From the IMG/VR virus record IMGVR_UViG_3300024346_000007: 64,000 nt of DNA. One strand, 5' to 3'. The translations under genes were made by a program, and so were the position numbers. The stretch is from a virus. The notes beneath the pieces were generated by a model. The model did no database searches, was not told where the DNA came from, and was given only the letters and a program-made list of their open reading frames with translations. Position 1 is the stretch's first letter. Every line of letters starts with the position of its first letter. Of this stretch, positions 1 to 64,000 are shown piece by piece.

Positions 1-310
1 TTGTGCCTGTTTCGTAAACACTGTCGTTTACTAGTATCTTCTCTACTTGTAAGAGTCTGTTTTCTTCATTATACAGTTTTACATTAAAGCCGTAAAAACT
101 TTTACTGTTTATTATAGTGTCATTTATCTTTTCATTAAAAGGAACTACCCACCCATCAAATGATTTGTTTAATTGTACATCCCATATAAAATAAACACAG
201 TCTATGAGTAAGTCTGAGATTACTATTTTCCCTTTAATTTCAGTTTCTTGTAGATACTTTACAAGAATTGTAAAAGTTTCTTTTTTAAAATTGACATTTA
301 AGAACTTCAC
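1..310 (-). CDS. Partial CDS running off the window; N-terminus resembles the linker domain of the 853-aa GT/methyltransferase; probably part of the glycan-modification cluster
   Basis: GTG at 310-308 overlaps the TGA of the upstream gene (GTGA); the frame is open to the window edge (MKFLNVNFKKETFTILVKYLQETEIKGKIVISDLLIDCVYF...). Confidence 0.7.
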   Translation of the reverse strand, partial: MKFLNVNFKKETFTILVKYLQETEIKGKIVISDLLIDCVYFIWDVQLNKSFDGWVVPFNEKINDTIINSKSFYGFNVKLYNEENRLLQVEKILVNDSVYETGT

Positions 311-1137
311 TTGGATTGTAAATTTAAAATATAGTTTGTTGCTTCTTCCATTTGATCCTTTTCTTTAAACCCATGATATAATAAAATATCTTTGGAGTCA
401 TGTATATATTCCCAATCGGATCCAAACGCATCGTAGTTATTTCCTCCGTGTTGATTGGTCACTTTGTACTCTTCTACCTTTTTTACAGTCTCTAATCTAT
501 GAGTATTTACAAAAGCGAACCCAAGATTATTAGTAGCCCCTCTTTTCCAGAGACATATATTAAAAGAGGTCTCGTCTGCATAAGGGTAATATAAGGCTTG
601 TCTATCTAAGAGATACTTGTTATTACAAAAAGAGGTATATTCTTCAAAAAAATCTCTACAACTTTCATTAAAAGAATAGAAACAAGACCATAGATATCTT
701 TGGCTTCTTTGTTGAACGTTACAATAATTCATCAAAGCTTTTTCATCGTATATAATTTTACCTCCAGGGCCATCCCACCACATAAAAGGGTATTCAAATG
801 GACCATACGATGCTAAAGGGTAGTTATTTGAATGGGATACTTTATTAAATTCAAAGTTAGATGAAAATAAAACATCAGTATCTGTAAAAGCATACTCTTG
901 ATTTGGAAAAAGATCCATAGTATAGAGAGAAAGTTCTGCCTTATAATAATGAAATCTTGGGTATGTAGGATTTACAGGTATCTGTATTTTATATAATTTT
1001 TTAAAATTAAAATCACTTTTGAACCCTACAGTATAGTATACAATTTGATCATTATCTCCTAACTTATTTGTTAAAGATTTAATGCAACATATCGCTTGAT
1101 GTTCACACCCTTTATCACTGTATAGTATTAGTATCAT
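307..1137 (-). CDS. Putative GT-A fold glycosyltransferase (nucleotide-diphospho-sugar transferase-like)
   Basis: DxD motif after a hydrophobic strand (YAFTDTDVLF), later DET motif and LYHGFK. The start is probably ATG 1137, just after the upstream stop, rather than 1182. Confidence 0.6.
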   Translation of the reverse strand: MILILYSDKGCEHQAICCIKSLTNKLGDNDQIVYYTVGFKSDFNFKKLYKIQIPVNPTYPRFHYYKAELSLYTMDLFPNQEYAFTDTDVLFSSNFEFNKVSHSNNYPLASYGPFEYPFMWWDGPGGKIIYDEKALMNYCNVQQRSQRYLWSCFYSFNESCRDFFEEYTSFCNNKYLLDRQALYYPYADETSFNICLWKRGATNNLGFAFVNTHRLETVKKVEEYKVTNQHGGNNYDAFGSDWEYIHDSKDILLYHGFKEKDQMEEATNYILNLQSK

Positions 1138-1138
1138 A

Positions 1139-3700
1139 TTAATATGGTTTAAAAGTATACCACTGTTTCCAGTAAGGTTCATTTTTAGTTTCGTATAAAC
1201 TAAGATTGTTTTTGTTTATAAACTCGTTCACTGCTTTTCTAACTCCAAACTTTCCTGCATACTCTTGCTTGTCTCCTAATACCAACCAAATATCTCCATC
1301 ATCTGGTATATAATCATCTCCACAAAACAATCCACCTTTCTTTATCTTAGGCCACCAAGCCTTTAAATCTCTAACAACCCCTTCGTAAGAATGATCAGCA
1401 TCTATGTATATGAAATCAAAATGCTCATCTGGGAATAAGCTAGCTGCTTGCACGCTATCCATTCTTAGTATATGCGCTCTTTCTTGCCAAGGTTTTACAG
1501 ATTCACATGTTTTTACCAAACAATCATAATGATATGCATCATCTTGGCCATTCATGTCTATATAATCACTTAGATGTCTCCATGTATCAACCATGTATAG
1601 AGTACCCTTATGCCATCTTTCCAATATTAACTTTGAGTAGTCTCCTCTCAAAACACCAATTTCAACTCCCTTTCCTTCAGGAAATAAGTTGTTTACTATT
1701 ACTGCCAAATCTCTTTTATCTGGAGCTGGGGTTTTATCTAGGTAGTCTTTAAGTTTTATATTATCTAATGATTGTTTTACTTTTTCTTTTGTTGCAAATA
1801 TGAAGCCTCCTATAGAGTGCATATTTCTTACTGTCAGATTATACCCTGCTTTTTCTAATGTGTTTATCAGATTTTTAACGTCTACATCGTATGATTTTCC
1901 TGCTATTAGATGATATTCTACTAAGATATTATCTACTTTTTTAAAATCTTCTTCATCTAGAGAAGAGAATAAATCATATTCTCCAGTTTCAATATCGACT
2001 TTTAATAGATTTATTTTTTCTAAGTTGTATTCTTTTAGAAAAGTTTTAAGAGTTATAGATGATACAGTATAGGAGTTGTTTAAGTTTCCGTATTTAGCGG
2101 CTGAGGATATAGTTGAATTTTCTTCATCTACAAAAAACTCAAGATCTCCATCTATGTTTGACATAGCTTTGCTAATTATCTGTACTTCTGGTGAGTTTCC
2201 ATATGTATCGTTTAGAACTTTTAATGCTTTTAAATTTGGTTCTAAAGCATATATTTTTTTATAATTTGATACGCTTTTTACGTACTCTATCCAAATTCCT
2301 ATGTTGGCTCCTACGTCTACTATAGTATCAAAGTTCTTTTCTTTTAAATAATTGTCATATATTTTATCTATAAAAAATTCTACGTAATTTATATAGGTGG
2401 GTTCCTCTATGTTTTTAATTATCAACTTAGGTTTATCTACAAAGATTTCCTTTATTCTTATACTTTTACTAAATATAAGCGCACCTTTTTGATAGAACTC
2501 TACTAAAAGTCCTCCAAAAGTAGGATCCTTTTCAAAATCTAAATAACTTTTTGGAGAAGGTATAATCCAATACTCCATATCTTTATAAAAAAAATCATAT
2601 TTAGCAGCCCATATTACAGCATGGGAGTCTATATCTTTTATTGAAACTATAATACCTTCATAGGTTTCCTCAGATTTTAAATACACTTTATTATCTGCAC
2701 TATCATAATTTACATAGAAAGAAGCCATAGTATTTATTTTTAATGATTTTAATATGCCATTAATATTACTTTCCTTACTTTTAAAATCTAAGTATTTAAT
2801 ACTATCAAAGGTATCAAAATAATTCAAATATACATCAAGATTATAGATAAAAGATGGTATTTTCCAACTGATAGCTTCTCTTATTACTAGCGGCATGGTC
2901 TCTTTATCAGTGGCAAATCCCCTAGACGTGAACAGAAATAAATCAGCAGCCTCATAAAACTTATCAACATCACTTCTTTCTCCCCACCACTTGCAGTTTG
3001 GAGGAAAATTCTTCATTAAAGGCTCCCAATACGGTTTAAAATTGTCCGCCTGATTCCCAATAAAGTGAAATTGAATAGGGTAGTTTTCAAGCATCCTAGC
3101 ATATTCTATGACCTCTGCTTGATTCTTTCTAGGAGTGAATAGGCCCACCGTAATAACATGCTTTTTATTTGGATTTAACCCTAATTCAATCAATAGATCT
3201 TCCCTAGTTTTGGTCCTGGTTTTGTATTCTATAGGATATTCTACTAGTTCACATGGTATGTTAATAGCCTTGTATGCCTCTACTTGATACTGGCTAACCA
3301 TCATGAACTTATCTGGGAAGTGTTTTTTATTTTTAACCTCGTAACTAGAGTCGTGAGATGTCTCAATTATTCTATAAGTACGATCACCTGCATATAGTTT
3401 TTCAGCTATTTCATATCCCATAAACATCTCTGGGATCTCCTGAAGATGTATCAGATCAGGCTTTATGGTATTGATATGCGAGAACAACTTAGTCTTATCC
3501 TCACCTAAGGTTATCAACTTATCTCCTAATACCTCTAGGATTCTATTACGCTGTACTACAAGGACTCCGCCTGTTACGTTATCCCATTCGATACAATATA
3601 CGTCAAAGTCCTCTAAAACGGCTGTAATCTGTTTATAGAGGTATTGTGGCATCCCTCCGGTAGAGAGATGTGGAGCTATAAATAATAACTTTTGTTTCAT
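1139..3700 (-). CDS. Multidomain enzyme: GT4 (GT-B) glycosyltransferase + linker domain + FkbM-family methyltransferase + Methyltransf_24 class I methyltransferase
   Basis: HLSTGGMPQ, VGLFTPRKNQ, ETMPLVIREA (GT4); VDVGANIG...ALEP...LLKVDIETGE (FkbM); GVEIGV...FDFIYIDADHSYEGV...GGLFCGDDY (Methyltransf_24). Confidence 0.85.
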   Translation of the reverse strand: MKQKLLFIAPHLSTGGMPQYLYKQITAVLEDFDVYCIEWDNVTGGVLVVQRNRILEVLGDKLITLGEDKTKLFSHINTIKPDLIHLQEIPEMFMGYEIAEKLYAGDRTYRIIETSHDSSYEVKNKKHFPDKFMMVSQYQVEAYKAINIPCELVEYPIEYKTRTKTREDLLIELGLNPNKKHVITVGLFTPRKNQAEVIEYARMLENYPIQFHFIGNQADNFKPYWEPLMKNFPPNCKWWGERSDVDKFYEAADLFLFTSRGFATDKETMPLVIREAISWKIPSFIYNLDVYLNYFDTFDSIKYLDFKSKESNINGILKSLKINTMASFYVNYDSADNKVYLKSEETYEGIIVSIKDIDSHAVIWAAKYDFFYKDMEYWIIPSPKSYLDFEKDPTFGGLLVEFYQKGALIFSKSIRIKEIFVDKPKLIIKNIEEPTYINYVEFFIDKIYDNYLKEKNFDTIVDVGANIGIWIEYVKSVSNYKKIYALEPNLKALKVLNDTYGNSPEVQIISKAMSNIDGDLEFFVDEENSTISSAAKYGNLNNSYTVSSITLKTFLKEYNLEKINLLKVDIETGEYDLFSSLDEEDFKKVDNILVEYHLIAGKSYDVDVKNLINTLEKAGYNLTVRNMHSIGGFIFATKEKVKQSLDNIKLKDYLDKTPAPDKRDLAVIVNNLFPEGKGVEIGVLRGDYSKLILERWHKGTLYMVDTWRHLSDYIDMNGQDDAYHYDCLVKTCESVKPWQERAHILRMDSVQAASLFPDEHFDFIYIDADHSYEGVVRDLKAWWPKIKKGGLFCGDDYIPDDGDIWLVLGDKQEYAGKFGVRKAVNEFINKNNLSLYETKNEPYWKQWYTFKPY

Positions 3701-3718
3701 TAAAACCTATTTTAAGTG

Positions 3719-3726
3719 CAAAGATA
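3719..3726 (-). promoter_or_regulatory. Bacteroidota primary-sigma -7 element (TATCTTTG) upstream of glycosyltransferase cluster 2
   Basis: TATCTTTGCA on the minus strand in the short intergenic gap, 18 nt before ATG 3700; matches TAnnTTTG. Confidence 0.65.
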
Positions 3727-3743
3727 TGTAATTTATTTTATTA

Positions 3744-5075
3744 TTAACATAGACCGCTTCCACAAGTTAAAGCTCTATTAGTATTAGCATTAATAGTAAC
3801 AGAAGAAACGCAACTAGATCCAACACTAGCAGGACATGTAGCAGTAGTAGAGACACCGGTAGCGTACACAATAGTTTCGTCTGCCCCATCTGCAATACAG
3901 TAGTATATTGTAGTTCCCGGAGTAACCGTAGCTGTGTATTTAACAGTACAAGTAGATGTTAATCCTGATCCTCTTCTAGTCCAAGTACCGGCGTTTCCAG
4001 TTGGAGAAGTCCATATAGCCACAGCATCTAGTGGCGGATCTGTTGAAACAAATTTACCATATATGTTAATTGTGTATGTTAGTATTGTTGGCGTAGGGGT
4101 AGGAGTAGGGGTAGCTGTTGGTGTAGGTGTAGCAGTAGCTGGTAAAGGAGTAGGTGTAGGAGTAGGGGTAGCTGTTGCTGGTAAAGGTGTTGGTGTAGGA
4201 GTTGAAGCAGCACATATTGTAAGGTTTTGAACACCAACATTAGTAGTATATGTAAAGCCATATCTATTACCTCCAGCAAAGATAGTAAACCATCCACCTC
4301 CAGAAGTAAATTGTGTTGCTCTAGTAACATCGGTATACAGTATAGATCCATTTACAAAACTACTACCAGCAGTATAAACATTTTTAGGGAATGGTATAGA
4401 CTCAGCATAGAAACAAGCTGTTCCAAAATCACTCCATCCATTCCAAGTTCCAGTTCCATTATATCCAATGGTCCAAAGAACAGAGGCTACAGTAGGAGTA
4501 GGAGTAGGAGTAGCTGTTGCTGGTAAAGGAGTAGGAGTAGGTGTAGGTGTAGCAGTAGCTGGTAAAGGAGTAGGAGTAGGAGTAGCTGTTGCTGGTAAAG
4601 GAGTAGGAGTAGCTGTAGCTGGTAGTGGAGTAGGTGTAGCTGTAGCTGGTAAAGGAGTAGGTGTAGGCGTAGCAGTAGCTGGTAGTGGAGTAGGTGTAGG
4701 AGTAGGAGTAGCAGTAGCTGGTAGTGGTGTAGGCGTAGGCGTAGCTGTTGCTGGTAGTGGAGTAGGAGTAGCTGTTGCTGGTAAAGGAGTAGGAGTAGGT
4801 GTAGGTGTAGCAGTAGCTGGTAAAGGAGTAGGAGTAGCTGTTGCTGGTAGTGGAGTAGGTGTAGGCGTTGTTGGACAAACACAAGTATGACAATACCCGT
4901 ACCATTCACTGATAGCGTCTGGGTTAGTAGATACTGGCAAATATGGGCTGCATATATTCAGGGTGACATATCCACCATTAGTAGCAGTATCCAAAGAAAA
5001 TGGAGATTGCGCAGGTATTCCGAGTTCTACTCGTATATCATTCATCGACAATGTTCCACTTAATGGTAGTGCCAT
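3744..5075 (-). CDS. Pro/Thr-rich mucin-like virion (tail-fibre-associated) protein with Cys-rich globular modules
   Basis: N-terminus [19 protein letters not shown] is typical of small tail-fibre-associated proteins; two (PLPATAT)(PT)n arrays separate Cys-containing domains. Confidence 0.7.
4085..4875. repeat. Two coding tandem-repeat arrays encoding PLPATAT(PT)n (about 4085-4210 and 4490-4875)
   Basis: Repeated gtagcagtagctggtaaaggagtaggagta-type units. Confidence 0.9.
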
Positions 5076-5084
5076 ACTTTTTAC

Positions 5085-5261
5085 TTATATAGCCTCTGTT
5101 TTGTACTTTCTTTCTGTAGGATCTGCTGCTTCTAATTCAGCTGCTTTAGCTATTGCTTCTTGATCAGTATCGTATACATACTCTGGGTCTTCTGGGGTCA
5201 ATCTTGACACCCATATTTGATCTAGACCTGGTATAAACTGCATTATTACTTGATATCTCAT
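5085..5261 (-). CDS. Small hypothetical protein, 58 aa (missing from the ORF track)
   Basis: ATG 5261 to TAA 5085: MRYQVIMQFIPGLDQIWVSRLTPEDPEYVYDTDQEAIAKAAELEAADPTERKYKTEAI; fills the gap between co-oriented genes. Confidence 0.75.
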   Translation of the reverse strand: MRYQVIMQFIPGLDQIWVSRLTPEDPEYVYDTDQEAIAKAAELEAADPTERKYKTEAI

Positions 5262-5273
5262 AGTTTTATGTTT

Positions 5274-5612
5274 TTAAAGTTCGATTATAGGGGATGTCCA
5301 GGCCTCTGTGCTTAGTAGAGTTAGGATGTCTTCGTGGTTATATTCTTGGTAACTAGAGGAGTATATGGATGGTCTACCGTATATTCCAGCTTGTACTGTA
5401 TAGCTTCCAGTTTGGCCAGTTTCAGCATTATAATATGATTGAGTATAGCTTGCTGTTATTTCGTTTATCTCATACTTTACAAAGGTTTGTGTAGTATCTA
5501 TGCTATATCTAAGGCTTTCAGGGGAATATTCTATTACTTGGTTATAGTCAATAGATCCCGTAATTGTTGTCGGTATTACTAGCCATCTTCTATTTGGGAA
5601 TACTTCACTCAT
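5274..5612 (-). CDS. Hypothetical protein, 112 aa; possible tail-fibre assembly/accessory protein
   Basis: Co-oriented after the LamG genes; preceded by a TATTTATA motif. Confidence 0.6.
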   Translation of the reverse strand: MSEVFPNRRWLVIPTTITGSIDYNQVIEYSPESLRYSIDTTQTFVKYEINEITASYTQSYYNAETGQTGSYTVQAGIYGRPSIYSSSYQEYNHEDILTLLSTEAWTSPIIEL

Positions 5613-5615
5613 ATA

Positions 5616-5623
5616 TATAAATA
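5616..5623 (-). promoter_or_regulatory. Putative late-promoter motif TATTTATA
   Basis: Recurrent motif just upstream of start codons. Confidence 0.5.
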
Positions 5624-6835
5624 TTAAGTTAAACTAAAGCGAGTTTTGTAGTGATTGTAGTTTTGAGTTATTTCTGCTTGGGTAAGTGTTCTACTGTATA
5701 TTTTACCGACATATATGTTTCCGTCCATAAGATATGCCGGAGCCCATGGATATCTACCCACTTCAAAATTATTCCCTGTTCCTGTATACGCTGTTTGTGT
5801 TGATGTTACATCGTATACTCCGTTTACGTAGATTGTTTTTGAAGCTGTGGATTGGTTATATACCCAGTGTATTAAATAATACTTTCCAGCAGATAAAGTA
5901 ATAGTTCCTATTAGATCATTGTTATAAAAACCAAAATATGCTTTAGCTGTTCTTTCCCCTAAATGCAATCCATTAGAATTACTTGCAACCCCGTGTCCAA
6001 AAATAGCGTTATCAACACTGCCAGCTTTACTAACAGTATCAAATTTTACTACAGCTTCCATAGTCCACGAGCTACTATTTAAACTAGCATCAGTTACTCC
6101 ATTGGTTGATACATAATCATCAGTACCATCAAATACAATTTGTGCATTAGAATCAAAGGATACGCTAGTTAAATCTAAAGTCGCTGCTGGATTAGCTAAA
6201 TTTATCAAGCCTTGAGTAACTGATCTTGTACCATTTATAAATTGGGATATAGTAGTGCTATTTAGATCTTCTTTGAAAGGGCCAGCCCAATATATAGTAA
6301 TGGGAACATTTATAGTAGCTCCAGAAGGATTAATAGCCCAATACTTACCGTCAGTTCTTGTTACTGTATCATACCAAAGAACCTTAGCTCTAAACCACCC
6401 ATCTCCCATACTTTCGTATTGATCACTACTCTGCCAACCAGCAATGTTTGAATAGTTAGTAAATATAGGACTACTAAACATCGGGCCTACGGGTTTAAAA
6501 AAAATAGTATGCCCAGTATATCTGTTGGCTATACCTCCACCTCCGGTAGTTACTACTCCAATTCCTGGATTGTTACCATTGGTTAGGTAGGATACCCCTG
6601 TACTAGTTGTAGGGGTTATTACTTCTTTCCATATAGAGGCTCCTTTATAAGAATCGGATGTTTGAGTTAAGGTTATACTAACATCTCCACCTACGTTATT
6701 ATATATACTTATACCAGCATTTGCTATTAGATTATCAGTAGGTCTTCCTTTATAGCTATTTATTTTATCACCAGTATCATACGCAAATATGAGATTATTT
6801 GTTGTTACTTTACTGTATCCTTGTTGTCCTCCCAT
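5624..6835 (-). CDS. LamG / concanavalin A-like lectin domain virion protein
   Basis: LIFAYDTGD...SY N-terminus; FDGTDDYV, WTMEAVVKF, IYVNG, IYSRTLTQAEITQNY. Confidence 0.8.
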   Translation of the reverse strand: MGGQQGYSKVTTNNLIFAYDTGDKINSYKGRPTDNLIANAGISIYNNVGGDVSITLTQTSDSYKGASIWKEVITPTTSTGVSYLTNGNNPGIGVVTTGGGGIANRYTGHTIFFKPVGPMFSSPIFTNYSNIAGWQSSDQYESMGDGWFRAKVLWYDTVTRTDGKYWAINPSGATINVPITIYWAGPFKEDLNSTTISQFINGTRSVTQGLINLANPAATLDLTSVSFDSNAQIVFDGTDDYVSTNGVTDASLNSSSWTMEAVVKFDTVSKAGSVDNAIFGHGVASNSNGLHLGERTAKAYFGFYNNDLIGTITLSAGKYYLIHWVYNQSTASKTIYVNGVYDVTSTQTAYTGTGNNFEVGRYPWAPAYLMDGNIYVGKIYSRTLTQAEITQNYNHYKTRFSLT

Positions 6836-6836
6836 A

Positions 6837-8348
6837 TTAACTTAAATTAAAACGTGATTTATATGCGCGGTAGTTATTTGCTATTTCTGATTGGGTTAGA
6901 GCTCTGTTATATACTTTAACTACAGATATTTGTCCTCCCCATCTTTCACCATCTCCAACCCCATGAGCTCCTATTCTTAAGAATTCCCAATTTGTTATAT
7001 CAGAACAGACTGTATTGACCGTTTGAGATACTCCATTAACGGAATATATGATGGATCCTCCATTATAAGAAGCAACAACATGGTTCCATTGGTTTGCAGG
7101 TACAGTTAATGATCCTCCTCCACATGGCCAAAAGCCTAAAGTGTTATTAGGGTATATATATAAAGCATCATCTGAATTGAGGTTGCTTTGGACTATAGCT
7201 CTATATCCGCCATTATTTCTAGTATCATATACAATAGCTTCTATAGTCACATTTGATATGGTTTGTGCTGAGAAGGAAGTATTTATATAGTCATTTGTTG
7301 CATCAAATGTTATTTGGCTATTGGAATCAAAAGATACATTAGTAACGTCTATTGTTTTTCCAGTTACACTTAAATCCAATAAAGAATTTGTTACAGATCT
7401 AGTACCAGCTACAAATGTAGTTCTATGGGAATTTTGTTCTACTTGTATATTTGATATATCAACATCCATATTTGCAGCAGATGGAAACCAATATGAAATT
7501 AAAGCATTATGTGTTGCAGTAAATGTGTAGCTATTTCTTACCCACTCTCCCAAGGCTCCCCAAGTAGCATTCATACTATAATAACTATACCCTTCAGGGC
7601 CACTATAGTTATAATTTTGAAATTGTATATAGTTTCCTACTGCAGCAGCGTTGGCTGCCCTAGCCCAAAAGGATACCGTTGTGGTTGTTGATGGAGTTGT
7701 TGTAGCATCTACTCCATAAGCCATTCCATCAGTTACACCATCTGGTCTATGCCAATGTAATCTTACACAATCAGTTACAATTGCAGTATAGGGATCTTTA
7801 AATCCATTTGAAATTATTTCTTTAACTAACCCCGAATTAGGTACATGGGGAGGGCCCCACCACATAGTAGGAAAACTTGTAGAATTTATAGAAACTCTTG
7901 TATCAGTAGCTATGCTATCGTACACTTTAAAGGTTCCAGTAGATGTACTTATATACCCTTGAGAACCATCTTGGGAACCATTATATTCATGTAAACTAAA
8001 TTGAGTGTCAGATATTTTTTTAACAAAATAATTTGTTCCATTAGTAACACCGCCTCCAGTAGTCTGAGGTGTAACAGCGTCATATGTTCTTAAAGGGTGC
8101 GTTCCTGCTGTTGTTACGACATTGCTACTTACACTAGAGATTGTTCCTATACTAAAATAATTACCTCCGTTATATTGATTAACATTAAAAGTTCCCCAAC
8201 CATTTCCTATTTTAGGAATAGCATTAGTTTCTGGTGTTGGGAGAAGATTAGTAGTCGGCTCTCCTATATAGGAATTCCTTATATCTGCTACATCATAAGC
8301 AAATATTAGTGAGTCATTAACTGTATTAGGTCCTGATGATGATGGCAT
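6837..8348 (-). CDS. LamG / ConA-like lectin protein with inserted carbohydrate-binding-like domains
   Basis: LIFAYDVAD...SY; TVSFWARA...WVRNSYTFTA (CBM-like); FDATNDYI...WNHVVASY...VYNRALTQSEIANNY. Confidence 0.8.
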   Translation of the reverse strand: MPSSSGPNTVNDSLIFAYDVADIRNSYIGEPTTNLLPTPETNAIPKIGNGWGTFNVNQYNGGNYFSIGTISSVSSNVVTTAGTHPLRTYDAVTPQTTGGGVTNGTNYFVKKISDTQFSLHEYNGSQDGSQGYISTSTGTFKVYDSIATDTRVSINSTSFPTMWWGPPHVPNSGLVKEIISNGFKDPYTAIVTDCVRLHWHRPDGVTDGMAYGVDATTTPSTTTTVSFWARAANAAAVGNYIQFQNYNYSGPEGYSYYSMNATWGALGEWVRNSYTFTATHNALISYWFPSAANMDVDISNIQVEQNSHRTTFVAGTRSVTNSLLDLSVTGKTIDVTNVSFDSNSQITFDATNDYINTSFSAQTISNVTIEAIVYDTRNNGGYRAIVQSNLNSDDALYIYPNNTLGFWPCGGGSLTVPANQWNHVVASYNGGSIIYSVNGVSQTVNTVCSDITNWEFLRIGAHGVGDGERWGGQISVVKVYNRALTQSEIANNYRAYKSRFNLS

Positions 8349-8349
8349 G

Positions 8350-9045
8350 TTATATGAATCGTGTTTTAGTTGCGTTGTAGTTTTGCAATATCTCTTTACT
8401 TGTTAAGACTCGATTATATATGTGGCAGGCTGCTGTGTATCCGCTTGTAAATATTGTATTACTAATACTACCTAAACACCAACCATTTGATGATGATCTT
8501 AAAATTGTTCTTCCTGCAACTGATGTTGTTGTATTTTCAAAAACACCATTTACATACACTTGAAGTGATACACCAGCAGTCCAAACACCTGTAATATAAT
8601 ACCATTTATTAAGTGCTAATACTGATGTTGAGTCAACGCTTATTCCAACTGTTGATGGAGAGGTTGGAACGACTCCAATAATTGCATATCCAGTGTCTCT
8701 TACTGCATTAAATAAACTCCATCCATTACCAAACCCATCTCTTCCTCTTGATAAAATATATTTAATTTCAGAATAATTATCATTTTTAAACCAAACAGAA
8801 AATGTATAATTATCAGTTGCACTTCCAAAATAGGTAGTTGTAACAACATCGTCACTTCCATCAGTAAAAATAGAACCCCAATTACCAGAATTAAACGTAG
8901 GTCCGTTTGTTAGAGTTCCTAAATTACTATTGCCACTAATATCATACCATGTAGTACCGCTTCCTGGGTAGGACTTCTTATCGGCAGCATCTAATAATAA
9001 TACTAACCCATTTCTAACGATAGTAGGTCCATATATTTCAGCCAT
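8350..9045 (-). CDS. Single-domain LamG / ConA-like lectin protein
   Basis: GLVLLLDAADKKSYPGSGTTWYDISG, FSVWFK, WYYITGVW, YVNG, IYNRVLTSKEILQNY. Confidence 0.85.
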   Translation of the reverse strand: MAEIYGPTIVRNGLVLLLDAADKKSYPGSGTTWYDISGNSNLGTLTNGPTFNSGNWGSIFTDGSDDVVTTTYFGSATDNYTFSVWFKNDNYSEIKYILSRGRDGFGNGWSLFNAVRDTGYAIIGVVPTSPSTVGISVDSTSVLALNKWYYITGVWTAGVSLQVYVNGVFENTTTSVAGRTILRSSSNGWCLGSISNTIFTSGYTAACHIYNRVLTSKEILQNYNATKTRFI

Positions 9046-9050
9046 ATAAC

Positions 9051-12000
9051 TTATTTATTTGTCAAATAGTCAATTTGTTTTTGTAAATCTTCTATTTGTT
9101 TTTGTTGTTCTTTTATACCTTCTATCAACAAAGGTATTATTTTTTCATACTTAACTGCTTTATACCCACTCTCTCTTGTAGTAACTACCTCTGGTAGTAC
9201 TTTTTCAAGTTCTTGAGCTATTACCCCTACGTCATGTCCTTGGTTTCCGTGATATTCTGGGTTGGTAAGCCAGTCAAACTCAACTCCCCTTATTTCATTT
9301 ATCTTTCCTATAGCATTTGCTATTTCTGTTACATTAATCTTAAACCTTTTGTCAGATGTGCTATAAGCAACTATATCATTTGTTGCATCTATCCTTCCTC
9401 TGGTAGTGGATGGTACAATATTTCCCACAGCTAATGAACCTGTGTATATTAAAACGTTACTTCCAGACACTCTTAGTGTAGATCCTGCTGAACTATACTG
9501 TCCTAAAGTAACAGTGTAGTCTGAGAATGCTTCTATTGCAGGTAGACCTGCTATTGTATTGGCAGAGAATATAGAGTCAGATAGGTCATCTGTGATCTCA
9601 AATAATCTACCGTTATTTCCATCTACTGAGAATAGAGAAGATGATGCTAAACTTCCTGACCCTATTATGTTTACTACGTTTGTAGAGCCTGATACTTGGA
9701 GTTTTGCTGTTGGTGTTGTGGTGCCTATACCTATGTCACCACCTTGAGTCATTACGAATCTGTTGGTAGATACTGATTCGTTACCTGTAAATAAAACTAC
9801 AAAATCGACAGCATTACACTCATGGTTAACTTTTAATCCAATAGTAGTGCCTGCTGTGCTCCCAGCTCTATAGACGTGTAAATCTGCTTGCGGACTTGTA
9901 GTACCTATGCCAACATTACCTGATGGTTCTATTAATAATCTTACGTTACCTCCGGCACTTCCATTTTCATTACCTATGACAAATTTACCTGAGTTTCCCC
10001 ACCCACCTTGTCCTACTACCCAAGAAGTATTAGTAGTACTTCCAGCAGTGTCAGAATAAAATCCCATAGCAGCCTCACCATTTGTTGAGGTTGGGCTTAT
10101 TCTTACTGATCCATAAGATAAAGTTCCAGCTACATGAAGTAAAGATTGAGGACTTGTAGTACCTATACCTACGTAGCCAGCAGAGGTGATACGCACTTTT
10201 TGTGAAGGATCTGCTGCATCACTGTTGGTATAAAAATCAAGGTAACCTGCACTATTCCCATCAGTGGCATTCTCTTTTGCCCCAACAATTGAACCAAATG
10301 GTCTGTAAGATCCTGCGGTATTATATCTGCCTCCTAAATGTAACGCTCCTCCCTTTCCTGAGCCAAATGTTCTATTGTCTAAGAATATAGGCCCATTTGT
10401 TGTTGAAGCATCATAAGATACAGCAAACTTTGACAGATAAGGTGTAGTTGTTTCACCTATTAATAAACTACCACCATTAGTTTGCATGGAAATGTTTTTC
10501 CATGCAACTCCTTGATGTACGGCATTAATCTGGGCAGCATCATTTGTTGTATCGTATCCTAATACTAATGCTTTACTAGGAGTTACTGTATTTGATACCC
10601 ATAAACCATATGTAGCTTCACTATTTTGTGTTAAAGAAGGACCTACAATATGTAATTTAACTGCTGGTGATGTAGTACCTATGCCCATCTTTCCATCAGA
10701 AGCTATATAAACAGTGCCCGGAACTCCATTAGCACCGTTAAAGTATATAGGCTTAGCTGCGTATTCACCTATGTAGAAAGTACTATCTGTTTCTAATATT
10801 AGATCATTAGTACCATAGATGCTTGCGTATCCTGATAATCTGTGTACATTTAAAGCATTTGATGCTGACGCTCCACTAATGTGTAGTTTAGCGTTTGGCG
10901 TCGTGATACCAATACCGACATTATTGCCGTTATTATATATCATAGCAGTGGTATTTTCTAAAGCATTACCTGCTGCATTATATCTTGGTACATAGTACGC
11001 TGTACCTGTTATAGTAGGGCTTACACCTGATGATCCGGATGTACCAGATGATCCATTCTGACCAGATGAGCCTGAAGAACCATTTTGGCCACTAGAACCA
11101 GAAGAACCTGAAGAGCCAGAAGTGCCAGTTGAACCGCTAGAGCCTGATGACCCATTCTGACCAGATGAGCCTGAAGAACCTGTGCTACCACTTGATCCAG
11201 TAGAACCTGAAGATCCAGAAGTGCCAGTTGAGCCAGAAGATCCTGAGGAGCCAGTAGAGCCTGAAGAGCCTCTTGATCCGCTTGAACCAGATGATCCAGA
11301 AGAACCTGAAGAGCCACTAGTGCCAGAAGATCCTGCAGCACCAGAAATATTATAATATAGTTGACCAGTTGTTGGATCTATTACTACAAACTGAGTTAGG
11401 CCTGCGTTAAGAGCTAGATTTTTTATAGAAACAGAGCCAGTAACTTTAACACTGCCTGTAAATTCATGGCTGTCAGATAAATTATCACCAAATATATTAG
11501 AACCACTAGAGTATATTACAGAGGAGCTTATAGTCTGTACTATTAAAGTGTTTGCTTGAATATTACCAGTTGCAAGAATGCTTCCTGTTAGTAATAACAC
11601 CCCATTATTAAAGCTCATACTGACTGATGCTGTAGCAGCATTTGTGCTATTATCAGCTAGTAGTATTCTACCTATAGCAGGAGTATGTATTGTATTGAAA
11701 CCAGTACCAGATGATCCAGATGTACCAGATGTGCCAGTACTTCCTGAGGTTCCTGAAGAACCAGACGTTCCTGTAGATCCGCTAGAACCTGAAGTTCCGG
11801 TAGATCCAGAAGAACCAGAAGTTCCTGTTGAACCTGAGCTACCTGAAGATCCTCTAGATCCAGAAGAACCAGATGATCCTGATGTACCTGATGTACCTGT
11901 AGAACCCGAAGTTCCGCTAGTTCCAGATGAACCGTTTTGTCCAGAGGATCCAGATGTCCCTGATGATCCTGAAGTTCCAGTAGAGCCTGAAGATCCGGAG

Positions 12001-14987
12001 GTACCAGTAGACCCAGATGATCCCGAAGTTCCACTTGTGCCGGAAGAACCATTTTGACCGGATGATCCAGATGAACCGTTTTGACCAGAAGAACCAGATG
12101 AACCAGTTGAACCAGAGCTACCAGAAGTGCCAGTTGAGCCAGATGATCCTGAGGTACCTGAAGTTCCTGATGAACCGGAAGTGCCACTAGTACCAGATGA
12201 ACCGTTTTGTCCAGATGATCCTGAGGTACCGCTAGATCCAGATGAACCTGAACTACCTGAAGTACCCGAAGATCCAGAGGTACCTGTACTACCTGAAGTT
12301 CCAGATGTACCGCTAGTACCTGAGCTACCGCTTGTACCTGAACTTCCAGAGGAGCCAGATGTACCAGAAGAACCAGAAGTACCCGAAGTTCCTGAAGAAC
12401 CTGATGTACCAAAAGTTTGTCCACTAGTACCTGCTGAACCAGATGTGCCTGCTGAACCAGAGGTTCCAGTAGAACCTGACGTACCTGCAGATCCAGAAGT
12501 ACCTGAAGTGCCAGAAGATCCAGATGTGCCTGAAGTTCCGCTGCTTCCTGATGATCCTGAGGTGCCAGTACTACCTGAGGATCCTGAAGACCCTCTAGTG
12601 CCAGAGGAGCCAGATGTACCAGAAGAACCAGAAGTACCTGATGAGCCTGAGCTACCAGATGAACCAGAAGTGCCAGAGGAACCGGATGTTCCAGATGATC
12701 CTGAGGAGCCAGCTCCTGTTACGTAACTTTTAATACCGTATATTCTTAGACTTTCTACGTACCATGTGCCTGCACCTGCTGTAGCAGTAACAGATACTGT
12801 TATTGCTTGACTTGTAGTTGCTAGTTCACTATATTTTAATACAGCTCCCATAGCAAATTGATCCCCAGCACCTGTAGCATCCCCTCTTAAAACTATTGAT
12901 CTTTTTACTACACCACCATATGAAAGATTAAATGTAGCTGTTGAGTTTGTATTTGCTTGAGTTAAATAGTCAATCTCAGCTTCAGCCATAATAAAATCAT
13001 ATGTATTGGCTGAGATTGTAAATGTTTTAGCGCTTGCATTTGTTGCTGTTCCCGTTGTTTCGATTTCATCTCTATATATTAGAGCAGAAGCCGATGGTAT
13101 AGTTACTGGGTCATATGAAAAACTAGTACCAGAAGTTCCAGATGATCCATTCTGACCAGAGGAGCCGGAAGAGCCGCTTGATCCAGAAGTACCGCTTGAC
13201 CCAGAAGAACCTCTAGATCCTGAAGAGCCAGATGATCCACTAGTACCTGAACTACCTGTTTCTCCTGAGGAGCCGGATGACCCTGTTTGACCAGATGATC
13301 CACTAGTACCTGTGGTTCCTGAGGTGCCGGTAGATCCAGATGATCCAGTAGTTCCAGAAGTTCCGCTAGTACCTGTAGACCCAGATGTACCAGAAGATCC
13401 TGTTACCCCACTAGTACCTGATGATCCACCTGTGCCAGAAGTACCAGTTGATCCAGATGTGCCAGATGTACCAGTTGATCCAGAAGAGCCGCTAGTTCCG
13501 GTGGAGCCGCTAGAACCAGATGTACCAGAAGAACCTGATGAGCCTGAACTTCCTGTAGAACCTGATGAGCCGCTAGTACCTGTAGAACCTGATGTTCCAG
13601 CAGTGCCAGATGATCCAGAGGAACCATTTTGACCAGATGATCCAGAGGTTCCGGATGATCCAGAAGATCCATCTCCACCACTAGCACCTGCTAGGTTAAC
13701 TTGCCAAGAACAATAATTTCCACTTCCGACAGTTACATTTGGAATACTATATACTAACACTCCTGTAGATGGGTTATATGATACTACACTTGCTTCTTGG
13801 TAATTATTAACATCATAAGACATTAAGAAAGTCTGTGCAGTAGAATAAGACAATCCTAACTCTACAGTAATAGATCCACTTTGTCCTAAAGTTGCACAAG
13901 TAGTGGAGGTAGTTAAGTATCTATCTCCAGATCTTCCAGCTGATCCAGATGTTCCACTAGTGCCAGATGTACCTGTTGATCCAGATGTTCCACTAGTGCC
14001 AGAAGTACCAGTAGAACCTGCAGTGCCAGATGTTCCCGTAGAACCAGATGAACCAGAAGTTCCGCTTGTTCCGGTAGATCCAGATGTACCTGAGCTGCCA
14101 CTAGTTCCAGAAGAGCCAGATGAGCCGCTAGTTCCAGAAGATCCTGAGGAGCCTGAGCTACCACTAGTACCTGTTGATCCAGATGAACCAGTACTTCCTG
14201 AACTACCTGAGGTTCCAGTTGAACCGGATGAACCAGTAGATCCAGAAGAGCCAGTAGATCCAGACGTACCTGTTGAACCGCTAGAGCCTGTTGATCCAGA
14301 TGTGCCACCACTTCCAGAAGAACCAGAAGTGCCTGATGTGCCACCACTTCCAGAAGAGCCTGAGGTTCCGGATGAACCAGATGTGCCGTCACTTCCAGTA
14401 GATCCGGAGGTTCCACTAGTTCCAGATGTTCCGCTAGCCCCACTGGATGAGTATTTGAACTCTCCAGTAATGGGATCTACTACAACAAATAAATCAGCAC
14501 TGCTTGTATATTGTAAGTGTGGATCATATATTGATCCTGATATATATAAAGATCCTGTAAATTCATGTGTATCATCTATGGTATCTCCAAATTTAGTAGA
14601 TCCAGATGCATATATTATTGACGAAGATTGATAAGTAACTATCAACATATCAATAGAAGCAGTACCACGTAGTACTAAATCTCCATATATAGACTGACTA
14701 CCATAAAAAATATTAGACCCCGTGGTAGCTAAAGATTCAGATTTTGCTACAAATACAGGATCTACTTCATCAAAATGAGATGCAGATATTGCATAACTTG
14801 CACTTATAGCCCATGATGCTGTTTGAGATACTCCTTCAAAAGACCCTGAGAAGGTTCCATTAAAAGAGCCTGTAAATGATCCTGTAAAAGAAGAGCTAAC
14901 AGAGTTAGCTACGATTGTATTGTATACCGTAACATTGTTATATGTAGCATTCCCATCCTGAGGGGTTATCTGGAGCCAAGTAGCCAT
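9051..14987 (-). CDS. Long tail fibre with Gly-Ser/Thr collagen-like repeats, GIGTTxP repeats and a C-terminal peptidase S74 intramolecular chaperone
   Basis: Four (G-S/T-S)n tracts; repeated GNVGIGTTSP; C-terminal SDKRFKINV...RGVEFDW...GVIAQE...VKYEKIIPLLIEGIKE plus coiled coil. Confidence 0.85.
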   Translation of the reverse strand: MATWLQITPQDGNATYNNVTVYNTIVANSVSSSFTGSFTGSFNGTFSGSFEGVSQTASWAISASYAISASHFDEVDPVFVAKSESLATTGSNIFYGSQSIYGDLVLRGTASIDMLIVTYQSSSIIYASGSTKFGDTIDDTHEFTGSLYISGSIYDPHLQYTSSADLFVVVDPITGEFKYSSSGASGTSGTSGTSGSTGSDGTSGSSGTSGSSGSGGTSGTSGSSGSGGTSGSTGSSGSTGTSGSTGSSGSTGSSGSTGTSGSSGSTGSSGSTGTSGSSGSSGSSGTSGSSGSSGTSGSSGTSGSTGTSGTSGSSGSTGTSGTAGSTGTSGTSGTSGSTGTSGTSGTSGSAGRSGDRYLTTSTTCATLGQSGSITVELGLSYSTAQTFLMSYDVNNYQEASVVSYNPSTGVLVYSIPNVTVGSGNYCSWQVNLAGASGGDGSSGSSGTSGSSGQNGSSGSSGTAGTSGSTGTSGSSGSTGSSGSSGSSGTSGSSGSTGTSGSSGSTGTSGTSGSTGTSGTGGSSGTSGVTGSSGTSGSTGTSGTSGTTGSSGSTGTSGTTGTSGSSGQTGSSGSSGETGSSGTSGSSGSSGSRGSSGSSGTSGSSGSSGSSGQNGSSGTSGTSFSYDPVTIPSASALIYRDEIETTGTATNASAKTFTISANTYDFIMAEAEIDYLTQANTNSTATFNLSYGGVVKRSIVLRGDATGAGDQFAMGAVLKYSELATTSQAITVSVTATAGAGTWYVESLRIYGIKSYVTGAGSSGSSGTSGSSGTSGSSGSSGSSGTSGSSGTSGSSGTRGSSGSSGSTGTSGSSGSSGTSGTSGSSGTSGTSGSAGTSGSTGTSGSAGTSGSAGTSGQTFGTSGSSGTSGTSGSSGTSGSSGSSGTSGSSGTSGTSGTSGSTGTSGSSGTSGSSGSSGSSGTSGSSGQNGSSGTSGTSGSSGTSGTSGSSGSTGTSGSSGSTGSSGSSGQNGSSGSSGQNGSSGTSGTSGSSGSTGTSGSSGSTGTSGSSGTSGSSGQNGSSGTSGTSGSTGTSGTSGSSGSSGSRGSSGSSGSTGTSGSSGSTGTSGSSGSTGTSGSSGTSGSTGTSGTSGSSGTGFNTIHTPAIGRILLADNSTNAATASVSMSFNNGVLLLTGSILATGNIQANTLIVQTISSSVIYSSGSNIFGDNLSDSHEFTGSVKVTGSVSIKNLALNAGLTQFVVIDPTTGQLYYNISGAAGSSGTSGSSGSSGSSGSSGSRGSSGSTGSSGSSGSTGTSGSSGSTGSSGSTGSSGSSGQNGSSGSSGSTGTSGSSGSSGSSGQNGSSGSSGQNGSSGTSGSSGVSPTITGTAYYVPRYNAAGNALENTTAMIYNNGNNVGIGITTPNAKLHISGASASNALNVHRLSGYASIYGTNDLILETDSTFYIGEYAAKPIYFNGANGVPGTVYIASDGKMGIGTTSPAVKLHIVGPSLTQNSEATYGLWVSNTVTPSKALVLGYDTTNDAAQINAVHQGVAWKNISMQTNGGSLLIGETTTPYLSKFAVSYDASTTNGPIFLDNRTFGSGKGGALHLGGRYNTAGSYRPFGSIVGAKENATDGNSAGYLDFYTNSDAADPSQKVRITSAGYVGIGTTSPQSLLHVAGTLSYGSVRISPTSTNGEAAMGFYSDTAGSTTNTSWVVGQGGWGNSGKFVIGNENGSAGGNVRLLIEPSGNVGIGTTSPQADLHVYRAGSTAGTTIGLKVNHECNAVDFVVLFTGNESVSTNRFVMTQGGDIGIGTTTPTAKLQVSGSTNVVNIIGSGSLASSSLFSVDGNNGRLFEITDDLSDSIFSANTIAGLPAIEAFSDYTVTLGQYSSAGSTLRVSGSNVLIYTGSLAVGNIVPSTTRGRIDATNDIVAYSTSDKRFKINVTEIANAIGKINEIRGVEFDWLTNPEYHGNQGHDVGVIAQELEKVLPEVVTTRESGYKAVKYEKIIPLLIEGIKEQQKQIEDLQKQIDYLTNK
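11025..14440. repeat. Four low-complexity coding tracts of Gly-X-Y triplets (GSS/GTS/GST)
   Basis: Approximate tracts 13930-14440, 13130-13690, 11700-12720 and 11025-11345. Confidence 0.9.
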
Positions 14988-15019
14988 TTATACTTTTTAT
15001 TTTTGTAATCTCTCTTAGA

Positions 15020-15027
15020 TATAAATA
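15020..15027 (-). promoter_or_regulatory. Putative late-promoter motif TATTTATA (tail fibre)
   Basis: Intergenic, 32 nt before ATG 14987. Confidence 0.55.
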
Positions 15028-15038
15028 TCCAGTAACTT

Positions 15039-15272
15039 CTAAAAAGAGTTATCTCCTAGATCAATAACTTCGTTACTTCCTGTATCGGCAAATGTTCCAA
15101 GGCCTGCTATGTATATAGAACCAGAATAAATGGAGGTTGGTCCTACTTCTTGAGACCCGCTTATCACTATTGCAGGCTTTGCAGAAGAGGTCTGTATAAA
15201 AGTTGTCATGCCAGAGAAAGTAAAATCTCCAGTCATATTTTTATTAAGTTGCTTTGATCTAATTAATGCCAT
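15039..15272 (-). CDS. Small hypothetical structural protein, 77 aa
   Basis: SGS-rich beta-type sequence like the neighbouring fibre; co-oriented. Confidence 0.55.
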   Translation of the reverse strand: MALIRSKQLNKNMTGDFTFSGMTTFIQTSSAKPAIVISGSQEVGPTSIYSGSIYIAGLGTFADTGSNEVIDLGDNSF

Positions 15273-15274
15273 AG

Positions 15275-16531
15275 TTATTCAAATTTACCTACTGCTATTA
15301 TTTCATCTACGCTATCAAATGTATACCCTAATGTTGCCGTATTTACTGTTAATAAAGTACTAGCTCCTATTTCACCAAACGATATTATATGCGTTGCGTC
15401 TACAAATACTCCGTTTACAAAGAACTTGAAATCATTTATAGATGTAGCTGGTAATTGTGATGATACTGGTGGTTGCAGTATTGATGTATTAAGGAATGTT
15501 GCAGTATTTGCAGTTGTTGATGCAGGGTCTGCCTTATATGTCTTAGATGCATTTAGATATGTTATTGTAGCTGCATCTATTACATTTATCTGTGTTATAT
15601 TTGTCACGTTCACTCCTTCTGGTATGTAAGATGTTTTAGCAACAGATGGTGTAGTTCCTGTAGAATACCTTATATCCTCTACATTTTGTCCTGATGCCTC
15701 TAGTGTGAATAGTATTTGTGTTTTAGATCTGTACTTGAATGCATTAGAGGCCAAGAATCGATCTATATTGTTTGGGGTGAGGTATCCGTTCATTACGAGA
15801 GTAAAGGTGCTTATAAAGCGCCTATCGCTTCCCTCAGCTATCTCATTTGTAATAGGGAAGTTGTCAATTCTAGCTTTGAATAAAAACTTTCCAGGCTCTC
15901 CCCAATAAGCATCTGATCTAAACCCTATCGCCTCTATAATTTTATTGAGATCTTCGTAAAAAGATACGTATATATTACAAGTATATGTTAGTGTATAATA
16001 GTCAGGGACTACTACATTATAGAATTCTCTTACAGGAGCTCTATTAGTAAGGACTGCGAAGTTATCGTATTGATTTTTTTTAGTATACCTCTTCTCGTAG
16101 TTCTGATATATGTTTACTTTGTTGCCATCAAGCTTAGTTGTGAGGGACCTATTACGCTCTAAGTTGTCCCTTTTAACAGTTATTATAGGAAGTATAATTT
16201 TACCTTCCTTATCTCTGTACACTCCGTCCTTTTGTGCTGTTTTCCATCTCTCAGCATCAGCAAATATTATAGGAATGTTTTGCTTAGACCCTTCGTTTAT
16301 TACGTAAGGCTTTATGACTTCATCAAAATAATACAATATAGCACTATCTATATCTTGAAGACCTACAGATATGTTTTTTATCTCTTCTCCACGTAAAGAA
16401 TTATCATCTCCTCTTTTGTAATCTTGTATAGAGGGCTTACTTGAAGTTTCTATATAAGGATCTATCTGAGAATTTAATATTTCAGCCTCTGTTTTTGGTC
16501 TATTTTTTATGACACGCTTTTGTAGTGGCAT
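15275..16531 (-). CDS. Putative tail terminator / tail completion protein (T4 gp15-like) with C-terminal extension
   Basis: IPIIFADAERW...ILPIITVKR...VPDYYTLTY...DLNKIIEAI pattern; follows the neck genes. Confidence 0.55.
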   Translation of the reverse strand: MPLQKRVIKNRPKTEAEILNSQIDPYIETSSKPSIQDYKRGDDNSLRGEEIKNISVGLQDIDSAILYYFDEVIKPYVINEGSKQNIPIIFADAERWKTAQKDGVYRDKEGKIILPIITVKRDNLERNRSLTTKLDGNKVNIYQNYEKRYTKKNQYDNFAVLTNRAPVREFYNVVVPDYYTLTYTCNIYVSFYEDLNKIIEAIGFRSDAYWGEPGKFLFKARIDNFPITNEIAEGSDRRFISTFTLVMNGYLTPNNIDRFLASNAFKYRSKTQILFTLEASGQNVEDIRYSTGTTPSVAKTSYIPEGVNVTNITQINVIDAATITYLNASKTYKADPASTTANTATFLNTSILQPPVSSQLPATSINDFKFFVNGVFVDATHIISFGEIGASTLLTVNTATLGYTFDSVDEIIAVGKFE

Positions 16532-16532
16532 T

Positions 16533-17021
16533 TTATGTAGTTTTAATGAGGTTTAGTTTATTAACTCCAGTAAGATGCGCCTTACATATCATAGACCATG
16601 ACTCACCATACTTCTCTAGATCTGATTCTAAAGAATATTCTGGGTTCTTACCCATCACTCTTTGGTTTTCTACTACAAGATCTACTTCATAGTAAGATTC
16701 TTGCCAACATATAATGTCTCCAGCCTCAGTAACTAAATTTAAATCTATTAAATCATCTCTTAAAAATCTAAACTCTGCTGTTTGTGCTCTAGATTTACCA
16801 AAGGTTTGGTCTTCAGACACCTGTTGATCTACTAAGTATAGACAAGCTATTAATATAGGCTGGTTATACATCTTGTTTTTAGACTCTCCGTATATATTAT
16901 ACTTAGTCTCCGGTAGAGATATCTTATAATACAGCACCTCCTCAGCAATAATCCTATTTACGATTTGTCTGCTGTGATGTCTGAAAAAGGATCTTGCTCT
17001 TATTCCGCCGTATAGTGCCAT
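16533..17021 (-). CDS. Putative neck / head-closure protein (gp14-like)
   Basis: VLYY...NIYGES...FG...EAGDII; lies between the gp13-like and gp15-like genes. Confidence 0.55.
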   Translation of the reverse strand: MALYGGIRARSFFRHHSRQIVNRIIAEEVLYYKISLPETKYNIYGESKNKMYNQPILIACLYLVDQQVSEDQTFGKSRAQTAEFRFLRDDLIDLNLVTEAGDIICWQESYYEVDLVVENQRVMGKNPEYSLESDLEKYGESWSMICKAHLTGVNKLNLIKTT

Positions 17022-17410
17022 TAATCTAGTTGTATTAAAGTGTCTAGCTTGGGTTTAGCCGCAACTATGCCAACAATATTATCAATATCTTGTTTTTTAT
17101 CAGAACCCACCATAGCTTTTTTAATATACTCTAGATGTTTTTTAGGATCTTTATTGGTAATAAATTTAACCTCCACTGTACTATATTCATAGTCTGTGAG
17201 AGTTCTGTTAATTTTATCCAATCTTTCATCTCCTCTCAAGTCTACAATAGTAACACTCTTTATACCTCTTACTCTTTCTACGGCCTGTACTCTATTAAAC
17301 TTTTTTTTAAACTTAATAAGGAATACACAAGAGTACGTATGAAAAGTTTTCTTTATAGACTCTTTTCTTTCAAATCTATCTTCTATTAATATATCTATTA
17401 ACTTTACCAT
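17021..17410 (-). CDS. Hypothetical basic protein, 129 aa
   Basis: Stop/start-coupled to both neighbours; MVKLIDILIE N-terminus. Confidence 0.6.
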   Translation of the reverse strand: MVKLIDILIEDRFERKESIKKTFHTYSCVFLIKFKKKFNRVQAVERVRGIKSVTIVDLRGDERLDKINRTLTDYEYSTVEVKFITNKDPKKHLEYIKKAMVGSDKKQDIDNIVGIVAAKPKLDTLIQLD

Positions 17411-18633
17411 TATGCTATGTAAATTGGCATTGGAAAATTGATAAAAGTATCACGCATCATAGCAGCTTCTTGAGATTTTTTCTCCATCTGTTTTTGACGT
17501 GACGTATCATCTAAAGTTCCTCTAAGTTGATCAATTAAAGCACCTTTTTCAGCAGTGGCTTGATCTATTAAAGTCTGTCCGTTTATAGTAACTTCTGCTC
17601 CAGGTACTGGTATTTGGCTATACACCCCTCTTATATTTCCTAAAGTCTCTTTAGTTATAGCTAGAGCATAATCAAATATCCATTTTTTGAATATGTCATT
17701 GATTTGACTGTATACAATTGTGTGGAACGGAACATTACTTATGTTTGTGATTATATTAGCACTTCCAGGTCCTATACCTACAGTAGTTACACTTGTAGCA
17801 GACGATCCAGATATAGCTACTCCACCTCTGATCAAAGAACCCATTTCAGACTTCTTAACATATGTGAAATATAACCTCCTATCAAAAGTTGGTATTGGGA
17901 ATATCCTCAATTGATTGTTGTGTATCTCAAATGTATAAGCTGATTTTCTTATTTGATCATTGAATTCAATAGCTTGTATTTTAAGTACATCAAAATATAC
18001 AGGCATCAACATAAAGTTAATACCAGGAGACATTTGACCAAAGCCAAAAGTTTCCATCAATGATTGCAATCCTGTACCAGTTCCTGCATATGGATCAAAG
18101 TACCTTGTAATAGCTGGTGGTGCTTCGTAAAATATCCTTTTTATATCTATCTGATCTCCAGATTGAGCTGCGCCAGAAGAACTAGCCCATGCGTTTAAAT
18201 CGTAATACTGACGTCCTGAATATAAATCTATTGATCCTGTATAATAAGGTACATTTCCTCCACTTCCTACTTCACTGCCGTAATCAGCAGCTATTCTCAT
18301 TATATTTGTAAAGTTAGGCTGGATTAATGCATTATTTAAAGAACTACCAGTGGGGCTTCCCTCCATCGATAAGTAATTCTCTCTTATCTTATACTCATAT
18401 AGTTCTTTACCATATGCAGATATTGCATCTTCCAATGCAGCGTAGAAGTTGATATCTTGTAATTCTATCTCCATGATAGGATATCCCAGTCTTCTAGATG
18501 CAAATTTTACAAATTTTGGACCGTCTGCCTGAAATTGAGGATCAGCATCATAATATCCAAAAGGAGTATTACCAGATACTGGCAATAATGCTATAGATGC
18601 GTCGTAATATTGTATTTCTACTTGTCCTGCCAT
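17410..18633 (-). CDS. Neck / head-tail adaptor protein (gp13-like)
   Basis: RRLGYPIMEIEL, WIFDYALAITKETLGNIRG, IPVPGAEVTING, C-terminal PMPIYIA. Confidence 0.7.
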   Translation of the reverse strand: MAGQVEIQYYDASIALLPVSGNTPFGYYDADPQFQADGPKFVKFASRRLGYPIMEIELQDINFYAALEDAISAYGKELYEYKIRENYLSMEGSPTGSSLNNALIQPNFTNIMRIAADYGSEVGSGGNVPYYTGSIDLYSGRQYYDLNAWASSSGAAQSGDQIDIKRIFYEAPPAITRYFDPYAGTGTGLQSLMETFGFGQMSPGINFMLMPVYFDVLKIQAIEFNDQIRKSAYTFEIHNNQLRIFPIPTFDRRLYFTYVKKSEMGSLIRGGVAISGSSATSVTTVGIGPGSANIITNISNVPFHTIVYSQINDIFKKWIFDYALAITKETLGNIRGVYSQIPVPGAEVTINGQTLIDQATAEKGALIDQLRGTLDDTSRQKQMEKKSQEAAMMRDTFINFPMPIYIA

Positions 18634-18644
18634 TTATAATTCTT

Positions 18645-18658
18645 TATAAATATAAATA
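18645..18658 (-). promoter_or_regulatory. Tandem overlapping TATTTATA motifs (neck genes)
   Basis: Minus strand TATTTATATTTATA. Confidence 0.55.
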
Positions 18659-18661
18659 TCG

Positions 18662-19351
18662 CTAACTCCTGTATTGTTCAAATATAGCCAGCATAGGTTC
18701 TACTATTGGGTGCCTATGATTGGTTTGCAGGGTTATTGTGCTAAATCCTGGGATATCTTTCATATGCTTACATATAAAATCAAACCCTGAGTCTTTCTTA
18801 TTCTTAAGATCTATCTGTGCACTGTCTCCACATATAATAATCTTGGATCCTATACACAAACGTCCCATAATAAGCTCCAGTTGATTCTCAGAACAGTTTT
18901 GTGCTTCGTCTATTATGACTATGCAGTTACTGAAGTTGAACCCTCTAAGAAATCCTACTGGGATGATCTCTATCTCTCCTTCTAATACTAACTTTTCTAT
19001 CTTTTCTTTACCAGTAAGCCTATACATGTTATCATATACAGGTGCGGTAAATGGTGCCATCTTCTCATCTTTTGTACCTGGCAAGAATCCAATCTGTTCT
19101 CCGGCTGTAATAGCGGGCCTAGCTATTATAATCTTCTCAACTTCTTTCTTAAATAGCATATCTAGTGCTATTTGTGCCGCTAATAACGATTTACCACTAC
19201 CTGCCTTTCCTCTGATAACTGCAATATCGCTGTTTATTATTTTCTCTTTTGCAATCTTCTGTTCATCGTTTAATGATAACTGAAATTTGATTGGGTTTTT
19301 AGGGACTCTCTTCTGCTGAAACACGGGATCTTTGTGATGGTTTGATGACAT
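18662..19351 (-). CDS. phoH: PhoH-family ATPase
   Basis: GKAGSGKS, RPAI...IGFLPG, FLRG, IIDEAQN, GDSAQID, HRHP. Confidence 0.92.
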   Translation of the reverse strand: MSSNHHKDPVFQQKRVPKNPIKFQLSLNDEQKIAKEKIINSDIAVIRGKAGSGKSLLAAQIALDMLFKKEVEKIIIARPAITAGEQIGFLPGTKDEKMAPFTAPVYDNMYRLTGKEKIEKLVLEGEIEIIPVGFLRGFNFSNCIVIIDEAQNCSENQLELIMGRLCIGSKIIICGDSAQIDLKNKKDSGFDFICKHMKDIPGFSTITLQTNHRHPIVEPMLAIFEQYRS

Positions 19352-19363
19352 AAACTAGTTTTA

Positions 19364-19371
19364 TATAAATA
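19364..19371 (-). promoter_or_regulatory. TATTTATA motif upstream of phoH
   Basis: Lies between the MCP terminator and the phoH ATG. Confidence 0.55.
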
Positions 19372-19383
19372 GATTATAATAAT

Positions 19384-19411
19384 AAAAAAGCCGGGATAAA
19401 CCCGGCTCTTT
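19384..19411 (-). terminator. Rho-independent terminator after the major capsid gene
   Basis: Minus strand GCCGGG-TTTAT-CCCGGC followed by TTTTTT, about 25 nt after the MCP stop. Confidence 0.85.
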
Positions 19412-19431
19412 CATTTTATTTCCTCATCTGA

Positions 19432-21060
19432 TTAGATAGAGGCTAGATCAGCTACTGCTATCTTTCCGAAGAATTCAGCACGCAACATTTTCTTAGCATA
19501 CCTAGTCATCAGACCTTTCCTTGGTGTGAAAGTTTCTGGATCGTAGAGTAAAGGAGTCATGATCAATGGAATATAAGGAGCGAACACAGCACCTGTTTCA
19601 AGGAACTGGCTGCCTTTATAAGCCAAAAGAACAGTGTTTTCATTCATGTATGGGTTAACATACACTTTGTAACGGCTATTCAATTGACCAGCTTTGTGTG
19701 AACCCATTGCAAACTCTTCTCTGCTACCATCGGTATCAGCGGCATAGCCAGGGATAGATTCGATGATTGTAGCGATAGAAGGTCCGCACATGATAACGTT
19801 AGCTTGTCCACGAAGAGTCTTCTTGTGAATAGTACGAGCTACGCTTTGGATCTTTGTACCCAATGTAGCAAACCAGCCACCTTGTGTATTGTAGAATCCA
19901 GTTGAAGGAGCAGTCCAAGTTCCAGTTGCTTTATTGTAGAACGTATTGTTCGCAGCAGACCAGAATTCGGTAGTGTTTGCATTTTGGATCAACATGTCGA
20001 TGATCTCAAGATCGATTTCAAGAGAAATGTACTCAGAAAGAGTTGAAGTCAATTCAGCTTCAGCATCCAAAGATTGGTATGCGTTCAAATCTTGACTAAA
20101 TTCCGGAGTCCACTTAGCTTTTAATTTCCTTGTTTTAGCAACAACTGCCTCAGAACGCATTTCTACGTTGATTTCAGGGATTGCATTAGATCCAGTTAAT
20201 GGGCTAGATGCTGCATCTTCGAAGTCACCACGGCTGTTATCAGCAGGTTGCTTTTGATAGAATACTGCTCCAGAACCAGATCCAAGGTTTACTTGACCTG
20301 CAGAACCAGATACAACGAAAGAAAGAGTGCCGTTAGAAGCGTATGAAGTAAACTCAGCAAGCAAGTTGCTTTCGTTAACACCGCTACCAGTTACAACAAA
20401 TCCACGAACACCGTTAGTATCCATACCAGAAAGCGCAACAGTTGCAGTTGTGATAGACAACTTACGTAGTTGACCAGCAGCTGCAGAAGCACTGTAAAGA
20501 GAATTGAAGTTAACGTCAGCTGCAGATGCAGTTGTGATTACATAGTTAGCAGAAGCAGAAGCTTCGTTAATTGAGTAACCGAAACGACCAGCACCATAAA
20601 GACCACCAGAAGGATCAACATCTTTAACGTTGGTTGTACCATACATGCTATCACCAGAAGTAAATCTGTTAGCTTGTGCTGTACCTGGTACGTTAGTACC
20701 ATACTTGAATTCAAGGAAGAATACAAGACCAGCAGGGAGGGTCATTGGTTGTACACTAACAAATTCTTTAGCAGAAATGTCAGCGAAGATCTTACGCACG
20801 AGCGGAAGAGCTACACCAGCCCATTGTTCACCAGAACCAACGGTAAAAGAACCACCAGTACCAGTTTGAGATTGTTCAACCATAAGCTGTTTAGCTTGGT
20901 TTTCGAGGATGATAGCCATACGCTCTTTGCCGTATGGTTGCTTTGAAAGGTCATTACCTTCCAAAAGACCAGTTTCACCCCACTTCTTAACTAACCTTTG
21001 GGCTTCCGTCATTTGGGAAGCGTAAGGATTAGAACTTTCTAAGAGAGATTGTACGTTCAT
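19432..21060 (-). CDS. Major capsid protein (T4 gp23-like)
   Basis: LPLVRKIF, VSVQPMTLPAGLVF, AKTRKLKAKWTPEFSQDL, DAEAEL, EIDLEII, FAPYIPL, TFTPRKGLMTRY. Confidence 0.95.
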   Translation of the reverse strand: MNVQSLLESSNPYASQMTEAQRLVKKWGETGLLEGNDLSKQPYGKERMAIILENQAKQLMVEQSQTGTGGSFTVGSGEQWAGVALPLVRKIFADISAKEFVSVQPMTLPAGLVFFLEFKYGTNVPGTAQANRFTSGDSMYGTTNVKDVDPSGGLYGAGRFGYSINEASASANYVITTASAADVNFNSLYSASAAAGQLRKLSITTATVALSGMDTNGVRGFVVTGSGVNESNLLAEFTSYASNGTLSFVVSGSAGQVNLGSGSGAVFYQKQPADNSRGDFEDAASSPLTGSNAIPEINVEMRSEAVVAKTRKLKAKWTPEFSQDLNAYQSLDAEAELTSTLSEYISLEIDLEIIDMLIQNANTTEFWSAANNTFYNKATGTWTAPSTGFYNTQGGWFATLGTKIQSVARTIHKKTLRGQANVIMCGPSIATIIESIPGYAADTDGSREEFAMGSHKAGQLNSRYKVYVNPYMNENTVLLAYKGSQFLETGAVFAPYIPLIMTPLLYDPETFTPRKGLMTRYAKKMLRAEFFGKIAVADLASI

Positions 21061-21087
21061 TTTCTAATTTTTATTTTTGTTTTTAAA

Positions 21088-22170
21088 TTACTTGATTATA
21101 CCAGCAAGTTTCTGCCATCTTGATACTTGTTTATCAACATCGCCAACTACGCTTTCGTTTATAACACGTTTTGTTGAAGTACCAGCTGCGCTAGAAGCGA
21201 AACCGATAGATTCTTTAAGACCGGATTTAACATTATCGTTTTTAACGCTGAATGCTTGATCCAAAGATTCGTGAACGATCTTTGATTCATTAACAGTTTC
21301 AGCTTTGTCAAAAGCACTGATAACTTTAATCTTTTGTTGTTCTGACAAGTTGTACTTGCGAAGAATTTTATTCAGATAAAGAAGTTTAGCGTTGATCAAA
21401 TTGGTTTCATTAACCTTTTGAGTTAACTCAGCAGCTTGACGTCTAATTTCTTGAAGTTCTTCTGATTCTTTTGGTTCATCTTCTTTCTTTTCTTTAGCAG
21501 CTTTAGCTTGCTTCATTTTTTCAAGAAGACTCATCATCTCTTCTTCAAGAGTTGCAACTTCGTCTTTTTCTTCTTCTTTTTCTTCTTTTTCCTCATCATC
21601 ATCACCAGCAAGTTCAGCTAAAAGAGCTTGGATATCTATTTCTTCATCCATATCTTCTTTAGCTTCTTCTTCTTCGGCATCGTCTTTGTCCTCAGCTTCG
21701 TAAACTTCACCATCTTCTTCAGATTCTTTAGCCTCGTAAGCTTCATCTTCTTCTTCTTCAGGAGCTTCCATTACTTTATCATCTTTACCCATTTCGTCAG
21801 CTTCTAATTCTGCTAATAGTTCATCAAGATTGAATCCTTCGTCAGCTTCGTCTTCTTCAGATGATTTTTTCATTTCTTTTTCTTCTTCTTCTTCTCCTGC
21901 TTCATACTCATCACTTTCACCTGCTTCGTGTTCTTTAGATCCATCTTCTTCAGGTTCAGCAACTTTTTTCTTTTTCTCAAATAAAGCAGCTTCATCTTCC
22001 TCTTCGTATTCTTCTTCGAGGTCATCAGCTTCTTCTTCAAGACGTGCAGTAAGCATAGATTTGATTTTAGAATCAAAAGCTTCGTTTAAACTAGCCTTGG
22101 CATTCTCAATAGCCATTTTTTTGATAGCATCCGCATCTGCGATTGCTTCTTTGAGCAAATTTGTGTTCAT
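21088..22170 (-). CDS. Prohead core scaffold protein (gp22-like)
   Basis: Very acidic coiled-coil protein between the protease and MCP genes; C-terminal RWQKLAGI. Confidence 0.8.
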   Translation of the reverse strand: MNTNLLKEAIADADAIKKMAIENAKASLNEAFDSKIKSMLTARLEEEADDLEEEYEEEDEAALFEKKKKVAEPEEDGSKEHEAGESDEYEAGEEEEEKEMKKSSEEDEADEGFNLDELLAELEADEMGKDDKVMEAPEEEEDEAYEAKESEEDGEVYEAEDKDDAEEEEAKEDMDEEIDIQALLAELAGDDDEEKEEKEEEKDEVATLEEEMMSLLEKMKQAKAAKEKKEDEPKESEELQEIRRQAAELTQKVNETNLINAKLLYLNKILRKYNLSEQQKIKVISAFDKAETVNESKIVHESLDQAFSVKNDNVKSGLKESIGFASSAAGTSTKRVINESVVGDVDKQVSRWQKLAGIIK

Positions 22171-22307
22171 TTTCCTTAAAATTTGTTTTTTGGATTTACG
22201 CCTATTAGAGGTGCAATAGATTTTTTATATTTCAACTCTTTATAGAAAAGAGTATTAGGCGAATATTTCTATAATAAATATATAGAAATTATAAAAACCA
22301 ATCTTTT

Positions 22308-22315
22308 TATAAATA
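22308..22315 (-). promoter_or_regulatory. TATTTATA motif upstream of scaffold/MCP
   Basis: Intergenic; a TATTTATT variant is at 22273-22280. Confidence 0.5.
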
Positions 22316-22323
22316 TTTTTTAA

Positions 22324-22932
22324 TTAGCAGTGGCAAACACCGGTATTATTGCAAATTAAATCTTTAACTATCTTATCTATACTATCGTATGACTTTTTAG
22401 TTGCTTCATATCCTTCTCTGAGGCTTAGGTTGGCCCCTTGGGTTGATTCAAAGGACACTAAATCAAAGGTAAGAAGATTAAAATCATCATTAACAGTAAC
22501 GGTACCATCATGTGATTCTTGTACACTTCCCATACCTCTTGAACTAATACCTACTGGAATGCCTCTACGAAGCAATCCTGCGGCTATTCTGCCTGCTGGG
22601 AACTCATCTCCGTCTAGTATTTCAATATCTCCACATACATCATCTCCTTTCCAGTATATCTTCTTGATATTATGTGATACGTTCTTTAGATTCACTACGT
22701 TAGAATCACTGTGGTCTAGTTCTCCTAAAGCACGGTTAGCTTTTACCATAGTATCATTGTACTTATCTATCTCTCTCCTCAATACATCTGAAGGATATAC
22801 CCTGCCATTCCTATTTTTAGCATTAGAACGTTGTATAATCACTCCTGTGATCATCATAGGCTTACCAGGTTCGTATGCTTCTAATAGCTGATTCGGTAAT
22901 TGTATCTGATGGTATTCTGTAAGTACTTGCAT
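22324..22932 (-). CDS. Prohead protease (gp21-like)
   Basis: KNRNGRVYP, ALGELDH, NVSHNI, GISSRGMGS, FDLV. Confidence 0.92.
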   Translation of the reverse strand: MQVLTEYHQIQLPNQLLEAYEPGKPMMITGVIIQRSNAKNRNGRVYPSDVLRREIDKYNDTMVKANRALGELDHSDSNVVNLKNVSHNIKKIYWKGDDVCGDIEILDGDEFPAGRIAAGLLRRGIPVGISSRGMGSVQESHDGTVTVNDDFNLLTFDLVSFESTQGANLSLREGYEATKKSYDSIDKIVKDLICNNTGVCHC

Positions 22933-22943
22933 GTTGTATATAA

Positions 22944-25799
22944 TTATATTCCTTTTATTTTTTTGAAAATCATTTCATCTGTAACATTTTTTTCATCATT
23001 AGGGTCCTTATTGTCATCAGATATTCCTTTAGCTTGCCTAAACACAGATATTAAACCTTCTGCATTTTTTGCACTTCCCTTTGCTTTTATAGCATCTTTA
23101 AGCTGCGGTGTTATATTAGCAACCAATCTATCTAACTGGTCAGCTCCTTGACCTTTAGTTGCCACTGGCCCTTGTTCAGCTACTCTACCGCCTCTAGCAG
23201 TCAAAGAGTCTGGATTGTATGGCTGTGTAAGCTGTGATCCTAATGGAGAGTCAGAAGCATAGTCTAATTGATCTAGATCTGATACTTGATACCCTTCTGG
23301 TGCATATGAATTGAATATTGCTATTGCATCTACGCCCATTGCTTGTAGTTCATGTACTAGTTTAGATACTATAGCATGTTTAGCACTGCCGTTAGCGTGT
23401 GTGTAAGGATTATCACTGTCTTGAAAACCCCAATCATACTTCTTTAGATACTCTTCAAGACGCTTTTTTTTTACATCTTTACCTTGATATCCCCAATACT
23501 GGCTTACTTCGGCTTCTTTGATTGCCTCACGAATACGCTTACGAATATATGATTCCATTGCCTCGTTAGCAGGGCTAGGAAATACTTTATCTAGTACTTT
23601 ATTAAGAGGATCCATTGTATCTTGTATCTTTGTAACCTTCTTATCTGGGGCTTCGTATGTACCTGTAACGTTTCCGTTTTTAGTTCCAACAAACATTGCT
23701 TTTCCAGCACTAGTCAATTCTACTATTAGTTCATTTTTATCTTTATTGAACATAGCACTTTTTACAGTATCTGATACGTTTAATGTTTTGTCTGCGTCTG
23801 TAGGGTCTTGTATTATAAAAGAGACTCTAGAAGTTTCTATTTTTTTCTTATCTTCTTTAGATAAGTCTTCATCTATGTCCACTCTTTTCGCTTTCATTTC
23901 TGCTTTTTGATAAACAGAATATCCAGGTCCCATTTTTTTAGCTATTTCCATAGCTTCTACTCTATCATCGGTTCCAAGAGGCCCACCATCAGCATCTCTC
24001 AATAATCTACCGTTTGGATACTTCTCCGTATCATTTTTATCTACTATATAATATTTGTACGTTAGATCAGATGGGTTTATAGTTGCCATTTTAACTCCCA
24101 TATTAACAGGTACGCTTATAAACCTACCCATTTGCTTAACAGTTTTCATTTCTGGCTTTTCTGCCTTTACTTTATCTTGAGTAGCTTTTTCTTTACCGGG
24201 TTCAGATCTAAAAGTAGTTAGTACTTTTGTAAGATCACTTTTTTGACCTACTGGGCTTTTGCTTTTTAATACTATGCTTCCTTTTCTAACTGGGCCAACA
24301 GACATCTTTTGGTTAAATTGAAGAGGTACTCCAACTTCAATATCTTCAAAAGCTATATCTTTATTGTCAGGATCAGACTTAACAAATTTAAGTATCTGAC
24401 CTACACTCATGTCTGCTACATTTTCTTTTCCGCCATCTATTGTTAGCCCTACTTTATACTTAGGACCTTCATCAGCTTTAGCTATAGTTGGCTCATCTAC
24501 TGGTTTATCTTTAGAAGCTTTTGGCTCTTCCTTATAATCTTCAATAGATTTAAATCCGCTTTCTAAACCTTTTGCAGATTTAAAGTTTCTAACTTGAGTA
24601 TCTGTGAGACTTATAATATACTCCCCTGTAGCTGTTTCTCCTTTATCATCAATATTCTTTTTAGCTACTTTACTGTTAATTAAAGTACCATCTAGTTTGC
24701 TTCCTGGAATGGTTTTAATTAGATACTTCTTCCTTGCTTCTTCCTCGTTTAAAAAAGAACTTTCTTTAAGGCTTTTCATATTATCGTATATTAATTTTAT
24801 CATTTTATATAGGTCACCTTTATTATCTTTGTCTAATCTATTTTTTATTATATACTCTATAGCAGCATCTCTTTCTGATTCTTTTTCTATAGAATCAAAC
24901 AACTTATTCAGAAATATTTTTATAGAGTTTCCTACTTCTTCTTTTGCTTTTTTCTTTTCTGCGTCTGGTATTGATGTTGTTTTTGATAGATCATAATTGT
25001 TTTTTATCTTATTTAATATTCTATCATTGTCTAATACAAACCCAGAGGCAGCTGCTTTATCTTCTTTAGAAAAATTATCTGCTACATCCGTTGTTTTAGA
25101 AGCTTGGGGCTCCGGTATTTCCTCATCTGCTGGTTCTTCCATGTCAGCTTCATCATAAAGAAAACTAAGATCTACGTCTAGAGGCTCTTCTTCATCACCA
25201 GTTGATGTAGCAGGTGTTGATTTTACCCTCTTAAGTTTTTGCTTTTCTCTATCAGTTAAAAAACTATTAAAAGTAAATAAGTCCATAGGCCTTTTACTTA
25301 AACCTTCAGAAATATCTTTTATAGGAACTAGTACTAGCTTTATCTTATCTTTTTGTTCATTAGTTAATCCTTTAACTACATCCTCTTTTAGATATATGTA
25401 ATAAGTATGGTCCGCACCAGTCCTTCTTCCAAATCTAGCCTTTGGTATAGTTATATAGTATATGTCTATGTAATGATTAGGTTCTGAGCTGGTAGGTGAT
25501 ACTAAGGTCGATACTTTAGGATTTACATTTTGTTTTAGATCTTTAAAATCTTGCTCTGAAATAGACCTATATATAGTGTATATTTTTTGACGTACCCCTT
25601 TAGTAAGGTTGTTAAATCTTATTTCGTGTACCGATCCTGCCTTATATGAAGATTTTAACCCTTCTGGGTTTATATTTAATCCGTATGTTTTTGAAGCTTT
25701 TTTAGGAGGCTCCATTTCATCCCTCGTCCGTCTCTTCCTTTTTATAGGATCTTCTTCGGCTTCGTTAAAGAAATCATATATTTCAGACTGTAGGCCCAT
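22944..25799 (-). CDS. Large charged hypothetical protein, 951 aa; possibly an internal head protein
   Basis: Long ORF in the head module; K/E/D-rich with several (L/I)xE sites. Confidence 0.55.
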   Translation of the reverse strand: MGLQSEIYDFFNEAEEDPIKRKRRTRDEMEPPKKASKTYGLNINPEGLKSSYKAGSVHEIRFNNLTKGVRQKIYTIYRSISEQDFKDLKQNVNPKVSTLVSPTSSEPNHYIDIYYITIPKARFGRRTGADHTYYIYLKEDVVKGLTNEQKDKIKLVLVPIKDISEGLSKRPMDLFTFNSFLTDREKQKLKRVKSTPATSTGDEEEPLDVDLSFLYDEADMEEPADEEIPEPQASKTTDVADNFSKEDKAAASGFVLDNDRILNKIKNNYDLSKTTSIPDAEKKKAKEEVGNSIKIFLNKLFDSIEKESERDAAIEYIIKNRLDKDNKGDLYKMIKLIYDNMKSLKESSFLNEEEARKKYLIKTIPGSKLDGTLINSKVAKKNIDDKGETATGEYIISLTDTQVRNFKSAKGLESGFKSIEDYKEEPKASKDKPVDEPTIAKADEGPKYKVGLTIDGGKENVADMSVGQILKFVKSDPDNKDIAFEDIEVGVPLQFNQKMSVGPVRKGSIVLKSKSPVGQKSDLTKVLTTFRSEPGKEKATQDKVKAEKPEMKTVKQMGRFISVPVNMGVKMATINPSDLTYKYYIVDKNDTEKYPNGRLLRDADGGPLGTDDRVEAMEIAKKMGPGYSVYQKAEMKAKRVDIDEDLSKEDKKKIETSRVSFIIQDPTDADKTLNVSDTVKSAMFNKDKNELIVELTSAGKAMFVGTKNGNVTGTYEAPDKKVTKIQDTMDPLNKVLDKVFPSPANEAMESYIRKRIREAIKEAEVSQYWGYQGKDVKKKRLEEYLKKYDWGFQDSDNPYTHANGSAKHAIVSKLVHELQAMGVDAIAIFNSYAPEGYQVSDLDQLDYASDSPLGSQLTQPYNPDSLTARGGRVAEQGPVATKGQGADQLDRLVANITPQLKDAIKAKGSAKNAEGLISVFRQAKGISDDNKDPNDEKNVTDEMIFKKIKGI

Positions 25800-25800
25800 C

Positions 25801-26355
25801 CTATTTGTCCTTTTTAGGAGCTTTTTTCTTAGGGGCGTTCTTCATTTGATTTTCCTTATCTTTAAAATTATTCTTTTTAATTTCAATAGGAAGATCATTA
25901 CGATTCTTTTTCTTCGCTTTGTACTCGATCATATCAAGACGAGTATAATAGTTTGGATCCTCAGCAAGATGGTCTAAAGCGATTTCTTTTGCTTTATCAA
26001 TGTCGTCAGTATGCTCAAGCTCATGCTTCCATCCTTTCGTAAACTCATAATAGTTTACATCATCAGCTGTTAGCTTATCTCCTTTACCACCTTTAAGTTT
26101 TTGCTTTTTACCTTCGGTAAGAGATTCCTGTAGTGCTTTAAACGCACTAAAGAAATTATAGCCAGTCTTTATTTCTGATTTAGCGTTGGGGTCAGATATG
26201 TGTCCTCTTCCTTTCAATTTAGATACAGTATCTTTATATGACATTGTGTTGGTCAACATATCATTGTACGTAGGGTTTCTCCTAACGTGCCAAAGAAATT
26301 CTGATTCAGTCATTTGCTCATTCAATACCTTTTGGTATAATTGCTGTGTTGTCAT
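25801..26355 (-). CDS. Hypothetical head-module protein with a HELEHT...ALDHLAEDPNYY motif (DUF5661-like)
   Basis: Motif recognised from memory; family assignment tentative. Confidence 0.55.
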   Translation of the reverse strand: MTTQQLYQKVLNEQMTESEFLWHVRRNPTYNDMLTNTMSYKDTVSKLKGRGHISDPNAKSEIKTGYNFFSAFKALQESLTEGKKQKLKGGKGDKLTADDVNYYEFTKGWKHELEHTDDIDKAKEIALDHLAEDPNYYTRLDMIEYKAKKKNRNDLPIEIKKNNFKDKENQMKNAPKKKAPKKDK

Positions 26356-26588
26356 TATAGTTCCTTTTTAAATAGTCTTTTATATTCTAGAGCTAAGTCA
26401 ATATCTTCAGACTCAGCAACTTTTTTCTTCATTAATCCTTTTTTTCTCTTAGCCTTAGTCCCACCTGCACCGCCAAACCCAAATTTAGTAGCCATGCCTT
26501 CTCCTTCTCCTGGATTAGCATGTCCTTGATCTGCTGCTGGAGCTCCTCCGCCTGTAGAAGACATCTCTTTCATATCTTTCTTAGACAT
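26355..26588 (-). CDS. Small Gly/Lys-rich hypothetical protein
   Basis: Overlap-coupled to neighbours in the head module. Confidence 0.55.
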   Translation of the reverse strand: MSKKDMKEMSSTGGGAPAADQGHANPGEGEGMATKFGFGGAGGTKAKRKKGLMKKKVAESEDIDLALEYKRLFKKEL

Positions 26589-27423
26589 TTTCCATCTCTT
26601 TTTCTAGTTCATAATAATGAAGTAGGTTTTCTAAGTCTAGATCACAAACTTGCTTGTGTTGTGGTATAGGCTTTATTATGTTTACTACTTCCTGTAGCTT
26701 AACTTTCCTCACTTCATCTGATATTTTAGATGATAGATTGGTTAATTTAGTCTTTAGTTTTGTAAATTCTTCATTTACATATTCTTTAAAAGTATCAGGA
26801 GTTGATATATTATTTATATATTCTTTTAAAAGCTTCTTCTGTTTTGAGTTAAACTGAGTATACTTCTCGTTGAATTTCTGTACCATTAGCTTATACACTA
26901 AAGCTTTGGTGCCTTTATCGTAACCCTCGTATTCTTCCAATACCGGGTCTTTGCTCTTGGTTTTTACACCATCGCAAATGTCTTCCATAATGGAAAACTT
27001 ATATTTCACTTGGTTTTCAGGATCAATATTGTCAGATTGGTACATCTCAAACATCATATATACAGATGCTAAAGTCTTGTAGTTGTCAATCTTAGATTTA
27101 AAGAACTCCTCAATGTCGTAGTTCTCCTTAATCTGAGATATTAGCTTATACTTTTGAGTATTTAGAAGGCTCTTATTAAGCTTCTTATGTGCTTCTATAG
27201 CAGATTCTATGACAATATTGGCTTTTGCTTCGGATAGGTTCTTGTTGTTCAAAAGAGCCTTGTATATCTTATACTCCTTAGCAATAGCGTTATTGTTAAA
27301 GTTGTTTTTCAGAATGTCCACGGCTTTGGATTCCCTGTTATTAAGCGTATCACTAGTGATTTGCCTAACAAGCAATTCAAACAAAAGGCCGGTATTCCGA
27401 AGTTTATTATGTTTAAGCTTCAT
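26581..27423 (-). CDS. Hypothetical helical protein immediately downstream of the portal gene
   Basis: 280-aa ORF with a TATTTATA motif upstream. Confidence 0.6.
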   Translation of the reverse strand: MKLKHNKLRNTGLLFELLVRQITSDTLNNRESKAVDILKNNFNNNAIAKEYKIYKALLNNKNLSEAKANIVIESAIEAHKKLNKSLLNTQKYKLISQIKENYDIEEFFKSKIDNYKTLASVYMMFEMYQSDNIDPENQVKYKFSIMEDICDGVKTKSKDPVLEEYEGYDKGTKALVYKLMVQKFNEKYTQFNSKQKKLLKEYINNISTPDTFKEYVNEEFTKLKTKLTNLSSKISDEVRKVKLQEVVNIIKPIPQHKQVCDLDLENLLHYYELEKEMENV

Positions 27424-27438
27424 TGTATATTGATCTTC

Positions 27439-27446
27439 TATAAATA
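27439..27446 (-). promoter_or_regulatory. TATTTATA motif
   Basis: In the 26-nt gap after the portal gene. Confidence 0.55.
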
Positions 27447-27449
27447 TTA

Positions 27450-29306
27450 CTAAATATCGTGATTAATAAGGTTACTTTCATCTAATAGCCCTGATTCTTG
27501 ATCTTTTTGTTCATATAGAACAATTTTCTTTTTTCTTTTGCCTTCTAGGCCTCTCAGAGCGGACTCTAATGCAAACGGTTTTACTTTATCTACCCTAGTT
27601 TTGTCAAACGGAGTGTCTGGTTTCATACCTTTAGAACCTAGCGGATCCCTACCAAAAGCAGATTTATCGCTTTTAAATATAGATGCTTTCTCTTTAGGTC
27701 TGCCTACTGGGTTTTTTTCAAACTCATCGTATGGATCTGGCACATCTAGATTAGGATCTTCCTTCCCACCATCTGAATATACAGATGCTAAGTCGTGTGG
27801 CGTACCATAAGACTCTCCAGAGATAGAAGGGTCGTTACCTTCATTTTCTATTTGGTTATATCTGAAGGTTCTCTTGACGTCTTCTGCTATAAGATCTCTC
27901 TGTTCGTTAATCTGATCTTCGGACATCTGGAATATCTTATCTCCGACCCAATCAGAAGAGAATAGCTTCTTATCCATGATATTTCCAGCAAGATCAACCT
28001 TCTCTTTAAGGAGGGCTATCTTTTCTTGTTCGTAGATTATCGATGGGTTATTCAATTCAAGGTTAAAATTAAGAAGATCAGCGTCTTCAAAACCTTGAAC
28101 ATATAGATGAATTATCGCTATTTTTTCTAATTCACTGATTATAATCCTCTGTAAACGTTCAACTGTGCGACTAAACCTTACATCTAATGCACTAATAGTT
28201 GATTTACCGTTAAGCTCGTCTGAGTAGTTTAGGAACGATTTAGGCACTTTCATAGAACCTAGCATAAGATCCCTAAGGAACTCAACGTCTTCTATACCAG
28301 CGTACTCTAAGCCTTTTGTAGTGTCTATCTTTGTAGTATTGTCTCCAGGTCTTACAGGGATGTAGAAGTCTTCCATCATGTTCTGTACATTGAACTTCAG
28401 GTTATAGTCTCCTGTTTGTTGATCTACAAATGGAGTTTTCTTCATTCCAGTAATAGTCTGTTGTACAAACGCATTAACTTCATTAGGAGGTATATTACCT
28501 ACGTTAATGTAGAATACACGCTTCTCAGGAGCCCTCATAATCCTATGCAATAGCATAGCATCCATCATAAGGGTATACTGCTTAAAATACTTCCTTGCAG
28601 GCTCTATATAAGATCTACCAAAAGGAAGATAGTTTGTATCAGTTAATAATCTAAAGTGAGCTATCTCAAAGTTCTCAAAAGACTCTTTATTTTTAGTAGC
28701 AGTGGTTCCACCAGCTACAGCAACTGGGTCATATATGAATTTAATATATGATGGGTTATTTGGATCTTGTCCTTCTTCACGAATCATATCATATACTGAT
28801 AAAGGTCTTACCCCATATACTCCAAACTTCTCAGCAATATCTAATTTCAAAAAGAAGTCACCATATTTACACATAGACCTTATCCACATAGGTAGATTAA
28901 ATTCTACATTTAATACCTGATAGAATAGATTGTATAAGATTTTCTGGATATTCTCATTAGAACTTCTGATCTTTAGAACTTCGTTAGTGTCTCCTTTTAG
29001 GGTAGCTTCTTCACATAATATATCCAGTACTGAAGATACTAGACCGTCTGTGTCCATGGCTTCATAGTCTGCGTACAACTGGAGTCTTAGAGTTTGGTAG
29101 TTTAACGTTGGGTTAAACTGCATCCTTTGACCTGCTTTATGTAGCCTTGTGAATCTATCTACTAGAGAGTTTGTCTGCAGCTGTCCGAAAGATTGTATTC
29201 TCTCTACGTCCATTACTCGCAGCTGCTTACCTCCAACATTTCTTACGACAACGTCAGTGGAGAATAAACGTTTGAGCCTGGGAAAAAGCGACTTATCTAC
29301 CGGCAT
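27450..29306 (-). CDS. Portal protein (T4 gp20-like)
   Basis: DAMLLHRIMRAPEKRVFYINVGNIPP, MMEDFYIPVR, DVRFSRTVERLQ. Confidence 0.93.
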   Translation of the reverse strand: MPVDKSLFPRLKRLFSTDVVVRNVGGKQLRVMDVERIQSFGQLQTNSLVDRFTRLHKAGQRMQFNPTLNYQTLRLQLYADYEAMDTDGLVSSVLDILCEEATLKGDTNEVLKIRSSNENIQKILYNLFYQVLNVEFNLPMWIRSMCKYGDFFLKLDIAEKFGVYGVRPLSVYDMIREEGQDPNNPSYIKFIYDPVAVAGGTTATKNKESFENFEIAHFRLLTDTNYLPFGRSYIEPARKYFKQYTLMMDAMLLHRIMRAPEKRVFYINVGNIPPNEVNAFVQQTITGMKKTPFVDQQTGDYNLKFNVQNMMEDFYIPVRPGDNTTKIDTTKGLEYAGIEDVEFLRDLMLGSMKVPKSFLNYSDELNGKSTISALDVRFSRTVERLQRIIISELEKIAIIHLYVQGFEDADLLNFNLELNNPSIIYEQEKIALLKEKVDLAGNIMDKKLFSSDWVGDKIFQMSEDQINEQRDLIAEDVKRTFRYNQIENEGNDPSISGESYGTPHDLASVYSDGGKEDPNLDVPDPYDEFEKNPVGRPKEKASIFKSDKSAFGRDPLGSKGMKPDTPFDKTRVDKVKPFALESALRGLEGKRKKKIVLYEQKDQESGLLDESNLINHDI

Positions 29307-29335
29307 AATTATTAGTAATTTATCATTTTAATATA

Positions 29336-29343
29336 TATAAATA
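29336..29343 (-). promoter_or_regulatory. TATTTATA motif upstream of the portal gene
   Basis: Intergenic. Confidence 0.55.
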
Positions 29344-29353
29344 TCGAGTATTA

Positions 29354-30934
29354 TTATAATAGCCAGGTAATATCTTCCTGTTGACCATTTACATTCATGT
29401 TATATGGGTTCACAAATTGGTTCTGGTTAGGTGCATTATTTTTACCCACTCCTGACACTCTTGATATATTGTTTAGTAAAGCCCTTTGCATATCTATTCC
29501 TTTATTTTTATAATGAATAGCACTATCCCTAAGGAACATCCCTATAGCATAGGCCATTACACAGTCATCATGGTATCCAGATTGAGCTTGTGGCTTACTG
29601 TTTTTCCATATAAAGGTAGACATTTCTGAGACTAATCTTCTAGAATTAACAGATATACTGTGATCTCTTATGTATTGTTTGAAAGATAGTAGAACTTCCG
29701 GTCTTGTTTTTGTGGATGTTGTAAATCCAGGAGTCATTTTACTGGTATCGTAGTTGTACATCTGGGTGATGTACTGCGATACATTTAGAGTATCCCCTTT
29801 AGGAGAATAGTATATATTATTATAATTCAATTCTAGAACATCTGTTATCGTAGCATGTCCTAAACCTGTGTTTTCTACGATTAAAAGGGCACTGTTGTAT
29901 TCAGTGGCTATGGCTACAGCAAACTTAGATAGGCTTTTGGTGTCCATATCTCCTCTATACTCAGCTATTTGAGATCCGCTAAACACATCTATGACTTGTA
30001 TTACAGAAGAGTCAGAACCGTCTCCTTTAGCCGTATCTATGATCAGCATATAATTACCATCTGGTTTAGGGTATTCCCATATCCAATAATCTTTGTGAGG
30101 GCCTCTTTGTTCTATAGGATCTTTTGTTCTTTCTGTGTAGTATTCTAAGTCTTCTGCTTCAAAATAGGTATCTCCAGAAGATATAAAATTACAGTCGCAC
30201 TCTTGTGCAGCCATTCTTTTACCTAATTCCTTATCTTGATCTTCTCTCCATTTTTGATTTCTGCTTGGGTGTACACTCCACGGTAGCCTAACAGGGAGGA
30301 AATTATTATCTTCTGATTCTGCGCCTACCCATTGTTGGTGGAACCACTGTCCGACTCCATTTGGAGTAGATAATACAATAGCCCTACCACCAGTTGCAAG
30401 GGTTTGCTGTGCTGATCCCCATAAATCCTCAGCATTTTCAATGAAGGCTGCCTCATCTAATACTAGCACATTAGCAGTATAACCCCTGGCACTCTCAGAG
30501 GCTCCAGAAGCTGCTTTAATCTTTGATCCATTGTTTAGGATAAGAGTTAATTTATTGTCTTCTACTGAAGGTATTTTAATCCAACTTGGTAGATTATCAT
30601 AAGCAAATCTTACTTTATCTACTATATTTCTAGCTTTTTCTTGTGTAGGAGCCAGTGCTAAGATAGATTGATCTTTCTTAAAGGTCATTAGCCACAGAGC
30701 GTATGCAGCAGTAAGAGTAGTAATACCAAGCTGTCTTGATTTGAGGATAAGAGTTCTATCGTGCTTGTTAAGTAGGAATAATAACTTTTCTTGGAATACA
30801 TATGGATTGAATAACATTCGACCTTCACTGGTCTGTATATATACAAATTTCTTTAGAAAATATACGGGGTCAGCAGCACATTTTAAGTACTCTTCCCTGA
30901 TTATTTCTTTTATGGATTTTTCTTGATCCGACAT
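29354..30934 (-). CDS. Terminase large subunit (gp17-like)
   Basis: LKSRQLGITT, LVLDEAAFI, LSTPNG, IDTAKGDGSDSS, VENTG, HDDCVMA. Confidence 0.95.
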   Translation of the reverse strand: MSDQEKSIKEIIREEYLKCAADPVYFLKKFVYIQTSEGRMLFNPYVFQEKLLFLLNKHDRTLILKSRQLGITTLTAAYALWLMTFKKDQSILALAPTQEKARNIVDKVRFAYDNLPSWIKIPSVEDNKLTLILNNGSKIKAASGASESARGYTANVLVLDEAAFIENAEDLWGSAQQTLATGGRAIVLSTPNGVGQWFHQQWVGAESEDNNFLPVRLPWSVHPSRNQKWREDQDKELGKRMAAQECDCNFISSGDTYFEAEDLEYYTERTKDPIEQRGPHKDYWIWEYPKPDGNYMLIIDTAKGDGSDSSVIQVIDVFSGSQIAEYRGDMDTKSLSKFAVAIATEYNSALLIVENTGLGHATITDVLELNYNNIYYSPKGDTLNVSQYITQMYNYDTSKMTPGFTTSTKTRPEVLLSFKQYIRDHSISVNSRRLVSEMSTFIWKNSKPQAQSGYHDDCVMAYAIGMFLRDSAIHYKNKGIDMQRALLNNISRVSGVGKNNAPNQNQFVNPYNMNVNGQQEDITWLL

Positions 30935-30935
30935 C

Positions 30936-31364
30936 TTATTTCACAACAGCAAATCCTAAAGCTAGTAATACCAATCCTAAAGATAGTTTTTTAGCTAGCT
31001 TTTGCTTTTTTAAATCAGTTTTTAAATTAGATATATTAGAAGCATATACTTTCTCTTTATCCTCTTGTATTTTTATAATACCCTTATACTTGTCTATCTG
31101 CTCGTCTTTGTTTACTATTATATAATCTTTATAAGTATTTATAGATTTTAAAATATCTATATTATCTAATAATATACGCCTCTCAATTTTGATAGCATCT
31201 AAATATACTAAATCTTTTGCTACCTTCTTGGCTATATCTTTATGCAGCTTTACGGTATCGTTATTTGGTACCTGTTGTATCTTTATATCTATCTGAGAAA
31301 AACTGCTCAAGCTGATTAATGTCATAGCTGTCAACAGACTGAATTTGTATTTCATATGTTTCAT
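30936..31364 (-). CDS. Putative spanin-like partner: signal peptide, coiled coil, C-terminal TM
   Basis: MKYKFSLLTAMTLISLSSFS|Q signal; C-terminal LSLGLVLLALGFAVV; overlaps the upstream gene in another frame. Confidence 0.45.
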   Translation of the reverse strand: MKHMKYKFSLLTAMTLISLSSFSQIDIKIQQVPNNDTVKLHKDIAKKVAKDLVYLDAIKIERRILLDNIDILKSINTYKDYIIVNKDEQIDKYKGIIKIQEDKEKVYASNISNLKTDLKKQKLAKKLSLGLVLLALGFAVVK

Positions 31365-31596
31365 ATATTTTTCTGACTTTACCTTGATTATCTCTTATTT
31401 TATCTTCGGCTAACTGCACCTTATGTTCAAGAGTATCTATTTTTAGTTGAGATATTTTAATAGAATCTTGTTTAATTTGTATTTCTACATTTAAGCTATC
31501 TATAGCTTGTTCATATTTAGAATCATCGTAAGATCCTGGGTATAGAAGTGCGATAGCTATTATTACTATAATGCCTGTTATAATGTACTGTTTCAT
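31261..31596 (-). CDS. Putative i-spanin (Rz-like): N-terminal TM plus coiled coil
   Basis: MKQYIITGIIVIIAIALLY followed by a heptad-rich segment. Confidence 0.5.
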   Translation of the reverse strand: MKQYIITGIIVIIAIALLYPGSYDDSKYEQAIDSLNVEIQIKQDSIKISQLKIDTLEHKVQLAEDKIRDNQGKVRKIYETYEIQIQSVDSYDINQLEQFFSDRYKDTTGTK

Positions 31597-31597
31597 T

Positions 31598-32029
31598 TTA
31601 TTTCATTGAATCTTCCCAAAATCTAAATGCTATATTTCCACGAAGATAGGCATCTTTTTCCATATTCAAAAGATGTTTATCATTTTCTGCATACTTTGGG
31701 TCGGATAATGCATTAATGTTGTTTTGATCAAACATTCCAGAAAGGTTCTGGTTATGGTGTATCAGTTCGTGTGCATAGCTTCTCAAAACATCTTTTATGT
31801 GTCTGCCTGCTACAAATAATGTCACAGATCTCTGTGTTGGGTCGTAATAAGCAGTTTTTCCAAAAGGATCATTAGCATTTTCAGTAGTTGCTGCTATGGT
31901 TACTTTTGGATAGGGCATTATAGTTATGCCTGAATTTTGTATATACTCAGCCAAATTAAGCAAGTATGGAACAATATTTTGTCCAGATACCTGTACGTCT
32001 TGGTTAATATTTTGATATTTTAAGTCCAT
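31598..32029 (-). CDS. Putative zinc metallopeptidase (HExxH)
   Basis: TAYYDP...DVLRSYAHELIHHNQ...MEKDAY. Confidence 0.65.
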   Translation of the reverse strand: MDLKYQNINQDVQVSGQNIVPYLLNLAEYIQNSGITIMPYPKVTIAATTENANDPFGKTAYYDPTQRSVTLFVAGRHIKDVLRSYAHELIHHNQNLSGMFDQNNINALSDPKYAENDKHLLNMEKDAYLRGNIAFRFWEDSMK

Positions 32030-32559
32030 TATGCTGCAGGTTCTGTTGGTATCTCTTCTTCTGGCGGAGTCTCCCCTTCAGGAGGTGTTTCTGCTGATGC
32101 TGGCTCAGATTCTGGCTCCGGTTCTTTTGTTATAGGGTTGTTTTTAAGTAATACGTTTATAGCATCTAAGGCTTGTTCATATTCTGACCTGTTAACTATA
32201 TTATATTTTTTACCGCTGGCTATTACTTGGAAAGCATCAGAAGGTTTAAAATCCTCTGGGTATTGTAGTTCTAATGGGGTCGGGTCGTATTTTATATCGA
32301 AGTAGTTACCGTTAGGTATTACGACTCTGAATGTGGTAGGCTTATAAGATATACACCTAATATCTGATACTGTTTCTCTTATTTGTTCTAAAGCTGTATC
32401 ATTTTTACTCTTCTGTGTTGTCAATAGTTTTAATAGCACAGAGGTAACTTTGGGGGATTTGGCAAGAATCTTTTCTAAGTTAGATTCTGTTTCGATTGGC
32501 GTTATCTCAGCAGCTTCTAACAGCTTATTTTGAAATATATAATGATAATTAGGTTTCAT
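32029..32559 (-). CDS. Hypothetical protein with an acidic Pro-rich tail
   Basis: ORF with an upstream TATTTATA motif. Confidence 0.6.
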   Translation of the reverse strand: MKPNYHYIFQNKLLEAAEITPIETESNLEKILAKSPKVTSVLLKLLTTQKSKNDTALEQIRETVSDIRCISYKPTTFRVVIPNGNYFDIKYDPTPLELQYPEDFKPSDAFQVIASGKKYNIVNRSEYEQALDAINVLLKNNPITKEPEPESEPASAETPPEGETPPEEEIPTEPAA

Positions 32560-32564
32560 ATGTA

Positions 32565-32572
32565 TATAAATA
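32565..32572 (-). promoter_or_regulatory. TATTTATA motif
   Basis: In an 18-nt intergenic gap. Confidence 0.55.
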
Positions 32573-32577
32573 TAGAC

Positions 32578-32841
32578 CTATTTGGCCTTTTCTACTTTCT
32601 TAGGCTCCCACCAGTCCGTACAATACTCTAATGGATCATATGGAATACTCTCATTACCACTCCATTTTTTATATAGTTCATTGCTGCAATTACCTGGTTT
32701 GTCTTCTTTTCCTTCATTCCAGTAGCTGCAATTAGCGCAACAAGCCCCACCTTTAGGGACTCTAATACCAGCTTTATGATCTTTTGGGAGAATGTACTCT
32801 CCACCGCCGTATTCTTCAAGTAAACTTAATAACTTTATCAT
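32578..32841 (-). CDS. Small Cys-rich putative metal-binding protein
   Basis: CCANC...C...YCTDWW; MIKLLSLLEE N-terminus. Confidence 0.55.
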   Translation of the reverse strand: MIKLLSLLEEYGGGEYILPKDHKAGIRVPKGGACCANCSYWNEGKEDKPGNCSNELYKKWSGNESIPYDPLEYCTDWWEPKKVEKAK

Positions 32842-33449
32842 GTCTTTAAATAATTGTTTAATACTCCACCTATTGTTGATAAATCTAAATCAAAATCTGT
32901 AAGTTCTTTTTCTCTTAAGTCTCTTTTTTTAGTTACGTAGTCTATCCCTACAATACCTATAAATTCATTTTTTATTGTATACAAAGGAAACATATAAGCA
33001 CTTTTAACATTAGCGCTGTGTATTACCGAAGTAAACCCCTCGTATTGTCTTTCTGATACAGTTGTATCTGGTATTGATATAATAGAACCCTTATATAAAC
33101 TGTGTATTGATTTGCTAAATAAGCTAGCTGGAATGTTTTGAAATTGTGTTTGACAAGGTACTACTCCAGAAGATACCACTTCGTAGACCATGCTAAATTT
33201 TTGTATAGATTTTCCTGTTGGGTAAAAGTGTCCTCCATTATGAAATTGTACTAACCAAACTCTATCACTGTTGCTGTCTTTTCTTATTTCAGAAAGTTTA
33301 TCAGTTATAGTCTGGTCAAACTCCATAGACTCTAACAATGAATCTTTCTTCTTTTTATCAGTTATTGACTTTACGTAATGTACCGCTACAGGACCAACTA
33401 CAGAAGTTGTTACAGCAGTTATTATAGCTACTATTAGTTCTGTATTCAT
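32838..33449 (-). CDS. Putative holin (T4 T-like): single N-terminal TM plus GAF-like domain
   Basis: LIVAIITAVTTSVVGPVAV TM; DRVWLVQFHNG...SAYMFPL...FIGIVGIDY GAF pattern. Confidence 0.55.
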   Translation of the reverse strand: MNTELIVAIITAVTTSVVGPVAVHYVKSITDKKKKDSLLESMEFDQTITDKLSEIRKDSNSDRVWLVQFHNGGHFYPTGKSIQKFSMVYEVVSSGVVPCQTQFQNIPASLFSKSIHSLYKGSIISIPDTTVSERQYEGFTSVIHSANVKSAYMFPLYTIKNEFIGIVGIDYVTKKRDLREKELTDFDLDLSTIGGVLNNYLKT

Positions 33450-33997
33450 TATTTTTTTGATCTGTTTTTAAACGATACTTTTGCTTTGTCAGTGTTTGAT
33501 ACAAATTGTTTTCCTTTTTTTGATGCTGCCACTTTCTTTTTTGATGTTGCAGCTCTTTCTGCTTTTGTTAATCTTTCTGCTTTAGCTCTAGGCAGACATC
33601 TTGTGGTTGGACTTCCTTTTTTCATAGTTCCACAAGGTCCAGCTATATTGCCTTCAGTATCTATTCTAACCCAGTCTTCTTTATTAAACCAGCTGTGTAG
33701 GTCTTCCTCTAAATCTTCTTCCTTTATCATACCTTTACACACTTGAACTGCTCTGCCCATCAGATAGGCTGAGTGTTTTTCTCCTGCTGCTTTTCTACGT
33801 TCAGCATATGCCTTTCCTTTAGGGCATAGCTTTTCCATAAGCATTTGGTCTGAATTATCCTCTCCGCACTTATGGCATGTATAAGGATCATCTCCTCCTT
33901 TGGACAACTTCCACGACCATCCACACTCTTCGTTTTTACACTTTATTGTGACGTCATCCTCTTCAAACAACTCTTTTAGTATGTCTATAAATTTCAC
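33449..33997 (-). CDS. Modular basic hypothetical protein (Zn ribbon plus two Cys-paired basic modules)
   Basis: CxxxxC...CHKC; LCPKGK...AVQVC; WVRID...PCG...RCLP; GTG start. Confidence 0.6.
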   Translation of the reverse strand: MKFIDILKELFEEDDVTIKCKNEECGWSWKLSKGGDDPYTCHKCGEDNSDQMLMEKLCPKGKAYAERRKAAGEKHSAYLMGRAVQVCKGMIKEEDLEEDLHSWFNKEDWVRIDTEGNIAGPCGTMKKGSPTTRCLPRAKAERLTKAERAATSKKKVAASKKGKQFVSNTDKAKVSFKNRSKK

Positions 33998-34623
33998 TAT
34001 TCTGCTGATTTTATAGCTTGTGCGGTAGCTATAGCGTATTGCTTTGGCCCCATTTTATCTTTGCCTCCGCCTTTCATAGCCATTGCTTTTATTATATCTT
34101 CTTTCTTAGCTTTCTCAGCTTTTGTAAGTTTTTTCTCATCTACCGGCTGAATCATTTCTTCTTCCTCATCACCTTCTTCTTCTTCTCCACCTAACTCATG
34201 GAATCCCTGAGCTGCTTGATCTATAAAGTTTTCTGCATTAGAAATATGATCTTGAATCCATCCTGGGATGTTCCTTTCTTCATCTCCTAATTTTCTAGCT
34301 AGATCTACAGCTGACTTTATTATTGACTCTAGGCTACTTTTTGCCATGGACACTTCATGATCTTCTCCATCAGCGCCTTCTTTAACTCTTTTAACGTTCT
34401 TCCACATTGCAGCTGCTGCCACTTTCTCTCCTTTTTCCTTAGAGCCGTACTTTTCAGCAGCTTTATCAGCTACTTTTTCAAACCCTTTACCCTTCTTACC
34501 AATATCTTTACCTGCTTTTGCCTTTTTAACTACCGCTGATTTTTCTTTTTTAGACAGTCCTGCAGAAGGTTTTTTCTTTTTTGCCTCCAGTAAGGCTTCT
34601 TTAAAAATTTCAGAGAGTTTCAT
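33997..34623 (-). CDS. Hypothetical Lys-rich protein, possibly an internal head protein
   Basis: MKLSEIFKEALLE; basic modules flank a DHEVSMA helical module. Confidence 0.6.
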   Translation of the reverse strand: MKLSEIFKEALLEAKKKKPSAGLSKKEKSAVVKKAKAGKDIGKKGKGFEKVADKAAEKYGSKEKGEKVAAAAMWKNVKRVKEGADGEDHEVSMAKSSLESIIKSAVDLARKLGDEERNIPGWIQDHISNAENFIDQAAQGFHELGGEEEEGDEEEEMIQPVDEKKLTKAEKAKKEDIIKAMAMKGGGKDKMGPKQYAIATAQAIKSAE

Positions 34624-34640
34624 TATGTTTTATTTATATG

Positions 34641-34648
34641 TATAAATA
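34641..34648 (-). promoter_or_regulatory. TATTTATA motif
   Basis: Intergenic. Confidence 0.55.
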
Positions 34649-34649
34649 T

Positions 34650-35228
34650 TTAGCTTTCGAGTCTTTCTTTCATTTCTTGTAACCCTTCTTTCCATTTTTC
34701 TACTAACTTTTCCTTATCTACCCCACCTTCCCACTCTTCTACATCCCCTTGTTCCGTTACATAGGTCTCTTTTACTGTGTTTCTTGCATACTCTTCTATG
34801 AACTGGGATGCTTCTTCTATATGGGTTACAATGTTCTTTGTAACCATGTTTCTAGAGTATTCCTCGTATTTACCCTCCATCTTCAACTTAGTCTCCATAC
34901 TAACAACACAGCCGAAGCATGTTTTGTGGATTGGGTACATCTTCTTATCTAAAGATGTTTTCATCGGTTGAGAACAGTTTGGACATAATAAAGGCATCCT
35001 TGTTGCCTTTTTTATCTCATCTAGTTTAGTAACGGTTTGTTTTAGACCATCTTTTATAGTCCATGTCTTTCCGTTATCTTCCCACACATCTCCTTCTAGT
35101 CTATCCTCTGTTTGTTTCTCATAACCTACCTGGGCTCCTGTAGAGTTGCCATACTTCTTGGTGATAATGTTCCTTAACCTTTGAACATCTCTTTCTTTAA
35201 ACTCTTTCTTTAACTGAGTATCTGCCAT
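34650..35228 (-). CDS. Hypothetical protein with a zinc finger
   Basis: EGDVWE...KTWTIKDG; CPNC...CFGC. Confidence 0.6.
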   Translation of the reverse strand: MADTQLKKEFKERDVQRLRNIITKKYGNSTGAQVGYEKQTEDRLEGDVWEDNGKTWTIKDGLKQTVTKLDEIKKATRMPLLCPNCSQPMKTSLDKKMYPIHKTCFGCVVSMETKLKMEGKYEEYSRNMVTKNIVTHIEEASQFIEEYARNTVKETYVTEQGDVEEWEGGVDKEKLVEKWKEGLQEMKERLES

Positions 35229-35230
35229 AA

Positions 35231-35494
35231 CTATAGTTTTTTAATTCTTATTTTTAAATCTCCTGTACCTTTTATAGCTCTATGCCACTCTCCTCTTGAT
35301 ATATGAATCTGACCTTCTATTTTCATAGGAAGTCCTCCGTCTTTCTGAAAAAACCAATCGGTCTGTTTTATAGGTTCGATTATACGATCCTCTTTATCCC
35401 TATGCCACCTTAATTCTCCAGAGTCTACATCAGCTTTGAATACTCTTTCGTACCAACCTTCATTGTATATTTCTGTGTAGGGCCTGTCTTCCAT
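35231..35494 (-). CDS. Small cupin-fold protein
   Basis: WHRDKEDR and EWHRAIKG cupin motifs. Confidence 0.6.
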   Translation of the reverse strand: MEDRPYTEIYNEGWYERVFKADVDSGELRWHRDKEDRIIEPIKQTDWFFQKDGGLPMKIEGQIHISRGEWHRAIKGTGDLKIRIKKL

Positions 35495-35495
35495 A

Positions 35496-36089
35496 TTACC
35501 AGAATCCTGTAAAATTAGATTTTAACCCAAGCATACTTGCATACCTTGGAAGTCTGCACGACCAATAACCAGCGCTAGTCTTATCTTTAGCTTGTGCACA
35601 TTTATGCCTAGCTGCAAAAGATTTACGAGCCTTAGGATCATTTATCTTAGCCTTTAACCCTGTTGTATCTCCAAAAGATACTTTCTTAACACCTCCGCCT
35701 GGTTTACGTACATATACGTAGAACTTTTTACTTCCACCACGCTTTGGTTTATTTAATTCAACGTCTTTGCCTTGATGCTTCACCTCTTGTATTTGCTCCA
35801 TACTCATGGGAAAGTCTAATGGAACTTTTACCCCGTTATAATAACCATACTCTCCTAGATCAGTATTAGATAGAATTTTCTCTTCTTCCTCAGTTATTAC
35901 TATTAGACCTTTCTTATATAGTTCACGAGCTTCTTTGAATAAGTCGAAGTACTTCTTAGAGAATGGTCTATAGATATTCTCTGTGAGAGGTCTATCATTA
36001 TCTACATGGTACCTCAATCCTTCGGATAAAGTATCTCCAGAACAGCCGCAATCATCAAATGCTTCTAGGAATATTTCTCTTAGTTTCAT
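35496..36089 (-). CDS. Hypothetical phage protein with a basic C-terminal domain (DUF6321-like)
   Basis: KKFYVYVR...KKVSFGD...ARKSFAARHKC...AGYWSC. Confidence 0.55.
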   Translation of the reverse strand: MKLREIFLEAFDDCGCSGDTLSEGLRYHVDNDRPLTENIYRPFSKKYFDLFKEARELYKKGLIVITEEEEKILSNTDLGEYGYYNGVKVPLDFPMSMEQIQEVKHQGKDVELNKPKRGGSKKFYVYVRKPGGGVKKVSFGDTTGLKAKINDPKARKSFAARHKCAQAKDKTSAGYWSCRLPRYASMLGLKSNFTGFW

Positions 36090-36721
36090 ATATCGTCTTG
36101 TTTAAGGGGCTCAAATACACTCTTCCAGAATCCATCACTGAATTTCTTGGTGTACTCTTCTTTATAATTTATTAGAGGTGATTTATCTTGTAGAGGCTCA
36201 TCGGATAATGTCGATGGTGCTTTTAATATTCTCATGTACTCATCTACTTGTGTATCTGAAAAATCATCAGGTAGTTCTCCTTTTACTGCTGCTCTATCAT
36301 CATTTTGTATAGCTTGCTGTAAGTTTGCAGAAGATTTAAAGAATTGAGAAGGTAATAGTTGCATCCCGTAATAAGGGAATTTATCAAATTTATTTTGCAA
36401 TTTTTTATTCCTTGCTGTTTTTTCATCTAGTGCTACATAAGCTGGCTTGTCGCTTTTGGCTTCAAATATAGAATATACTTCACTAAGAGGTCCGTTTTCT
36501 TTTGATTTTATAACTGTGGCTTGCGGTGAAAAACTAGACTTCATTAGCATCTCCCACATTTTTGCCTTTTGATCTTGGCTTATCGGACCGTTATCTTTCC
36601 CTATTACCACATGGACATGACTTATCTCTGGTCTATTTAATAGCCAGTACAATGCATTCAAATGCATTTTAGTTGGGGGTGCGAATTCCCCAGGATAGTA
36701 GCACGGATGTTGTTCTTGCAT
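36086..36721 (-). CDS. Cytidylyltransferase-like (HxGH superfamily) protein with a degenerate motif
   Basis: YPGEFAPPTKMHL resembles GxFxPPHxGH; late SSANLQQAI resembles SxTxxR. Confidence 0.5.
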   Translation of the reverse strand: MQEQHPCYYPGEFAPPTKMHLNALYWLLNRPEISHVHVVIGKDNGPISQDQKAKMWEMLMKSSFSPQATVIKSKENGPLSEVYSIFEAKSDKPAYVALDEKTARNKKLQNKFDKFPYYGMQLLPSQFFKSSANLQQAIQNDDRAAVKGELPDDFSDTQVDEYMRILKAPSTLSDEPLQDKSPLINYKEEYTKKFSDGFWKSVFEPLKQDDI

Positions 36722-36737
36722 ATTTATTCGATACTGT

Positions 36738-36745
36738 TATAAATA
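36738..36745 (-). promoter_or_regulatory. TATTTATA motif
   Basis: Intergenic, after the primase operon. Confidence 0.55.
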
Positions 36746-36751
36746 TCGAAT

Positions 36752-37300
36752 TTATCCGTTAATCATCGTTTGTTTGTAGGTAGAGGTGGAGGACTTGGCT
36801 GGTGGGTATAATTCTACATTTTCATGGAACTCAGCGGTATCTGGATCCATTATATTCATTGTTATTGTAGATTTTAATCCTTTAAGAAAAGACTCTCTTT
36901 CTTTCATCTTCATCTTTACCAGTTCTGCCTCCTTGCTAAGTCTATTCCATACAGGGTCTCCACAGGACTCGTAATCAAACTTTGTAGCTGCCTCGTATAG
37001 TTCAAACTTGACACCATGTTTGGTATTGAAAGTCTTACCATCATCTGCGTTCTTCTCTATATCTTCTCGTACTAAGTCTACAAAAGTATTTTTACCGTTA
37101 TCGTCTGCCAGTTCTTTAAGACTTTTACCTGTCTCTTCTACGAACTTAAGCATCACAGCTACGTCAACAGCAGACATATCCCCGTTCATTACTGCGGTAT
37201 ATATGTTTGTAGCAGCTTTGGCAACCCCTTTCTTAGTTATATCTGGGGTTTGGTACTGAGTTTCATCCAGTTGGATGAGGAAGTTTGATTTATTTTCCAT
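36752..37300 (-). CDS. Hypothetical protein co-transcribed with the primase
   Basis: Stop/start overlap with the primase gene. Confidence 0.6.
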   Translation of the reverse strand: MENKSNFLIQLDETQYQTPDITKKGVAKAATNIYTAVMNGDMSAVDVAVMLKFVEETGKSLKELADDNGKNTFVDLVREDIEKNADDGKTFNTKHGVKFELYEAATKFDYESCGDPVWNRLSKEAELVKMKMKERESFLKGLKSTITMNIMDPDTAEFHENVELYPPAKSSTSTYKQTMING

Positions 37301-38241
37301 TATAGTGACATTTTATATTTTAATAGTTTATTAGTTGTTAGAGGCTCCACCTGCTGAATAAGAGATAGAAACGCCTCAAACCCCATAGAAGATGGGTCTT
37401 TATCATCCATCTCTACCAAAAATACCTTCTTTCCTAGTGACATAAGAGTCTCACAGTGCTTTAAAGCCATTGCTATTGCATCTTTGTCCAAAGCTACGTA
37501 TACTTTCTGTATTTTTGATTCTACTAGTTTTTTCATCAGCTTGGGAGTTATAGACTTACCCAGCAGCGGTATGGCATTACGTTTAATAGCCAGCATATCA
37601 AACCCTCCTTCACACAAAACCACAGGTATATCCCAATTAATGTACATCTCAAATGGGATAATATCTCTAGAAGCCTGTGGGTATTTATATTTTAGCCTTA
37701 CTTCTGGATCAAATGATCTCCCTACAAAGAAGTTTATCTTACCAGCAGCATCAAAAGAAGGCATTATTATTCTTTCTCCGTAAGGCCCCTCTTCACAATA
37801 CCCCATCTGGTACTTGACTATATCCTGTTCTGTTACTCCTCTCTTTTTTAGATACAACATGGCGTGTTTTGCCAGTATATCGTGAGGTTTTATCTCCAAT
37901 AAAGATTTATATTCTACCGGAAGTATGCCATCAAATTGCGCAGTGTCCTGGTCTTCCCTATCTGTTCTTACTATTATGTTAGCTAGGTCTCTAAGTTGGC
38001 TAGCTGTGGCACCTATTTTCCTAAATAAAGATCTTATGGTGCGTCCTTTATTACCGCATACCCAACAAGCCCATCTATTATTACCTTCGGAATCCGTAAT
38101 TACATCGATCTCTATCTTTCTTTTTGATGTTCCATGAGTAGGACAATCAGGGAAAGGGCAATGATATTTCCTGTTAGTTCTTGTTGCTTTTTCTCCGTAC
38201 CCTAATACTTGATCTAATAGTCCTGAAAGAACATTCTCCAT
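37300..38241 (-). CDS. DNA primase (DnaG / gp61-like)
   Basis: Zn finger CPF..C.H...CWVC; RIIMP, GRSF, KYKYP; TOPRIM CEGGFD, ALDKDA, KDP. Confidence 0.9.
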   Translation of the reverse strand: MENVLSGLLDQVLGYGEKATRTNRKYHCPFPDCPTHGTSKRKIEIDVITDSEGNNRWACWVCGNKGRTIRSLFRKIGATASQLRDLANIIVRTDREDQDTAQFDGILPVEYKSLLEIKPHDILAKHAMLYLKKRGVTEQDIVKYQMGYCEEGPYGERIIMPSFDAAGKINFFVGRSFDPEVRLKYKYPQASRDIIPFEMYINWDIPVVLCEGGFDMLAIKRNAIPLLGKSITPKLMKKLVESKIQKVYVALDKDAIAMALKHCETLMSLGKKVFLVEMDDKDPSSMGFEAFLSLIQQVEPLTTNKLLKYKMSL

Positions 38242-38245
38242 TAAC

Positions 38246-38276
38246 CAAAGATACGACTAAATATCTTTTCTCCAAA
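38246..38276 (-). promoter_or_regulatory. Complete Bacteroidota-type promoter, TTTG-N19-TATCTTTG, upstream of the primase
   Basis: Plus strand caaagata at 38246-38253 and caaa at 38273-38276, a 19-nt spacer. Confidence 0.7.
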
Positions 38277-38691
38277 ACTTACCGAGAATGTTATCAACAT
38301 AGCAGTTTGTAGACTCTAAGCACCCATTTATAATCTGGTGTCTTAGCTCTTGGTATGTCATCTGTTTCTTGTGGGTACATATGTGCATTATCTCCCTAAT
38401 AAAGGATTCTTTACCTAGCTCCTTTACATCGACCTTAAGAGCTGCGTTAGACCCGTAATAGGTCTTCCAATCGCTTTCAGAGACTACCTTCTTTTTAGTA
38501 GGTTTCTTACCCTTACCGGTATGCTCTGATAGCTCCTTTTTTGTTAGAGGTTTATTCCTCTCTGATATTAGATTCTTTCTGCCTATGTAGAATTTGCCCC
38601 CGTCTATCTTTCTTATCTTATAGATGAAACCGTATGCATTTTCTGGAAACTGAGAGATGTCTGTTATAACCTGACCTTTGTAAAACCACAT
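38257..38691 (-). CDS. GIY-YIG endonuclease (T4 endonuclease II / Seg-like)
   Basis: YGFIYKI...FYIGRK...ESDWKTYYGS...FIREI. Confidence 0.8.
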   Translation of the reverse strand: MWFYKGQVITDISQFPENAYGFIYKIRKIDGGKFYIGRKNLISERNKPLTKKELSEHTGKGKKPTKKKVVSESDWKTYYGSNAALKVDVKELGKESFIREIMHICTHKKQMTYQELRHQIINGCLESTNCYVDNILGKFWRKDI

Positions 38692-38692
38692 A

Positions 38693-38992
38693 TTATATAT
38701 CCATTCTAATTAAGAAATTCGTATCTGTATTTGCTGATATCGGCACTGGCTGTGCAAACTTAGCTACCATCAATAAATCATTAGCGTCATTATAAAACCC
38801 TACTGCACTTGCATATGGCATGAAATCAGACCCTGTTGCAAAAGCTAACATAGTTTCTTCGCTTCCTGAATTTAATAAAGATGGGTTGTAGCTATAGTTC
38901 ATCTCATGATCTTTAATAGTACATTTTATAGTACGTTCTATAATCATGTGATTATTAGTAAAGTTAAGTTTAAAATCTTGATAAGTTATCAT
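38693..38992 (-). CDS. Stand-alone C-terminal module of a baseplate/tail protein, paralogous to the C-terminus of 48574..49602
   Basis: MNYSYNPSLL...VGFYNDANDLLMVAKFAQPVP versus LNYTTNPSII...IGLYNDANELLAVAKLSKPLP. Confidence 0.7.
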   Translation of the reverse strand: MITYQDFKLNFTNNHMIIERTIKCTIKDHEMNYSYNPSLLNSGSEETMLAFATGSDFMPYASAVGFYNDANDLLMVAKFAQPVPISANTDTNFLIRMDI

Positions 38993-39004
38993 ATTTTTAT
39001 ATTA

Positions 39005-40045
39005 TTAGCCACATGTTCCAGGACTCACACTAGTACATGTATTAACAGATACTACTCTTCCTGTAGGAATTACAACAGCAGAATAACCATTTCCCATATT
39101 TCCTACTCTAGTTATTCTGTGATACAATCCGTCTCCTCCAGTCCATAAAGTATATGTTGTTCCAGATTTAGTGTATAAATACTGGGCTACCAGTAGATTT
39201 TCATTTGAAACTGTTGCGTATACTGTTGTTGTTGGTAATACTGTAGAATCACAAGCGGCTCCACAATTTGCATAACCAACAGAAGATATAGAGTAATCAT
39301 AATAAGTGACATCAGAACAGTTATACGAGGTAGATAGGCTTCCTCCGTTGACTACAGATACCCCATTTACTTTTGTTATTGTTACAGTAGCTTGACCGTT
39401 TGTAAAATTTGATGCTAAATTATTAGTCCTGTAAACTAATATGTAATCTTTGTATCCTATTGATGGGGATGTAACTGTCGTAACTTGTGTATTTGTTAGA
39501 GATGTTGGTATTCCAGCTAAAGTTACACTAGCGTATGAAGATGTTACCACTGTTCCTAGTGCTGGAATTGATGCAGGCAGCACCGTCTCGTACAATATGC
39601 CGGATATAGAAGCACTTACAGAGTTTATACTAGTTATAAATTGTTGAGAAGTTACTGTAAACTCTACTGTTGTTCCTGCTGGTGCTACTAGCCTTGACCA
39701 TATTCTGCCGCCACTTCCACAGTTATTACTGCTATTTGTAAAATTACTATCGAAGTATATAGGAGCTTGTGTCGGAGTTGGAGATACCGTAGGGGTTGGA
39801 GTTATTGTGGGAGTTGGTGTGGGAGTTGGAGTAGACAGATTTATGTTTAAAGAAGTAGTACATGTGCCGATAGACGTAACAGTTATAACAGTAGCGTTTA
39901 CATCTACATTTACAGGATACCCTGCTAATAGCTGTGATCTAGTGACATTCATTGCAACCACTCCTAATACATTATCAGATATGTTAAAAGGTCCTGCTGA
40001 GGCTCCTATACTTGATACTGTTACTGTTATTGATTTAGTAGACAT
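39005..40045 (-). CDS. Pro/Thr-linker, Ser/Thr/Cys-rich putative virion decoration protein
   Basis: N-terminal AGPFNI...VTRSQLLAGY domain, TPTPTP linker, beta-rich domains. Confidence 0.6.
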   Translation of the reverse strand: MSTKSITVTVSSIGASAGPFNISDNVLGVVAMNVTRSQLLAGYPVNVDVNATVITVTSIGTCTTSLNINLSTPTPTPTPTITPTPTVSPTPTQAPIYFDSNFTNSSNNCGSGGRIWSRLVAPAGTTVEFTVTSQQFITSINSVSASISGILYETVLPASIPALGTVVTSSYASVTLAGIPTSLTNTQVTTVTSPSIGYKDYILVYRTNNLASNFTNGQATVTITKVNGVSVVNGGSLSTSYNCSDVTYYDYSISSVGYANCGAACDSTVLPTTTVYATVSNENLLVAQYLYTKSGTTYTLWTGGDGLYHRITRVGNMGNGYSAVVIPTGRVVSVNTCTSVSPGTCG

Positions 40046-40066
40046 TTTTTATTTTTATTATTATGT

Positions 40067-40801
40067 TTAGACCTGTGCGCTTCCACAGATTAAAGCCCTA
40101 TCAGTATTAGCATTAACAGTAACGGAAGAAATAGAACTACCGCCAACACTAGCAGGACAAGTGGCGGTAGTAGAGACACCGGTATAGTACACAAGAGTCT
40201 CATCTGATCCATCAGCAACACAATAATACACTGTAGTGCCTGGGGCAACCGTAGCTAAGTACTTAATAGTACAATTAGATGCTAATGCCGATCCTCTTCT
40301 AGTCCAACTACCAGGGTCTCCAGTTGGAGAAGTCCATACAGCAACAGCGTCAATTGGTGCATCTTCTACATCAAATTTAGCATATATACTAAGCGTATAG
40401 GTTGTTACTGTTGGTGTTGGGGTTGGTGTTGGTGTAGCTGTTGGTGTTGGGGTAGCTGTTACTGTTGGTGTTGTGGTAGGCGGTGGTGTCGGCTCTATAA
40501 CAGACCCTCCAGATAGAGAACAATCTACTACTACAGTAGGGGTTGGGGTTGGTGTAGGGGTGACTGTAGGAGTTGCAGTCGGAGGTTTTATATAATAGGT
40601 AACATAGTTATTACATCCTGAGTCCGTATTAAATACTATTATGCTATTTGCTGATGAAGGTATTCCTGTTACGTTGTAGCCTGTCAAAAGATTACTTCTG
40701 GACACACCAGTGTCTAACTGAGTACCAACTGATATACTGTCGTAGTATATGTCAAATGGCCCAGCAGCATCCCCAGAAATAAAAACTTGATAGTTGTTCA
40801 T
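40067..40801 (-). CDS. Pro/Thr-linker putative virion decoration protein; N-domain shared with 39005..40045, C-domain shared with 3744..5075
   Basis: AGPFDI...VSRSNLLTGY; the C-terminal 111 aa align without gaps to the 443-aa protein. Confidence 0.65.
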   Translation of the reverse strand: MNNYQVFISGDAAGPFDIYYDSISVGTQLDTGVSRSNLLTGYNVTGIPSSANSIIVFNTDSGCNNYVTYYIKPPTATPTVTPTPTPTPTVVVDCSLSGGSVIEPTPPPTTTPTVTATPTPTATPTPTPTPTVTTYTLSIYAKFDVEDAPIDAVAVWTSPTGDPGSWTRRGSALASNCTIKYLATVAPGTTVYYCVADGSDETLVYYTGVSTTATCPASVGGSSISSVTVNANTDRALICGSAQV

Positions 40802-41889
40802 ATATTATAAATATTTTCTTTCTGGCTTTTATGTAAAGCAGAAGCCACAACTTGGTGCATATCATAATATTTGTAGTCTGTAAGCCTCCCACCAAAGATG
40901 TATTTTGTCTCTTTGTCCATCATCTTTTTATAATTTTGGTACAACAAGTTATTAGTATCATCATTTATTGGGTAATATGGATCTCCTGTGGATTCTGGGT
41001 ACTCAAATGTTACCACAGTATTCTTTTGTTTTCCAAATTCAAAATGTTTATGTTCTACTATCCTAGTAAAAGGCACTTCCTCATCAGTATAATTCATACC
41101 AGCAACACCTTGATAATCAGACATATTTAGTCTTATAGTATCAAATCTGAGGCTTCTATATTCTAACTTTCCGTACATATATGAGTAAAATCTATCTATG
41201 GGGCCTGTATATATGATTTTCTTACATATATCGTTAAAATAGTCCTTGTTGTTAAAATAATCAGTATCTAGGCGTACTTCTATGCCTGATAATAGGTTTT
41301 CAAATATCTGTGTGTATCCGCCTATTGGTATTCCTGAATACGTGTCTTCGTAGTAATTATCTTCAAAAGACATTCTTATAGGAAGCCTTCTTATTATGCT
41401 TGTCGGTAGCTCTTTTGGGTCTTTTTTCCATTGTTTTTTGGTGTACCCCTTCACAAATATATTGTACAGTTCAGGGCCTACTTGAGATAGAATCCACTCC
41501 TCTAGGTTCTTTGGGTTTGGTATATCTACTTTAACATCCTCTAGCTTTCTAAAAGCCTCATCTGGAGTTGTTACTCCATATACCTGATATAGAGTCATGA
41601 GATTTATAGGGAATGAGTATACTTTTCCTTTATAATTTACTTTAGGCCTGTAGCTAAAGTTATTAAACGTAGCGAATCTATTCACATAGTCCCATATCTT
41701 TTTATCTGATGTGTGGAATATATGAGGTCCGTATTTGTGAACATTTATTCCATCTATATTCTCCGTATAGCAGTTTCCTCCTATATGAGATCTTTTTTCT
41801 ACAACAAGGCATTTGTACCCTTTGTCCGTCATCTCTCTTGCGAAGATAGACCCAAATAATCCTGATCCTACTATTAAATAGTCGTACAT
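40798..41889 (-). CDS. glf: UDP-galactopyranose mutase
   Basis: IVGSGLFG, HIGGNCY, HKYGPHIFHT, GYTKKQW, LEYRSL, TRIVEHKHF, PYYP, GRLTDYKYYDMHQVV. Confidence 0.95.
   Translation of the reverse strand: MYDYLIVGSGLFGSIFAREMTDKGYKCLVVEKRSHIGGNCYTENIDGINVHKYGPHIFHTSDKKIWDYVNRFATFNNFSYRPKVNYKGKVYSFPINLMTLYQVYGVTTPDEAFRKLEDVKVDIPNPKNLEEWILSQVGPELYNIFVKGYTKKQWKKDPKELPTSIIRRLPIRMSFEDNYYEDTYSGIPIGGYTQIFENLLSGIEVRLDTDYFNNKDYFNDICKKIIYTGPIDRFYSYMYGKLEYRSLRFDTIRLNMSDYQGVAGMNYTDEEVPFTRIVEHKHFEFGKQKNTVVTFEYPESTGDPYYPINDDTNNLLYQNYKKMMDKETKYIFGGRLTDYKYYDMHQVVASALHKSQKENIYNI
40806..40813 (-). promoter_or_regulatory. TATTTATA motif within the glf 3' end, upstream of the Pro/Thr genes
   Basis: 4 nt before ATG 40801. 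Confidence 0.45.
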
Positions 41890-41894
41890 ATTAT

Positions 41895-42500
41895 TTATTT
41901 CTTCTTTAAAAAATATCTAGCAGTATTACAGATATTAGCATTTAGCATTATTTCGTATCCTGGGAAGTATTGCTTTATATATTCTGCGTCTATTAATCCG
42001 TGAAACTCTATATCTACCCACCTAATCTGCTGTAAGTAATTAGAATTTTCAATAACATTAAACTCTCCTCCTTCAATATCCATTTTAAGAAAATCTACTA
42101 TCGGTAGTTCTAGTTCTTCTAAGGTTTTTATTTCTACATTAAAAAAACTGGTATTAACATAAGAACTTTCTCTTAGGCTATGGCCTCCAACATTATTAAT
42201 ATCTTCCGCCAAAACTCCAGAAGTGAAGTTATATCCAATAGCTGTCTTATATAAATTACTTTTGTTTTTAATGTGATTTTGTAAAAAAGTAAAATTGCCT
42301 TCTTCAGGCTCTATTAAATAAGCATCTTGTAGGGTAGGTATTTGTTCAAATAAAATATTAGAAAACTCACCTATGTTCGCTCCTACATCAACATACGAAA
42401 TAATTTTATTTAACTTCAGAGTAGTTATAAGAGCTATAAAATAAGGCTCTTCAGTTAGTTCTTTTCTAGTATGATTTATGTGCCCTTCTCTAGTAAGCAT
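41895..42500 (-). CDS. FkbM-family methyltransferase
   Basis: YVDVGANIG, LIEP, FLKMDIEGGEF, IEFH. Confidence 0.85.
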   Translation of the reverse strand: MLTREGHINHTRKELTEEPYFIALITTLKLNKIISYVDVGANIGEFSNILFEQIPTLQDAYLIEPEEGNFTFLQNHIKNKSNLYKTAIGYNFTSGVLAEDINNVGGHSLRESSYVNTSFFNVEIKTLEELELPIVDFLKMDIEGGEFNVIENSNYLQQIRWVDIEFHGLIDAEYIKQYFPGYEIMLNANICNTARYFLKKK

Positions 42501-42567
42501 TTGTATTATTTTAATATGTCTAGTTAATTTATATTGTGATAATTACAACATATTTTACATTGTGTAT

Positions 42568-43341
42568 CTAATATTTTATAAAGTTATCGCAATATATATC
42601 TTTTGTATCTAAATTATTAGCGGCTGGTCCAAACCAAGTTTTAGGTGCTATTATTTTTTTATTATCGTTATTTGATAACCAAGATCCCCACCAACTATAG
42701 CTGCTATTTGCTATTATATGATCATGGCATTTAGATATTAAACACATGTCATATATCGGACTATTAGAATTAAATACTATATTTTTTCTTTTAAGGTTTT
42801 CTTCACACCAATTTTTATCATCAGATGTACATATAAAGATTGTATTGCCATCATCTAATGTGTCCATGGATTTATTATAATAGTCTATTGTACACAATGG
42901 ATGATACTCAGTATTAAATAGATATCCAGCTCTCCTTACATGTAAAGATACTAATTTTTTATTTTTAAATTGATTTATATAGATATCAACTTCTTTTACT
43001 GTATCCTCTTTAAAAGTAAACTCCTTCTTAACAATAGCAGAACAGTGTTTAAAATACTTATCTGTTTGAAAATATCCTTCAAAGTCTGTATCTTCTTTTA
43101 TTTCAAAAACTCCCTCATTATAAGAAAATTCAATTTCTTTGTACAAATTATTTGGTTTAATTGTTTTTTTTACAAACTCTTTTAAATCAAAAAATTCAAA
43201 TAAATAACAATTTTTTACTATTTCTGGGTCTATTGCTATTCTGGCGTTTAATTTATATTTTATACCTAATAGAAGGGCATATTGAAACATTTGATTTCCT
43301 AATTGTCCATATACTCCAAGTTTACTAAAAGACACTTCCAT
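42568..43341 (-). CDS. GT11 alpha-1,2-fucosyltransferase-like
   Basis: GQLGNQMFQYA, GYFQ, SLHVRRAGY (HxRRGD variant), SDD..WC, IIANSSYSWWG, IIAPKTWF. Confidence 0.9.
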   Translation of the reverse strand: MEVSFSKLGVYGQLGNQMFQYALLLGIKYKLNARIAIDPEIVKNCYLFEFFDLKEFVKKTIKPNNLYKEIEFSYNEGVFEIKEDTDFEGYFQTDKYFKHCSAIVKKEFTFKEDTVKEVDIYINQFKNKKLVSLHVRRAGYLFNTEYHPLCTIDYYNKSMDTLDDGNTIFICTSDDKNWCEENLKRKNIVFNSNSPIYDMCLISKCHDHIIANSSYSWWGSWLSNNDNKKIIAPKTWFGPAANNLDTKDIYCDNFIKY

Positions 43342-43343
43342 AA

Positions 43344-44030
43344 TTATAAAATCATGTTATTATCATACCTTGCTTGCACAGATGGGTAGTAATCCACTTG
43401 AGTCTCTTCTAGGGTAGAATACCCTGGGATTTGCCAAGCTAGATTTTTATTGCACATATATAAATTATTTTGATGGTCTAGGGCTAGATCATGATAGCAT
43501 ATGTCAATTACCGGTATATGTTTAAACGGTATTTTTAATATTTTATCATAAAAATGATTATTAACTGCATATGCATGTGCTGATAGTGCGCCTAATGACC
43601 TGCCTAGGTTATCTGTTACCTTTTGGTATATTAATGGGTTACAACCTATATAAAACATATCCCATCTTTCCCTTATCTTTAAGTCTTCTATTGTTTTAGA
43701 TAACTCCTCTATTATATCATCATGTAATGTAACATCATCTTCAAAAATTAGTACATTTTTATACTGCATTAATTTTGCTCTAAGTACTACATTTATGTGT
43801 GATAAAGCACAAGATTTTGTAAACCTGGCATGTTCAGGTCTTTCATCGTTTCTAAAAAAACAACCATCTTGTTTAATACTTTCATTTTGTTCAGGAGATA
43901 GTGTTATTGCTGGGAATCTTTCTGCTTTTATGCCAAACTTAGAAAATAATTTTTCTATATGGTCTTTTCTATCTGTTCTCTCTTCTAGATTTATGTAGAA
44001 TATTTTATCAAAAAAATCAAAAGGATTCAT
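43344..44030 (-). CDS. GT25 glycosyltransferase (beta-galactosyltransferase-like)
   Basis: FYINLEERTDR, ERFPAI, SCALSH, LIFEDDV, WDMFYIG, HAYAV. Confidence 0.85.
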   Translation of the reverse strand: MNPFDFFDKIFYINLEERTDRKDHIEKLFSKFGIKAERFPAITLSPEQNESIKQDGCFFRNDERPEHARFTKSCALSHINVVLRAKLMQYKNVLIFEDDVTLHDDIIEELSKTIEDLKIRERWDMFYIGCNPLIYQKVTDNLGRSLGALSAHAYAVNNHFYDKILKIPFKHIPVIDICYHDLALDHQNNLYMCNKNLAWQIPGYSTLEETQVDYYPSVQARYDNNMIL

Positions 44031-44035
44031 ATTTT

Positions 44036-45172
44036 TTAAAATTTATTTATAAAATCAATCCACATTGGACCTATCTTTTTTATGTCAAAGTTTTCAAAAA
44101 TATAAGATATACTCTTATCTCTCATACTTTCTTTTAATTCTATGTTCTCTTCTATCTGTTTTACTTTTTCTACAATATTATCTATGTAATCCATCTTAGG
44201 CTCATGTGTAACCCTCTCACTCATCATTCTTTCCATATCTATATTCGGAGGAAAATCTAGCTTATAATAATATCCTCCATAATACTCTTCATGGGATCCT
44301 AAAGGATATGATACTACTATTACTCCCATACCTAAAGCCTCTCCCATTGCACAAGAGTGAACATCTTTATACACATGTTCATTTGGAGTGTATTGTGGGA
44401 ATATAAAATAATCACTCGTGGCTAGTTCAGTAAATAATGTTTCTTTATCTATCCCATTTCCTAAATTAACATAGTCAAATGCTACAAAATTTTCATCCCA
44501 TCCTAACTCTTTTACAGCCTTTAAAGCTACATCTCCTCCTCTAGACCATTGAGCTGGGAACACTACTTTCTTATGCTTTCTTTCTAGTTTCTTATCCAAC
44601 ACTTCTTTCATTACATCAAGTGTCATTGGATTAGGTATAACAGTTTCGTATACAGTTGGTATATTTTCTTCTAAGTATTTTATATTTTCTAAATGATGCT
44701 CTCTAGCCCATTTTGATATATTAACATATCCAACTTTTAAATTATGTTTAATTGCATAATCTTTTAACTCTGCCATATAATATCCCCATGATAGATGACA
44801 CCAATAAAAAACTCCTCTTTTTATTTTTGCATTCAAATTATCATACTCACCAAACCATAAACAGTTGACCAGTATGTCAAAGTTAACATCTTCAATACCT
44901 TCTAAATTTGGTATATAAGTATATGTTACCCCGTTAACAATTTCCTTACCTGGATTAAAGGTATACCCTCTATTGTTTCTATCTTCTTTTAGATTATCTC
45001 CTGACTCTTCTACTGCTACTACTACTTCATGGCCATTATTTGCTAGATATTCTGCAACAAGTATGCTAGAGGTGTCAGTACCTGATAAACCCGCCTTGTC
45101 ATATCTCATTTTATGACCGGTTATAAAATTACTTCTTGACCCGTTTCCTGTTACAACAAATAATATTCTCAT
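44036..45172 (-). CDS. GT-B fold (GT4-like) glycosyltransferase
   Basis: GLSGTD...LANNGHEV, WCH, ISKWAREH, IPNP, SRG, SCAMGEALGMG. Confidence 0.7.
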   Translation of the reverse strand: MRILFVVTGNGSRSNFITGHKMRYDKAGLSGTDTSSILVAEYLANNGHEVVVAVEESGDNLKEDRNNRGYTFNPGKEIVNGVTYTYIPNLEGIEDVNFDILVNCLWFGEYDNLNAKIKRGVFYWCHLSWGYYMAELKDYAIKHNLKVGYVNISKWAREHHLENIKYLEENIPTVYETVIPNPMTLDVMKEVLDKKLERKHKKVVFPAQWSRGGDVALKAVKELGWDENFVAFDYVNLGNGIDKETLFTELATSDYFIFPQYTPNEHVYKDVHSCAMGEALGMGVIVVSYPLGSHEEYYGGYYYKLDFPPNIDMERMMSERVTHEPKMDYIDNIVEKVKQIEENIELKESMRDKSISYIFENFDIKKIGPMWIDFINKF

Positions 45173-46422
45173 ACATTAATATCTTTTTCGTATCTATCAC
45201 TCCACTTTTTTTCTTCATCAAACATGTACATTACTATCTTACCTGGTTTGTCTTGAGAGTCTATTGTGACTGTATATTCATTTTTTGTAAGGTTAACATA
45301 CTCTGGTTGCGTGTCTACATTAAAATCTTTTCTATGTAATTCCAATCCAGATTTTGTTTGTATTCCGAGTGTTATGAATTGGGGACTTTTAAATTCTAAA
45401 TTTTTGAAAAACTCTATATCCCAGTCAACTGTTACATCGTATTTATATGTCTTAAACTGTTCTTCCCAATCTATTGGGTTTGGCGGTTCTTTAACTTTAA
45501 TAGTGTAGTCTTGTATTCTACAATTTTTAAAATCAAAACCTCCATATACTTCGTAATCATGTAAAGTTCTGGCTGTTCCTAATCCGTATATACCCATATC
45601 TATTCCATGATCTTCTTGACCAAATAGTTGCCTAGTCTTATTTCTGGCATATATATCTCTTTCTCCTGAAGTCTTTTTTGTGGCGCTTTCTAAACCATGA
45701 TCTTCCCAATGTTTACGCCTATAATTCCTAGTGTATTCGTGCCACATAACCATTCTATATGGGCTGTACATATCATATCCGTGCGTAAAGGCTCTTACGC
45801 TTAACGTAGTCTCCTCAGTATATCCACCAAAATAAATGTCTGGGTCATACCTAACTTCGTCTATAAATTTACCGTCTACAAAATAAAAATGACCGCTGAT
45901 AGTTCTTGCTTTTATTACTTTGGTTCTCTCCTTATAATCCTGAATATACCACGGCATGCTCATTAAAAGCTTATCATATGAAAACTCATACTGGGACATT
46001 AAAGATGGCAATTTTTCATAACTACATCTGCACTCTTCTGGATCAAACGGAGTACAGTATGTGGTAATAATAGGCTTTTCAGACACTTCCAAAGCCTGTG
46101 CATAGTCTTCCATCATTATCTCATCCCACCCATCAACAAACCTATGATGACTGTCTATTTGTAATGTGTATTTCTCTCCATCATACAAGCTGTTGGTGAC
46201 GTTTCTAGCCCATCCTAATCCTGCACTCTCGCTATAGTGGTATTTTTTTATACGGAAGTTTGGCTTATCATCAAAGATTTCGGTATCTTCTTCTTCATCG
46301 TATTGCCAGCATATTCCAAATGTAAGTCGTTCAGGGTTTTTAGCCCTAGATAGCATGTCATCTATAGTAAGTATTAATTGTGGGTCCCTATAGCTTGCTA
46401 TCTGTACAAATATTTTATCCAT
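45169..46422 (-). CDS. GT60-family polypeptide alpha-GlcNAc transferase (Skp1-Hyp Gnt1 / mucin OGNT-like)
   Basis: IFVQIASYRDP, FGICWQ, GLGWAR, YTLQIDSHHRF..GWD, FYF, YDP.IYF, EE..LSVRAFTHGYD.YSP, WHEY; extra C-terminal domain of about 95 aa. Confidence 0.85.
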   Translation of the reverse strand: MDKIFVQIASYRDPQLILTIDDMLSRAKNPERLTFGICWQYDEEEDTEIFDDKPNFRIKKYHYSESAGLGWARNVTNSLYDGEKYTLQIDSHHRFVDGWDEIMMEDYAQALEVSEKPIITTYCTPFDPEECRCSYEKLPSLMSQYEFSYDKLLMSMPWYIQDYKERTKVIKARTISGHFYFVDGKFIDEVRYDPDIYFGGYTEETTLSVRAFTHGYDMYSPYRMVMWHEYTRNYRRKHWEDHGLESATKKTSGERDIYARNKTRQLFGQEDHGIDMGIYGLGTARTLHDYEVYGGFDFKNCRIQDYTIKVKEPPNPIDWEEQFKTYKYDVTVDWDIEFFKNLEFKSPQFITLGIQTKSGLELHRKDFNVDTQPEYVNLTKNEYTVTIDSQDKPGKIVMYMFDEEKKWSDRYEKDINV

Positions 46423-46444
46423 AACACTTTTTTAAAAATAATGA

Positions 46445-46452
46445 CAAATATA
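46445..46452 (-). promoter_or_regulatory. Bacteroidota -7 element (TATATTTG) upstream of the GT60 operon
   Basis: Plus strand caaatata in the intergenic gap, 22 nt before ATG 46422; no exact -33 TTTG. Confidence 0.55.
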
Positions 46453-46495
46453 GTATTTTTTACACACTTTACTACATTTTTACTATAATATTATA

Positions 46496-48556
46496 TTAGG
46501 ATCCCTCACCACCGCAGCTTACACAATTAAATGCCCCTGTTGGTGTTGCAGTAAAGTTAGTTCCATCTCTTGTAAATTCTCTAGAGTCTGCCCCATCAGA
46601 TAACCAGAAAGTTCCGTTATTATCAACTTCAGCATCAAAGCAAGCCTGGCTAGACACTAGTATAAATATGTTAGTGCATAGACACAGTGTAGCAGTTCCT
46701 CCAAATGATAAATTAACATTGGTACATCCTAAGACCACATTACACGCATCTGCCGGTGTATTTGCTGATAAACTATACACTATAGGCACAGGTGTTGGAG
46801 TAGGAGTGGGAGTGGGTGTAGGAGTAGGTGTAGCTGTTGGAGGTTCAGGGGTAGGTGTAGGGGTAGGTGTAGCTGTAGGTGGTAATGGGGTAGGTGTAGG
46901 TGTAGGAGTAGGAGTTGCCGTTGCTGGTATAGGAGTAGCTGTAGCTGGCAACGGAGTTGCCGTTGCTGGTATAGGAGTAGCTGTAGCTGGCAACGGAGTT
47001 GCCGTTGCTGGTAATGGAGTAGGGGTAGCTGGCAACGGAGTTGCCGTTGCTGGTAATGGAGTAGGGGTAGCTGGCAACGGAGTTGCCGTTGCTGGTAATG
47101 GAGTAGGGGTAGGAGTGCCGCAGTTAGTTTGGTTTTGTAAGTTTCCAGCAAAAGCAGATGTATTCCAATAATTAATGCCATTAGAATAGAATCCATCTCC
47201 TACAGGGCTTGTTAAGCCGCTATCCTGATACAATATAACTCCGTTAGCCAAAACAGATGTTCCTGGTGCCGCATAATAGGTATTTGTAAATAAAGTAGGG
47301 TACCTACCACATGCCTCTAGGCCGCTAAGACTGCTATACGCTAATAAGAAAGAAGTGTAAGCAGGAGTTGGCGTTGGTGTAGCTGTTGCTGGTAAAGGAG
47401 TAGGTGTAGGAGTAGGAGTAGCTGTAGCTGGCAACGGAGTTGCCGTTGCTGGTAATGGAGTTGCCGTTGCTGGTAATGGAGTAGCTGTAGCTGGTATAGG
47501 AGTGGCCGTTGCTGGTAGTGGTGTAGCTGTAGCTGGTAGTGGTGTTGGAGTAGCTGTTGATGTTGGAGTAGGAGTAGCTGTTGATGTTGGAGTAGGTGTA
47601 GCTGTTGGTGTTGATGTTGGAGTAGAAGTAGGCGTAGGTGTAGGAGTTGGGGTTAAGTATATAGCATATACTATAAACTTACACAGTGGTTTAGAAACCT
47701 TAGCTTCTATAGTTGCATAGTTTGATTTAAGAATACAGCTACTACCAGAGATACTAGTAGAGAATCTATACTTAGTTGTATAGGTTCCTATAACACTACT
47801 ATTTAGAGTTACAGTTCCGTTACCATTATTAGAAAAATAAGAAACATCAGAGCCTGACAACTCTATTGATCCAGTCAAAGCAGTCCATCCTTTAGTATTA
47901 TCATTTACTAAAGGACTTATTATTTTAGGAGACGTAGAGGATGAAAAAGATATGTAATCATCCTTTGCATATGGAGGTATTGGAAATATACTCTGATAAT
48001 CTGGGTGGGTGATTATTATCAACCCATGCTCATAAAATATATTACCAACTAAAGTATTTACTGCTGCGACATCATATATGTTACCTTTTCCATCATCCTG
48101 TAAATTCATGAAGGATGTAGATATATTAAAGGATATTTTTTTTACTGACGTGCTGAATACCTCTTTAGATATGGATAATACTTTAATGGTGGCATCAGAT
48201 CCACTAGGAAAATCTTTGATCATATACCCTTGAGGAGTATAATCATAATAGGACCCAGAAGGCCTATATATAGATGCGCTAGCGTAGTTTAATGATTCTA
48301 AATTTGATGAATTATCTAGATAAGACCCAGAAAATGACTGATAATACAAATGGTTTACTGAATCATAAACCAATCTATCGTACTCATTATTGGTCTTGAT
48401 ATCGTTATTATAGTCGAATATACTGCCGGTTTTTACACCATTGTATACTCTAATTCCATAAGACTCTAAATCACATACACTAACACTCCAATTTTTATTT
48501 GCTAAGTATGGAATGTTAGCTATATCTGACTTATATAAACGTTTGTATGCCGACAT
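46496..48556 (-). CDS. Baseplate/tail protein N-terminal module fused to an Ig-like domain, mucin-like PLPATAT arrays and Cys-rich tip modules
   Basis: LQDDGKGNI...VGNIFYEHGLIIIT; PYAKDD...PLVND (Big/cadherin-like); two Pro/Thr arrays. Confidence 0.7.
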   Translation of the reverse strand: MSAYKRLYKSDIANIPYLANKNWSVSVCDLESYGIRVYNGVKTGSIFDYNNDIKTNNEYDRLVYDSVNHLYYQSFSGSYLDNSSNLESLNYASASIYRPSGSYYDYTPQGYMIKDFPSGSDATIKVLSISKEVFSTSVKKISFNISTSFMNLQDDGKGNIYDVAAVNTLVGNIFYEHGLIIITHPDYQSIFPIPPYAKDDYISFSSSTSPKIISPLVNDNTKGWTALTGSIELSGSDVSYFSNNGNGTVTLNSSVIGTYTTKYRFSTSISGSSCILKSNYATIEAKVSKPLCKFIVYAIYLTPTPTPTPTSTPTSTPTATPTPTSTATPTPTSTATPTPLPATATPLPATATPIPATATPLPATATPLPATATPLPATATPTPTPTPLPATATPTPTPAYTSFLLAYSSLSGLEACGRYPTLFTNTYYAAPGTSVLANGVILYQDSGLTSPVGDGFYSNGINYWNTSAFAGNLQNQTNCGTPTPTPLPATATPLPATPTPLPATATPLPATPTPLPATATPLPATATPIPATATPLPATATPIPATATPTPTPTPTPLPPTATPTPTPTPEPPTATPTPTPTPTPTPTPVPIVYSLSANTPADACNVVLGCTNVNLSFGGTATLCLCTNIFILVSSQACFDAEVDNNGTFWLSDGADSREFTRDGTNFTATPTGAFNCVSCGGEGS
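46790..47655. repeat. Two coding tandem-repeat arrays (PLPATAT)n/(PT)n (about 46790-47115 and 47365-47655)
   Basis: Repeated ggagttgccgttgctggtaat / gtagctgtagctggcaac units. Confidence 0.9.
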
Positions 48557-48573
48557 ATGTAGTCATCTCGAAT

Positions 48574-49602
48574 TTAAAATTCTAATTTGACTCTACATGT
48601 TATCTGCTTGGTGAAATCTTTTGGCAAAGGTTTACTTAATTTAGCAACAGCCAAAAGCTCATTAGCATCGTTATATAATCCTATAGTTGTAGGAAATACC
48701 TGCGGATTGTCAATTAGTATTGAGTATAGTACATTTCCATTCTCATCTATAATAGATGGGTTTGTTGTATAGTTTAACTGAGAGCTTTTTGCATTTACAA
48801 AGAAGTATCTAGATGATATAGTCTCTTCGCTTTTTGCTTGAAATAATGATCCAGAATTGATTACTCTATATAATCTATCTGCATTTATATTATATACGGC
48901 TGTATATGATTTTGCATTTGTTTCGTCTATAGTCATTCCTATTCCTCCGTTAGCATATGATAGAGCCAGAGCTCTTGGGTTTAGAATATAAACCCCCATA
49001 TCTGGGAAGAAGTATCCGTAGCTGCCGCTATCGGTCTGTATTGATGATGTATTGTAGCTGCTACCGTTTGATCCGCTTACAATATAGTACACTCTATTTC
49101 CACCAATAAAACTATTTACAGAAGTGTCTTTACTATTGTCGGTCAAGTATATATAGCTACTACCATTCTTTAGAGCTAAGTTCCAAGTACCTGTATTAAT
49201 CTTTTCTTTATATCTAGATCTATTTACATTTATTGCAAATATGTCTCTAGATACACCTCCATTTCCACCGAAATTAAACACACTGCCTTCATCTCCGTAC
49301 ACTAAGTTTCTAAACTGTCCGTATATATCTCTGGTAGGAGTTTTTTCATCTACTAGGCTATTAAATACAGCAGATCCGCTACCTGATATATGTCCATAGG
49401 CAACAGAATATTGTACCTCAGACCCATCACTTCCGTATAGAAGGTTATATACATTTAGATAATACTTTCCAGTATTATCAGTTTGTTGAGTACTAGCTGT
49501 GTATGATGCTGTTAGATTGTATACGTTAGCCGTCCATATAGGGGCCGTTATAGCCTCTGAACTTATTACACTATCATCATCTTGAAATGGTATGAATGAC
49601 AT
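48574..49602 (-). CDS. Baseplate/tail structural protein
   Basis: C-terminal TTIGLYNDANELLAVAKLSKPLPK motif of tail/baseplate proteins; position in the module. Confidence 0.65.
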   Translation of the reverse strand: MSFIPFQDDDSVISSEAITAPIWTANVYNLTASYTASTQQTDNTGKYYLNVYNLLYGSDGSEVQYSVAYGHISGSGSAVFNSLVDEKTPTRDIYGQFRNLVYGDEGSVFNFGGNGGVSRDIFAINVNRSRYKEKINTGTWNLALKNGSSYIYLTDNSKDTSVNSFIGGNRVYYIVSGSNGSSYNTSSIQTDSGSYGYFFPDMGVYILNPRALALSYANGGIGMTIDETNAKSYTAVYNINADRLYRVINSGSLFQAKSEETISSRYFFVNAKSSQLNYTTNPSIIDENGNVLYSILIDNPQVFPTTIGLYNDANELLAVAKLSKPLPKDFTKQITCRVKLEF

Positions 49603-50261
49603 TATTTATTCTTTTTTACAGTTAATGGAATAGTAATTCTAGCACCTGAATCTCTTCCTACTACAGTTATGGTTGTGCTAAGACTTGTTAATGTGCTACC
49701 AAATAGGGTATCTATTGTGGTACCTACCAAAGTAAATGAAGTTCCAATGGCAGTCTTGCTTATTTGAGTTCCCGTAGTAGTGTTTAAATCAGATATGCCA
49801 AGATTAGTCGTGTCTATTCCTATACCTGTAAAGGTAGACAATAATCTTGCATCTCCAACAGTTACTACATATCCGCTAGGTTCGAATGTAGATGTAGCTC
49901 CTAAATAGTTCAAAGTCTGTGGAGTTATCACTATTGAAGCCGCTTGCTTAAGAACTATGCTAGCATACCCTACATTTATAACTGGGAGTTTGCTTGTTCC
50001 TCTAGGAAGTGTTACCAACTTATATTTCATAATTTGGTTCTCATCTGGGAATGCTTCTAATAGGGGTAGGTTTTCTATAGCTTCTCCATAAAAAGCCGAG
50101 CCTGAGGGGTGTGTTGTATTATACAACGTATAATCTATCTCATCATCAGCCATTGCAAACTGTGTAATCCTGAATGACCCATCGTTCCTGGCTAGGAGTT
50201 CCCTGCCTTTTTTAGTCAAAATTGCATCGACAGTTACTACATTATTGTTTAAATATCCCAT
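49602..50261 (-). CDS. Tail-collar-fibre-like baseplate protein
   Basis: DAILTKKGRELLA...FRITQFAMADD N-terminal motif. Confidence 0.6.
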   Translation of the reverse strand: MGYLNNNVVTVDAILTKKGRELLARNDGSFRITQFAMADDEIDYTLYNTTHPSGSAFYGEAIENLPLLEAFPDENQIMKYKLVTLPRGTSKLPVINVGYASIVLKQAASIVITPQTLNYLGATSTFEPSGYVVTVGDARLLSTFTGIGIDTTNLGISDLNTTTGTQISKTAIGTSFTLVGTTIDTLFGSTLTSLSTTITVVGRDSGARITIPLTVKKNK

Positions 50262-50277
50262 TTTTGTAATTTGTATA

Positions 50278-50285
50278 TATAAATA
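50278..50285 (-). promoter_or_regulatory. TATTTATA motif
   Basis: Intergenic. Confidence 0.55.
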
Positions 50286-50305
50286 TTAAGATTTATCATT
50301 TTAGG

Positions 50306-53300
50306 TTATCCTATGATTAGAACTTTAGAAAGGATGGTATCCTTAAGAGGAGCTACTATGTTTCCTATCTCTTTTTTAATCTCTGGTTTGATATTATATG
50401 GTATCATAAAGGCATTAGATGGTAAGCCATCTTTCTTTTTGAAGTCCAATATTATTACCGTTTCATCCTCTGTTTTCCTTAAAATTGCAAAGCTAGCTCC
50501 AGATATCTGATTAGGGTTATACTCTCTATCTAACACTATGGCAGCTGGTCTGGTTACTACATATGTTGTTATAGTTCCTGAAGATATAGCCTGTATCTGA
50601 GGTTCTATAACCTCTAATACTGTATAATAATCAGGTTTTATGGCATTAAATTGAGTAAACCTTATGACATCATAAACTTTAACGTTGAATGGATACTCTA
50701 CCGCACTATAACTGTTACTTATAGAAGCTGGGTTAGACGGATCCTGTGGTTCAAAGATAACACCTTGTTTCCATAATAAGGACGCTTCTTCATTAAAAAC
50801 TACAGTTTTATTATCTGAGGATGCTATTATTATTGGGTGTAGAGGGTCTACTCCTATAGTCGTTGTTGTTACTTGGGTAGTATTTGCTGTTACCTTGTCC
50901 CATACCTCGAAAAACGCCTGGGACGTAGTTCCAGGTTGCATTTCAAAATAAATATTTTCACTTCTTCTAAAAAACGTTGTTACTTCCGCAAAGTAGAATC
51001 TAACTCTTAATTTATCGTTTTGGTTTAATTTTACTTCTTTATTGAACAATTGACACTTTCCTTCAAAGTACGGACTTATTAAGTTACCATTATAAGTCCC
51101 TCCTATAGTCTCTTCTGGGAAATACAAGAAGCCTTTACTTTCATTAACTAGTGCTCTAGTTGTTCCTGTACTAGACTCGCCTCCAGATGCTATTGGTATA
51201 TTTGTTGCAGTAAAAGTAGTATATCCGTAAGGAATTGGATTAGATGCGTCGCTAGTATCTAAATAGTCCCATGTTGATGATCCTGCTTTTTGAACTTCTA
51301 GAATACCTATTATTTTTACAATAGCTGGTCCCTTTTCTTCCGGCCTCCCTCCAGATCCTTCTGGATTTTTAACCTTTACTTTTATAGGTAAGTCTATGTT
51401 CACTTTATAAGTAGATGTTCTTGGAGCTGTTACATATGAATAATACTCAGTTCCTGACTGTACTACTGTTAGTTTTCCAGTAAAATCATTAGTTATATAA
51501 CCTCCATCTGTCTCTGCAGTGCTAAATGGTATAAACCAATCTAAAGAATAATAAGAAGCGTCGTCTCCAAATATATAGTTTTTAAACCCTATATTTCGTA
51601 AGGAATTTGTATAATCTTTGTATAAAGTACTAGAAGCTATATAATCAGTTAAAGGCATTTTTAAATAAGGCCAACTAGTACTCGGTACTCTTTTTTGAGA
51701 AAAAGTTATACCTGTTTGAGCAGCCCCGTTTATTCTAAAAAATACATTGGTATTATTTGGAAGATCTACAAATTCTGCGTTTGTGTCACCGTATGTTTCA
51801 AAAACATATCCATCTAGATTAATGGCTTTTAATCCTAGTCTTTTTTCTGTTGTTTCTGTTGGCTCTAAGTATGTAAATGTTAAATCTTCATTAATATCTC
51901 TAAAGAGTATAGGAGAATAATTAAACCCGCCTTCCCATATTACCTTATCCCCATCTAATGAAGATTGATTTGTAGGATTTAATTTATCCATTAATGAAAC
52001 GTTAACAAGATCTCCCTTCTTGTAAATATTTTGAACTTCAAAAATATGATAGTTTCTTCTAGACAATTCAGTTATTGACCCTGTAGCATCTATAAGATAT
52101 TTTATATTAACGGTTGTTTTGTCATAAAAATTAAGATTCTTCTTATTAATACTATTAGCAAATGCAAACTTTTCTGAGTTAAAATCTATAGCAGCAGTTT
52201 TACCATAGGAGTAATCTCCTGGGGTGTAAAAATTATATATAGAACTAGTAGTTTTAGATCCATCGTATCTCGGTCTAGTATATCTTGGGTCTGAGTAGTT
52301 TTCATCCATTATCTCTACTGGCTCAAGCATCCCAAACTGGTATGGGTTAATCTTTTTAAATATTTTAGATATTTGACTAGCTGACACATTATTAATAGTT
52401 GTGTTGTATACACTCCTATCAAAAAAGTTATGATCTATACTAGAGGTGTATAACAAATACGGATTATAATTCTTCTCTGCAAATATATTATTAATGTCAA
52501 TTAAAGATCCTGACAGCTGACCTGTATAAAAATCACTGCCGTCTGCATAGCCGCTTGTGTATATACTGTTCGCTGTAATATCTCCCGCTGCTATTTCACC
52601 CTCTTTGTAATTATAATTTTCAGTTAAAATTGTCTCAGCTCTTTTTGCTTTAGACCTCTCAAGTAAAGTAGATTTTATTGTAAGACCAGTCTGTATGCTA
52701 GACCTAGCAGGGACATAGTCTTTGATCATTTTAAACAATGAGTTATCAAAAAACTTTATCAGTCTTATATAATCTGCAAGGTTGTAATTTCTAAAATACT
52801 TGTCGTAGTATTCTTTATTTAGAGATACTAAGTTTGGATACTCTTTTTTATAATCATCTCTAGGATCTCCTATATACTCATCTATATCTATTGAGTTTCC
52901 ATACTGACCTATTATATCTTTATTCGTTTCATTCTGTGGAGAGAAAGAAGCATCTATAAAGTGGATATCTTTTGTTGTGTATATTTGAGACTCATCCTCC
53001 AATCTTATAAATGGTGACAAAACACTACCAGTTATATAGTTGTCTATAATCCTAACTTTTTGATTTACTGGCGTGGCATACACCATATTAGGGGTATCTG
53101 TTACATACTCCTCATCATTAGGTATATAGTTATTCTCATTAGAAAAACCTACAAAGCTGGCAGACTTTTCGGTACCTCCAGTTATATAGGATCTTTCTTT
53201 ATAATTTGGCTGTACAGAATACACCGATCCTGTTGTGTTGTGGTTATAGGTATATAGGTTATTACCGAGAGGGAATCTAGCAGATAATTCATCATATGAA

Positions 53301-55723
53301 GATCCACTATAGTTTCCTCTTATTGATTCTGGGTTTAATGTATGATAATCAAAAACAGACTCAGATAGAGGAGTTGTCCAATACCTAAGCTCTTGAAGGC
53401 TACCTACAAATTTAGAACCAGTTCCACCTAGATAAAGAGACTGTGATACTCTATTCCAGCTATAGTTGTAAGAAGAAGATGTTGCCCCTTCAGCAAATAT
53501 GCTAGCAGACGCTTCATGACCTATCCTTATACCTATCTTATTCTTTACATATAGATCGTAATATTGGTCCTGATTATTTGTGTTTACATCGTACTCATTT
53601 CTTCTCTTGACCATCACATTCCACCACAAAGACTCTCCAGAGGAGGCAGTCATGAATATAGGAAGGGATATAGAAGTTTTAGATACTCCGGCACTACCGC
53701 TAAGGTAGAAATTTACCACACTATAAGGATACCCAATAGCTGAATCTGGGTACATATTTGCATACATAGTCCTTCTTCCATTGCTGTCTAGAGTAACATC
53801 GAATAAAGAAGATGTATAGTAGTAGTAATCTTTGTCTGGATTAAATCTAAACTCTAGTGAATTTGGAACATAATCAGTAACAGATCCTGTAGGATAATCA
53901 TATTCAGCCCCCCAATAAGCCTTTACATAGGACCCTGACATGTTTAGGGCGTACGAGAATCTATCGTAGGTGTATTCTACGGTGTTATTAAGCTTATCTG
54001 CGCCCCCAAACTCATTAACTGACAAGATAGTATCAGGTATTCCGAAAGACGATATAAGGGCCTTTAATCCCCTTGCAGTACCCTTAGATTTTAATAGAAG
54101 AGGTAAGTTGTGATATATCCTCTTTAAAGTCTCCTTTTGTATGTCTTGTCCAGGTATAGTATATGCTGATGCTGTTACTAACGTATCAAAAGATGATCCT
54201 GTAGGAGAGTAGCTTCCGGATACAGAGCTTCCTATCAGATATTGAAATAGATTCTCACTACTTTTTGAATTATATAGTTTTATACCAAGAGACCTTAGAG
54301 CATAGTAAACAAGGTCCTTAGATATTCCTTTATTAAGATTGTTATTGTTTTTATAAAGATCTGTAATACTCTTCATGTATATCCACACATTATCAAAATG
54401 CTGGCCTACCATGTTTAAGAATAGAGTGTATCCATCATTTACAGGATCTACAGATATGTACTCTGGTACAATATAAGATAAGTTGTCTTGGTTTTCTAAA
54501 TCATATATAGATGCTGAGTTTAACTGGCCACCATATAGTATAGAATCATAATCATCTGATCCTAACCAAGTCTCTACTTCACTAGAAGTAGAAGAGTATA
54601 AAGTATAAGGCTTGTACGCATTTGACTTTGGCCATGCTGAAGATTCTGATGTATAGTAAAGATAGGTTTCATATCCGTCAAAATTGGTAACTATGTTATC
54701 TATCTTTCCCTGTAGAGAAGTTATACTTGCACTAGAGTTGAAAGATGTGTTATAGTTTGTAGTAGTCTTTATTGCGTTTATGTCTGATTGGTACGCTTCT
54801 ACTAGTTCTATCTTGTATCTAAAGTTTAATAATCTTTCTTTTGCAGAAGAGAAGTGTACAAAATCGCCATAGTCTGAGTAGTCTACGTTTATTTGTATAC
54901 CCTTTTTATTTAATGCATTTAGCAACTCTTGGTAAGCGCCAAGAGATTGATTTGATAGTAGATCATTTATGTTAGTATAGTCAGATGGCTTTATAGAATT
55001 TTCATCTACTTCTATATCAAAGTTAGCTGACTTTAGAAAAGGGATACTTGTTTGTATAGGTTGAGGGGCTAGGTTAACCTCAAAAACAGAAGCTTCTGAT
55101 AGTTCTTCTACGAACCAAAAAGAAGACTTTATACCAAACTCACTAGGGAGTGGTTGATATAGTTTTATCAATACACTATATGGATCTGTGTTCTTATCTA
55201 ATGCTATATTTACAGCATTTATTATATTGTTGTCCCCAAAGTTTAAAAGAAAATCTTTAAAGTAGGATGCTGTTTGTATCTCATATAAAAAGTTTATAAC
55301 ACCTTCTTCTATGGTCAAATTAGACAAGTCATTAGAAGATATTCTAAGTTCCTTACGATCATTAGATATTTCTTTTATAAAGAACACCTTTTGATTAATA
55401 TCTACTATCTTCTTCCTATATACATTGAACTGAACATTATATGTTCCATATGTAAACCCAAGTGATTCTACTACACTGCCAGGGAAGAACTCTAACTCTT
55501 CTGTGTACGTGTTTTCAGATCCTTGTAAAGTTGCCGGTATTCTGTACTCTGTATAATTATAATTTGAGTAAAGTAAACTACCGTTTTTAGTATATACATG
55601 ATACTCTACATAATCTTCCTTTAAACCAAACTGTCTTATATAATCTCTAGAAGCTATAAGAGATGAGTCTATAGTATCGTACTTATCAAAACTAACATTT
55701 ATCTTATTTACAGACGTTACCAT
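50306..55723 (-). CDS. Large baseplate wedge protein (gp7-like), 1805 aa
   Basis: FLNMVGQHFDNVW, RIYHNLPLLLKSKGTARGLKALISSFG (wedge-like motif), internal LamG-like segment. Confidence 0.65.
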   Translation of the reverse strand: MVTSVNKINVSFDKYDTIDSSLIASRDYIRQFGLKEDYVEYHVYTKNGSLLYSNYNYTEYRIPATLQGSENTYTEELEFFPGSVVESLGFTYGTYNVQFNVYRKKIVDINQKVFFIKEISNDRKELRISSNDLSNLTIEEGVINFLYEIQTASYFKDFLLNFGDNNIINAVNIALDKNTDPYSVLIKLYQPLPSEFGIKSSFWFVEELSEASVFEVNLAPQPIQTSIPFLKSANFDIEVDENSIKPSDYTNINDLLSNQSLGAYQELLNALNKKGIQINVDYSDYGDFVHFSSAKERLLNFRYKIELVEAYQSDINAIKTTTNYNTSFNSSASITSLQGKIDNIVTNFDGYETYLYYTSESSAWPKSNAYKPYTLYSSTSSEVETWLGSDDYDSILYGGQLNSASIYDLENQDNLSYIVPEYISVDPVNDGYTLFLNMVGQHFDNVWIYMKSITDLYKNNNNLNKGISKDLVYYALRSLGIKLYNSKSSENLFQYLIGSSVSGSYSPTGSSFDTLVTASAYTIPGQDIQKETLKRIYHNLPLLLKSKGTARGLKALISSFGIPDTILSVNEFGGADKLNNTVEYTYDRFSYALNMSGSYVKAYWGAEYDYPTGSVTDYVPNSLEFRFNPDKDYYYYTSSLFDVTLDSNGRRTMYANMYPDSAIGYPYSVVNFYLSGSAGVSKTSISLPIFMTASSGESLWWNVMVKRRNEYDVNTNNQDQYYDLYVKNKIGIRIGHEASASIFAEGATSSSYNYSWNRVSQSLYLGGTGSKFVGSLQELRYWTTPLSESVFDYHTLNPESIRGNYSGSSYDELSARFPLGNNLYTYNHNTTGSVYSVQPNYKERSYITGGTEKSASFVGFSNENNYIPNDEEYVTDTPNMVYATPVNQKVRIIDNYITGSVLSPFIRLEDESQIYTTKDIHFIDASFSPQNETNKDIIGQYGNSIDIDEYIGDPRDDYKKEYPNLVSLNKEYYDKYFRNYNLADYIRLIKFFDNSLFKMIKDYVPARSSIQTGLTIKSTLLERSKAKRAETILTENYNYKEGEIAAGDITANSIYTSGYADGSDFYTGQLSGSLIDINNIFAEKNYNPYLLYTSSIDHNFFDRSVYNTTINNVSASQISKIFKKINPYQFGMLEPVEIMDENYSDPRYTRPRYDGSKTTSSIYNFYTPGDYSYGKTAAIDFNSEKFAFANSINKKNLNFYDKTTVNIKYLIDATGSITELSRRNYHIFEVQNIYKKGDLVNVSLMDKLNPTNQSSLDGDKVIWEGGFNYSPILFRDINEDLTFTYLEPTETTEKRLGLKAINLDGYVFETYGDTNAEFVDLPNNTNVFFRINGAAQTGITFSQKRVPSTSWPYLKMPLTDYIASSTLYKDYTNSLRNIGFKNYIFGDDASYYSLDWFIPFSTAETDGGYITNDFTGKLTVVQSGTEYYSYVTAPRTSTYKVNIDLPIKVKVKNPEGSGGRPEEKGPAIVKIIGILEVQKAGSSTWDYLDTSDASNPIPYGYTTFTATNIPIASGGESSTGTTRALVNESKGFLYFPEETIGGTYNGNLISPYFEGKCQLFNKEVKLNQNDKLRVRFYFAEVTTFFRRSENIYFEMQPGTTSQAFFEVWDKVTANTTQVTTTTIGVDPLHPIIIASSDNKTVVFNEEASLLWKQGVIFEPQDPSNPASISNSYSAVEYPFNVKVYDVIRFTQFNAIKPDYYTVLEVIEPQIQAISSGTITTYVVTRPAAIVLDREYNPNQISGASFAILRKTEDETVIILDFKKKDGLPSNAFMIPYNIKPEIKKEIGNIVAPLKDTILSKVLIIG

Positions 55724-56055
55724 TATTTAGTCGGGTTTGTAAGTGATACTATCTGTGTCTTTAGTGACACGTTTTCATCTCTTAAATTTGCTATCTCTTC
55801 TCTTAAATCATCTATACTTAAACCTATATACTCTCCGCTTCTTTTTACCAGTTCAGTATGAGAGTTTTCAGATCCACTAGGAGGTATATCATAAAACAAA
55901 GTATCATAATCACTAAAGAAGCTATCTACAGATGCTGGAGTTTGAGTTATATCTGTTGGTTCTTTAGGCACTAACTGATTAAACTCTACATCTACCACAT
56001 TTGTAAATGTATTCTTGCCGTATATCTTTCTAACTATGTTTACTTGCTCCCCCAT
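55723..56055 (-). CDS. Hypothetical protein with a C-terminal coiled coil
   Basis: Coupled ORF in the baseplate module. Confidence 0.6.
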   Translation of the reverse strand: MGEQVNIVRKIYGKNTFTNVVDVEFNQLVPKEPTDITQTPASVDSFFSDYDTLFYDIPPSGSENSHTELVKRSGEYIGLSIDDLREEIANLRDENVSLKTQIVSLTNPTK

Positions 56056-57155
56056 TATTCTGTTACTTTAAAAAAGTATTGATCATCAAATATTAAAGTA
56101 GATCCACTAATCACTGTCTTTATAAGTATCTTGTAATACCTTTCTGGTTCAAGCCCATACATATAAACATCAAAATAGTTTCCCTGTAAATCTGCACTAA
56201 TCTTTGTGTACTTATTATCAAACTCTACTACTGTAATATCTGATTTTACATCCTTTATTGAGTAGTAACTGCTAGATGGTAGATACTTTTGGGTTGTGTA
56301 TATAGAAGAGGTGGCGTATGTTCTAGTAGGTATCAAATCTCTGACGTTGAGTCTGAATCTATGTATCTCATCTTGGTTGAACTCTCCTTTGTTGTTTGCT
56401 AATGCTATCCTTACATCTTGCGATCCTACTCCAGTTACAGAAGATCCAGATATAGAGTATTTGGAATCATCCCACTTAAACTCTAAAACTGGAGGATACA
56501 CAGTGTTTGTGTCTCTTCCAAAATAGTTAAGAGTGAAGTTGTAGGCCTCATTAAATTCTAATGATCCAGATATCTTTACTAAGAATCCTTGATTAGAGAT
56601 AGAACTAGATACAAAGGCTTTTACAGCAGAAGATACGTCTATATTAACATCTTTATTTGTGTATATTCCAAAATCTTGCGTAGACTTATAACCAGTATAC
56701 CAAGTACCCCCTCCTGAATTTATGCTCGTATATGATGCGGTTACTCCAGCAGAGAAGTTTGCAAGGGCCCAAGGGACTGTTTTTCCCGATTTCGTATACA
56801 ACCAAGATGCACCATTGGTAGGTATTGGACTGTCTCCAAATCTGCCAGTACCCATATCCCAAACACCAGATACAGGGAACACCTCTATTGAGTAATCAGT
56901 AGGTAGTCCGGTTGAGTTTGCTAAATATAGTTTTATACTACTGCTAAAAGATGCCGTACCAATATAATTGCTTACAACTTCCGATATATCATCGTCTGCA
57001 AACTTTAATAAGAATCTTGCTGCTGATGACTGCGATGGGTATAGTAGACTAGTATTCTTAGTCAGTTCCAAAATAGGATCCATACCAGAGTTTAGTGTAC
57101 CATAATCCGAGTACAGAGTAGTGTCTTTTTCAGCAAATATTTTATATACAGCCAT
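56055..57155 (-). CDS. Virion structural protein (baseplate region)
   Basis: EKDTTLYS...N.G.DPILEL...RFLLKF...PPVLEFKWDD; beta-rich. Confidence 0.6.
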   Translation of the reverse strand: MAVYKIFAEKDTTLYSDYGTLNSGMDPILELTKNTSLLYPSQSSAARFLLKFADDDISEVVSNYIGTASFSSSIKLYLANSTGLPTDYSIEVFPVSGVWDMGTGRFGDSPIPTNGASWLYTKSGKTVPWALANFSAGVTASYTSINSGGGTWYTGYKSTQDFGIYTNKDVNIDVSSAVKAFVSSSISNQGFLVKISGSLEFNEAYNFTLNYFGRDTNTVYPPVLEFKWDDSKYSISGSSVTGVGSQDVRIALANNKGEFNQDEIHRFRLNVRDLIPTRTYATSSIYTTQKYLPSSSYYSIKDVKSDITVVEFDNKYTKISADLQGNYFDVYMYGLEPERYYKILIKTVISGSTLIFDDQYFFKVTE

Positions 57156-57166
57156 TTTTATTTATA

Positions 57167-57625
57167 TTAATAAGCAGAGTATGCTGCTTTACCGTTTACT
57201 TTAGTAGCACGTAGTATTTGTTTTCTTTGCTTTCCTGTTGACTCATAAGACACATGTACCCAATCTGGGTTGTCCTTAGTTCCAAACTCCCATATAAGTT
57301 GATCAAACACAAGATTATCCTTAATATAATCAAATATTTGCTTATTAGTTACAGAGGTGCCATCCATATCCAGATCAAGGGCTTCTCCCTGGCAATGTTG
57401 AGAGGTCAAACTTCCCCCAATAGCAGCATTGAGCTCCTTACTTCTGTATCCAGAAGAGATGTGTATAGGCACTTTAAAATGCTCACGGATTGGCTCAAAA
57501 ACCTTTTCAGCTATCAGTTTAAAATTTTCTATGTGTTGAGGAGTTGGCATATTGCTTATTCCTTTTCTTTTTGCTGATTCACTCCTGGTTACCTCTGCTA
57601 GTACCAAATGTTTAGATAATTGCAT
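57167..57625 (-). CDS. Peptidase M15 family endolysin / cell-wall hydrolase
   Basis: ISSGYRS.ELNAAIGG, SQHCQGEALD, FDQLIWE, WVHVSY. Confidence 0.88.
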   Translation of the reverse strand: MQLSKHLVLAEVTRSESAKRKGISNMPTPQHIENFKLIAEKVFEPIREHFKVPIHISSGYRSKELNAAIGGSLTSQHCQGEALDLDMDGTSVTNKQIFDYIKDNLVFDQLIWEFGTKDNPDWVHVSYESTGKQRKQILRATKVNGKAAYSAY

Positions 57626-57637
57626 TTTATATTATTT

Positions 57638-59533
57638 TTAGTATGTTACAACTCTTCCGTAGATGTCAGTATTAGGATACCTAACTTCAAAAATAGATGG
57701 ATCCAAGCTAGGGTATATTATATTATTTTTGGTTGCGCCTTTAATATCATACCCATATTTTGAATATCCATTTACTTCTCCGTATTTATTTACTATCTCA
57801 ACTTTTATTACACTCTGAACTCCTTTTATGTTTCCACAACTTATTATGTTGGTCAGTTCTGATAAAAGTATCGGTTGGTTTATCTGCCACTTATCTATGT
57901 TGAAATAGTCTCTTACTGCATTTAAACATTGGTTTAGCACTTCCCTGCTATTGTATGAAGGCAGTACTACTACATCGAAATTTATTCCTATGTTTATATA
58001 GTATGCATTTTTTATAGCTATAGCATCTGTCATTATCTTATACTGAGATATATAGTTTTTTAAATTCTCCTTTACTGCTAAAGAAGCCTCAGTTAGTCTC
58101 TTGTTTGCATCATAAGATAATACATAAAGACTCAAAGCCAAAGGATTATTGTCTATATAATCCGGCATGGTATCTGTTTGACCTAGCGCAAGATCTTGTG
58201 TAATATAAGCCTTAGCTACTGTACCAAACTTAGGCGGCATACTCAATGCCCTTATAATATGATCTTCTTTGGTTACATTTCTAAGTTGTGTAGGAAAGCT
58301 TGCCATTGTCTTAAGACGAATATCTTCAACAGTGTCTCCGTCACCTCCACCAGAGGAAGGGGCGTCATTGTTAAAAGATACCGATCTTTGTATATATCCC
58401 AACAGTCCTTGATTTAAAGTAGTTGGGTTTAGGGATACTGTTGTTGTGTTTACCTCATACACCTGCGATATATCATTGGATGGTACGTTTGTTTGTGCGC
58501 CACCTCCCACTATATACCTTACAGTCAGGGTAGTGTTGTTTGGGGCAAGACCATAATCCTTTGTGTATATAAAGTTAGAAGGATCATATGCGGCATATAC
58601 TTTAGATATGGAGTCTATGAGGCCCATACCTACATTATCTGGATTTGGTAATATCTCTTCGTCAGGGTTTCCAGATATACCGGATCCAAACTCTATTGAT
58701 AATTGACTTGATTCATTGTATCTGCTTACAAATCTCCTGCTAACTTTTTTTAATCTTAGCAGGTACGGGGTAGTATTGTTATATTGAGATAAGAATGGAT
58801 CATTAAGCTCATTGTTCTTTACTTCTTGGAATACAGTATTCTGAGCTAAGTATGGTACCTCATACCACTTGTTACCATCGCTATCTATGATATCCAATAT
58901 TTGTATTACATTGGTATCTTGTAGAGTAACGCTGTCAAACTTAATAGCTGTTCCAAAAGTGAAGTCTTGAGATTTTATAGTTCCAGCTATTGCTTTTACT
59001 TTTTTCTTTAGTAAGTAATACTCCGGTTGGTTTGTGCTATTGTTTATTTGAAATACACTGACATCTGTTGTATCGAAAGAAGAAGAAAAACTAAAGTCTA
59101 CTGAGTCTTGAGTTACAAACACTACATCACTGTTGGTAAATGATTTTACCTTTGCTTCTTTATCAATTATTAAAGAATATGAATAATCAGGAGAAGCAAC
59201 ACTTGAGTTTATTATTGCAGGTATTTGTTGGTATACATTTAGGTCTACAGTAGCTGTGCTAACTACTTTTGGTTTGTAGCCTAAGGCGTATGCCATGGAC
59301 ATAAGATTTTGCTTATCTTGTGCAAATAGAAGAAAGTTTTCTTGAGTTTGCTTATCTACGTAAAAAGATAGAACATCCCCTACATACGAAGCCATCTCAA
59401 TAAACATGTTCCCAGGAGTTGCCTCAGTGAAGTCATTGTATACCGTTGGGAAATAGCTTTTGGCATATTCTACTAGCGCCTCTTTGAAGCTGGTAAAATC
59501 TTTGTTTATATACTTTATGTCCTTTTGTGTCAT
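57638..59533 (-). CDS. Baseplate wedge subunit (gp6 / baseplate J-like)
   Basis: KDFTSFKEALVEY, EMASYVGDVLSFY, IEFGSG, VRYIVGGG, GGGDGDTVEDIR, QLRNVTKED. Confidence 0.88.
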   Translation of the reverse strand: MTQKDIKYINKDFTSFKEALVEYAKSYFPTVYNDFTEATPGNMFIEMASYVGDVLSFYVDKQTQENFLLFAQDKQNLMSMAYALGYKPKVVSTATVDLNVYQQIPAIINSSVASPDYSYSLIIDKEAKVKSFTNSDVVFVTQDSVDFSFSSSFDTTDVSVFQINNSTNQPEYYLLKKKVKAIAGTIKSQDFTFGTAIKFDSVTLQDTNVIQILDIIDSDGNKWYEVPYLAQNTVFQEVKNNELNDPFLSQYNNTTPYLLRLKKVSRRFVSRYNESSQLSIEFGSGISGNPDEEILPNPDNVGMGLIDSISKVYAAYDPSNFIYTKDYGLAPNNTTLTVRYIVGGGAQTNVPSNDISQVYEVNTTTVSLNPTTLNQGLLGYIQRSVSFNNDAPSSGGGDGDTVEDIRLKTMASFPTQLRNVTKEDHIIRALSMPPKFGTVAKAYITQDLALGQTDTMPDYIDNNPLALSLYVLSYDANKRLTEASLAVKENLKNYISQYKIMTDAIAIKNAYYINIGINFDVVVLPSYNSREVLNQCLNAVRDYFNIDKWQINQPILLSELTNIISCGNIKGVQSVIKVEIVNKYGEVNGYSKYGYDIKGATKNNIIYPSLDPSIFEVRYPNTDIYGRVVTY

Positions 59534-59931
59534 TAGGTTATTTGTATTAGTATTGTATCAGCATCTTTTTTTATAGAGTAGTCTAACTTTATATTAAGCA
59601 GATTTCTCTGTAGATCAGCTGTGAAATCTAAATTATTAACAGTTATCATTGGAAAATATAAACCTAAGTCATCTAAAAGAACTTCTTTTGCATTTGTAAA
59701 ATCATAAGTCTGATCAAATAATAGTTTCCTTAAATCAGCTCCGAACTCAGGATTAAACGGCCTCTCTCCTTTGTTTGTTAGCATGTAGTTAGTTAGGTTA
59801 CTTTTTACTTGATCTTTAGTATTATAGTTTATAGTGAATACATTATGAGTATTAAATGGCAGTTTTATGCCAAGACCCCTATTTGGATTCCTAGCACTGC
59901 TATCTACCGTATACTCTATGCGTCTTCTCAT
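59533..59931 (-). CDS. Baseplate wedge protein (gp25 / GPW-like)
   Basis: QVKSNL..YMLTNKGERPFNPEFGADLRKLLF. Confidence 0.9.
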   Translation of the reverse strand: MRRRIEYTVDSSARNPNRGLGIKLPFNTHNVFTINYNTKDQVKSNLTNYMLTNKGERPFNPEFGADLRKLLFDQTYDFTNAKEVLLDDLGLYFPMITVNNLDFTADLQRNLLNIKLDYSIKKDADTILIQIT

Positions 59932-59932
59932 A

Positions 59933-60358
59933 CTATCCTATTTTTTCTTTCATGTCTTTCCACATAATAGATGATTTATTTATAAAAGGAATAGGCGCAT
60001 CCACATTTGGAAGAGACCCATTCATAGACATTGCCATTCCTGCCTCTTCACTTATCTGAGGCATTGCTGGTTGTTGTGGCGTACTTGTGTACGAAGTTGC
60101 CGGTCTCCTACTAAAATCAGATCCAACAGCTTCTCTAAGCTTGGTTTTAAAATCTTCAGGGTTTTGATAAGACTGTTGAGATGTCGGTTGTGCAGCCATC
60201 TCTCTGGACTCTTTAATGGATTTTGCCAAAAGTTGTTTTACCTCTTTTAGGTCTTTTTTAAAACTAGATTCTAGTTCTTCTCTAACTGCATCCTTAACAG
60301 CTGATTTAACTGCTTCTTTAACCAGCTCTTTAAACAGCATTAATTCATCTTGTGTCAT
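59933..60358 (-). CDS. Hypothetical protein
   Basis: FKELVKEAVK...VREEL N-terminus; TATTTATT variant upstream. Confidence 0.6.
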   Translation of the reverse strand: MTQDELMLFKELVKEAVKSAVKDAVREELESSFKKDLKEVKQLLAKSIKESREMAAQPTSQQSYQNPEDFKTKLREAVGSDFSRRPATSYTSTPQQPAMPQISEEAGMAMSMNGSLPNVDAPIPFINKSSIMWKDMKEKIG

Positions 60359-60383
60359 ATTAATAAATATTTAGTTACACGAT

Positions 60384-61256
60384 TTATGATCCTATATTTA
60401 AAATTGTCTTTAATTCTTCCATTAATTCTTCTGGGGTTGAGAAATAACTTGGAGCTGTTTGGGCTTTTATCATACCAGAAACCTTCTCATAAGCCCTAGC
60501 TATCAGCTGCTTATTATCATATTTCTCTGTCTTTAATATATATTGATTGAAGTTATTATCTGTAAAGTCTTGATAATCAGAAGTTATGCCGTCTCCTAAC
60601 ATGTCATCGGCTAATAGCTCTTCAGCTATGTCTGTGCTTACATAATTACCTTTATCAGCTTCGTCCTGTATTTTTATAGATACTTGAATAGACCTAAACT
60701 TTTTAATTAGCCTATCTAGTATCTGTCTGTTTTGCAATAATTGCCTACCTAATATCTTTACGTACTGGTTTATTATCTCTTTTAGGAAGATTACCTTTAT
60801 TCCTTGCTTAACTACTTGGAATATTGGACCTGTTGCTGGGTTAGCAGTCAATGTTATCTCCTGTGCGTCTAATAAGGCTTTATACACAGTTATAGCTGTT
60901 TGTATAGCTATTAGAGTATTAACAACAGTATTCAGTATAGTTATAGTCTTATTTATTGACTTTATCTTATCCTGTACCCTCTTTTGCAACTCCTGGGCTT
61001 GTGCTAGGTCTTCTCTCCTTATAGTTATTACTAAAGTACTACCTTGTAGTGATATCCTGCCTTTGCTATCAGTCTTCTCTACAACCTCTTTTACTAGCTG
61101 GTCTATCTTCTTTTCAATGTTTACAGTAAGGGAGTTTACCTTATTCAAGGTTAATTGAATAGCGGATCCGAATGGATCACTTACAGCACCTGATATGGCG
61201 TTTATAGTACCGTTGACACTATCTGGTGATGTTACTTTATTTAAGTCTAGTGCCAT
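60384..61256 (-). CDS. Hypothetical helical protein in the baseplate module
   Basis: Long amphipathic helices; coupled ORF. Confidence 0.55.
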   Translation of the reverse strand: MALDLNKVTSPDSVNGTINAISGAVSDPFGSAIQLTLNKVNSLTVNIEKKIDQLVKEVVEKTDSKGRISLQGSTLVITIRREDLAQAQELQKRVQDKIKSINKTITILNTVVNTLIAIQTAITVYKALLDAQEITLTANPATGPIFQVVKQGIKVIFLKEIINQYVKILGRQLLQNRQILDRLIKKFRSIQVSIKIQDEADKGNYVSTDIAEELLADDMLGDGITSDYQDFTDNNFNQYILKTEKYDNKQLIARAYEKVSGMIKAQTAPSYFSTPEELMEELKTILNIGS

Positions 61257-61723
61257 TATATAGTTTTAGATACTTTTGATTTGATAGGAGAGTTATCTTT
61301 AGTATACTTTTCTTTAAATCCATTTAATCTCATTTTTAATAGATTTGCAGCTATAGAGATCTCAGGAAGCTTTGACACTCCCACACCTAATCCTGTTGCC
61401 GCAGCCAAGCTAGTAGAGAATTGATTTAATGCATTTATTATATCATCAATGAAAGATATCACTGAGTCTGCTTTTGCTATTGGTTCGTTTATGCCGTTAG
61501 CCGGCAACCCAAGTTGTATTGAGGGTGAATTAACAATGAACATATACTTTCCATCCTTAGATCCTCTGGGGCCTATATCGAAGTGTACAGAGTCTGCAGC
61601 TGACATACCTACTGTCTTTTTGGACAGTATGAACACAGAATCGTCCTTGCTGTTCAGGATTACCCTGTCAGAATTAAGGATTACTGTATCCTTCTCATAG
61701 CTATTGAAATCTGTGAACCCCAT
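61256..61723 (-). CDS. Baseplate spike C-terminal part (gp5 beta-helix-like)
   Basis: VILNSDRVILNSK, IVNSPSIQLG...EPIAKAD, terminal SKVSKTI. Confidence 0.55.
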   Translation of the reverse strand: MGFTDFNSYEKDTVILNSDRVILNSKDDSVFILSKKTVGMSAADSVHFDIGPRGSKDGKYMFIVNSPSIQLGLPANGINEPIAKADSVISFIDDIINALNQFSTSLAAATGLGVGVSKLPEISIAANLLKMRLNGFKEKYTKDNSPIKSKVSKTI

Positions 61724-61724
61724 T

Positions 61725-63350
61725 TTATTTGAATAATGAATCTACATACTTTTTAAACACTCTTACAGTTATTGGATTTCCTCCATTTATGCCTGGATTT
61801 TGCGCTCCTACTTTTCTAGCCCATGAATTACTCCTTTCTGATCCTAATATAAAATCATCACTTTTTGATATTTTTCCACCGCCAACTATATATGGGTAAA
61901 AAACAGTTCCATAAATAGCATATATATCAGCCCCAGTAAGTCTATACTTGTTAGCTTCAAAATAAGCATCTACATACTTTAATTGTTCTACAGCTGATTT
62001 TGTTATTATTTGATCGAGAGATGTTATTCCGAATTTTTTTAATATAGGTAAGGTTACTCTTGTAAACTGTATAAGACCTGCCGCAGCTATAGATCCGTTT
62101 ACTCTTAAAGCAGCTTTTTCAAAATTTCCTATAGTTTCTTTTTCCATAACCCTCAAAATATCATAGTAGTTAGGAATAGAATATTTAATCGATAATGCAA
62201 CAACTCCTTTTAAGAATTCATTATTCTTAGATATATACCCATCAATTATTTGTTTAACAGTTTTACCTTGAGACTTAAAACTTTTTTCTGAGTATGTACC
62301 TAACGGTGTATTATCTGTTTTAAATTTATAAACTACACTAAAGGACTCAGCTGTTCCTAGAGAATATACAGGAACATCTTCTACTAATACATTAATTTCT
62401 TCTAAATCTTCTCTTTCTGGCATATCTTCTTCATCTACTTCCACATCCCCCTTTACGGTTGGCGGAGTTGGATTACTTACAGGTAAAGAACCTGTAACAG
62501 GGACTTCAGGAGGGATAGGTTTTGCATCTTGCTGTACTAGCGATGCCGTAGATTCTGCTTGTGGCTTTTGGTCTACTACTACCACGTTCTGCTTTTCGCT
62601 TATAGTAACTATCGTATCATACGAATCAAAGTTTGCTGATGATGGTTTGAATCCTGGATTGTGTCCAGACATCATAAATAATATTGATCCATCATTATTA
62701 ATATCTTCAAACCTAGCAGGTCCTGATACTGACGCTGGGTTATTTGATATAACCATTACAGGCTTTGATTTAGCAGCTGTCCAAGGTGTTTTAAACCCAG
62801 GTGTATTAGACCCGACTCTAATACTGCCGCCTCTTCTGCCTTCAATCGTTATATCACCAGGAGCTTTTATAAGCCTCTTTGTCTCACCGCTTGATGTAAA
62901 TTTGCCGGTTACAGATGTGGAGTTTGGATTATTTTTAAAAAAAGAAGCGTCTGGTACTGCATTATGTTCAGGAGCATTCCATACCGATATGATATCTGTA
63001 TAGTAATATTCCGGCTTGTAGTTATCTAAGCTATTCTGTGCTTGCTTACTAATTAATACTTTAACTAAGACAGTCTCGTTAACCAATGGGTATTGCGTAA
63101 CATTACTGTTTAAGGGCCTTGCTATAATAGGATCTGTCTTTGAATCATTAAAATTTATAAAGGGAATACACTCTATAGTGCCTATAGCTCTCCAACCGCC
63201 TAGCTTATTAAATTTATCGATATTACTATCATCTAATAAAATATCTTTGACACGAGCTATAAAAAAGCTTGTAGCTCCCGGAAGGCCTCCCATGGTAGCT
63301 TGTCCCAGCATTTGGGAGAACCCATACGATATAGTATTTGGTGTAGACAC
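61725..63350 (-). CDS. Baseplate hub/spike protein (gp5-like N-terminus) with a C-terminal lysozyme/transglycosylase-like domain
   Basis: ARP...YPLVNETV, GDITIEGRRGGSIRVGS; C-terminal VMEKET...AAGLIQF...SAVEQLKYVDAYF. Confidence 0.65.
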   Translation of the reverse strand: MSTPNTISYGFSQMLGQATMGGLPGATSFFIARVKDILLDDSNIDKFNKLGGWRAIGTIECIPFINFNDSKTDPIIARPLNSNVTQYPLVNETVLVKVLISKQAQNSLDNYKPEYYYTDIISVWNAPEHNAVPDASFFKNNPNSTSVTGKFTSSGETKRLIKAPGDITIEGRRGGSIRVGSNTPGFKTPWTAAKSKPVMVISNNPASVSGPARFEDINNDGSILFMMSGHNPGFKPSSANFDSYDTIVTISEKQNVVVVDQKPQAESTASLVQQDAKPIPPEVPVTGSLPVSNPTPPTVKGDVEVDEEDMPEREDLEEINVLVEDVPVYSLGTAESFSVVYKFKTDNTPLGTYSEKSFKSQGKTVKQIIDGYISKNNEFLKGVVALSIKYSIPNYYDILRVMEKETIGNFEKAALRVNGSIAAAGLIQFTRVTLPILKKFGITSLDQIITKSAVEQLKYVDAYFEANKYRLTGADIYAIYGTVFYPYIVGGGKISKSDDFILGSERSNSWARKVGAQNPGINGGNPITVRVFKKYVDSLFK

Positions 63351-63718
63351 TATGCTGTTGGCATATTTTGATTTGTCAATGCTTTTTTCTCAGCAACACC
63401 CTCTTGTGCAAGTCTGAGAAGCTCTTCCTTCTCACTGTCTGGTAACATGTAATCACCAGTTTCTTTACCTCTAACCATGGCTTTTTGTACGATAGCTACC
63501 ATTTTTATTAGTACATCATCGTTTTTTAGGTTTAAATCCATGTAGGAGGCTATTAGAGGCACCATCATGACTGCATCTCCGGTATTCTGTATAAGATCCC
63601 TGAGTTGTTCAATCATGTCTGTAATCTGCTTCTCTTTGCTTATAGAACGGTCGTATACTTCTTTGAGTAGATCGGAGAATTTTTTCTTGCCGAACACAAC
63701 TTGATCAAAATCTGACAT
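63350..63718 (-). CDS. Hypothetical helical protein (weak terminase small subunit candidate)
   Basis: All-helical 122-aa protein; TATTTATT variant upstream. Confidence 0.4.
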   Translation of the reverse strand: MSDFDQVVFGKKKFSDLLKEVYDRSISKEKQITDMIEQLRDLIQNTGDAVMMVPLIASYMDLNLKNDDVLIKMVAIVQKAMVRGKETGDYMLPDSEKEELLRLAQEGVAEKKALTNQNMPTA

Positions 63719-63729
63719 ATTTATCCTTT

Positions 63730-64000
63730 TTAATAAATATGATTTTCATCGGTTTCTAGTTCACCTTCTAGGTATAATACATTTAATTGAGTCTTATATA
63801 CAGATTTCATCACTTTTATTACCCTAGTTACGTTGGCTGTGTTTTGTCCGGTGATCTCCCGTACATACAAATAAAAGTGCTGTTTATTGAAAACTTCTAG
63901 GTTTTCCCTTCTTCTGAAGATCTGTAATATGGCGTGGGCTATGGATTTATCTATGTCCAAAGTAAATAGATTGTCCATGTTTTCATCCATGTATTTAACA
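63730..64000 (-). CDS. Partial CDS (3' end), possibly a phage sigma-factor-like / HTH protein
   Basis: Frame open to the window edge; C-terminal LYVREITGQNTANVTRVIKVMK looks HTH-like. Confidence 0.45.
   Translation of the reverse strand, partial: VKYMDENMDNLFTLDIDKSIAHAILQIFRRRENLEVFNKQHFYLYVREITGQNTANVTRVIKVMKSVYKTQLNVLYLEGELETDENHIY

Follow-up and report, generated by a model that had tools for sequence, protein, structure and literature searches.

Nine open reading frames, all on the minus strand, lie within positions 39005-48556 of the window, i.e., the whole 64,000-nucleotide stretch of DNA analysed here (IMG/VR record IMGVR_UViG_3300024346_000007). In the order of that strand, a gene for a 686-residue protein with Pro-Thr (PT) repeats is followed by six enzyme genes, namely GT60 (PF11397), a weakly matching GT-B enzyme, GT25, GT11, an FkbM methyltransferase and UDP-galactopyranose mutase (Glf), and then by genes for two PT-linker proteins of 244 and 346 residues. 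The GT60 and GT-B genes overlap by 4 nt, as do the stop of Glf and the start of the 244-residue PT gene; the remaining intergenic gaps in this packed stretch are 2-73 nt. All nine frames are as described in an earlier, sequence-only reading, which had seen a tight six-gene operon flanked on both sides by PT-repeat genes, in a phage. The host element is indeed a phage, an environmental T4-like myovirus; T4-like phages with a GT60 cassette probably have Gram-negative hosts. Judging from the overlap of Glf with the 244-residue gene, which we cite as evidence of co-expression, the enzyme cassette is translationally coupled to the putative fibre genes. That reading overlooked a further glycosyltransferase island, the second in the window, and another PT protein, the fourth (together 1139-5075); both are included in the following list.

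48574..50261, minus strand: conserved structural genes (342 and 219 residues) preceding the variable fibre slot (identity in relatives)
46496..48556, minus strand: 686-residue modular fibre-like PT protein, predicted main acceptor (translation, domain map, AF2 model)
45169..46422, minus strand: GT60 (PF11397), GT-A glycosyltransferase, predicted initiating polypeptide alpha-HexNAc transferase (Pfam, PHROG, AF2)
44036..45172, minus strand: GT-B-type glycosyltransferase, candidate second-step, possibly Galf, transferase (weak Glyco_transf_4, phrog_2170, synteny)
43344..44030, minus strand: GT25-family glycosyltransferase, variable tailoring step (Pfam)
42568..43341, minus strand: GT11-family (alpha-1,2-fucosyltransferase-type) glycosyltransferase, variable tailoring step (Pfam, phrog_2644)
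41895..42500, minus strand: FkbM-family methyltransferase, probable sugar O-methylation (Pfam, TIGR01444)
40798..41889, minus strand: Glf, UDP-galactofuranose supplier, 3' end of the conserved cassette (Pfam GLF, TIGR00031)
40067..40801, minus strand: 244-residue PT-linker protein (translation, domain map)
39005..40045, minus strand: 346-residue protein with a short PT linker (translation, domain map)
38693..38992, minus strand: 99-residue protein, paralogue of the C-terminal end of the 342-residue protein (BLASTP)
3744..5075, minus strand: 443-residue PT-linker protein (P0121), fourth in the window (domain map)
1139..3700, minus strand: 853-residue GT-B/FkbM/Methyltransf_24 fusion (Pfam)

The fibre slot and the PT-linker proteins

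The island occupies a variable tail-fibre slot between the 342-residue gene and HNH/primase genes, and relatives that lack it carry tail fibre or spike genes at exactly that slot. The 219- and 342-residue proteins are 85-99% and 72-92% identical, respectively, to those of close relatives, and their homologues directly precede tail fibre or spike genes in Flavobacterium phage immuto and Microcystis phage Mel-JY01. The flanking PT genes had been called structural. Their position in the slot agrees with this and makes their products putative fibre or receptor-binding proteins.

The linkers of the four PT proteins total 462 residues (T 176, P 163, A 70, L 28, S 7). Thr accounts for 38% of them and Pro for 35%, at a T:S ratio of 25:1; in window reading frames of at least 150 residues, the figures are 8.2% for Thr and 9.4% for Ser. 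The linkers are encoded by tandem arrays with a period of 21/42 nt and up to 97% identity. In the 686-residue protein, a conserved N-terminal region (~1-190) and a cadherin/Ig-like beta-sandwich (~192-291) precede long PT/PLPATAT linkers at 301-401 and 481-591, which run between small Cys-bracketed domains; in the AF2 model, a VIA search matched the beta-sandwich to a cadherin-23 EC domain (Z 10.0, rmsd 2.6 A over 91 residues). Homologues from other samples have 672 or 692 residues, and among relatives the N-terminus is conserved while the distal modules and PT length vary. The 244-residue protein comprises a 71-residue N-terminal domain, a PT linker, a VVDCxLSGGS mini-motif, a second PT linker and a C-terminal tip that is 73% identical to that of the 443-residue protein (174 linker residues); its N-terminal domain is conserved among relatives and its tip swapped. 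Conserved N-termini with swapped tips are the pattern of receptor-binding proteins. The 346-residue protein has a short PT linker at 71-95 and a distal domain of 260 residues, and its homologues come after the 244-residue gene in loci L003-L007 and L020. The 99-residue protein resembles the last ~70 residues of the 342-residue protein (BLASTP, 31% identity, E 4e-9); domains of its type are fused to PT-linker proteins in other phages, and L042 has a matching 270-residue PT protein.

In the second island, the 853-residue protein fuses a GT-B glycosyltransferase (Glycos_transf_1), an FkbM methyltransferase and Methyltransf_24. Its gene lies directly downstream of the 443-residue PT gene, inside a collagen-like/LamG fibre module, and in the relatives L052 and L055 a PT protein is likewise encoded directly upstream.

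The GT60 enzyme and the conserved core of the cassette

The GT60 protein matches Pfam PF11397 'GlcNAc' (CAZy GT60) with E 8.5e-61 and 206.8 bits (cut-off 21), and phrog_24687 with E 1.2e-91; 27 sequences all keep D90-x-H92 and H228. The PDB neighbours found by Foldseek for its AF2 model (pLDDT 82.5) are GT27 ppGalNAc-Ts throughout, among the matches listed (to rank 50; best E 4.4e-11), at an identity of only 10-15%. An extra C-terminal beta domain (residues ~325-417) lies outside the Pfam model, and no ricin-type lectin domain was recognised in the phage enzyme. One source automatically names GT60 homologues 'glycosyltransferase involved in cell wall biosynthesis'. Enzymes of family GT27 prefer Thr near Pro. 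GT60 enzymes, GlcNAc-adding relatives of GT27, initiate the mucin-type O-glycosylation of Thr residues in protists, and Thr in a Pro-rich context is preferred by GT60/GT27 enzymes (PMC8724618, PMC3769586). By analogy, the phage GT60 is predicted to be an initiating polypeptide alpha-HexNAc transferase, the sugar being probably GlcNAc.

The other family calls hold at Pfam or TIGRFAM level, as does that of GT60, for GT25 (E 2.4e-16), GT11 (E 1.3e-25; phrog_2644, E 4.9e-72), FkbM (E 2.6e-12, and a match to TIGR01444) and Glf (E 4.2e-75; 361 bits against the TIGR00031 equivalog cut-off of 304). The GT-B call is only weak (Glyco_transf_4, E 1.3e-3, under the Pfam cut-off), with a match to the PHROG glycosyltransferase phrog_2170 at E 6e-9. 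No transmembrane segment or signal peptide was found in any of the six enzymes or the PT proteins, which fits modification in the cytoplasm.

Among the 46 related IMG/VR loci, GT60 and GT-B are neighbours wherever the locus is uncut, 35 contain Glf, and minimal cassettes consist of GT60-GT-B-Glf. In relatives other than the closest, L020, each of GT25, GT11 and FkbM is either missing or just 26-60% identical: GT25 is 82% identical in L020 and 26-49% identical or absent elsewhere, GT11 varies and is fused to GT25 in L023, and divergent FkbM genes take up the FkbM position in L020, L008 and L043. Because these three enzymes vary, Fuc-a1,2-Gal-b-GlcNAc, the product suggested earlier, is not the core glycan. 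The conserved trio points to a core of GlcNAc and Galf, by analogy with mucin core 2 of Trypanosoma cruzi, which is beta-Galf-(1-4)-GlcNAc-alpha-Thr and requires Glf (PMC7504415); the conserved pairing of phage GT60 with Glf mirrors it.

The protist GT60s, i.e., T. cruzi mucin pp-alphaGlcNAcT, Dictyostelium pp-alphaGlcNAcT2 and Skp1 Gnt1, belong to the same Pfam/CAZy family as the phage enzyme and share with it a GT-A fold with D-x-H and Thr/Pro-rich, mucin-like acceptor tracts. However, the phage and bacterial enzyme is soluble, without a Golgi anchor, has the extra C-terminal beta domain, and its predicted acceptors are fibre linkers. Likewise, the GT27 ppGalNAc-Ts, which initiate mucin-type glycosylation in animals and apicomplexans and include the nearest solved structures among the matches listed, have the D-x-H metal motif, but are Golgi-lumenal type II membrane proteins, unlike the phage GT60.

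Co-occurrence of GT60 and PT repeats

GT60 and PT-repeat genes are statistically coupled. In 26 of the 46 related loci, among them contexts whose flanking genes are unlike those of the window, the cassette has a PT-rich reading frame no more than 300 bp away; about 14 have no PT gene nearby, and in one of these, the complete genome G002, at least 120 kb separate the PT genes from the cassette. DNA coding for (PT)4 matched 8, 10, 15, 7 and 3 times in the GT60-positive phages G001, G002, G003, XacN1 and RAS14, and 0 times in the GT60-less relatives immuto and Mel-JY01; a reversed-pattern control also gave 0 matches. No PT match occurs in any of the 8 records of the capsid lineage that lack GT60 and measure at least 80 kb (Fisher p = 0.011). 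Conversely, PF11397 is carried by 11 of 68 IMG/VR records picked solely by (PT)6-coding DNA, and by 4 of 50,697 cultured-phage records. The other 57 PT-selected records, many of them fragments, have no GT60; PT linkers, that is, do not need GT60.

In an unselected sample of 50 bacterial genomes with GT60 homologues, 30 contain (PT)4-coding DNA. For 10 of the 30, this DNA falls within the 17-kb GT60 locus (expected 0.47; Poisson 9e-11), and 6 of these genomes have none elsewhere. In three further, hand-picked bacterial genomes of 3.8-12.8 Mb, all PT matches lie beside GT60.

Proposed pathway and alternatives

We propose, with a probability of roughly 60%, that the cassette carries out cytoplasmic mucin-type O-glycosylation, with the phage's own fibre linkers as principal acceptors. 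Late in infection, the soluble GT60 would attach a HexNAc to Thr of the PLPATAT and (P-T)n tracts in the four PT proteins (686, 244, 346 and 443 residues); to judge from the family, the sugar would be alpha-GlcNAc, donated by UDP-GlcNAc. The GT-B enzyme, a putative Galf transferase, and Glf would then add a galactofuranose-containing extension, and the lineage-variable GT25, GT11 and FkbM would modify the glycan further, probably by adding Gal, Fuc and O-methyl groups. In the PT proteins, which we infer to be incorporated into the virion, this would give stiff, protease-resistant, hydrophilic stalks linking a conserved anchor domain to swappable tip domains. The earlier interpretation is supported in part, on comparative grounds: for its central claim, that GT60 acts on these linkers, co-occurrence in phages and bacteria provides strong circumstantial evidence, to which the ppGalNAc-T-like model fold adds.

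The true acceptors may lie elsewhere on the virion, namely in head proteins, in collagen-like (G-S/T-S)n fibres, which are free of proline, or on other fibre surfaces rich in Ser and Thr, with the PT tracts as plain spacers. The window does encode a 1978-residue collagen-like fibre built of GSS/GTS triplets, known phage virion glycosylation affects capsid and tail-tube proteins (PMC12363180, citing Freeman 2023), and next to the cassettes of L011, L038 and L040 lie fibres that are rich in Ser, Thr and Gly but have no PT runs. The enzymes may therefore use additional or other acceptors. We nevertheless consider this unlikely, given that the coupling is to PT-coding DNA itself, including in bacteria without phage fibres or collagen repeats, that it is seen in phages of unrelated lineages, and that GT60/GT27 enzymes have the Thr preference cited above.

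It is quite improbable that the enzymes make or remodel a host-envelope glycan (LPS/LOS, capsule or lipid-linked oligosaccharide) for superinfection exclusion, receptor masking or supply of a virion-bound glycan. Going by the Pfam descriptions, O-antigen/LOS clusters typically contain GT25, GT11, GT4-like enzymes and Glf, and the automatic name of GT60 homologues points the same way; but the cassette lacks an initiating phosphoglycosyltransferase, flippase, polymerase and transporter, none of its enzymes has a membrane segment, it is embedded in and apparently translationally coupled to fibre genes, and the genome-wide GT60/PT coupling would be left unexplained. Also weakened, and far less probable, is glycosylation of phage DNA (a hypermodified base with Gal/Galf and further sugars) against restriction, as in Rhizobium phage RL38J1: a phage Glf and several glycosyltransferases are tied to hexosylated 5-hydroxycytosine in the T4-like Pootjesviridae (PMC13326640), the window Glf shares 43% identity with that of RL38J1, and the XacN1 GT60 gene lies near replication genes. 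Yet the pathway depends on a ThyA-like 5hodCMP synthase, a thymidylate-synthase homologue, and most of the GT60-cassette relatives tested lack one: PF00303 occurs in G003 and is absent from the close relative G001 (137 kb, 80% complete), from G002 (335 kb, complete) and from G004 (51% complete). The glycosyltransferases of that system resemble DNA glycosyltransferases; the GT60 fold matches polypeptide transferases and not DNA glucosyltransferases, and the PT coupling is again left unexplained. A Tet/JBP search gave no match, its control being silent too.

Cytoplasmic modification of virion proteins by phage glycosyltransferases has a precedent in mycobacteriophages Che8, Corndog and Myrna (Freeman et al. 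2023, via PMC12363180 and PMC12582341). The acceptors there, shown by experiment, are capsid and tail-tube proteins, whereas here they are predicted fibre PT linkers; the predicted initiator here is a GT60, in T4-like phages. Giant viruses (chloroviruses, mimiviruses) similarly encode multi-enzyme glycan synthesis independent of the host secretory pathway, by which their capsids or fibrils are glycosylated, and GT60-like structures occur in Megaviridae and Pandoravirus. Their hosts are eukaryotic and the linkages different, and we know of no described association with PT linkers. In Gram-positive bacteria, the stalk-like serine-rich-repeat adhesins receive O-GlcNAc in the cytoplasm from GtfA/GtfB on long Ser/Thr repeats, the glycan is extended by neighbouring, strain-variable glycosyltransferases, and export is by accessory Sec. 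That initiator is a GT-B pair and the repeats are Ser-rich, whereas the phage cassette has GT60 and Pro-Thr repeats. The GT60/PT pairing, which is seen again in many phages and bacterial phyla, points to an undescribed route for sugar-coating proteins made in the cytoplasm.

Cassette, linker proteins and their genomic setting

Genes for a baseplate wedge, an endolysin-like protein, a primase, a terminase, a portal and a major head protein were recognised in the window, and these identify it as that of a phage. Every gene of the region 39005-48556 lies on the minus strand; the six enzyme genes (the cassette) and the adjoining Pro-Thr-linker proteins (PT proteins) are as follows.

46496-48556, minus, 686-aa PT protein, first in transcription order
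45169-46422, minus, GT60 (PF11397; Pfam E 8.5e-61, 206.8 bits against a cut-off of 21)
44036-45172, minus, GT-B (sub-threshold Glyco_transf_4, 19.3 bits, cut-off 28.5; phrog_2170, E 6e-9)
43344-44030, minus, GT25 (Pfam E 2.4e-16)
42568-43341, minus, GT11 (Pfam E 1.3e-25)
41895-42500, minus, FkbM (Pfam E 2.6e-12)
40798-41889, minus, Glf, UDP-galactopyranose mutase (GLF Pfam E 4.2e-75; TIGR00031 at equivalog level, 361.2 bits against a cut-off of 303.75)
40067-40801, minus, 244-aa PT protein
39005-40045, minus, 346-aa PT protein, last in transcription order

The arrangement described in the sequence-only reading, an operon of six enzyme genes with PT proteins on both sides, is confirmed. A 4-nt overlap joins the GT60 and GT-B genes, and the start of the 244-aa gene overlaps the stop codon of Glf. 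Pfam also upholds the family assignments to GT60, GT25, GT11, FkbM and GLF; for the gene that had been called GT-B, there are a PHROG glycosyltransferase match and a Pfam score below the cut-off. No NCBIfam model matched the GT60, GT-B, GT25 or GT11 of the window, and phmmer searches of PDB sequences with GT60 and with GT-B returned nothing meaningful. Neither the six enzymes nor the PT proteins have predicted transmembrane segments or signal peptides. A promoter and terminator scan gave the same counts as shuffled sequence, megablast of the island against cultured phages gave no match, and a protein-atlas feature search gave scores below 0.8, which serve as leads only.

The linkers, 462 residues in all, are composed chiefly of Thr (176) and Pro (163), with 70 Ala, 28 Leu and 7 Ser, and their DNA consists of tandem arrays with a period of 21/42 nt. 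As in mucin-type systems, dense Thr/Pro-rich tracts are associated with a predicted initiating transferase by composition, adjacency and co-occurrence. In the 686-aa family the N-terminus is conserved, and the distal modules and the length of the PT tract vary widely between relatives. An AlphaFold2 model of this N-terminus, combined with a structure search, identifies an Ig/cadherin-like domain at residues 192-291 (Z 10.0), the only part interpreted, residues 1-140 being unreliable (pLDDT <50); tblastn with the first 300 residues of the 686-aa protein found no match. The 244-aa family likewise has a conserved N-terminal domain, of 71 aa, followed by swapped tips. Both families are built like receptor-binding or fibre proteins and may be parts of the virion. 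BLASTP at E <0.01 detected no N-terminal domain shared by the 244- and 346-aa proteins; by eye, a short GPF[DN]I...LLxGY likeness can be seen there. An identical GT60 protein occurs in four samples (L235 and L236 among the loci) with an upstream PT protein of 672, 686 or 692 aa; the linker arrays are thus polymorphic in repeat length.

Between the capsid protein of the window and those of two relatives without GT60, identity is 54% (Flavobacterium phage immuto, 160 kb) and 52% (Microcystis phage Mel-JY01). In immuto, the homologues of the window's 219- and 342-aa genes precede genes annotated as tail fibre and tail spike, after which comes a homologue of the 144-aa HNH-like gene of the window; in Mel-JY01, three large unnamed genes occupy the same place, followed by a primase. 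From this gene order we conclude that the PT proteins and the cassette sit in a variable tail-fibre slot. The names of the cluster members indicated no host. The 144-aa HNH-endonuclease-like gene (38257-38691) matches a PHROG named 'NAD synthetase', a name also used in immuto that looks like an annotation error. The 99-aa gene at 38693-38992 and the C-terminal ~70 residues of the 342-aa gene at 48574-49602 are paralogous (31% identity, E 4e-9), which rules the former out as the second half of a split gene. A split baseplate gene around the island is rejected on this ground and on the tail fibre/spike genes that relatives have in the slot. The domain of the 99-aa protein is matched by a PT-linker protein in L042 and by longer proteins in L038 and L045, all related loci.

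A fourth PT protein belongs to a second glycosylation island in the window:

3744-5075, 443-aa PT protein
1139-5075 and 307-1182, second island: the 443-aa PT gene, an 853-aa fusion, then a 291-aa gene

The tip of the 443-aa protein shares 73% identity with the 244-aa protein's tip, and directly downstream lies the 853-aa fusion of a GT-B glycosyltransferase with FkbM and Methyltransf_24; a PT protein directly upstream of the fusion also occurs in two relatives. An internal MILILYSDKGCEHQA of the 291-aa gene resembles the start of a 273-277-aa gene found after the fusion in relatives, where a 693-aa gene comes next. The module surrounding the island comprises three LamG proteins and a collagen-like fibre of 1978 aa. 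These lie at 5624-14987 as three LamG/ConA-like paralogues and then the fibre, which is proline-free, with GSS/GTS triplets and a C-terminal tail-fibre-like end region. Phage glycosyltransferases stand beside predicted structural genes, as in the mycobacteriophage type of virion glycosylation, both in the fibre slot and at the collagen-like/LamG module.

The GT60 enzyme and the predicted conserved chemistry

The AlphaFold2 model of GT60 (pLDDT 82.5) shows a GT-A core with an extra C-terminal beta domain. Among the matches listed (to rank 50), all PDB neighbours of the model are GT27 polypeptide GalNAc-transferases; in the literature GT60 figures as the sister family of GT27 that adds GlcNAc and has no ricin domain (PMC8724618). 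D90-S-H92 and H228, a D-x-H motif with a distal His, are invariant across 27 GT60 sequences, and we infer that they are the metal ligands. The C-terminal beta domain, residues ~325-417, is confidently modelled, lies beyond the Pfam model, and is missing in the ~300-350-aa viral GT60 structures of BFVD; by analogy with the lectin domain of GT27, it could target the acceptor. A predicted complex of GT60 with the 244-aa PT protein scored 0.00, without controls, and weighs neither way.

One search of a 5.8-billion-protein set returned 3,932 GT60 homologues, and 46 related IMG/VR loci were obtained, on contigs of up to 335 kb. The GT60-GT-B pair is present in all uncut loci, and Glf ends the cassette in 35 of the 46. 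The middle is variable, with a divergent FkbM, a SAM methyltransferase, a GT25-GT11 fusion or unknown genes, and the smallest cassettes are GT60-GT-B-Glf. The Fuc-Gal-GlcNAc glycan that the sequence-only reading had put forward is therefore lineage-specific tailoring at best. The conserved predicted chemistry is a GT60 step together with a Galf donor, for which GT-B is, by elimination, the candidate transferase. This predicted set has a natural parallel in core 2 of Trypanosoma cruzi mucins, beta-Galf-(1-4)-GlcNAc-alpha-Thr (PMC7504415, PMC3769586).

Association of GT60 with PT repeats in phages and bacteria

In 26 of the 46 loci, no more than 300 bp separates the cassette from a PT-rich ORF, and some of these loci have flanking genes unlike those of the window; about 14 have no PT gene nearby. 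One of the cassettes without a PT neighbour is in G002, a complete 335-kb genome with PT genes elsewhere. DNA coding for four tandem Pro-Thr units, (PT)4, was found in the GT60-positive records G001 (a 137-kb close relative; 8 matches), G002 (10), G003 (15), XacN1 (7) and RAS14 (3); it was not found in G004, which is 51% complete and carries GT60, or in the GT60-less immuto and Mel-JY01, and reversed-pattern controls gave 0. Among 33 capsid-related records, PT DNA is present in 4 of the 6 with GT60, the other two being cut at GT60, and in 3 of the 27 without it, all three fragments (Fisher p = 0.011); it is absent from all 8 GT60-negative records of at least 80 kb. These 33 records form one clade, and coupling there thus counts as about one event.

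The converse sample consisted of 68 searchable IMG/VR records chosen solely for DNA coding for six tandem units, (PT)6. PF11397 is present in 11 of them, compared with 4 of 50,697 cultured-phage records; GT60 lies inside the locus itself in 6 of 80 loci drawn for (PT)6. In the cultured jumbo phage XacN1 of Xanthomonas (L001, 213138-232502), GT60 is followed by a carbamoyltransferase, and ~9 kb separates it from a 3,313-aa protein with (PT)4 repeats, at 212808-212836 of the record. Cultured phages with GT60 include RAS14 and CM1 as well as XacN1, and the giant PT-containing proteins of these phages are predicted acceptors.

The strongest test of the coupling is provided by bacteria, in which GT60 homologues occur in many phyla, at 32-49% identity and often at full length. 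The bacterial loci number 196. Fifty genomes with such homologues were sampled, PT content not being a criterion, and 30 contain (PT)4-coding DNA. In 10 of these 30 it lies within the GT60 locus (≤17 kb), compared with 0.47 expected (Poisson 9e-11), and in 6 it is the sole such DNA of the genome. Three genomes picked by hand, of 12.8, 3.8 and 7.9 Mb, have 49, 5 and 42 matches, respectively, and every one adjoins GT60. One bacterial GT60 locus is phage-like. The bacterial PT proteins are of two kinds: VgrG spikes of type VI secretion systems, in which a (PT)n tail forms the C-terminus, and Ferritin_2 lipoproteins with a Tat signal, in which a PT linker follows the lipobox. Like phage fibres, both kinds fold in the cytoplasm. 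Examples beside GT60 homologues are:

L297:13078-15564, L288:11903-14389 and L303:13081-15534, PT-tailed VgrG (Paraburkholderia, Paraherbaspirillum)
L259:6613-7641, L262:10349-11461 and L273:5593-6699, Ferritin_2 proteins (Acidobacteriota)

The VgrG spikes (Phage_GPD and Gp5_trimer_C) carry their long tails ~4 kb from the GT60 homologue, and in two of the genomes the tail is the only (PT)4-coding DNA. The acidobacterial proteins have a PT linker together with a Tat-like signal and the Cys of a lipobox. 

Putative acceptors, alternatives and significance

The core inference from the window, that GT60 acts on the PT linkers, is well supported by comparative genomics, as a prediction. It is plausible that the acceptor range is wider and takes in collagen-like GTS repeats and other S/T-rich fibres, the Thr-rich triplets of the 1978-aa fibre being an alternative putative acceptor. 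The modified residue may be Thr or, as in Skp1, hydroxyproline made by a prolyl 4-hydroxylase ahead of Gnt1. P4H-type 2OG-Fe(II) oxygenases (PF13640) adjoin divergent GT60 genes in L082 and L136, two other viral contigs; PF13640 was not found in G001, G073 or G078, incomplete records of close relatives, and in G002 it is far from the cassette. L136:57-5801 holds a divergent GT60, PF13640, a radical-SAM/SPASM enzyme, an epimerase and a 719-aa PT-rich protein, and L082:56-6448 a divergent GT60, PF13640 and a carbamoyltransferase; these gene sets recall the prolyl-hydroxylase and Gnt1 logic of Skp1 modification.

Synthesis of a host-envelope glycan, which the family names GT25, GT11 and GT4 would suit, is weakened, since the cassette contains no membrane or lipid-carrier component, is translationally coupled to fibre genes, and would have a PT association that this function leaves unexplained. 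Glycosylation of phage DNA is weakened too: in Rhizobium phage RL38J1 a phage Glf does form part of the locus for glycosyl-5-hydroxycytosine (PMC13326640), but that route needs a ThyA homologue, and of four GT60-cassette records only G003 has PF00303, which is missing from G002 (complete), G001 (80% complete) and G004; a Tet_JBP profile search was silent, in its controls too.

Glycosylation of PT linkers by GT60 may extend well beyond this phage. We give roughly two chances in five to a widespread prokaryotic and phage system in which a soluble GT60 clade O-glycosylates PT linkers in proteins that are folded in the cytoplasm before leaving the cell without Sec unfolding. Its acceptors would be phage fibres, VgrG (PT)n tails and Tat lipoproteins; phages would extend the single GlcNAc to variable Galf/Fuc/methyl glycans, and eukaryotic mucin-type O-glycosylation by GT60/GT27 enzymes could have its prokaryotic root in this clade. 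GT60 is regarded as a family of protists, and a general prokaryotic GT60/PT-repeat system is undescribed: the literature search found neither an account of what GT60 does in phages or bacteria nor glycan data for the clade. In the literature searched, experimental demonstration of phage virion glycosylation is limited to a few mycobacteriophages (PMC12363180).

If the prediction that GT60 glycosylates PT linkers holds, thousands of environmental phage sequences would encode mucin-like glycosylated fibres, with a bearing on host recognition, particle stability, resistance to proteases and grazing, and antigenicity. The PT tracts of VgrG and Tat lipoproteins beside GT60 would represent a new route of cytoplasmic protein O-glycosylation, and the enzymes a compact soluble set for glyco-engineering PT linkers in E. 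coli. The clade would also be a concrete candidate, open to testing, for a prokaryotic origin of mucin-type O-glycosylation.
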